Below, one piece after another: positions 1 through 32,846 of a stretch of 32,846 nucleotides of DNA. The stretch is taken from assembly GCA_049472355.1 (NCBI GenBank), contig JBLIRP010000042.1:1-32846 (forward strand), given 5' to 3'. This DNA comes from a bacterium. GTDB taxonomy: Bacteria > SZUA-182 > DTGQ01 > JAFGSM01. Positions within the stretch are counted from its first letter, which is position 1; every line of letters begins with the position of its first letter. The notes beneath the pieces are model-generated. The model was given only the letters and a program-made list of their open reading frames with translations. It had not been told where the DNA came from and did no database searches. Position numbers and translations under genes: made by a program.

Positions 1-1559
<1,559 letters not shown>

Positions 1560-1655
1560 TACTGGAGGTTTTCGGTATCGATTGATCGGATCAACACCAT
1601 CCGTGTGTGAACGTGAGAAGATATCACTCGACACATCGTATGGCCGACCATAAGT

Positions 1656-1702
1656 GATGCCGGGTGCAGTGGATACATTCCCTGCGCCCGGCATCCTTTT
1701 TT
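1656..1702 (+). terminator. Rho-independent terminator after hppA
   Basis: Stem GATGCCGGGTGCAG...CTGCGCCCGGCATC followed by a T6 run. Confidence 0.8.
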
Positions 1703-1962
1703 CAATACCCGCCATCTGCCGGAAGATCATAAAGGTCTTGCTGTATTGACTCCGGTGTGTTTGCGTGGGAATATATCCGGAATATGAAGGGGGGCATCAG
1801 CACACAGGTGCCTGATGCCATGAACCATTTTTTTGTAACCGATCAATACATTGTGGGAAACCGTAGCTCGTTCCGCTTCGCCTGACAGAGTTTTACTGGC
1901 CCACCCCCTTCAGATAGTGAGCAGTTGTTCCTTTTTCATCGGGCACGGGGGTCGATGATTCC

Positions 1963-3636
1963 ATGGATTCCATTGAGCAGATAAGCGCCGAGGAGGCAGC
2001 GGTCCCTCAGGGGGCACAGGCCGAGGACCGGAAAAAGGCGGGCCAACGGTCCTTCCTGGCCAGGGCCTCGATGGTCGTGCTGCTCGGGACACTGACCAGC
2101 CGCTTCTTCGGCTTCATCAGGGAGATGGTCATGGCCGCCTACTTCGGAAGCGGCATGGCGGTCGACGCTTTCCAGGTGGCATACATGATTCCCAACCTCC
2201 TCCTGCAGCTCTTCGGCAGCGCAGCCATAGGCTCCGCCTTCATCCCGGTCATCACCACATTCCTCACCAACAAGGAACCCGAAAACGTCAACACTGTGGC
2301 AAGCAGCGTGGCGAACTTCCTGGCCGTGTTCTTTTTCCTCTGCATGGTGGCAGGTTTCTTCATTGCCCCGCAGGTCACCAGGGCGATCGCCCCCGGGTAT
2401 GCAGGGGATGTCGAAAAATTTCGCCTCACCGTGCTGATGACCAGGGTCATGTTTCCGAGCATCCTCTTTCTGGGGATGTCGGGGTTTGTCATGGGCATGC
2501 TTCATTCCTACAACCATTTCACCGCACCCGCCTTTGCCCCCGTATGCTTCAACATCCTGATCATTACCTCCGTGGTCGTGCTGACGCGCGGACTCGGGCC
2601 CATGAGCCTGGCAATCGGGGTGACCCTGGGCGGGCTCATCCAGCTTCTCTTCCAGATACCCTTTCTCAAAAAAAGGAACTGGCGCTATTCGCTCACCCTT
2701 GCCTGGCATCACCCAGGGGTAAAACAGATCATCACGCTGTTCATCCCCATTGTCTTCAGCCTGGCGAGCATCGAGATCAACGTGTTTGTGGATACCCGCT
2801 TCGCCTCCCTGCTTGCGGCTGGGAGCGTGGCGGCGCTCCACTATGCCCTCCGCATCTGGTATCTTCCTATGGGGCTTTTTGCGGTTACCATCTCCACGGT
2901 CCTTTTCCCGAAATTTTCCAGGCATTCCGCGATGAATGACCTTGCAGGGTTGAAGGAATCGTACTCCCTGGGACTGAGAAGCGTGTTTCTGATCATGGTG
3001 CCGGCATCCATGTTGATCATCGTCCTGGCCCGCCCGATTGTAAAGCTGCTCTTCATGCGGGGGGCATTCGGCATGGAGTCCACCAATGCGGTTGCCTATG
3101 CGCTGGTGTTCTACACCCTGGGGCTTACCTCGGCAGGCGTGCTTCACCTCACCAACAGGGCATTCTATTCCCTCAAGGACACCCTGACTCCCACCCTCGT
3201 TACCGTGGCTGCCATCGCCGTCAATTACCTCGGTGACTGGGTCCTCTCCCGGCCGCTGGGACACGGCGGCATCGCCCTTTCCACCTCCCTGGTCATGACC
3301 TTCAACTTTGCATGTCTCTTCATCATCCTGAGAAGACGAATGGGTGACATAGACGGAAGGAGGATACTCTCCAGCCTGATCAAGATTCTCATCGCCTCAT
3401 GTCTGTTAGGGATTGTATCCTATGCAGCCTGGAGGCTCACGCACAGCATGGCAGGCGATGCCCTCAGCGGACAGATCCTCGCCGTGGGAACGGGCACGGG
3501 CGCGGGTGCCCTCATGTATCTTGCCGCGGCGAAGATCCTCGGTATCCACGAGATGTCCGCCATCACCCGCATGGTCCTCGCCCGGTTCACCCGCAGGAAA
3601 GGTGATCCCGATGATGCGCGGACCACCGAAATATAA
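1963..3636 (+). CDS. murJ: Lipid II flippase MurJ (MviN)
   Basis: SRFFGFIRE..MAAYFG, DAFQVAYMIPN, AFIPV, RAFYSLKDTLTP and GIALSTS motifs; many TM segments. Confidence 0.96.
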   Translation: MDSIEQISAEEAAVPQGAQAEDRKKAGQRSFLARASMVVLLGTLTSRFFGFIREMVMAAYFGSGMAVDAFQVAYMIPNLLLQLFGSAAIGSAFIPVITTFLTNKEPENVNTVASSVANFLAVFFFLCMVAGFFIAPQVTRAIAPGYAGDVEKFRLTVLMTRVMFPSILFLGMSGFVMGMLHSYNHFTAPAFAPVCFNILIITSVVVLTRGLGPMSLAIGVTLGGLIQLLFQIPFLKKRNWRYSLTLAWHHPGVKQIITLFIPIVFSLASIEINVFVDTRFASLLAAGSVAALHYALRIWYLPMGLFAVTISTVLFPKFSRHSAMNDLAGLKESYSLGLRSVFLIMVPASMLIIVLARPIVKLLFMRGAFGMESTNAVAYALVFYTLGLTSAGVLHLTNRAFYSLKDTLTPTLVTVAAIAVNYLGDWVLSRPLGHGGIALSTSLVMTFNFACLFIILRRRMGDIDGRRILSSLIKILIASCLLGIVSYAAWRLTHSMAGDALSGQILAVGTGTGAGALMYLAAAKILGIHEMSAITRMVLARFTRRKGDPDDARTTEI

Positions 3637-3688
3637 TGGGAAGATGGTGCAGCCTGGCATTCCCCCAGATAAAACAGGGAATTTATAG

Positions 3689-3728
3689 TGAATATAGCCC
3701 GAACGACCAAGCCTTCGGGCTATATTCA
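3689..3728. terminator. Perfect 15-bp stem-loop between convergent genes, probable bidirectional terminator
   Basis: TGAATATAGCCCGAA (3689-3703) / TTCGGGCTATATTCA (3714-3728). Confidence 0.7.
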
Positions 3729-3789
3729 TACAATAGGCATGGTTTATAAAGACATCCCAATCTAATCGTTTACTGGGACTTCAAAACAT

Positions 3790-4323
3790 CTAATAAAGGA
3801 CGTTAGAAGGGTTATTATAATCATTCCATCTGATTCCAGGCCAAAATATTCCCGTAGTCAAATTCCCCCATTGTGACGATGGCGGCGATGTTCCCCCAGT
3901 TATTCCTGAACCCCACCATGGTGATCCACCTCCGGACCATATGCCACCACCACCCCATCCTATGAGGTCCCACAATCCCGGGAAGATCTGCATCCCGCCG
4001 ATACCACCAACGGGACTATATTCAGTGTATTCGGTAGAGGGTGCCCACCAATTCGGAAAGATATTCGGCATCTGAACCCTGTAGGTAATTTGAGGATAGA
4101 CTGTACCTGTGAGCCACAGGTCCGCCAAGCTGGTCCTCTGCATATACTCAATCCATGTTCCGGATGGATTCGTCACAATTCGTTTAATATACTCCTGCTG
4201 CTGTCTTGTGACATCATCACCAGGTTGGCTCGTTGCCGCCCTTGTTGCACGCCCCATAAGGGCAAAAACCAGGCAAAAAGCCAGCATACCGATCCCCAGG
4301 CATTTTACAGATTGTCTTTTCAT
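3790..4323 (-). CDS. Exported hypothetical protein (177 aa) with a Trp/Gly/Pro-rich low-complexity C-terminal half
   Basis: ATG at 4323 preceded by AAGGAGG. Signal peptide MKRQSVKCLGIGMLAFCLVFALMG..A. Tract GWGGGGIWSGGGSPWWGSG. Confidence 0.75.
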   Translation of the reverse strand: MKRQSVKCLGIGMLAFCLVFALMGRATRAATSQPGDDVTRQQQEYIKRIVTNPSGTWIEYMQRTSLADLWLTGTVYPQITYRVQMPNIFPNWWAPSTEYTEYSPVGGIGGMQIFPGLWDLIGWGGGGIWSGGGSPWWGSGITGGTSPPSSQWGNLTTGIFWPGIRWNDYNNPSNVLY

Positions 4324-4601
4324 GATCTTCCTCCTTAACCTTGAAAAACATGAAATTATGAATCGGAAGGTATAAAGCAACGAATGTCTCTTGTATCACC
4401 TCCCTCCAACAATGAGGACATTCCCCTGGTTAATAAAAGGTTCTTTTCGGAAAAACGTTCTTGCCTACCTTGGATGGATTTATTCGATGGAAAAAAATCG
4501 GGGCTCAAGCATACAATCCTTCTATTGTTAATAGACGTAAAAATAATCTACTTTCCCCCCAAATTTTAATAAGGATATTGGTAGAGTCCTGATAGGGGAG
4601 G

Positions 4602-4855
4602 TTATGCGGGAAGATAATCAAAGAAACCGCAGTTGTACACTGTTTCTTCAACCATCTTATTTGCTTCACTCATCGGAGGGCCGTTTACTTGCAGACGCCG
4701 GAGATAAAGATGTCATACATCTTCTCCGCGGCATGCGCATCATTCATAATGGCGAAAATTCCCATTTTCTGCATGCATTTAGGGCACTGAAGGCGATTCC
4801 CCACATATACGAGATTGATACGTTCAACCCATTTTTACTGCACGACTGTTTAGGG
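4602..4855 (-). pseudogene. Decayed C-terminal fragment of an IS91-family transposase
   Basis: The minus strand reads KWVERINLVYVGNRLQCPKCMQKMGIFAIMND, resembling the IS91 tail W...I..VY..DPL.CP.C...M.I.A.I.D. There is an apparent frameshift just upstream and a stop downstream. Confidence 0.55.
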
Positions 4856-4902
4856 AAAGTGGTACAGACGAGATAGCGCCGTCACATTATCAAATCATAC
4901 AC

Positions 4903-5592
4903 TCACGATAGCCGTCTGATCCCCTCAGCCAACTCCTGCAGACCTTTCCGGTCCAGTATATGAATGATGTGACGGGCATCCTCCTGAATAAATCCCGCCT
5001 TGATCATGCGGGTGAGGATTCGTGAAAGGGTCTCCGGTATGGTGCCCAGCAGACTGGCCAACTGTCCCTTTGATATATCTATGGCAAGGTCATCCGCATC
5101 GTGATTCCTCCGGCTCAGATAAAGTAAATACGCCGCCAGTCTTCCGGGAACCTCCTTCAGGGAAAGGTCTTCAATGAGAGAGGTAAACCTGCGCAATCGC
5201 TGGGATAAAAGGCCCAGCATATTCAGGGCCAGGGAAGGGTCCTTTTTGATCAGATTGAGAAAAGAGGACCTGGGGAAAAATAGAATCCTGCTTTTCTCTA
5301 TGGTCTCCGCATATGCCGGGAACCTCCTGTCCTCGAAAAGGGCAATCTCCCCGAATGGCTCACCCGGGCCGAAGATATGGAGGATCTGTTCCTTGCCGTC
5401 GGAAGCAAGTTTATAGACCTTCACCCGTCCGGAGAACATCACATAGAATCCAGTGCCTTCCTGTCCTTCAAGGAATATGGTCTCTCCGGCACCGAATTGC
5501 CGGTCAACGACGATTCTGGCAAGGCCTTCCAGATTATTTTCGGGAAGACCCTCAAAAAGAGGAATTTGACCAATATGAGCAATCACATCCAT
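4903..5592 (-). CDS. Crp/Fnr family transcriptional regulator (HcpR/Dnr-like, no FNR Cys cluster)
   Basis: cNMP-binding fold (GRVKVYK..DGKEQIL....PGEPFGE) plus HTH with LASLLGTIPETLSR. Confidence 0.93.
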   Translation of the reverse strand: MDVIAHIGQIPLFEGLPENNLEGLARIVVDRQFGAGETIFLEGQEGTGFYVMFSGRVKVYKLASDGKEQILHIFGPGEPFGEIALFEDRRFPAYAETIEKSRILFFPRSSFLNLIKKDPSLALNMLGLLSQRLRRFTSLIEDLSLKEVPGRLAAYLLYLSRRNHDADDLAIDISKGQLASLLGTIPETLSRILTRMIKAGFIQEDARHIIHILDRKGLQELAEGIRRLS

Positions 5593-5656
5593 GACTTGTT
5601 CCCTTCATTGATGATATCGCGGATAATTCCCCATGATAAGAAAGATATTCGACCAT

Positions 5657-5698
5657 TTGACTTAGATCAATACACTCCATTGTGAGATGCGCTATATT
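5657..5698 (+). promoter_or_regulatory. FNR/HcpR-type box with a -10 element at class II spacing
   Basis: TTGAC-TTAG-ATCAA at 5657-5670 and TATATT at 5693-5698. The box centre falls at about -41.5 from a predicted +1 near 5705. Confidence 0.65.
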
Positions 5699-5757
5699 TT
5701 AAATTGAACGACAAAATTTTTAAAGAGAATATGAAGGGTTTTAAGGAGTGGGCTGGA

Positions 5758-5895
5758 ATGATAGTGTTGAAACATTTCCAGGATGGAGAAAAGGGATTTT
5801 TATCAACCTCCATTGCCCATATGAGAGCGCCTGCATTCGATATCGTGCGCGGGAATACAACTTTGACAAATCCGGATGATTGCTATGGCTTCTGA
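5758..5895 (+). pseudogene. Probable decayed 4Fe-4S ferredoxin-like (frdX-like) gene
   Basis: AAGGAG RBS then ATG. The ending AFDIVRGNTTLTNPDDCYGF* resembles the A..IV.GKA.L.....CDG(L/F) segment of dicluster ferredoxins; the other Cys are missing. Confidence 0.35.
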
Positions 5896-6150
5896 ATAAA
5901 GACAAAAAGGTTGAAAGGAGCCTTAATAACAGGTTCGTGGAAAAGTGGGATATGGGCGATGACGGTATTTTCACGGGAAACCACCTGAGGTAGCTGCACG
6001 CCCGGCTGTTCTCATCCATGTCCCATCTTCGATTGATGTGTTGTCTTAGGATCTAGCTCACATGATTTATGCACGGCCCCATTCCGGCCTCAATATCCAC
6101 AATTTCGTATCACAGAAGGGTTATTTTATAAAAAAACTTACCTATTCATA

Positions 6151-6179
6151 TTGCAAAACTTATTATTCATCGCTATACT
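6151..6179 (+). promoter_or_regulatory. Sigma70-type promoter upstream of the STAND regulator
   Basis: TTGCAA-N17-TATACT. Confidence 0.6.
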
Positions 6180-6466
6180 AATCAATAAAGAGACTTGGCT
6201 CTTCTTATATCTAAGGGCTGATATAAAAAATTACGGCTTATCACCTATTTGTTTCCTTCTGTCCATTTAAATAACGCAGCTTGATCCTCGCTATGAGGCG
6301 GCTTTATCCTCCCAAACCGATAGGTGAGTTGCGAGATCTTACCCGTTGCAGATGGAGACGTTACCCGTTACAGCCTGAGACTGAACCACCAACGATCCTG
6401 GAAGCCGGATTGCCTCACTATGGTCTCCATTACGTTAGCACCTCAGCAATACATTGGTGAGACAGA

Positions 6467-9400
6467 ATGTCAAGAAAAACCGGTAATCAAGGTATCTCCC
6501 TACCCAAGATAACCCCCCCCTGTATAAGAGACGTGTTACACCGAAAAAGACTGTTTTGTCATATAGACAACGGCATCAAACGGCCGATTTTGTGGATCAC
6601 CGGCCCTGCGGGCTCCGGCAAGACCACACTCATTGCAAGTTATCTTGAGAACCGGAAATTGCCCTCCCTGTGGTACGAGTTTGACAGAGGAGACAGCGAT
6701 ATTGCAGCCTTCTTTTACTATATGGGACTTGCCGTTAAAAGGGCCGCCCCAAAGAGAAAAAGGGCCCTTTCACTGTTAACCCATGAATACCTTTTGGATA
6801 CCCTTACCTTTACCAAGCGTTTTTTTGAGGACCTCTATGATCATTTGAAACAACCCTCTGTCATCGTATTCGATAATTATCAGGAGGTTCCTGCCCAGTC
6901 AATGCTCCATGAGATGCTCTGCGCCGGACTAAGTGGAATACCGGAAGGAATAACGATCATTTTCTCCAGTCGTGATGCCCCTCCCCCTGCGATGGCCCGC
7001 CTACTGGCTAATCAGCAAACAGAATTCATAGGGTGGGACGAGCTGCATTTTACCGAAAACGAGTCAAAAAGGCTCTTGAAGCTCAGAGGGGGGGATATGT
7101 TCTCTGCGGAGATGATGAGACAGATCCATTACGCGACCCAAGGGTGGGCAGCCGGCCTTATACTCATTCTCCTATGGACAAAAAGGGAAAAGGCGAATTC
7201 TCACCCGCTTGGTCGTCATTCACTGAAAGAGATCTTTGACTACTTTGTCTATGAGATATTTGGAAAGCTGGATATGTCGAAAAGGGATTTCCTCGTAAAG
7301 AGCGCCTTTCTGACTCAAATGACCCCACACATGGCAGCATCTCTTTCCGGGAATCCTCATGCGGACCATATCCTTTCCCAGTTACATTCTAAAAACTGCT
7401 TTATAGAGAAACGGTCTGTTCATGGGGAGGCAGTATACCAGTATCATGACCTCTTCAAAGAGTTCTTACTGATCCGTGCACAGGAAGAATTTTCTCCACC
7501 TGAGGTCACTCAACTGCACTGTGAGGCTGCAAACCTGCTCGAAGCCTCAGGCTATATAGAGGATGCGGCAGAACTCTATATAAAGGCAAAACAATGGGAG
7601 CGACTGGTGCAACTCATATCCAGACACGCTGAATCACTGCTGTGCCAGGGGAGGAGCCGGACCCTGGAGGGATGGATAACCAGCCTTCCGGAAGAGATAC
7701 TCAAAGGCACACCCTGGCTTTCATACTGGATGGGTGTTTCCCTTCTCCCCTTCGGCCCTGTTGATGCAAGGGGATATTTTGAGAGGGCCTATTCTCAATT
7801 CAAGAGTGAAAAGGATGCCGCCGGCATCTTTCTAAGCTGGTCCTTCATTATCAATTCCTTTGTGCACGAGCGAAGCAACCTCTACCGTTTAGATATATGG
7901 ATCAAGGAACTCCACGAGATACGCACCCTTTATCCTCACTTCCCCTCTGTTGAGATCGAGGCACAAGTTACCTTCAGTATGTTTATTGCGTTGGTATTTT
8001 ATATACCTGAACAACCTGTAGATCCCCCTTTACCCGAGTGGGCAACGAGGGCAGAAATGCTCCTGGAACACGTGAGTGATCATGACCAGGTGATGATCAC
8101 CCACCATTTCTTGATACTCTATTATTTGTATAGCGGCAATATATCAAAAGCCGCCCTGCTATTAGAGAGGTTAAAACACAGAATCGATCATAACAAGGTC
8201 CGGCCCCTTACAACCATACTCTCCAGGTTGACAGAGATAAATTACTGCTGCTTTACAGGGGATTTTGTCACCGCACAGAGGTTGGTCGAAAAGGTCTTGG
8301 AGACAGCCGAAACTTCAGGGGCACATATCTACACCCCTCATCTCTTCGCCTTTGGTGTGTATAGTACATTGTGTGTATTAAACCTCACATCTGCCTCGGA
8401 ATATCTGAAAAGGATGGCCTCATGCATAACCCCCAGTAAGGGTAATTCCTATGCCGCCGAATATCATTATTTGGTTGCCTGGAAGGCATGGCTTTCGGGT
8501 GATCTCCATAAGGCGTGTGAACATAGTGAAATAGCCGTAACAATCGGCGAGGAATGCCAAGACGGGGTTGGATTGATGATCGGGCATATTGCAAGTGCCC
8601 ACGTTCTCACCAAATGTGGAAATAATCGTGAGGCCGCATCGCATCTTGACCAGGCCCACAAAATAATTCGTCGGGGCGGGTATGATTTCATTCAGTATAA
8701 ATGGCTGCTGGCCAAGGCGCAACTGGCCTTTACCTGCGCCGATGAAAGGGAGGGCCTGCACTATGCAAGGAAGGCCATGTCATTGGGCAGGGAAAAGGGG
8801 ATCATATTTATAGACTGGTTTCACCCCACCCTTATGACAGGGTTATGCGTCAAGGCCCTCGAAGCAGGGATTGAGGTGGAGCATGTGCAAAGACTCATTC
8901 GCAAACTAGGGCTCATTCCCAATGATCCGCCCCTCGAATGCGAGCTGTGGCCCTGGCCTGTAAGGATTTATACGCTGGGACGGTTTTCTGTGCTCAAGGA
9001 TGGCGACCCCCTGCATGTTTCAGGCAGGGTCCAGAAAAGGCCCCTTGAGATGCTCAAGCTCCTTATCACTCATGGGGACAGAGAGGTCAGGGAGATGCAG
9101 TTGAGCGACACCCTCTGGCCGGACGCGGACGGGGATATGGCGCATCGCTCATTTGCCACCACGCTCCACCGCCTGCGCAAGCTCCTGGGCGATGAAAAGG
9201 CGGGATTGAGGAAGGGCAGATTGTCCCTGGACCACCGGTACTGCTGGGTGGATGCCCATGCATTTGATCGCCTCTTAAGAAAGGCGGATGAGGCCCTCAA
9301 AAGCAGCAACCGCGAGACCGCCATACAATGGATGGAAAGGGCACTTTCCCTCTATCATGGCCCATTCCTGCCAGGGGATGAGATGAAGCCCTGGGCCGTG

Positions 9401-9799
9401 CCGTGCCGCGAACGTCTCAGGAATATGTTTCTGCGCTATACGGAAAAATTGGCCCTTTTACTTGAAAAGGCTGGCAGATGTGATCAGGCCATTGACTGGC
9501 TCAAAAGGGGGCTCGAGGCGGACGACCTTGCAGAAGGACTTTACCAGCAACTCATGTTCTGCCTGATGGGCCTTGAGCGGAAGGCGGAGGCCCTGGCGGT
9601 GTATCATCGCTGCAAAAAGGCCCTTGCGACCCGCCTTGGGGTCGAACCATCTTCGAAAACACAGGACATTTACATATCATTGGTCTCCGGAATAGGGGAA
9701 AATGGTGTACTCCCGCCTGAGACGCAATCCAAGGACCTGAAGCACGACGGCAAATATGCAATAGGGGCCGATGCAATTGATGCTATAGTAAAGCAATAA
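6467..9799 (+). CDS. MalT-like STAND transcriptional activator: N-terminal ATPase, TPR-like sensor region, C-terminal OmpR-type wHTH plus BTAD (SARP-like) domain
   Basis: Walker A GPAGSGKTT, Walker B VIVFDNYQ, TQGWAAGL and YQYHDLF. C-terminal VRIYTLGRF, LWPD, LHRLRKLL, CWVDAHAF, LYHGPFL and LGVEPS motifs. Confidence 0.9.
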   Translation: MSRKTGNQGISLPKITPPCIRDVLHRKRLFCHIDNGIKRPILWITGPAGSGKTTLIASYLENRKLPSLWYEFDRGDSDIAAFFYYMGLAVKRAAPKRKRALSLLTHEYLLDTLTFTKRFFEDLYDHLKQPSVIVFDNYQEVPAQSMLHEMLCAGLSGIPEGITIIFSSRDAPPPAMARLLANQQTEFIGWDELHFTENESKRLLKLRGGDMFSAEMMRQIHYATQGWAAGLILILLWTKREKANSHPLGRHSLKEIFDYFVYEIFGKLDMSKRDFLVKSAFLTQMTPHMAASLSGNPHADHILSQLHSKNCFIEKRSVHGEAVYQYHDLFKEFLLIRAQEEFSPPEVTQLHCEAANLLEASGYIEDAAELYIKAKQWERLVQLISRHAESLLCQGRSRTLEGWITSLPEEILKGTPWLSYWMGVSLLPFGPVDARGYFERAYSQFKSEKDAAGIFLSWSFIINSFVHERSNLYRLDIWIKELHEIRTLYPHFPSVEIEAQVTFSMFIALVFYIPEQPVDPPLPEWATRAEMLLEHVSDHDQVMITHHFLILYYLYSGNISKAALLLERLKHRIDHNKVRPLTTILSRLTEINYCCFTGDFVTAQRLVEKVLETAETSGAHIYTPHLFAFGVYSTLCVLNLTSASEYLKRMASCITPSKGNSYAAEYHYLVAWKAWLSGDLHKACEHSEIAVTIGEECQDGVGLMIGHIASAHVLTKCGNNREAASHLDQAHKIIRRGGYDFIQYKWLLAKAQLAFTCADEREGLHYARKAMSLGREKGIIFIDWFHPTLMTGLCVKALEAGIEVEHVQRLIRKLGLIPNDPPLECELWPWPVRIYTLGRFSVLKDGDPLHVSGRVQKRPLEMLKLLITHGDREVREMQLSDTLWPDADGDMAHRSFATTLHRLRKLLGDEKAGLRKGRLSLDHRYCWVDAHAFDRLLRKADEALKSSNRETAIQWMERALSLYHGPFLPGDEMKPWAVPCRERLRNMFLRYTEKLALLLEKAGRCDQAIDWLKRGLEADDLAEGLYQQLMFCLMGLERKAEALAVYHRCKKALATRLGVEPSSKTQDIYISLVSGIGENGVLPPETQSKDLKHDGKYAIGADAIDAIVKQ

Positions 9800-9955
9800 A
9801 GGCCCCTTTGAAATTCCCCCGCCGGGTTTGTTCAGACAATAAATATAATCTACATATTTTAGGCATCATCCTGGATTGATCTCAATCAGGCCCCCTCTTT
9901 TTATCTCCCAGGCGGTTTGTTCCCTCAATCCCCCTTTCATTCAAGGGTTTTGATG

Positions 9956-9989
9956 TGTAAACAATCTGTAACCATACGTATGGTAGATT
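9956..9989 (+). promoter_or_regulatory. Candidate wHTH/SARP operator and extended -10 for the downstream exported-protein gene
   Basis: TGTAAACA (9956) and TGTAACCA (9967) are 11 bp apart, followed by TG-G-TAGATT (9981-9989). Confidence 0.45.
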
Positions 9990-10379
9990 TTTAATGAACG
10001 ATACATCAACCATCTTTTAGGTAAATAACGTTAATTCCGGGAGGTTACATAGTGCGCATTTACCGGCGAGAAGGCCCCCCGGCAAGCTTGTTGGTATTGT
10101 AAAAGAAATTGGCGTCAAAGGACTAAGGGCATTTAAGGATATCAATGAGCTTTGGGATATCCTGTCCCTCAAAAAGAAGAGGACATCCCACAAAAATAAT
10201 GGAAGGGACACCCATACGGAGGCCTAATGCATATGGAAAGGAAAACCAAGCGATGCCATGCAAAAGATTTGGAGGTGTTGCCTATGGACACGGATTAAAT
10301 AAGATATATTCAGCCCTTTTATTTTAATTGCGATATTAAAAGGAAGCAAAGAGTAATAACCTAAGAATGGAGATATCCA

Positions 10380-11177
10380 ATGAAATCATTAAAAATTTTA
10401 ACTGGAATAGTTTTAGCACTATCAATAGTAATGTTTCCACGTATTGGCATATCACAAATCACGGTTTCAGGTGATTATGGGTATGTTGCTGATATGACAT
10501 TAGGGGAAATTGCAAAGGTTGTAAATGATGCAGAAGCTATATCAGACATGTTAGATCGAATAAAAGACATTGAAGAACAGGTGAAATTAACTGAAGAGCA
10601 GATTAGCTTACTTCAAAAACAAGCTGAATCAACTCAAGAGCATGTGGAATCAATTCAAGAACAGGTTGAATCAAATCAAGAGGATATTGCAGATATGGCA
10701 GGTGCAATGCAAAACACGACTGCAGCACTTGAAGAATTATCAGAATACATGGACCCAAATATAGAATATAGATTAAATAAAATGGAAGACGCTATATTGG
10801 ATCTACAAGAAGGACAAGGGCCTGAGGGTCTGCCCGATTTGGCAGTTGATGTAATATGTCCTGTATCAAATTCTGATCCAATATGTATGGTCGTAAATAA
10901 TATGGGTGACACAAGCACTTCTATTGACACAGATATAGCAGTAAAGTTTGTATGCAAAGATGGGACAGTAGTGGAAAGAATATTGGTGAATAAAATCCCT
11001 GCTGGTCTTGCAGTAGGATCATATACTGATACTATTTGTCTTGCTATTCCTGCTGAATGTTATGTAACAGACATTTATGTATATATTGATCAGGATAATA
11101 GAGAGCCGGAACTAGAAGACTTTGAGAATAACAAAGGATACTGTCACTTCGCTCCATACAGCCCATATCTCCCCTAA
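10380..11177 (+). CDS. Exported protein with a coiled-coil stalk and C-terminal CARDB/Ig-like domain
   Basis: Signal peptide; heptads (AESTQEH/VESIQEQ/VESNQED); LPDLAV...VVNNMG...YIDQDN..E.....NN pattern typical of CARDB; GGAG RBS; AT-rich gene. Confidence 0.8.
   Translation: MKSLKILTGIVLALSIVMFPRIGISQITVSGDYGYVADMTLGEIAKVVNDAEAISDMLDRIKDIEEQVKLTEEQISLLQKQAESTQEHVESIQEQVESNQEDIADMAGAMQNTTAALEELSEYMDPNIEYRLNKMEDAILDLQEGQGPEGLPDLAVDVICPVSNSDPICMVVNNMGDTSTSIDTDIAVKFVCKDGTVVERILVNKIPAGLAVGSYTDTICLAIPAECYVTDIYVYIDQDNREPELEDFENNKGYCHFAPYSPYLP
10626..10683 (+). repeat. 21-bp in-frame tandem repeat (about 3 copies) encoding coiled-coil heptads
   Basis: GAATCAA.TCAAGA at 10626, 10647 and 10668. Confidence 0.8.
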
Positions 11178-11291
11178 ATTATTAACACGCTGGATTGCTT
11201 CTTCCCCTTTAACCATGGCTGTTTTGTGGATACTCTATTCGTATCATGTTTGGTGGAAGATGACGAGGGTGACGACCCTAAAAATTTTTGT

Positions 11292-11343
11292 TCTTGCAGG
11301 AAGTGGCATCGCAGGCCACTCCCTGCAAGATTTAATTATTTTA
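11292..11343 (+). terminator. Probable terminator after the 10380 gene
   Basis: TCTTGCAGGAAGTGGC...GCCACTCCCTGCAAGA stem followed by an AT/T-rich tail. Confidence 0.6.
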
Positions 11344-11856
11344 AAGATGACTGATTATAAGCTGTTGTCTCAGTTCTGCCCTTGAGCCATCTGTCGGTGA
11401 TCAAGAGATGCTTCCTTGTGACGATATTCCGGGTTTCAAAGACCTGCTGCCAAACCGAAGCAACTGACCGCACCATCGGTCACAATGGGTCCGGACTAAC
11501 TGATATTTTGCGCAGGACTGACGGCTCTCTGTCTTTTCCGCTCAGACCTTTTAGAAGAATCCGGAGAGCCTTTCCTAACCACTCCATTGATGTCGTTTCG
11601 TGGAAGAGGTTCCCTTTTTCGGGGGCCCCTTCCAACGTAATTCCACCCCTCTGCTAATGAGGAGCAGTATACTTCTCTTCTGTGACGATCAATCCGGGCA
11701 TCCCATGTAACAGTCAAAAAGGATACCTGAAGCATCGGTAACTGCGGCAGTCTTTGGTGCGTCTATTGAGTTTGGAGTAAAAACAATGCGCGGGCGATGC
11801 GATCACGCCGTCGCCATGTTCTATGAAATCCATGCCCGATAAAGGGGGGAACACCC

Positions 11857-12786
11857 ATGTTTGAATGGTGCCACACATCCATGAGCTTGGAAACAAAACG
11901 GGGCTTGCTGACCGCCCTTCTCCTGACTGCGCTGCTTCTCATGAGCGGGAAGGGATTGAGGCATGCGGGCTGCTACTACAGCGGTTTTCCAAACCTACAG
12001 TGGAATACGACATCCCTCGTGTCCGGCCTTACAACCTCAACACCCCTCTCTTTTCCCTTTTATAATACAGACTATGCCCAATCCTTCGGTTCATTCGGCG
12101 TCTACCCTGGATTTTCGGGACGATACGCAACCGGCGGCGTTCCCCATTACGGCGCCTTCTCCTATGGCGGCTCCTCACAGCCCTCATTTCCAAAGCTGAC
12201 TTTCAGCTATGGTATCCCCGGCAACATCAGCGCCGGCGGCAGCTTCGATTACATCGGCAGTATCGGCGGATTCGGCACTATCGGCAGTGTCGGCACCTTT
12301 GGCAGCCTCGCGTCCCTTTCGCGCCCCTTCTTCGGATACTCCCTCCCCTATTCCGGCCTCCTCCCCGGCGGATCCTACAAATCGCCCTTTGCCCCCTACA
12401 ATCCATTCAACAGGGCGGTGAGCTCGGACGATCCCCAGCCTCCATCGCAGAATTCACTGGATCCGCAGGCGGGAGACGAAGACATGGCCCGGGGAGCTGT
12501 CTATCTGAGGGATACGGAGATCTATATCCTGGAAAGCTACCCGATGCAGGTGAGGCTCGGATTGAAGGGGGACCTTCCTACCCCGTGCCACGAACTGCGC
12601 GCCAGGGTATCCGAACCGGACGGTCGGAACCGGATCATGGTCGAGGTTTATTCCCTTGTGGATCCCGGCCTGGCCTGCATTCAGGTGCTCGATCCCTTTG
12701 ACGTGAAGGTATCCCTGGGATCCTTCACGGAGGGTGCGTACACCGTCTGGGTAAACGGCGAGAAGGTGGAGGAGTTCAGCTTTTAG
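11857..12786 (+). CDS. Exported protein with about 150 aa of Gly/Ser/Phe/Tyr/Pro-rich low-complexity sequence and a small C-terminal beta domain with two Cys
   Basis: Hydrophobic signal LLTALLLTALLLM. C-terminal ILESYPMQV...PTPCHEL...ACIQV...GAYTVWVNG domain. The start could also be 11881. Confidence 0.8.
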   Translation: MFEWCHTSMSLETKRGLLTALLLTALLLMSGKGLRHAGCYYSGFPNLQWNTTSLVSGLTTSTPLSFPFYNTDYAQSFGSFGVYPGFSGRYATGGVPHYGAFSYGGSSQPSFPKLTFSYGIPGNISAGGSFDYIGSIGGFGTIGSVGTFGSLASLSRPFFGYSLPYSGLLPGGSYKSPFAPYNPFNRAVSSDDPQPPSQNSLDPQAGDEDMARGAVYLRDTEIYILESYPMQVRLGLKGDLPTPCHELRARVSEPDGRNRIMVEVYSLVDPGLACIQVLDPFDVKVSLGSFTEGAYTVWVNGEKVEEFSF

Positions 12787-13312
12787 CGGACCGGGCACCG
12801 TTGGGATCGTTGCCCTTTCCCGTAACTCCGGAGCAAAACCGAGCGCCATCGCCGGTCGCGTATCACCTCTTCACCCAGATCCGATTTGGCTTACACGGCT
12901 CATCATGGGCAATCTTCCATGATGCCTTGCGAAATATCTCACTATCCGTCAGAACATTCCCTGACGCTATTGGGTCGAGGAGGTGTTTCTTTGTTCAGCC
13001 AATCACTGCCACCCCTGGTAAAAAACACTACGGAAGTATCGTAATTTTTACTATGGTAAATAATCATTTATGGTGCTATTATTTTTATATACGAGAAATC
13101 CGGGGTGGGCATTCAGGTGATCCTATCGCAGTAAAAAGGGAAAATGCGTCTCGGTCAGCGGTTGCACAACTATCAGAGTACGTTCATAAACTGAATCACG
13201 GGGTACGTGTTTAAGGTTTCGATGTAAGCGCATATTGACCGATGTCGTCTCAAATATATATATATCACCTGCATAATTTCCATATATAAGAATAAAAATG
13301 AGGGAGGCAATC

Positions 13313-13771
13313 ATGAAACATAATAGGAATATTCTGATTATAATTGTGATTTGTCTTTTTTTCTCATCCTTCGCCTTCGCTAATCCACCAGTCTTTTTAT
13401 CAACAAGGCAAAGCCCGATACGGTTATTGACGATTAACGGGATTACATACACCTTCTATATGGGTCAATTTGAAAATAAACAGGGACCTGATCTATTTCA
13501 TAATCACATGCCATATCATGCACCAAGCAGAGACGTATTTTGGACGGGAAATTACTCGCAGAACAACAGCTCTTATGATTCACTCAACATAGCAGATGTA
13601 TATTGGCATGACAAAAGTGCCTATTCCTCTTGGAGTCAATATTCCTTTAATCCCTATTCACTCTCAACCGGAAATACAAATTATACTCTATTTGGTTCCA
13701 CAATCAACCAGTTTCAGAATAACAACTCCTCATTCGATTACGGATTTCTGTTTCCTTTGACCCCGCGATGA
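13313..13771 (+). CDS. Small exported Asn/Ser/Tyr/Phe-rich hypothetical protein (152 aa)
   Basis: GGAGG RBS before ATG 13313; signal peptide ending in AFA; low-complexity mature part. Confidence 0.7.
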   Translation: MKHNRNILIIIVICLFFSSFAFANPPVFLSTRQSPIRLLTINGITYTFYMGQFENKQGPDLFHNHMPYHAPSRDVFWTGNYSQNNSSYDSLNIADVYWHDKSAYSSWSQYSFNPYSLSTGNTNYTLFGSTINQFQNNNSSFDYGFLFPLTPR

Positions 13772-13806
13772 TATATTCAATCATCCGATTCCTTTTGATG
13801 CAGCGT

Positions 13807-13881
13807 CCTGCTACAAGCAGCGGGGTAAAATAATTTCTTTTGCCGCCTCAAGGAGCGGGAAATTACGCCCGCAAGGATTAA
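13807..13881. repeat. Degenerate IS200/IS605-like double-hairpin element between convergent genes
   Basis: CCTGCTACAAGCAGCGGGGTA and CCGCCTCAAGGAGCGGGAAATTA; a related copy lies at 26744-26775. Confidence 0.4.
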
Positions 13882-13888
13882 AAAAATA

Positions 13889-14257
13889 CTATATTAATTT
13901 TAAGTACAGAATAATGAGTCCTAAACCAAGAGATACTGCATTACACACACATGATAAAAGGATCGATCTTTTAATGCTTAGTTGTAATACGAAATAGATT
14001 ATGACTGCCTCCATGAGGAATACGAAAATCTCACCAAAGATCATATTTAAGTAATAATCTTTCAAGAAATTAGGGATCACAAACCATAAATAAGGCAACG
14101 TGGCGAAGGTACAAAAAATTCCGGTGAAAATGATGAGACCGGATGACAGCTCCTTCCCATTGATTCCCCAAAGGGCGCGAATCATAACAAATAATATCAT
14201 CGACTCCACAAGAATAGTGGAAATGAGAGCGAACAAAAATATGTGGTGATATACCAT
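13889..14257 (-). CDS. Small integral membrane protein (about 4 TM), function unknown
   Basis: Four hydrophobic segments containing polar residues (TILVE, ATLPYLWF, GE..VFLME, S..CNAVS). Confidence 0.75.
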   Translation of the reverse strand: MVYHHIFLFALISTILVESMILFVMIRALWGINGKELSSGLIIFTGIFCTFATLPYLWFVIPNFLKDYYLNMIFGEIFVFLMEAVIIYFVLQLSIKRSILLSCVCNAVSLGLGLIILYLKLI

Positions 14258-14289
14258 GGTTCGTCACCTGCCGCGACCAAAAACTGAAC

Positions 14290-14527
14290 CGGCGGGAAAG
14301 GTCTTTGTCCTCTTTGACAACTCCTCATCCATGAACGGGGAATGGTTCAATAAGCTGTTCCATGCAAAGCCGATCTGAGGCAAATTTCCAAGGATCTTGA
14401 CACCGGATTCAACGCCTACGTTAACATCAAGAAAGTGCTCCACCAGGTACACCATCTACGGGAGGTTGCGGACATCTTAGTCAGGACATCCTCGCCGCTG
14501 GGGAAGCAGCATAAATGTGCTCCTTAA
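14290..14527 (+). pseudogene. Decayed VWA-domain gene fragment
   Basis: The plus strand reads KVFVLFDNSSSMNGE (MIDAS DxSxS) with a stop at 14376, then a frameshifted GFNAYVNIKKVL...ADILVRT resembling the later VWA elements. Confidence 0.4.
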
Positions 14528-14579
14528 TGATATTTTGAATGCTCTCATTAGTTATCTTATAACGAACATAATGAAATTT

Positions 14580-17500
14580 CTATGGATATTTCGGGAATAG
14601 ATTCCTAGGATAATATGTCAATCCGTATCCATGATAAAAATTATTTAGCTGTGTTCCGTTGAAAAATCCATATCCTTTCGAATAAAAATAACTATTGTTG
14701 ATATAACTGTAGGGTGAAAACAACTGCGTGCTCAACGAAATCCTTCCAAACGAATTTGTTGACGGATATTGTCCGTATTGATTATTAGAGTAACCATACG
14801 ATGGGACAGATGATCGATTGCTTGCATTGAGATTTGACAGAGTCAAGTGACTATATGAAAAAAGGTTTGGTGCTTGATATGAATACTGCCCAGCAGGAGT
14901 CCAGAGAGGCGATTGATATTGATACAGAAATGTAATTTTTTGATAAGGGGGGATGCCTGTTATATAGGGGGTATAAGGTGGGAAAAAAGTATCCGTACCC
15001 GCACTTCCATTTTTCACCCGTATAACAACCGTATCAATTGCAAAATTCCCACCCTTATCCGTTACAATCAGTTCTACGGCATGCGTCCCCGCATTAAATT
15101 TATAATTAAGGGGATTCCCTTTCCCAAGCAAGGTACCTCCCTCATACCACTCATATACCAAATCATTACTGCAATTATCTGATGCCGTCGCTGTCAATGT
15201 AAGCAGACCAATCTCCTCCACCTCCATGTCATTACCTGCATAGACAGTGGGCGCCGTTTTGTCCGCGATTTCGACCCTTTGCTCTTGCACTGCCAGATTT
15301 CCAAAACCATCATCATAGACCCAGGTCACCTCGTAGGTGCCCTGATCCATATATATCAATGGATCATTCGTCATTGCCTCTACATGCCCGGCATAATCAT
15401 CGATCGCAGTTGGTGGATTCAGAACGACACTGCATTCCGCAACGATGTCCGGCAGTGGATCGATTTCCGGAACAGGGGGCTCAATGTCATCGATACATGT
15501 AAAACAACCTCCGGAAATTGTCCAACCTTCAAAATCATCCTCAAGATTCCTCAGATCAAAACCGGTGCCGATATCGAAACCTTCACACCCAATAACGAAA
15601 AACTCAAGGAATATGATGTTCTTGTGAGAGCCGGACTGAATGGAGTCATCTCCAAGCTCAAATCCGCCGATCCTGAGTGTACCTGCACCTTCCGGCTCTA
15701 TCACGTCAAAAAAGTCAAAATTCGCCATTCCCTTTCCAGGGAAAAACCCGGTATATTCCAGAATACTCGGATTATAGGTTATTTCAAAAGAAAAGGATTC
15801 AACCGAATTGGGTGCATTCTGCACCTTCACCGGGATGAGAATTTCATAGCCGATCATGCCATAGGCATCGATTATGTCCAGTGAACCGGAATCATCATGT
15901 ATACAATAGTCAGTGACCGTAAGTTCGTGATCCTCCGAAGGAGTACCGGGAACCGATATCCCATCTCTCTCAAAATGGAATCTATACGATAGATAACCAT
16001 CCCCCATGTAATCAATGGGGATTGAGAAGTAATAACTCATGCCATTTGCATAATTCTGATCATAGGGATCACATGGGAGCATATCGAACATCTCTTGTTG
16101 CGTATATGCGCCGTCATCATTCAGATCGATCCATACCTGTGCCGCATCCGGCGGATCATTCTCTTTTTGAAGATAGTCAACCCTGAATTCGAAATGCGTG
16201 CCCATCATTCCAATCTGGGGGGACACCCCGTTTTTGAAATCCGAATCCATGAACGTCAAAACCGTACTGGGATGGGAATACCTCACAAGCCCATCTATGG
16301 TACCAAACCATACATTGCCGCCTTCATCAATGACAATATCGCTGATCGCATTAAAACTCGTATCAACAGGTTCGGTATCGCTGTTCAGAAGCTGCCACGT
16401 GCCGGTGGCGAGATTGTGGTGTGTGGCGCCGCCTATCAGTGTTTCCGACTCCGGCCAGTGACCGATGTAAAGATCGTTTCCCCGGCGGCATACGGCGGTG
16501 ACCATATTACTGCCCATCTTCACCCCCCCTACCCCGTTCTTGTACTGGGTCCACGTATCCTGATCTGCATCGAAGTGGGAAAGGCCCATCGCCAGGGGTA
16601 CGGCATAATCGGAGCTGGTGCCCGGGTCCTGGCTGCCCACCCACACATCCCCCTCATCGTCGACATAGATGGTGCGCACGAGGTCGCCGCCGGGATAGGT
16701 GCCCTGGGATTTGCTGTATTCCACTATCTCTTCAGTGTCCGGGTCGAGCACCACGATCCCTTTATAGTCGAACACGACCATTTGATTGGCATCCAATCTG
16801 ACATCGGTGACCCCCGCCCAGATCCGACCATCCTGGTCAGCAGCCAGGGCCGATATCCAGTTTCCTCCCAGTTTTTCCCTGCTTGAGTACAGTGTCTTTA
16901 TACCGTTCTCGTACTTCGTGAGCACCGAATCGGAAATTTCCAGGGTATCGGGATCCTGTGTGGGATAGGTGGAAAACCACACTTGTCCCTCTCCACCGGC
17001 AATCAGGCTGCTCACAAAGCTGTTGGGGTCCACGATGTCCAGCACCGTTTCCCATTGAGACCCGTCATAGCGGGCGATCCCCTCCCACGTGCCAATCCAC
17101 ACCTCATCATCAGGGGTGATCGCTATTCTGACCACCGAGTTGCCGGGGATCCCCGATCCCTCCCTGAAGGTCCTCCATACGTCTCCATCATAGCTGGATA
17201 CCCCGCCGAAATTCTCCGGATCATCCTGGTCGGGATAGAACCCCGCCCACAGGACGTTATCCCCGTCCACCTCCAGGCAGGTGACATAATTTCCCGCAGG
17301 GCCATCACCAGGCCCCTCATCCATATGAAAAAACGTCCACCTTTCAGAGGGAGGGAACTCATTAATTCGGAAGGAATGATCCTCGGTGGGGTCGCCCTGC
17401 GCCTCCATCACCCCGTTGTGGAAATAAAATCGGTAGTTGATGGTCCCATCCCCGCGGTAGGTGAGGTTGACCGAAAGGGTATAGATCTTCCCGTCTGAGT

Positions 17501-20500
17501 AATCGACATCGTCCTCATCCTCTTCCTTCATGAGAAGTTTCTCCGTCGAGCCATATGCACCACTGTCATCGATGTCGATCCAGACACTCGTCACCTCGGG
17601 TTCGATATTTGCAGGATCGGTATACTTCACCTTGAACACGAAGAGCGATCCGCTGTCTCCCTGATTCGGCGCGACACCGTCGCTGGTGAAGCCCGTCCCT
17701 CCCGCCCAGTCAAGCTGTGGGGCCTCGGTTATTGTCAGGGTGAGGAAATTGATGCCGCTTGCGATGCCCGGGGCCTCAGCCCCATTCTCATCCTCGAAAT
17801 AGAACCGGTATGCAAGCACCCCGTCAGTGTCCTCGGGAAAACCGATCTCTTTGGAATACGTATATATCATACCGTTTTCCATCGTGGCGTTCGGGTCCTC
17901 CGACCCCATGTCGATTTTCTCACCCTCATCCTCGAAGTCGCCGTCGTCGTTAAGGTCGATCCATACCTGGGCCTTTGCAGGGGGATTCTCCAACCGATCC
18001 CGGTAATGGACCTTAAAGGTGAAGGTCTCCCCCGGTGAGGCGGATGCGGGGTGCACCCCCTTGTTGCCGTAATCATCCTCGTCCACCCAGTTCAGCGTGG
18101 TCTGAAATGACGTGGTATAGAGGTCATAGGAGCGGCTGTTCCGTATGTCCTCCCAGATGAAGGCGCAGCCTGAAGCGGAATCGCAGGTCATTGCAGGGCG
18201 GTCCTGGGACAGGGAAACCCCCACCGGTTGCATACCCTCATATTTTCCGCTGGAAACGGGAGAACCATCCAGGAGCCGTCCGTTCGAGTCCATCCGCACC
18301 ACCCTGACATTCCCGGTCCTTGGATAGGGAACGCTCAACCGATGCGCCAGCATATCCTCAGGTGCAAGCTCGTACGCGATATCAAGCCATGAAATCAGGT
18401 ACTGATTCCCCTGCGGGTCCCAGACGACCCTGGGCCGTACCTGATAACCGTCTGCGGTGCAGATGGGTATCTCCTTGAAGGGCAGGTCGAGGGCCTCGCC
18501 GTTGCTGTTGATCCTCATTCCGTAGATATCGTATCCGCGGTCGGTGTTTACAAAACGGTCATCCTGCCACACAACGAGAAAATCGTTACCGTCCGAGGCA
18601 ATGTCGGGAAGGATCTGGTTCCTGTTTGGATCGGCTCTGTAATCCTCATCGAACAGCTTGAACCCGACCCCTTCCGGATACAAATCCCCCCCGGGGGAGA
18701 TCCGTAAGCCGTAGATCCTGCTATAATGGTACCCGGAACTGGGGGATGCGCCGGCGACGTCCATCCACACCACCATATAGTATTCGCCGTTCCAGGCAAC
18801 CCTCGGCAGGAGCTGGTGCTCATCACCAAGTTCCCCTCCCGTTTCCGCCCAGTTGTTGATCTTCAGTTCAAATACCTCGCCGAAGGCGCCCCCGGGATGA
18901 TTCACAAAACGCGCATGGATGTCGGTCTTCGCTGACCTGGCTATCTTGGACTCATCCTCCCACGCCACCAGGTACTGTCCGTTATACCCCATGGCCATGG
19001 CGGGATTCAGTGCGTTCCGGTCGATACTCGGATCTGAAATGCAGCTTGCATCCGCAATGACAAATTCCCCCGCCTCATTGGCATTGCCGGTGTCGGTGAA
19101 GGGTGTCCCGTTTTCATCCAGGAATATTCCATATATGTCCAGTCCCTCGTATATGGCCTCGGGCTTGAAGTAGTTTCCGGCATCCTCCGAAGGGTCTATT
19201 GTGGCGCCGTTTCTCAGGTCCTCCCAGATCACCAGGGTTTTGCCTGTTGCCTTACTGTGGATGGCAGAGGGCTTGAAGGCGCCCATGTCTCCCGTATCGA
19301 GCTTTATCTGGCCCGGCTCGCCTGCAGCATCCATCACCCGCATATTCGCGTCGAGCAGCTCCATGTAGATATGGCTTCGCTTGATCAGTGCGTCATCGGC
19401 GTCAAGCTCCCAATCCCTGCTGTCCTGCCAGAATACCTGGTATCCGTCAAGGGTGACGGTGATAGAGGGAAAGAGCTGTTGATGGGTGTTCAGGCAGGCG
19501 GCGGTTTCACCAAGGGGATTGAAGCTCAGATAGCTCCCGGACAGGGGCTCGCCGGTTGACCGGTTTTTCCCGTCATCGAATTCGAACCGATAGGTCATGG
19601 TGGTCACCTCGTCCGATTCAAGGGTGAGCGTTGTGGTGAAGATCTCACCATTCTGATAGTCGGACCCGCTCGCATGCATGTCCCAGACCTCATTCGGATC
19701 GTAGTATCCATCCTCATTCCTGTCCACCCACAGCCTCTTGGTCGCCGGCGCATCGTTGTTTTCGTCCTGGTACAGGACGCGGAATTCAATGGAGGAGCTC
19801 TCTCCCCACCGGATTCCATCGGGTCTCGCACCGTCTGCGGTGAAGCCAACCTCCTCCGTCCAATCCAAGAAAGGCCGCTTACCAACGAGTTCCACCTCGA
19901 AGGTGTCACCCTCAGCCGGATCGCCGGTGGCCACGTTGTAGGGATCGGCAAAAAAGAAGCGGTAGGTGAGGGTTCCCTCCCCGTCATAGAGGATCTTCTT
20001 CTGGAGTGTGTATGCCCTGCCGAGCGTAAAGTCGCCCGAGCCCTCTGCGGTCATATCGAAACGCTCGTCACTCCCGAAGCGACCGCTGCCGTCCAGGTCG
20101 ATCCATACCTGGGCGACCTCGGGCCCTTCATCGATTTCCGGATCAGAGAAATACTTCACCTTGAAGGTGAAGATGCTTCCTCCGGCGGCCTGGTCCGGAT
20201 TGACCCCGTCTTCCTCGTAATCGTCGATCCCCACCCATTCCAGCCAGGGCGGGGGGGGAGGATCGTACATCCTTCCCTGCAATGTCCACACATCATCATC
20301 TCGTGCAGACCAGAGGCAAAAATAGCGGTCATCATCTCCCCCGGGGGTGGCAGCATCGGTCAGCCAGATAAACTGGTTTGCATCCTCGCTGAGGCGCGTG
20401 CCGCCGAATGATTCGGGGTCATCCTGAAGGAGATACCCCTCTGGCGAGATGCGGATCCCGTAGATGTGCTCGACCGGTTGCTCGGTGGTGGAATCCCGTT

Positions 20501-23500
20501 GATCAAGCCAGACAGCGAAAAATCCCCTTCCGTTGGTTGCAAGCTCGGGGTAGCGCTGCTTTTTGGAGGCGGAGCCGATATTGATGAGCCCCCCGGCAAA
20601 TTCCCCGTGCATATTGAGCATGATGCCCCAGACATCCGTATCGGTGCCCTCGTCGTCCGCCCATTGCTCCCAGACAACCAGAAATTGATTGTTGAGCCCT
20701 TCCACCGATGGGTTGTATTGATCCAGGCCGGAGATGGGGATCTGGGCAAGAAGGAGGGACAATTCAAGGGTGCCGCTGGGGTCCACCTGAATGAAACGCG
20801 CCAGGATGTCCAGACCGTATTCGGAGGGATCCTGCACGCTCCCGCTCCACGCAACGATCCAGGAAACACCATTGGGGTCCTCGAGAGAGGCGATATCGAA
20901 GCAGGGCCTGATCCCCTTTTTGTTGTATGCCATGTCCGTGCTGATCTCCACGGGATCCTGGTCGATGATCGCACCGTCCGCATCAAGCCTCTTCCCGTAC
21001 AGGGAGACCTTGCCCTTCTCGGCGTCATGCTCCGTCCAATCCTCCCACACCACCAGGTAGTGATCGCCGTGCCATTTCACCCTGGGGAAGTTCTGGCTCC
21101 CCGTGCCCGCTGCAATGGGAACCTCATCCACCAGGTCACCCTGTGCGCTGACAATTGCGCCGTAGATGTCCAGACCCTCGGTATTGTCCGGATCTTCATT
21201 CCTGCCGTCCGCCCATACCACGAGGTAGCGGTCGCCGTCGGAGCCGACATCCGGGTTTCTTTGATTTCCGGCAATGGAACCGACGGTCACAAGATCCCCC
21301 TGAACGGCGCCTTCCCGGTCAAGCAACTGGGCATGGACGTCCCTTTCCGTTCCCTTATGCTCCTGCCATACGCAGAGATATCCCTCACCATTCGAGGCGA
21401 TCCTCGTATTGAGTTTTCTATTGGTTCTTCGGTTTTGATCTTGTTGGAAAATAATTGGATCTCCCGGCAGTACTGATGTGAAAGAGTCGGATCTTGTCAC
21501 AAATTTGATTGAGAGTGGAGAGGGCATCGCATTGCCGATAGAATCCCTTGCAGTTTCTTCGATGCTGAATATATAAAGCATTCCCTGTGATAAGGGCTGA
21601 TTTGGATAAAAGTAAAGAACCTCGTTATATTGTGCAGCAGGCCACACGAAACTGCCGCCTGCACATGAATATCCCGGTCCTGCCCAATCGGGATCTATCT
21701 TCAGGCAGAAGGCACCCTGTACGCTGTTCGGATCCATAGCCCGATCAAAGCGGATGACAACCCGCTCCGCGATGCTGACCTCCTGCTGTCCCTGATGGGG
21801 ACTGGTGGACACGATCCACCCGGAGGAGGTCCTGAAGCTCACCTGATAGGTTTGGCTGAGTGGATTACCGGAAAGATCCTCGCCAGTGGCAGCCACCCTC
21901 ATGGAATAGAGCGTACTGGTAATCAGGGGGCTGCTCGGGGTGAATATGAGTCGTGTCCCCTCCCACGAGAAAGACCCTGCAACCGTGTTTGAAGATGCAT
22001 CCATTAGGGAAAAGACCGCCTGCACACCATCGGTATCCATCAACTCGGAAAATTGTACCCAAAATGGTCCGCAGACCGGTATATTGGTGTTCGAATCGGA
22101 GGGGTAGGAGCCGGTAACGGCAGGACTCCCGTTATCGCCGACGATCAGCAAGCCTTCGCTCGTCCCCGCCATGATGCCGCCGTTTTTGATCGGGAACACA
22201 GTAAACACCTCGTCACCCGCAAAGGCGTAACGGGCCCAGCTATCGGGCGAGCCTGTGGGCGCAGTGACATCATAGCTGCTGATGCCCGCCCCCTGATTCG
22301 GATCTGCTGAGGTCACCACCCAGAGCAGGTTCGGGTCGTCCTGGCTCTTCGTCACCTCGTAAATGGAATCATACAGGAGCCCCCCGGCGGTATCGGTGTA
22401 GTCATACGCCACAAAATCGCACACCCCCAGAAGCAGATTGTCAATGTTTATGGTGTAGAGCCCATCGTAGGCGGCGAGCCAGAGGCTGCCGTTTCCGTCC
22501 ACAGTCATGCCCCTCAGGAAGGGACGCACCTGCCCGATGAGCCTGACCTTGGGCAGGCCCCCGTTCGGGTTCCAGGCCCATATATTGGGGTCCCACACCT
22601 CCGGCCATTGATCAAGTCGCTCGGCGAATTTCAGTGCGTCGATCCCGGCGATGTAATTGCAGGGATCACTCGGGTCCCAGATCGGGTTTCCGCTCTCAAG
22701 CCAGATGGTGCCGGTGACCGGGTCCGCGGCAAGCATGTGCAGTGTCTGGGGGTCCGCCTTGGCTGACCACTTCCAGTCCCCCAGGTTGGCATCGTATTGC
22801 CCTACGCCGATCCCTCCGGTGGTGGCGATCCAGATCAGATCTCCAGTGCCTGTTGGATAAACGTCAATGGCATTGACCCTGAAGAATGCCTGGATGGCCT
22901 CCGGGGTCAGGCCTGCCCTGTCCACGATGTAGAACCGGCTGGGATCGCTGGCGGGTGAATAAAGCGACCAATCCTGTCCGTCGAACCGGGCCACCCCGCC
23001 TCCGATATTGTTGGGATCGGGCTCCGTCGCCACCCAGACGTTCCCCGTGCTGTCAAAGGCTACATCGGTGATGTAGTCGCTCGTCAGCCCGCAGTTTGGA
23101 TCGGAGGCCGTGTAGTGCGTCCACCCGATTCCATCGAAACGGTACAGCCCGAGCCCCGTCCAGATCCCGGTGCCGGAATCGATGGAGGCGAGCCCCGTCC
23201 AGAGGCTCCCATCCGCAGGGCTAATGCCCATAGCGGAGAACCCAATGTCGTTGGGATCGATCGTGATACCATTGGGATCGATGGCAACGGCAGGCCATGC
23301 CTGGTATGGATCAAGCGGGTATGCGGCGGGGAGCACGGTGGTAAAGGTCAGGACAAGGTCCTCTGCGAGGGGATTCCCAAAGAGGTCCGTCACATCGTTG
23401 ATCATGGTCAGGGTGTACTGGCTCCCCGGGACGAATCCACCGGATTTTGTTATGTAGAGGATGGTCCGGTTGTTTGCATCCAGAAAGCTCGTCTCGCCCT

Positions 23501-25085
23501 GCTGGATATTTTCCACGGGGTATCCCGAGCGCTGGAGCCGGATGTTCGAGGGAAAGCCGAAAAAGCTGGTGTGATCCATCAGCTTGTTGAACGTAATGGT
23601 GATGGTGGCATCCAGGGCCACTCCGGTCTCGTCGGGATCGGGGTCGGTATCGGTCACCTCCGACGGGATAAGGGTCTTGAACTGCAGATCGTAATCGGGG
23701 GGCAGGATTGGCAAACCGGACTGATCCAGGATGGCGGAGGTAAACTTGAACCGGTAGTAAGTGTTGGGATGGAGCTGATAGCCCGCCTCCCTCGGCTCAA
23801 TGATGAGATGGGTGTCCGTTCCGGAATCACGGAAGCGCCAGGTGAAGTCATTCGGGTTATATATGTCGGGATCGTTGATGATCATGAAATTTGCGTCGAG
23901 CATCTCGAAGGTCAGGCTGCTGCCCGCAACACCCAGTACAACGGTGGTGTCGTTGATGCGCTCGTTGAACACCACCTCGATGGTGCTGGTCTCCAGGGGC
24001 ACCTCCACGCTCCCGTTTGCCGGGCTCGTCCAGATGAGCGCCCCCTCCTTCCAACGGTACAGCCCCCCCTCCTGGGTTCCGAACCATACCTGGTGATTCA
24101 TGGTGCCCACAGTGTCCACCATGACATCGGTGATCACCTGTTCTTCGAGGTCAACGGAGGCGGGGAAACCGATCGGCTGCCACAGGTCAAAATCGAGGTC
24201 GTAGCGCGCGATGCCTTCATTGGTGACCACAATGATCCGGTTTGCGTCCTCATAGACGCCGAGCGCACGTATGTTATTAGAGGGAAGACCAAACTCGGAT
24301 GCCTCCCAGTGGTCCCATACATTCGGATCGGGTTGAAAATGCCACAACCCGGAATCATCACTCCCCAGCCACAGATCGCCGCTGTGCCCGATCTTGATGC
24401 TATTAAACACGAGGGTATCCCATCCGGAAGGGAGAAAGTAATCCCACGCATTGCCGCTGACCTTATAGCGGTAGACGCCGAAGAGGAATGAGAGCGCCCA
24501 GACAGTGCCATCCCCAGCCGAGTCTACCCCCCGGCACGAGATGGAATCAAATAAGGACGTATCATAGTTATAAAGGGTAAACTGATGTGTATTCTTGTCG
24601 AATCGATGGAGACCGTCATCAAGGTCCAAATTGCCGGTTCGTGCGATCCACACGTAATTTGCATCCGCCGTGATATCCACGATTTCATTGGGGTAAAGTA
24701 AACTGTTTGTAAATGTCCGGGGATTATTGGGATCGAGAAGATTGTCGGGATCATAGGAGACGAGGCCCTGCGATGTACCGAGCCAGAGCACATTATTCTG
24801 GTCTATATCCATACTTGTTAAAGGGGTATAGGAATCAATCAAGACATGTAATGTCCATCCCATATTCGGATCATCCAGCAGGAGGTCATAATCCACCAAC
24901 CCCTCATCGGCCGCGACCCAAACCCTGTCGGGGTCCGATGCAAGGCTGACGATGCGAGAGGAAGGGAAATAATCGGTATTATTGGGATCGAAATGCTCCC
25001 AGATTCCTTCAGCATTTCTTAGGGAAACTAGAAGAATAAGTATGATAAAAAATATTTTCCCGATATCTTTGAAGAAATTTTCCAT
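14580..25085 (-). CDS. Giant (3501 aa) exported surface protein: about five beta-propeller blocks, four SbsA/Big_5-like Ig domains, five copies of a roughly 110-aa WIDxxxxG domain, cohesin-like, HYR-like and PKD-like domains, and a Tyr-rich low-complexity tail
   Basis: Signal peptide; xxxDxxGxxWxxT propeller repeats; YLVVWxD repeats; TSP..G...V.....I.V.F...MD...D..GNPL....F.T Ig pattern; IPVKVQNAPNSVESFSFEITYNPSILEY cohesin-like segment; YEW...GTHAVELIVTD PKD-like segment. Confidence 0.92.
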   Translation of the reverse strand: MENFFKDIGKIFFIILILLVSLRNAEGIWEHFDPNNTDYFPSSRIVSLASDPDRVWVAADEGLVDYDLLLDDPNMGWTLHVLIDSYTPLTSMDIDQNNVLWLGTSQGLVSYDPDNLLDPNNPRTFTNSLLYPNEIVDITADANYVWIARTGNLDLDDGLHRFDKNTHQFTLYNYDTSLFDSISCRGVDSAGDGTVWALSFLFGVYRYKVSGNAWDYFLPSGWDTLVFNSIKIGHSGDLWLGSDDSGLWHFQPDPNVWDHWEASEFGLPSNNIRALGVYEDANRIIVVTNEGIARYDLDFDLWQPIGFPASVDLEEQVITDVMVDTVGTMNHQVWFGTQEGGLYRWKEGALIWTSPANGSVEVPLETSTIEVVFNERINDTTVVLGVAGSSLTFEMLDANFMIINDPDIYNPNDFTWRFRDSGTDTHLIIEPREAGYQLHPNTYYRFKFTSAILDQSGLPILPPDYDLQFKTLIPSEVTDTDPDPDETGVALDATITITFNKLMDHTSFFGFPSNIRLQRSGYPVENIQQGETSFLDANNRTILYITKSGGFVPGSQYTLTMINDVTDLFGNPLAEDLVLTFTTVLPAAYPLDPYQAWPAVAIDPNGITIDPNDIGFSAMGISPADGSLWTGLASIDSGTGIWTGLGLYRFDGIGWTHYTASDPNCGLTSDYITDVAFDSTGNVWVATEPDPNNIGGGVARFDGQDWSLYSPASDPSRFYIVDRAGLTPEAIQAFFRVNAIDVYPTGTGDLIWIATTGGIGVGQYDANLGDWKWSAKADPQTLHMLAADPVTGTIWLESGNPIWDPSDPCNYIAGIDALKFAERLDQWPEVWDPNIWAWNPNGGLPKVRLIGQVRPFLRGMTVDGNGSLWLAAYDGLYTINIDNLLLGVCDFVAYDYTDTAGGLLYDSIYEVTKSQDDPNLLWVVTSADPNQGAGISSYDVTAPTGSPDSWARYAFAGDEVFTVFPIKNGGIMAGTSEGLLIVGDNGSPAVTGSYPSDSNTNIPVCGPFWVQFSELMDTDGVQAVFSLMDASSNTVAGSFSWEGTRLIFTPSSPLITSTLYSMRVAATGEDLSGNPLSQTYQVSFRTSSGWIVSTSPHQGQQEVSIAERVVIRFDRAMDPNSVQGAFCLKIDPDWAGPGYSCAGGSFVWPAAQYNEVLYFYPNQPLSQGMLYIFSIEETARDSIGNAMPSPLSIKFVTRSDSFTSVLPGDPIIFQQDQNRRTNRKLNTRIASNGEGYLCVWQEHKGTERDVHAQLLDREGAVQGDLVTVGSIAGNQRNPDVGSDGDRYLVVWADGRNEDPDNTEGLDIYGAIVSAQGDLVDEVPIAAGTGSQNFPRVKWHGDHYLVVWEDWTEHDAEKGKVSLYGKRLDADGAIIDQDPVEISTDMAYNKKGIRPCFDIASLEDPNGVSWIVAWSGSVQDPSEYGLDILARFIQVDPSGTLELSLLLAQIPISGLDQYNPSVEGLNNQFLVVWEQWADDEGTDTDVWGIMLNMHGEFAGGLINIGSASKKQRYPELATNGRGFFAVWLDQRDSTTEQPVEHIYGIRISPEGYLLQDDPESFGGTRLSEDANQFIWLTDAATPGGDDDRYFCLWSARDDDVWTLQGRMYDPPPPPWLEWVGIDDYEEDGVNPDQAAGGSIFTFKVKYFSDPEIDEGPEVAQVWIDLDGSGRFGSDERFDMTAEGSGDFTLGRAYTLQKKILYDGEGTLTYRFFFADPYNVATGDPAEGDTFEVELVGKRPFLDWTEEVGFTADGARPDGIRWGESSSIEFRVLYQDENNDAPATKRLWVDRNEDGYYDPNEVWDMHASGSDYQNGEIFTTTLTLESDEVTTMTYRFEFDDGKNRSTGEPLSGSYLSFNPLGETAACLNTHQQLFPSITVTLDGYQVFWQDSRDWELDADDALIKRSHIYMELLDANMRVMDAAGEPGQIKLDTGDMGAFKPSAIHSKATGKTLVIWEDLRNGATIDPSEDAGNYFKPEAIYEGLDIYGIFLDENGTPFTDTGNANEAGEFVIADASCISDPSIDRNALNPAMAMGYNGQYLVAWEDESKIARSAKTDIHARFVNHPGGAFGEVFELKINNWAETGGELGDEHQLLPRVAWNGEYYMVVWMDVAGASPSSGYHYSRIYGLRISPGGDLYPEGVGFKLFDEDYRADPNRNQILPDIASDGNDFLVVWQDDRFVNTDRGYDIYGMRINSNGEALDLPFKEIPICTADGYQVRPRVVWDPQGNQYLISWLDIAYELAPEDMLAHRLSVPYPRTGNVRVVRMDSNGRLLDGSPVSSGKYEGMQPVGVSLSQDRPAMTCDSASGCAFIWEDIRNSRSYDLYTTSFQTTLNWVDEDDYGNKGVHPASASPGETFTFKVHYRDRLENPPAKAQVWIDLNDDGDFEDEGEKIDMGSEDPNATMENGMIYTYSKEIGFPEDTDGVLAYRFYFEDENGAEAPGIASGINFLTLTITEAPQLDWAGGTGFTSDGVAPNQGDSGSLFVFKVKYTDPANIEPEVTSVWIDIDDSGAYGSTEKLLMKEEDEDDVDYSDGKIYTLSVNLTYRGDGTINYRFYFHNGVMEAQGDPTEDHSFRINEFPPSERWTFFHMDEGPGDGPAGNYVTCLEVDGDNVLWAGFYPDQDDPENFGGVSSYDGDVWRTFREGSGIPGNSVVRIAITPDDEVWIGTWEGIARYDGSQWETVLDIVDPNSFVSSLIAGGEGQVWFSTYPTQDPDTLEISDSVLTKYENGIKTLYSSREKLGGNWISALAADQDGRIWAGVTDVRLDANQMVVFDYKGIVVLDPDTEEIVEYSKSQGTYPGGDLVRTIYVDDEGDVWVGSQDPGTSSDYAVPLAMGLSHFDADQDTWTQYKNGVGGVKMGSNMVTAVCRRGNDLYIGHWPESETLIGGATHHNLATGTWQLLNSDTEPVDTSFNAISDIVIDEGGNVWFGTIDGLVRYSHPSTVLTFMDSDFKNGVSPQIGMMGTHFEFRVDYLQKENDPPDAAQVWIDLNDDGAYTQQEMFDMLPCDPYDQNYANGMSYYFSIPIDYMGDGYLSYRFHFERDGISVPGTPSEDHELTVTDYCIHDDSGSLDIIDAYGMIGYEILIPVKVQNAPNSVESFSFEITYNPSILEYTGFFPGKGMANFDFFDVIEPEGAGTLRIGGFELGDDSIQSGSHKNIIFLEFFVIGCEGFDIGTGFDLRNLEDDFEGWTISGGCFTCIDDIEPPVPEIDPLPDIVAECSVVLNPPTAIDDYAGHVEAMTNDPLIYMDQGTYEVTWVYDDGFGNLAVQEQRVEIADKTAPTVYAGNDMEVEEIGLLTLTATASDNCSNDLVYEWYEGGTLLGKGNPLNYKFNAGTHAVELIVTDKGGNFAIDTVVIRVKNGSAGTDTFFPPYTPYITGIPPYQKITFLYQYQSPLWTPAGQYSYQAPNLFSYSHLTLSNLNASNRSSVPSYGYSNNQYGQYPSTNSFGRISLSTQLFSPYSYINNSYFYSKGYGFFNGTQLNNFYHGYGLTYYPRNLFPKYP

Positions 25086-25385
25086 GTTCCATTTCCTGAC
25101 TTTCTTGCTAATGGCAATAGCAGAAGACTCCCGGAGCTTGGAATTCTGTTAAAGACTTTACTTCTTAAAGGAAGTCTTTATCAAGAAAACAAATACGATA
25201 TTTATTAAAGTAAAATTTAAAAAGGGAAATATATAATGAAAAAAAATGAACGCGGTATGTGAAAAGAAGGGGCTGTTAGAGTTTCCCCTCTTTTTTTCCG
25301 TTTCTTCGAAATTCATTACCTGCAAAACATCCGTCTCAAATTACGGATGCCTTCATAGGCTTTATTTTAGGTCACTATCATCTTT

Positions 25386-25518
25386 GATGGAATCGTAAAA
25401 AGTCGATTTTGCCCTATTCTGTCATTCCATGCTTGACACGGAATGAAGTGTTTTCAAATAGTTCTGGACTCCGGCCTTCGCCGGAGTGACACGTTTGACG
25501 ACTTTTTACGAGGCCATC
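25386..25518. mobile_element. 133-bp MITE with 20-bp terminal inverted repeats, flanking direct repeat and internal REP-like hairpins
   Basis: GATGGAATCGTAAAAAGTCG / CGACTTTTTACGAGGCCATC (18/20 match). ATCTTT is duplicated at 25380-25385 and 25519-25524. Internal GTCATTCC..GGAATGA and CTGGACTCCGGCCTTCGCCGGAGTGAC. Confidence 0.8.
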
Positions 25519-25938
25519 ATCTTTGATAATTGATAGTTAATCTTCCAACTTATTCAAGGAGATATATATACCCATTAACCCGGGTGATGCGAATGAAATC
25601 TCATTCTGGGACGAGTACTAAAATGCACTATATCACGAATGATTGAGACAAGGCAATTTCTAGGGATTGACCATATAATATAGAAGGATAAAGGGATAAG
25701 TGATAAGTGGTCAGGAAAGTATGAGCAGGAAAACTGTTGGACTCTATTGACATAATCACATCCTGGTGCGTATACTTCCAATTACCTACACCCATATTCC
25801 TTATGTATATAAAAAGTCGAGCCAGGGAAGAGCGTTCTTCTTGTAACAGAAATATTGGCAAAAACAAAAATATCGGCAAAGAGGTGCGTCACCGTGAAGG
25901 TCGATTGGGGCTTCGTTTTTTCTCGATTCAATGTCTTT

Positions 25939-26700
25939 ATGAAAATCTACTGGCCCTACATTATCGTGCCGCTCTTCCTGATCCTTCTTCTGTATTGGCT
26001 GTTACCACCCGCAAAACGGGAATGGGTTAAGGATTCTCTTATCCCCATCCTGTTCTTTCTCTTCATGACCTCCCGTATCCTCTGGCGGGCCATAACCATC
26101 GTTATGCGATGGACGGGCAAGCCCCATATCCTGATCCTGATATCGGTCAACAACCTCTTGATCCTGCTATTTATGGCCCTTACCATTACAAGCTATATCA
26201 TCAGGAGCAAACCGACCCACAGGGCAACGGGGTTTATGGAGCGGTTCTTTCCCCTCTTTGTGGTATTTTTTCATCTCTTTGGCTCCTACCTCATTGCCAT
26301 GTTCACAAAATTCCGCCTCAATCTCACCCTTTACATCGCGGGCATCGCCATCTCCGTGCTCGGTGTATCCCTGGACTGCATGGCCATGTGGAAATTGAAA
26401 AGGTCATTCAGTATCATGGCGGAGGTGCGGCCCCTCATCACCAAAGGGATATACGGCAGGATACGCCATCCTCTCTACGCGGGAGAGCTCATCCATTTCT
26501 TCGGGATTTCGCTGCTTTTTAACAATAAGACGGCATACGGCCTGTTTGTATTGCTTCTTATCATGCAGACCGTGAGGGCGCTTATAGAAGAGAAAAAAAT
26601 GATCGCTCATTTCCCTGAATACGGAGAATACCGGAAGCGCACCGGATTCTTTCTCCCCAGGTTCAGGCGGAAGATGATTGTGCGGCCTCAAACCCCTTGA
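25939..26700 (+). CDS. Isoprenylcysteine carboxyl methyltransferase / PEMT family membrane protein
   Basis: LKRSFSI.AE.RPLITKGIYGRIRHPLYAG, RALIEEK and YGEYRKRT motifs; multiple TM. Start uncertain (25855 or 25939). Confidence 0.88.
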   Translation: MKIYWPYIIVPLFLILLLYWLLPPAKREWVKDSLIPILFFLFMTSRILWRAITIVMRWTGKPHILILISVNNLLILLFMALTITSYIIRSKPTHRATGFMERFFPLFVVFFHLFGSYLIAMFTKFRLNLTLYIAGIAISVLGVSLDCMAMWKLKRSFSIMAEVRPLITKGIYGRIRHPLYAGELIHFFGISLLFNNKTAYGLFVLLLIMQTVRALIEEKKMIAHFPEYGEYRKRTGFFLPRFRRKMIVRPQTP

Positions 26701-26743
26701 TTGGGCTCAAATAGTCCGCCTCTGCCATCATTGCGGACCACGA

Positions 26744-26775
26744 ATGAACTACCCCACTGCAAGGAGTGAGATATC
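26744..26775. repeat. Degenerate IS200/IS605-end-like hairpin
   Basis: ATGAACTACCCCACTGCAAGGAGTGAGATATC, related to the 13807-13881 element. Confidence 0.4.
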
Positions 26776-26837
26776 AACGCATGACGATTTCTTTCATGGA
26801 GCAAAAGCGTGGCCATCCGGCTGGGGACCGTCAAGGA

Positions 26838-29765
26838 TCAATAGACCTCGATGTCGTCAAATGCGAATCCGTCCGACATGGCAGGGTAATTGTCAAACTG
26901 TTGGAATTTGATCCTGAAGGCCCTGGTATAGCTGATACCCGCCCGTGCGACAGCCGCGTCGAGGTCCGCCTCGAACATCCGCCAGTACGGGCCGATACCC
27001 TCCCGGCTGGTCAGCCCTTGCAGAGTATGCCAGGTAATCCCGTCCGAGCTGACCGCCACGCCGTCCCCATTGGCGGAGCCGGTGAAGACATCGGGAAGAA
27101 AATTGTCCTCGTCGTTGAACTCCTTGTGGCAAAACCGCAGCATCACCCCGCTTCTTCCGGCAAGGTCGATGGTTAGGACAAGCTCGTTGCTTGAATAGGT
27201 GCCGCTCCGGGAGCTATCCATGGTGAGGTGGCAGATCCCTGCATAAGGGCCGTTACTTAAGGTGACCTGGATCCTTCCTGCTGCAGTGGATGCATACGTC
27301 CAAAAATTCCCTAACACCCCTGACTCGAAATCCTCCCGAAAGGGGAATAATGCGGACGCAGCCAGGGGATCGGTCCCTGCCCTGTATTCCACAATATTCG
27401 TCTTCCCGTCCCCATCCGGATCGTCATCCTTATCGGCGGCATCAAGGGGATCCAACCCGTAGAGACTCTCCCAGCCGTCGGGCATACCATCCGCATCGCT
27501 GTCGGTGACTGTGGGATCGGTCTTCATCAGGTATTCATCCGCATTGTTCAGACCATCCCCGTCATAATCACCCGTTCCATTGTCTGAGAGGCTTCCGAAA
27601 AAACGTACCTCCCAGTCGTCGGGGAGTCCGTCGCTATCGCTGTCAGTGATGCGGCGGTAGACCTCGATATCGTCAAAGGCAAATCCGTCCGATGTGATAT
27701 AGTAATTGTCATACTGCTGGAATTTGATCCCGAATGTCCCGGTGTAGCTGATCCCCGCCCGTGCGACAGCCGCATCGAGGTCCATCTCGAACATCCGCCA
27801 GGATGAACCGATGCCCTCCCGGCTGGTCAGCCCTTGCAAGGTGTGCCAGGTGACCCCATCCGCACTAACCGCCACCCCGTCCCCGTTGGCGGAGCCGGTA
27901 AAGACAGCGGGAAGGGAATTGTCCTCGTCGCTAAACTCCTTGTGGTAGAATCGCAGCATCACCCCGTCTCTTCCGGCAAGATCGATGGTCAGGACAAGCT
28001 CGTTGCTGGAATATGCGCCGCTCTGGTAACTGTCCATAGTGACGTGATAGATCCCTGCATAGGGGCCGTCACTCGATGTTACCTGGATCCTTCCTGCAGC
28101 GGTAGATGTGTAGGTCCAGACATTCCCCAGCATTCCCGACTCGAAATCCTCCCGAAAGGGGAAGGATGCGGACGCAGCCAGGGGATCGGTACCTGCCCTG
28201 TATTCCTCGATGTTCGATTTGCCGTCCCTGTCCGGATCATCGCCCGCATCGGCGGCATCAAGGGGATCCAGCCCGTAGAGACTCTCCCACCCGTCGGGTA
28301 TACCATCCATATCAGTGTCCGATACAGCAGGACTGGTTTTCATCAGGTATTCATCCGCATTGCTCAGTCCATCCACGTCATAATCACCGGTTCCCTCCTC
28401 CAGGAGACTTCCGAATGAGCATACCTCCCAGTCATCGGGAAGACCGTCACTGTCGGTGTCAGTCATGCGCCTATAGAGTTCAATGTCGTCAAAGGCAAAT
28501 CCATCCGACGTGACAGGGTAATTGTCATACTGCTGGAATTTGATCCTGAAGGCGCTGCTGTATTTTATGCCCGCCCGTGCGACAGCCGCATCAAGGTCCA
28601 GATCGAACATCCGCCAGGGTGAGCCGATACCCTCTCTGCTGGTCAGCCCCTGCACCGTATGCCAGGTATTCCCATCCGCACTGACCGCCACCCCGTCCCC
28701 GTTGGCGGAGCCGGTAAAGACAGCAGGGAGGGAATTGTCCTCGTCGCTGAACTCCTTGTGGTAGAACCGCAGCATCACCCCGTCTCTTCCGGCAAGGTCG
28801 ATGGTCAGGACAAGGTCGTTGCGGGAGTAGGTACCGCTCCGGGAGCTGTCCATGGTGAGATGGTAGCCCCCTGCATAGGGACCGTTTGCAGCGGTGATCT
28901 GAATACGTCCGGTACCCGTGGAGGTTGTTTTCCAGGCACTTCCGAGGGTTCCCTGTTCGAAATCCTCAAAAAATATGGCAGTCTGGGCATCATCGCAGTC
29001 ACCGTCACAGATGCGGTACCCGTCACCGTCCGCATCCATCTCATTGGCAGGCACGCTCCCGTCACAATCGTTATCAATGCCGTCGCATACCTCCGGCATG
29101 GGTTGTGCTGCGGTGCACCCTACCCACTGCCCACTCTGGCATTGCTCCGTTCCTGTGCCGCATGCCGTCGAACATACACGGGTCAGCCCCTCATCCACGT
29201 CACCGTCACAGTCGTTGTCTTTACCGTCGCACAGCTCGGCGGCATTCGGATATACGGATGCATTCCCATCATCGCAGTCACCAGCGCATATCCGATACCC
29301 GTCACGGTCCGCATCAGCCTCATCGGCAGGCACGATCCCATCACCATCATTGTCCGTGCCGTCACACTGCTCAGGGATCGGTGGTTCGACAGGCGGTACA
29401 CCCGAAGGCGAATAACATTCCTCATTGGAATCACCACTCTCAAGCCCAGAGACATCGAAGGCCCTCGCTACAAAACAATAGCTCGTTGCATCATCCAACT
29501 GGGAAACGGTACACGTGGTTTGGTTGGGATCCCTACCGACCCAGACAGGCGAGGTATAGTCATAGCTGGGCACCTCCTTCCTGCGGCAGAAAATCTTGTA
29601 TCCGGCCAGATCCGGCTCGGTATTTCTGTCCCAGGCAAGGGCAATGTCGAGCGAATACACGGTGCGGGCGGTCATGATAATAAGGCAAAATACGCCGAGA
29701 AATAGACAAATCAATGAAATATGGATCGTGTCCTGGAAGCGCTTCCTCCGCTGCTGCAATAACAT
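26838..29765 (-). CDS. Exported 975-aa protein: FN3 domain, Cys/Asp-rich putative metal-binding repeats, and three copies of a roughly 170-aa beta-sandwich domain separated by bacterial TSP3-like repeats
   Basis: Signal/TM segment; LAWDRNTEPDLAGYKI...YCFVARAFD..GLES..SNE; E.CDG.DNDCDG repeats; DTDSDGLPDDWE and DPD.DG..N..EY.AGTDP repeats; FxEDFExG...DGFAFDDIE three times. Confidence 0.9.
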   Translation of the reverse strand: MLLQQRRKRFQDTIHISLICLFLGVFCLIIMTARTVYSLDIALAWDRNTEPDLAGYKIFCRRKEVPSYDYTSPVWVGRDPNQTTCTVSQLDDATSYCFVARAFDVSGLESGDSNEECYSPSGVPPVEPPIPEQCDGTDNDGDGIVPADEADADRDGYRICAGDCDDGNASVYPNAAELCDGKDNDCDGDVDEGLTRVCSTACGTGTEQCQSGQWVGCTAAQPMPEVCDGIDNDCDGSVPANEMDADGDGYRICDGDCDDAQTAIFFEDFEQGTLGSAWKTTSTGTGRIQITAANGPYAGGYHLTMDSSRSGTYSRNDLVLTIDLAGRDGVMLRFYHKEFSDEDNSLPAVFTGSANGDGVAVSADGNTWHTVQGLTSREGIGSPWRMFDLDLDAAVARAGIKYSSAFRIKFQQYDNYPVTSDGFAFDDIELYRRMTDTDSDGLPDDWEVCSFGSLLEEGTGDYDVDGLSNADEYLMKTSPAVSDTDMDGIPDGWESLYGLDPLDAADAGDDPDRDGKSNIEEYRAGTDPLAASASFPFREDFESGMLGNVWTYTSTAAGRIQVTSSDGPYAGIYHVTMDSYQSGAYSSNELVLTIDLAGRDGVMLRFYHKEFSDEDNSLPAVFTGSANGDGVAVSADGVTWHTLQGLTSREGIGSSWRMFEMDLDAAVARAGISYTGTFGIKFQQYDNYYITSDGFAFDDIEVYRRITDSDSDGLPDDWEVRFFGSLSDNGTGDYDGDGLNNADEYLMKTDPTVTDSDADGMPDGWESLYGLDPLDAADKDDDPDGDGKTNIVEYRAGTDPLAASALFPFREDFESGVLGNFWTYASTAAGRIQVTLSNGPYAGICHLTMDSSRSGTYSSNELVLTIDLAGRSGVMLRFCHKEFNDEDNFLPDVFTGSANGDGVAVSSDGITWHTLQGLTSREGIGPYWRMFEADLDAAVARAGISYTRAFRIKFQQFDNYPAMSDGFAFDDIEVY
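26841..28975 (-). repeat. In-frame tandem repeat, period 816 bp (272 aa), about 2.6 units
   Basis: Equivalent positions at 26841, 27657 and 28473; high nucleotide similarity with many third-position differences. Confidence 0.9.
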
Positions 29766-30103
29766 GATGTTCCCCCAACAATCGCTTCAATGATGTCAAA
29801 ACAGGCTTCCCCGAAGCAGTGGCCGTTGCCCTTGTAAAGTAGTATCCCTTACTGCTCATGGTGGTCCGGAAGCCTCGTCGATGAGATTCTGCGGGCAGTA
29901 TGTAACGATGAGATGGAGACATTAAGGAAAGTATGTGCTTGGAATGATTTTGGACAGAGATCGAGTAACTCCATAATACATGATTCCCCCCCGAGAATAT
30001 AATTATGTATTGATGGATCAAGCTATATAAATGAATAGGTAACGATAATAACTTTATGTAGACGAATATCTTTTTTATTCGTTATGGAGTAATGTACTTC
30101 TCT

Positions 30104-30235
30104 TCAAAAGGCAGGGCATCGAAGGAGTTTCTCCATGGCATAGACGCGGGCAGGGACCATAATCCCCTCTCTAAAACCTGGGGGTATTTCCCGGATGGTG
30201 TCGCTGATCTTTTTTATATATGAAGGTATTGTCAT
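30104..30235 (-). pseudogene. rtcB: Truncated N-terminus of RNA ligase RtcB (43 codons)
   Basis: GGAGG RBS then MTIPSYIKKISDTIREIPPGFREGIMVPARVYAMEKLL, resembling the RtcB start (KI.D..WEIP....GM.VPAR.YA.EKLL), followed by a stop five codons later. Confidence 0.65.
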
Positions 30236-30425
30236 AAAAGGACCTCCGTTTAAAATCGAACACGTTCACCTTGCATGAGGTATTCAGATGCCTTTCTTCT
30301 CAACATCGAGGCCCGTTTCTCCTTGCGGCATTGATGGGCGGTGTATCCGCTCATGAATTTCGAAGATCTCTTCATTAAGAGATCTTCCTCCCGTTTAAGG
30401 CCCCTACGGTATCAGTGAGCAGTCC

Positions 30426-30767
30426 TCAGCAGGTCAGATGAAACGCCCCGACAACCCTCTTGGAGCCGCTCTTTTCATTAAACAAATCCACCGCATCGTG
30501 CGTATTTGCATGGATTGCTTCAATGCCGTGTTTTCTCAATCCCTCTATCGTCGAATCGGGAACATCCATAACACCGGACGCCCCCGTGCCGATAACAAGC
30601 AATTCCGGCCCATATGCAATGACTTCCTTTAAGTCTTCCAATGCCAAAGAATGGCCTTGCTTGCGCCACCAGTCCGCATGCACCTGGTCGGGAAAGACGA
30701 TCAAGTCCTTCTCATATATCCTTCCGTTCACCGTCATGCTTCCAAACGAGTAGTGCTCTATTTTCAT
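30426..30767 (-). CDS. Mth938-like domain protein (DUF498/DUF598)
   Basis: MKIEHYSFGSMTVNG..Y.KDLIV, WWRKQGH, PELLVIGTG.SG and C-terminal GAFHLTC. Confidence 0.92.
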   Translation of the reverse strand: MKIEHYSFGSMTVNGRIYEKDLIVFPDQVHADWWRKQGHSLALEDLKEVIAYGPELLVIGTGASGVMDVPDSTIEGLRKHGIEAIHANTHDAVDLFNEKSGSKRVVGAFHLTC

Positions 30768-30939
30768 GGTATTATTCATTCTCCCGTTTCGTCCATGATT
30801 CCTGCCAGGCATAAACCATTATCACCAGGCCCTCCGTCGGCACGGGGGCCAGGCAACCAGAGGCATGTCCATGAAGATCCTCGCTTTCCGGTCCGCCTGC
30901 TGAGGCTCCACATGAACAAGGAGCCGGAATGGAGCATTC

Positions 30940-31110
30940 TCAGTGGCTATGGCTATGTTCATGGTGGGTATCCTGCTGCCCGTTTCCTCCGTATGTAACC
31001 CAGCTTCGAATGAGACCGAAGGCGACAAACAGAATGGACAAAACTACCATGAGGGCGACAAACAGAATTGAAATGAAAAACGGGTTAGAAAAAATGCCAT
31101 GCACAAGCAC
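30940..31110 (-). CDS. Possible small single-pass membrane protein with a His-rich tail
   Basis: Hydrophobic FFISILFVALMVVLSILFVAFGLI then THHEHSHSH*; start codon uncertain. Confidence 0.4.
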   Translation of the reverse strand: MLVHGIFSNPFFISILFVALMVVLSILFVAFGLIRSWVTYGGNGQQDTHHEHSHSH

Positions 31111-31249
31111 ATATATAATCAATGATAATACACAATCAATGAGTATAAAAGGGGCATGTGCGGGACATTGCCGAGAGGCCCTGCCCCGCCATGCCCCGTC
31201 CGCGATCGAGGAAAACCGTGTCCATACACCGTCATCGGAAAACCCTGTA

Positions 31250-32137
31250 TCAAAAGGCGGGGGATTGGGTCGTTTCAAAAGGGACTTGGAAGAAACAACC
31301 ACCGCAGGTTTGAATTGTTGATACACAACTTAAAGTCCCGCCACATGTTCCAGAGGTGGGAGTCCGGCACCTGAGGATGTTACATGTATCCTTGGTGTTC
31401 TCGCAATTGAACATAGTTTCGGAGCATCCGATACAGGTCGACTGAGTCTCACCAATGATAATCCTGCAGTCAAGCATCGTATCCTTGGGCATCGTACAGG
31501 AAACACCGCAGGTCTTCACGGTAGATCCACATCCCCACAATGAACCGCAGGTGGTGTTCGTGGTATCCATCATAGTGCCGCACCCGCCGAACAGACCGCT
31601 ACAGGTGGTCGAGGTACGGCCGCAGCTTCCCAACATACTGCCGCATGTCATGGAGGTTCCGACGCCGCAGCTTCCGTACTGGCTGCCGGCGCAGGTGCTG
31701 ATGGTCGTGCCCTGTCCGGTCCAACCGCCGGAGCCTGCGGTGCCGCAGTACGAAAACGTGGCCCCGCAATTCCACGAACAGGTGGACATGGTCTGACACC
31801 AGCCCCCGCAGGTCATGAGGGTGGTAAGTTTTGTGCCTTGCCCGCCAAATGAACTCCGGGGGAAAATTACGTCACCAACGAATGCCACCGACGGAAAGAT
31901 GACATCCCCCGGCGCAGACAGCCCGTAAGACATCGCGGGAAACATTACATCGCCGGCAAAAATATTTCTCTCGATAGCCGACAGGCCGCTCGGTGTGGAA
32001 TACCCCGCTTGCGCATATGCGGGTGGGGGCGTCGAAACACGCCTTTCCATGGCGAGGTTCATAAGGAATAATCCCCCAACGTACCCGATCACCATGCATA
32101 TTGCCCACAAACCCTTTTTACTGAAGGGCCTCATCAT
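31250..32137 (-). CDS. Exported Cys/Thr/Gly-rich repeat protein (295 aa)
   Basis: AAGGAGGTGA RBS; hydrophobic N-terminus and a candidate AYA|Q cleavage site; three GDV(M/I)FP motifs; 25 Cys in the last roughly 190 aa with a recurring TxxTC. Confidence 0.85.
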   Translation of the reverse strand: MMRPFSKKGLWAICMVIGYVGGLFLMNLAMERRVSTPPPAYAQAGYSTPSGLSAIERNIFAGDVMFPAMSYGLSAPGDVIFPSVAFVGDVIFPRSSFGGQGTKLTTLMTCGGWCQTMSTCSWNCGATFSYCGTAGSGGWTGQGTTISTCAGSQYGSCGVGTSMTCGSMLGSCGRTSTTCSGLFGGCGTMMDTTNTTCGSLWGCGSTVKTCGVSCTMPKDTMLDCRIIIGETQSTCIGCSETMFNCENTKDTCNILRCRTPTSGTCGGTLSCVSTIQTCGGCFFQVPFETTQSPAF

Positions 32138-32630
32138 GATTCACCTCCTTTTGTCGAAATGATGATGAAGAAAAATCACCATGGGTAACTGCCAATATCC
32201 TGAAGGAAAGCGGAGCCGCCCTTCCCTTCTTGTATCCCTCATAATACCCCATCTGAAAAAATATATTGAGCAGTTACTCCTATTGGGTCCAATCGCACCC
32301 GTATATACCAATAGACGAAAAAGATGGCGTTTTTTCTCGATATATCCCACAGCCATATCAACTTCTTCCTTTTGTGTAAAAATATCACCCATCATATTGA
32401 AAATTATATTCTCATTCCTCATGGCAGCCCGCGGGTGCATGAGGGTTTGAAAACTCCTTTCATTTCATTCCGATTATCTGTAAAATTAAAATGGCACATC
32501 GGAATCGTACAACAGCGAAGACATACCGCCATGAATAATCGATTCCTCAGAGGCTAAAGAGGGAGTGCGAAGATCGCACAACCCTGCTCCGGCGCGCTGT
32601 CACCCAACACAAGCACATTCAAATCACACG

Positions 32631-32846
32631 ATGAGCAAGGATCTGAAAAGACTGATCGAGGTTGCACGAGGTCTGTATCCCCCCGCACTGGTGCTAAAAA
32701 ACGGGAAGGTGGTGAATACCTTCTCATGCGAGGTCGAGCCATTGGATGTGGCCATTCACGACGGCATGGTTGTGGGTGTGGGACACTACGACGGTCCAAA
32801 TGTGGTTGACGTTGCCGGGGATTATCTCATCCCCGGTTTCATCGAT
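32631..32846 (+). CDS. ade: Adenine deaminase, N-terminal part (runs off the window)
   Basis: Manual translation: MSKDLKRLIEVARGLYPPALVLKNGKVVNTFSCEVEPLDVAIHDGMVVGVGHYDGPNVVDVAGDYLIPGFID. Confidence 0.88.
   Translation, partial: MSKDLKRLIEVARGLYPPALVLKNGKVVNTFSCEVEPLDVAIHDGMVVGVGHYDGPNVVDVAGDYLIPGFID

Follow-up and report, generated by a model that had tools for sequence, protein, structure and literature searches.

The locus described here raises the question of how a very large exported protein might be held at the cell envelope by an end that resembles no recognised anchor. The window (the whole stretch of 32,846 nucleotides of bacterial DNA that was analysed) encodes an acidic protein of 3501 residues that terminates in a tract devoid of Asp and Glu and crowded with Tyr. 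A first-pass annotation, made from the letters alone, proposed that this tract and similar ones on unrelated exported proteins constitute a surface sorting or self-assembly tag.

The surface anchors known from bacteria rely on one of three things: a motif, a fold or a lipid. The curli and Fap functional amyloids and the chaplins of Streptomyces are small, Sec-exported and aggregation-prone, with paralogues that build up a surface layer; dispersed aromatic residues among polar spacers, at near-zero charge, characterize both the prion-like domains of FUS and hnRNPA1 type and the N-terminal domain of galectin-3; and coats cross-linked through Tyr are likewise known. Short, portable C-terminal modules built around Cys, namely CFI-box-CTERM (NF041770) and MYXO/JDVT-CTERM, are described on unrelated surface proteins (bioRxiv 2023.06.07.544157).

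The tail of the 3501-residue protein

14580..25085, reverse strand: gene of the acidic 3501-aa protein, with a predicted signal peptide
14583..14990, reverse strand: its C-terminal charge-free Tyr/Ser/Pro/Asn/Phe tract of 136 aa
14991..15908, reverse strand: cohesin-HYR-PKD cassette accompanying the tail, from domain matches and comparison with genomes G003 and G006

The protein passes through Reg_prop beta-propellers, Big_5 Ig domains, GEVED-like repeats, and cohesin, HYR-like and PKD domains before reaching the tract; PorZ-like propeller matches in its body are only partial and below cut-off. Residues 1-2937 match a pair of tandem genes at another site of the genome, which are 66-73% identical to it and end in CFI tags, and the window gene appears to be a fusion of two such tandem genes with a cohesin-HYR-PKD-tail segment. 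The composition first reported for the tail was confirmed: its 136 residues include no Asp or Glu (as against 15.8% D+E in the body) and 22 Tyr, along with S18, P14, N13, F11, L11, T10, G10, Q9, K3, R3 and H2. The 143-aa segment that was scored contains 34 aromatic residues and five [G/S]Y[G/S] motifs, with aromatic spacing no more even than that of shuffles (z +0.19).

Two trivial origins were ruled out. Read-through into AT-rich DNA was rejected by shuffling the tail DNA 20,000 times, upon which the frame was open in 0.01% of cases and D/E-free in 0.27%, and 22 Tyr were never reached. An assembly artefact was rejected both by the orthologous tails described next and by independent contigs, from two of four runs belonging to different studies, that bridge the PKD/tail junction (X3, 13303-15209; X8, 14927-15372); the bridging concerns this junction, and the full length of the gene is not covered by any one piece. 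Metagenomes of marine sediment, mangrove and estuary are among the source runs with matching sequence.

The orthologous tails are under purifying selection: that of G001 is 68% identical, with a dN/dS of about 0.43 over 136 codons, and that of G003 is 34% identical and of the same composition, the folded part of the G003 protein being 50% identical. Substitutions creating D, E or K number 3/43 and 3/78 in these two tails versus 35/134 in the folded part. G003 retains the same cohesin-HYR-PKD cassette followed by a Tyr tail, and G006 has HYR-PKD followed by a shorter Trp/Pro/Thr tail.

As had been maintained, no known anchor is recognisable on the tail: Pfam and NCBIfam anchor models have zero matches there, and Cys and a transmembrane (TM) segment are absent. 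The 69-position CFI-box-CTERM model leaves the 3501-aa protein unmatched and finds nothing in the source genome (G000), its full matches being confined to the sister-family genomes G014 and G016. The tripartite signal of MYXO-, JDVT- and PEP-CTERM is absent from the tail (no Cys, no TM helix, 3 K and 3 R, models unmatched), and the folded T9SS C-terminal domain gave zero model matches on the protein. SLH and LPXTG anchors, whose absence had also been noted, have zero matches among 13 window and 59 genome proteins; the tract matches no curated sorting domain in the Pfam and NCBIfam scans; and an atlas search returned zero leads for the tail.

Other tract proteins of the window

11857..12786, forward strand: signal peptide, N-terminal tract and PF27154 domain; start probably at 11881
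11974..12456, forward strand: N-terminal tract of this protein, 68 bits
13298..13771, forward strand: small stand-alone protein with a predicted signal peptide; tract at 13538-13765, 34 bits, 4 D/E
3790..4323, reverse strand: small stand-alone protein with a predicted signal peptide; Trp/Gly/Pro-rich tract at 3793-4116, 34 bits
10380..11177, forward strand: signal peptide, coiled coil, beta domain and a 10-aa aromatic/Pro stub at the end; membership uncertain

That similar tracts occur in three other signal-peptide proteins of the window was borne out by the scores of 68, 34 and 34 bits (for 11857-12786, 13298-13771 and 3790-4323), which come from a model trained without this contig; in a shuffled proteome, 0 proteins reach 20 bits. 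The accompanying view that the tracts share composition but not alignable sequence holds within the window and fails genome-wide, where two alignable paralogue families exist.

Among nine homologues of the protein at 11857, the tract is 47% identical versus 77% for the domain, with 0-4 D+E+K per tract. Where this protein has HAGC/YY its homologues have A-x-S/YY, and the former is read as a putative signal peptidase I site rather than a lipobox. The protein at 13298-13771 is missing from the corresponding position in G001. As for the short version of the tract reported at the end of 10380-11177, the aromatic/Pro stub is indeed present, but its 10 residues are too short to call as a member of the set and are suggestive only; its last 9 residues (a stub chosen post hoc) are matched by 1/1,146 cytoplasmic and 0/535 other exported C-termini, and zero homologues were found in the other 19 genomes searched.

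Tracts across the genome

Genes were called with our own ORF caller (2,916 genes, about 2,950 once AT-rich ORFs had been rescued), signal peptides with our own hydropathy heuristic rather than SignalP, and tracts with a log-odds composition model that was trained on tracts outside this contig, is blind to signal peptides and was applied at a cut-off of at least 25 bits. At this cut-off the tracts are not equally common in cytoplasmic proteins, being present in 144/896 signal-like proteins versus 6/1,732 proteins without any hydrophobic segment (odds ratio 55). Nor are they rare in the genome or lost from homologues, as the G001 and G003 tails and the subtilases below illustrate: the final set comprises 169 tract proteins (about 6% of genes), and for 160 of them a signal peptide is predicted. 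The remaining nine consist of three with visible signal peptides, three at contig ends, two broken genes with an upstream signal and one antisense shadow, and none of them appears to be a convincing cytoplasmic protein.

The tract stands alone in 99 of these proteins, precedes cargo in 38, follows cargo in 18, lies at both ends in 4 and is internal in 10. Tract composition (in per cent) is G18, Y12 (11.7%), P11, S10, L10, T6, A6, F5, N4, Q4 and W2, with K 0.2%, H 0.2%, E 0.5%, D 1.3% and R 1.1%; hence the original label 'acid-free' captures a genuine scarcity of acids and is too narrow, for the tracts are charge-free genome-wide. Tract length ranges from 31 to 280, with a median of 137. A domain scan covering 52 cargo and 7 stand-alone proteins identified, as cargo, subtilases, an M4 protease, chagasin, Kazal and alpha-2-macroglobulin inhibitors, a polysaccharide deacetylase, GSDH, PASTA, LVIVD propellers, cohesin, Cthe_2159, a c7-type cytochrome, a GEGP dihaem protein and a transglutaminase-like protein. 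Only 3/37 multihaem exported proteins have a tract. Many large acidic exported proteins of G000 have neither a tract nor a recognised anchor.

A loose lipobox expression matches 5/160 tract proteins versus 74/603 other signal-bearing proteins. Gln occupies position +1 of the predicted cleavage site in 74/153 tract proteins versus 49/404 controls, the controls including membrane anchors; the last residue is hydrophobic in 100/156 tract proteins, with Phe/Trp capping the C-termini at a frequency of 0.32 versus about 0.08 inside. Mutual exclusion of recognised anchors and tracts inside G000 is not significant (3/33 versus 33/144, p=0.09). Tract genes are clustered in islands, and half of the 20-kb windows of G000 lack them altogether.

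Prion-like domains follow a sticker-spacer pattern, and the same pattern is seen here: the tracts contain 19-23% aromatic and 1-5% charged residues, and the aromatics are dispersed (adjacent pairs at 0.61 and i+2 pairs at 0.77 of expectation), with no beta periodicity. The depletion of i+2 pairs, together with a Pro content of 11%, weighs against cross-beta fibrils. Among non-repeat tracts, 41/93 are more evenly spaced than shuffles (z<-1) and 11/93 less so. Interfacial hydropathy has a median of -13 in tracts versus +29 in controls and is negative in 96-100% of tracts versus 0.5% of control windows; a TM-like segment occurs in 2/158 tracts.

Marker families and their range

Among the stand-alone genes are some with YGGLYGG repeats and those of an alignable family, termed PPYN (34 copies), that is also found fused to cargo. 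The word GGLY occurs in 31 genes and GGLYGGLYG in 12, and is absent from the window tail. Among the genomes compared, which are kin and partly incomplete, PPYN is present in 10-71 copies in 13/13 genomes of the order versus 0/28 others (7 sister genomes belonging to the same class and 21 other bacteria), and the pattern YGG[LMI]YGG[LMI]YG likewise in 13/13 versus 0/28. A second alignable family, consisting of a tract and an eight-stranded avidin-like barrel, has 4-41 copies in 13/13 order genomes versus 0/7 sister genomes; its predicted structure (pLDDT 90) resembles avidins, NHBA and small barrels at Z 10-14, and its weaker relatives in other lineages have a lipobox in 18/55 tract-free matches. 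The AlphaFold model of PPYN (pLDDT 76, pTM 0.69) gave zero matches in PDB fold or sequence searches, with a best Z of 2.6, which does not prove a new fold; an atlas search gave leads under 0.9 only. No curated model in Pfam or NCBIfam covers the tail, PPYN or the barrel.

Sampling of 20-kb windows near housekeeping genes carried little information: the signal-bearing tract ORFs numbered 2 over 392 kb from the order, 1 (a doubtful one) over 362 kb from sister genomes and 0 over 180 kb from other phyla, versus 161 in all of G000, where these genes are clustered. The apparent order specificity of the tracts is that of the marker families, and extends to non-repetitive tracts only by way of these.

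Exchange of anchors

In 17 chosen loci, 22 homologues of the giant body are complete. Of these, 18 end in CF[ILVT] (six then followed by a TM helix), 2 in an MXAN_2562-like outer-membrane barrel (matches below cut-off) and 2 in another small domain; 0/22 end in a tract. The window tail occupies the site of the CFI remnant of these homologues, CFI-box-CTERM being full-length in sister families and reduced to short remnants in the order. For the PF27154 domain of the protein at 11857 there are 61 matches, 10 of which have a tract and no canonical lipobox, while a lipobox is present in 49/51 of the others (42 by regular expression, 7 by eye); in other lineages this domain belongs to a lipoprotein.

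The third family is glutaminyl cyclase (PF05096), found in 9/13 order genomes, with no match in G000 and three of its four congeners. Among the order's copies, 9/11 have a signal peptide and a tract (one just below the score threshold) and 2/11 are lipoproteins; the sister-family copy is neither. Charged residues make up 14-18.5% of the catalytic domain in 8/9 tract copies versus 22-23% otherwise (23% in the 3 without a tract), a difference that may reflect a single event, as the cyclase tree leaves the number of tract gains unsettled. Subtilase paralogues that are 52-56% identical carry the tract either N- or C-terminally, and 30/30 loci (the best 30 of 87 matches) keep a tail of 84-261 aa with D+E+K <=0.10.

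By sequence comparison, then, the tract occupies in three unrelated cargo families the slot of a lipid, Cys-tag or barrel anchor. These swaps argue for its being a retention module. The interpretation of the first-pass annotation is supported, each of the three findings that would have refuted it having failed to appear. Less favoured is a sorting signal that is processed, since tracts lie at either end and no motif was found at the junction between tract and cargo.

Export and processing

The lineage is diderm (BamA 21/21, LpxC 5/5), possesses Lgt and has kept lipoproteins. Two type II secretion (T2SS) clusters were found, with GspD/E/F above cut-off and the clusters confirmed by NCBIfam, the Pfam search for GspK being weak; secretins also occur in sister families. 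No dedicated translocon was found, and the PPYN arrays have no conserved transport neighbour, their most recurrent neighbour being a protein read as sulfatase+TPR in 6 genomes. Full-length CsgG is lacking from three order genomes (G000, G006 and G009), which have only partial matches to model positions of about 9-103 of 210, and was found only in the sister genome G014. MrtJ is above cut-off in 0/5 genomes; exosortase was not found in G000 (87.5% complete) and is present in G006, G009 and G014; and searches for SprA (0/5 genomes) and tyrosinase were blank, with controls equally silent. One tract cargo family has the eight-stranded barrel of SLAM (type XI) cargo, but SLAM occurs in only 2/20 genomes and is not order-wide. 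Extra Omp85 genes adjoin TamB-like or TPS-passenger-like genes, as read by eye.

The compartment may lie on either side of the outer membrane. Barrel-ended homologues, adhesin cargo and the T2SS point outside the outer membrane; cyclase, macroglobulin and PASTA point to the periplasm, where alpha-2-macroglobulin and PASTA usually reside. Glutaminyl cyclase is described as usually periplasmic and, in Bacteroidetes, Gln exposed by cleavage as being cyclised on the periplasmic face, which is not a sorting signal (PMC5837995).

Discussion

We give about an even chance to the following interpretation: the tail would be a single instance of a composition-encoded module that is spread through the order and sits on about 160 predicted-export proteins, whose cargo is held at the envelope by aromatic sticker-spacer co-assembly with roughly 100 stand-alone tract proteins into a coat or matrix. 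Here we infer retention, assembly and location, beside a distribution and swaps that are seen directly. After Sec export and cleavage, as heuristically predicted, by signal peptidase I, the Gln often exposed at the new N-terminus (74/153) would likely be cyclised by glutaminyl cyclase, itself tract-bearing in most order genomes. Passage across the outer membrane would probably use one of the two T2SS, whose genes are present, though a periplasmic location is possible. The evenly spaced Tyr, Phe and Trp, set in a near-chargeless background of Gly, Ser, Pro, Asn and Gln, may then, by analogy, condense in seawater with the YGGLYGG and PPYN scaffolds, and cargo (adhesin, subtilases, protease inhibitors, deacetylase, cytochromes) may thereby be retained. 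Such retention by co-assembly would explain why the tract stands in the lipid, Cys-tag or barrel slot of relatives. A bolder form, which we hold tentatively and at somewhat less than an even chance, is that the order's outer coat consists of squid-tooth-like self-condensing proteins, that partitioning into this condensate anchors any enzyme gaining an uncharged aromatic tract of about 140 residues at either end, without sortase, lipid or receptor, and that resident enzymes then lose surface charge.

Membrane-interface binding fits the anchor swaps as well as co-assembly does, and the two are not mutually exclusive. The tract would on this account be a peptide substitute for lipid, its aromatics partitioning into the outer membrane or the membrane's periplasmic face. 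Replacement of lipoprotein, Cys-tag/TM and barrel anchors, the almost uniformly negative interfacial hydropathy and the Phe/Trp-capped C-termini all speak for this, as does the aromatic lipid anchoring demonstrated for Bap1-57aa (PMC12965690). We nonetheless consider it, although the main rival, rather unlikely, as it does not account for the roughly 99 genes without cargo or for PPYN paralogues in tandem arrays of as many as 71, and as the tracts have no cationic charge for LPS (K 0.2%), no i+2 periodicity and almost never a TM-like segment, in a lineage that retains Lgt and lipoproteins. Less probable still is that the tract is a recognition signal, receptor-read or processed, for a dedicated machine of curli-, T9SS- or sortase-like kind: its strictly order-level distribution, its biased termini (Gln at +1, a hydrophobic last residue) and its filling of a CTERM-tag slot, where full-length CFI-boxes of sister families have shrunk to a short remnant, would suit such a machine, but the tract may lie at either terminus or internally, varies in length from 31 to 280, has no junction motif and is accompanied neither by full-length CsgG (in three order genomes), exosortase or MrtJ (in G000) nor, save in 2/20 genomes, by SLAM, while the extra Omp85 genes have TamB-like or TPS-passenger-like partners and the PPYN arrays no conserved transport neighbour.

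The abundance of Tyr among tract residues (11.7%), and a cargo that counts proteases and inhibitors as well as a dihaem and a transglutaminase-like protein, might suggest that a cyst, spore or sheath is coated by proteins joined through covalent dityrosine or DOPA cross-links. This we regard as decidedly improbable, given that Phe, Trp and Leu freely replace Tyr and that multicopper oxidase occurs in 1/5 genomes and not in G000. Least probable of all is that the tracts have nothing to do with anchoring and serve as flexible linkers or represent neutral expansions of low complexity. Fast drift (47% versus 77% identity), slippage of repeats and the grouping of the genes in islands could be cited for this reading, but it accords poorly with terminal rather than inter-domain positions, confinement to exported proteins, a tail dN/dS of about 0.43 and the rarity of D/E/K substitutions relative to the folded part.

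Co-assembly into a coat is favoured because the dispersed aromatics form a sticker-spacer pattern, the repeats are suckerin-like and Brosi_A1236 provides a bacterial precedent. The amorphous M2 modules of suckerins, from squid ring teeth, are described as secreted and as self-assembling through Tyr into a non-covalent material, and the order's repeats correspond to the suckerin amorphous module YGYGGLYGGLYGGLGYG, with the shared words GYG, GGY and GGLY (PMC11931252). Suckerins differ in being animal proteins that need His/Ala-rich crystalline M1 modules (PMC11931252); they are not an enzyme tag, and no homology is claimed. The tracts lack His/Ala/Thr M1 modules (His 0.2%). The anammox protein Brosi_A1236 is an Ig-like surface protein whose disordered, self-binding C-terminus phase-separates and gels in the bacterial matrix; it is a single Thr/Ser/Gly-rich protein, not shared by dozens of cargo proteins, and the text consulted makes no mention of tyrosine (PMC7482068).

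FUS-type domains and that of galectin-3 are like the tracts in length (a median of about 137 aa) and in their roughly 20% of aromatics, which in the tracts are dispersed as stickers are expected to be; they differ in being eukaryotic and mostly intracellular, whereas the tracts are exported and richer in Leu, Pro and Trp. Curli, Fap and chaplins differ from the present system, for which the three order genomes tested gave no complete CsgG and which is Pro-rich, lacks beta periodicity, involves over 100 genes and includes folded cargo. Compared with the Cys-based CTERM signals, the tract lacks motif, Cys, TM helix and basic cluster and may occupy either end, and no cognate protease was found. 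Bap1-57aa is cationic. It is described as an aromatic-rich adhesion peptide of a Vibrio cholerae matrix protein, one conserved loop that folds into a beta-hairpin in lipid (PMC12965690); it is not a genome-wide tag.

Conclusions

No description of such tracts, or of such an anchoring principle, was found in the literature searched (open-access texts). This analysis supplies hundreds of natural underwater self-assembling candidate sequences and two unnamed families, PPYN and the avidin-like barrel. The natural swaps suggest that composition alone may anchor proteins, on about 6% of genes, in a lineage of marine, mangrove and estuary sediments. Direct binding to the membrane interface, if correct, would still represent an undescribed type of anchor; co-assembly, if true, would be an extracellular counterpart of the recruitment of clients to condensates, convergent with squid suckerins.

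Other genes of the window

Low GC content marks three window genes, at 10380-11177, 13298-13771 and 13889-14257. Since no homologue of the first was found in the 19 other genomes searched, and since the other two, which lie between 11857-12786 (+) and the giant gene (14580..25085, -; 3501 aa), are absent from the corresponding place in genome G001, all three look like recent insertions. Further genes of the window are as follows.

1963-3636, +: MurJ
6467-9799, +: MalT-like BTAD regulator
26838-29765, -: exported MopE/TSP3-repeat protein, without a tract
31250-32137, -: protein with a signal-like N-terminus and a Cys/Thr/Gly-rich region

Beyond its own lineage, MurJ finds its nearest matches in Actinomycetota (61-64% identity), which suggests lateral transfer of the gene. 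In the 31250-32137 product, which has no Pfam match, the signal-like N-terminus is followed by a Cys/Thr/Gly-rich region containing many repeated T-x-x-T-C type motifs.

Loci outside the window

Arrays of PPYN genes, which encode an alignable family of stand-alone tract proteins, are repeatedly adjoined, in six genomes, by sulfatase-like TPR proteins. At two loci of the window's own genome (G000), an in-frame stop codon or a frameshift breaks the tract gene directly downstream of the signal peptide. The same genome encodes very large multihaem cytochromes, with CxxCH counts of 60, 49, 28, 26, 25 and 24; the 60-haem protein contains an internal tract.

Loci, as contig (C) and position in G000 or as fetched locus (L)
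Sulfatase-like TPR proteins: L112-L130; C17:2251, C82:3-2875
Interrupted tract genes: C22:~4760-7233, C48:~2060-3074
Multihaem cytochromes: C92:11987, C67:34714, C67:29575, C136, C80
PWWS[YF]-family members: C132:5713, C129:13923, C104:22151, C13:1701, C100:5069, C1:84700
FFGRP-domain proteins, read by eye: C61:77005, C108:12523, C45:946, C73:6313, C88:4057, C102:15849, C138:38345
Giant PorU-like-ended proteins, matches below cut-off: L073:9001-11616 and L074:193-3000 (C127)

C-terminal motifs of exported proteins

An 11-member paralogue family of G000 ends in PWWS[YF], and some members carry full tracts at the N- or C-terminal end. Seen by eye, a C-terminal domain marked by the motif 'FFGRP' recurs in many exported G000 proteins and is possibly another anchor module; BLAST from one copy did not gather the remaining copies.

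About 15 exported proteins (on C78, C127, C87, C88, C144, C46, C73 and others; L147-L150) terminate in a short 'GCFI' remnant. In two giant exported proteins a CFI remnant follows PorU-like (C25 sortase-like) domains, matched below cut-off, near the C-terminus; a T9SS translocon was not found in G000, which encodes both, the SprA search being blank in control genomes too. Sister families of the same class possess the full-length, 69-aa CFI-box-CTERM (NF041770), of which the tag in this order appears to be a truncated form.
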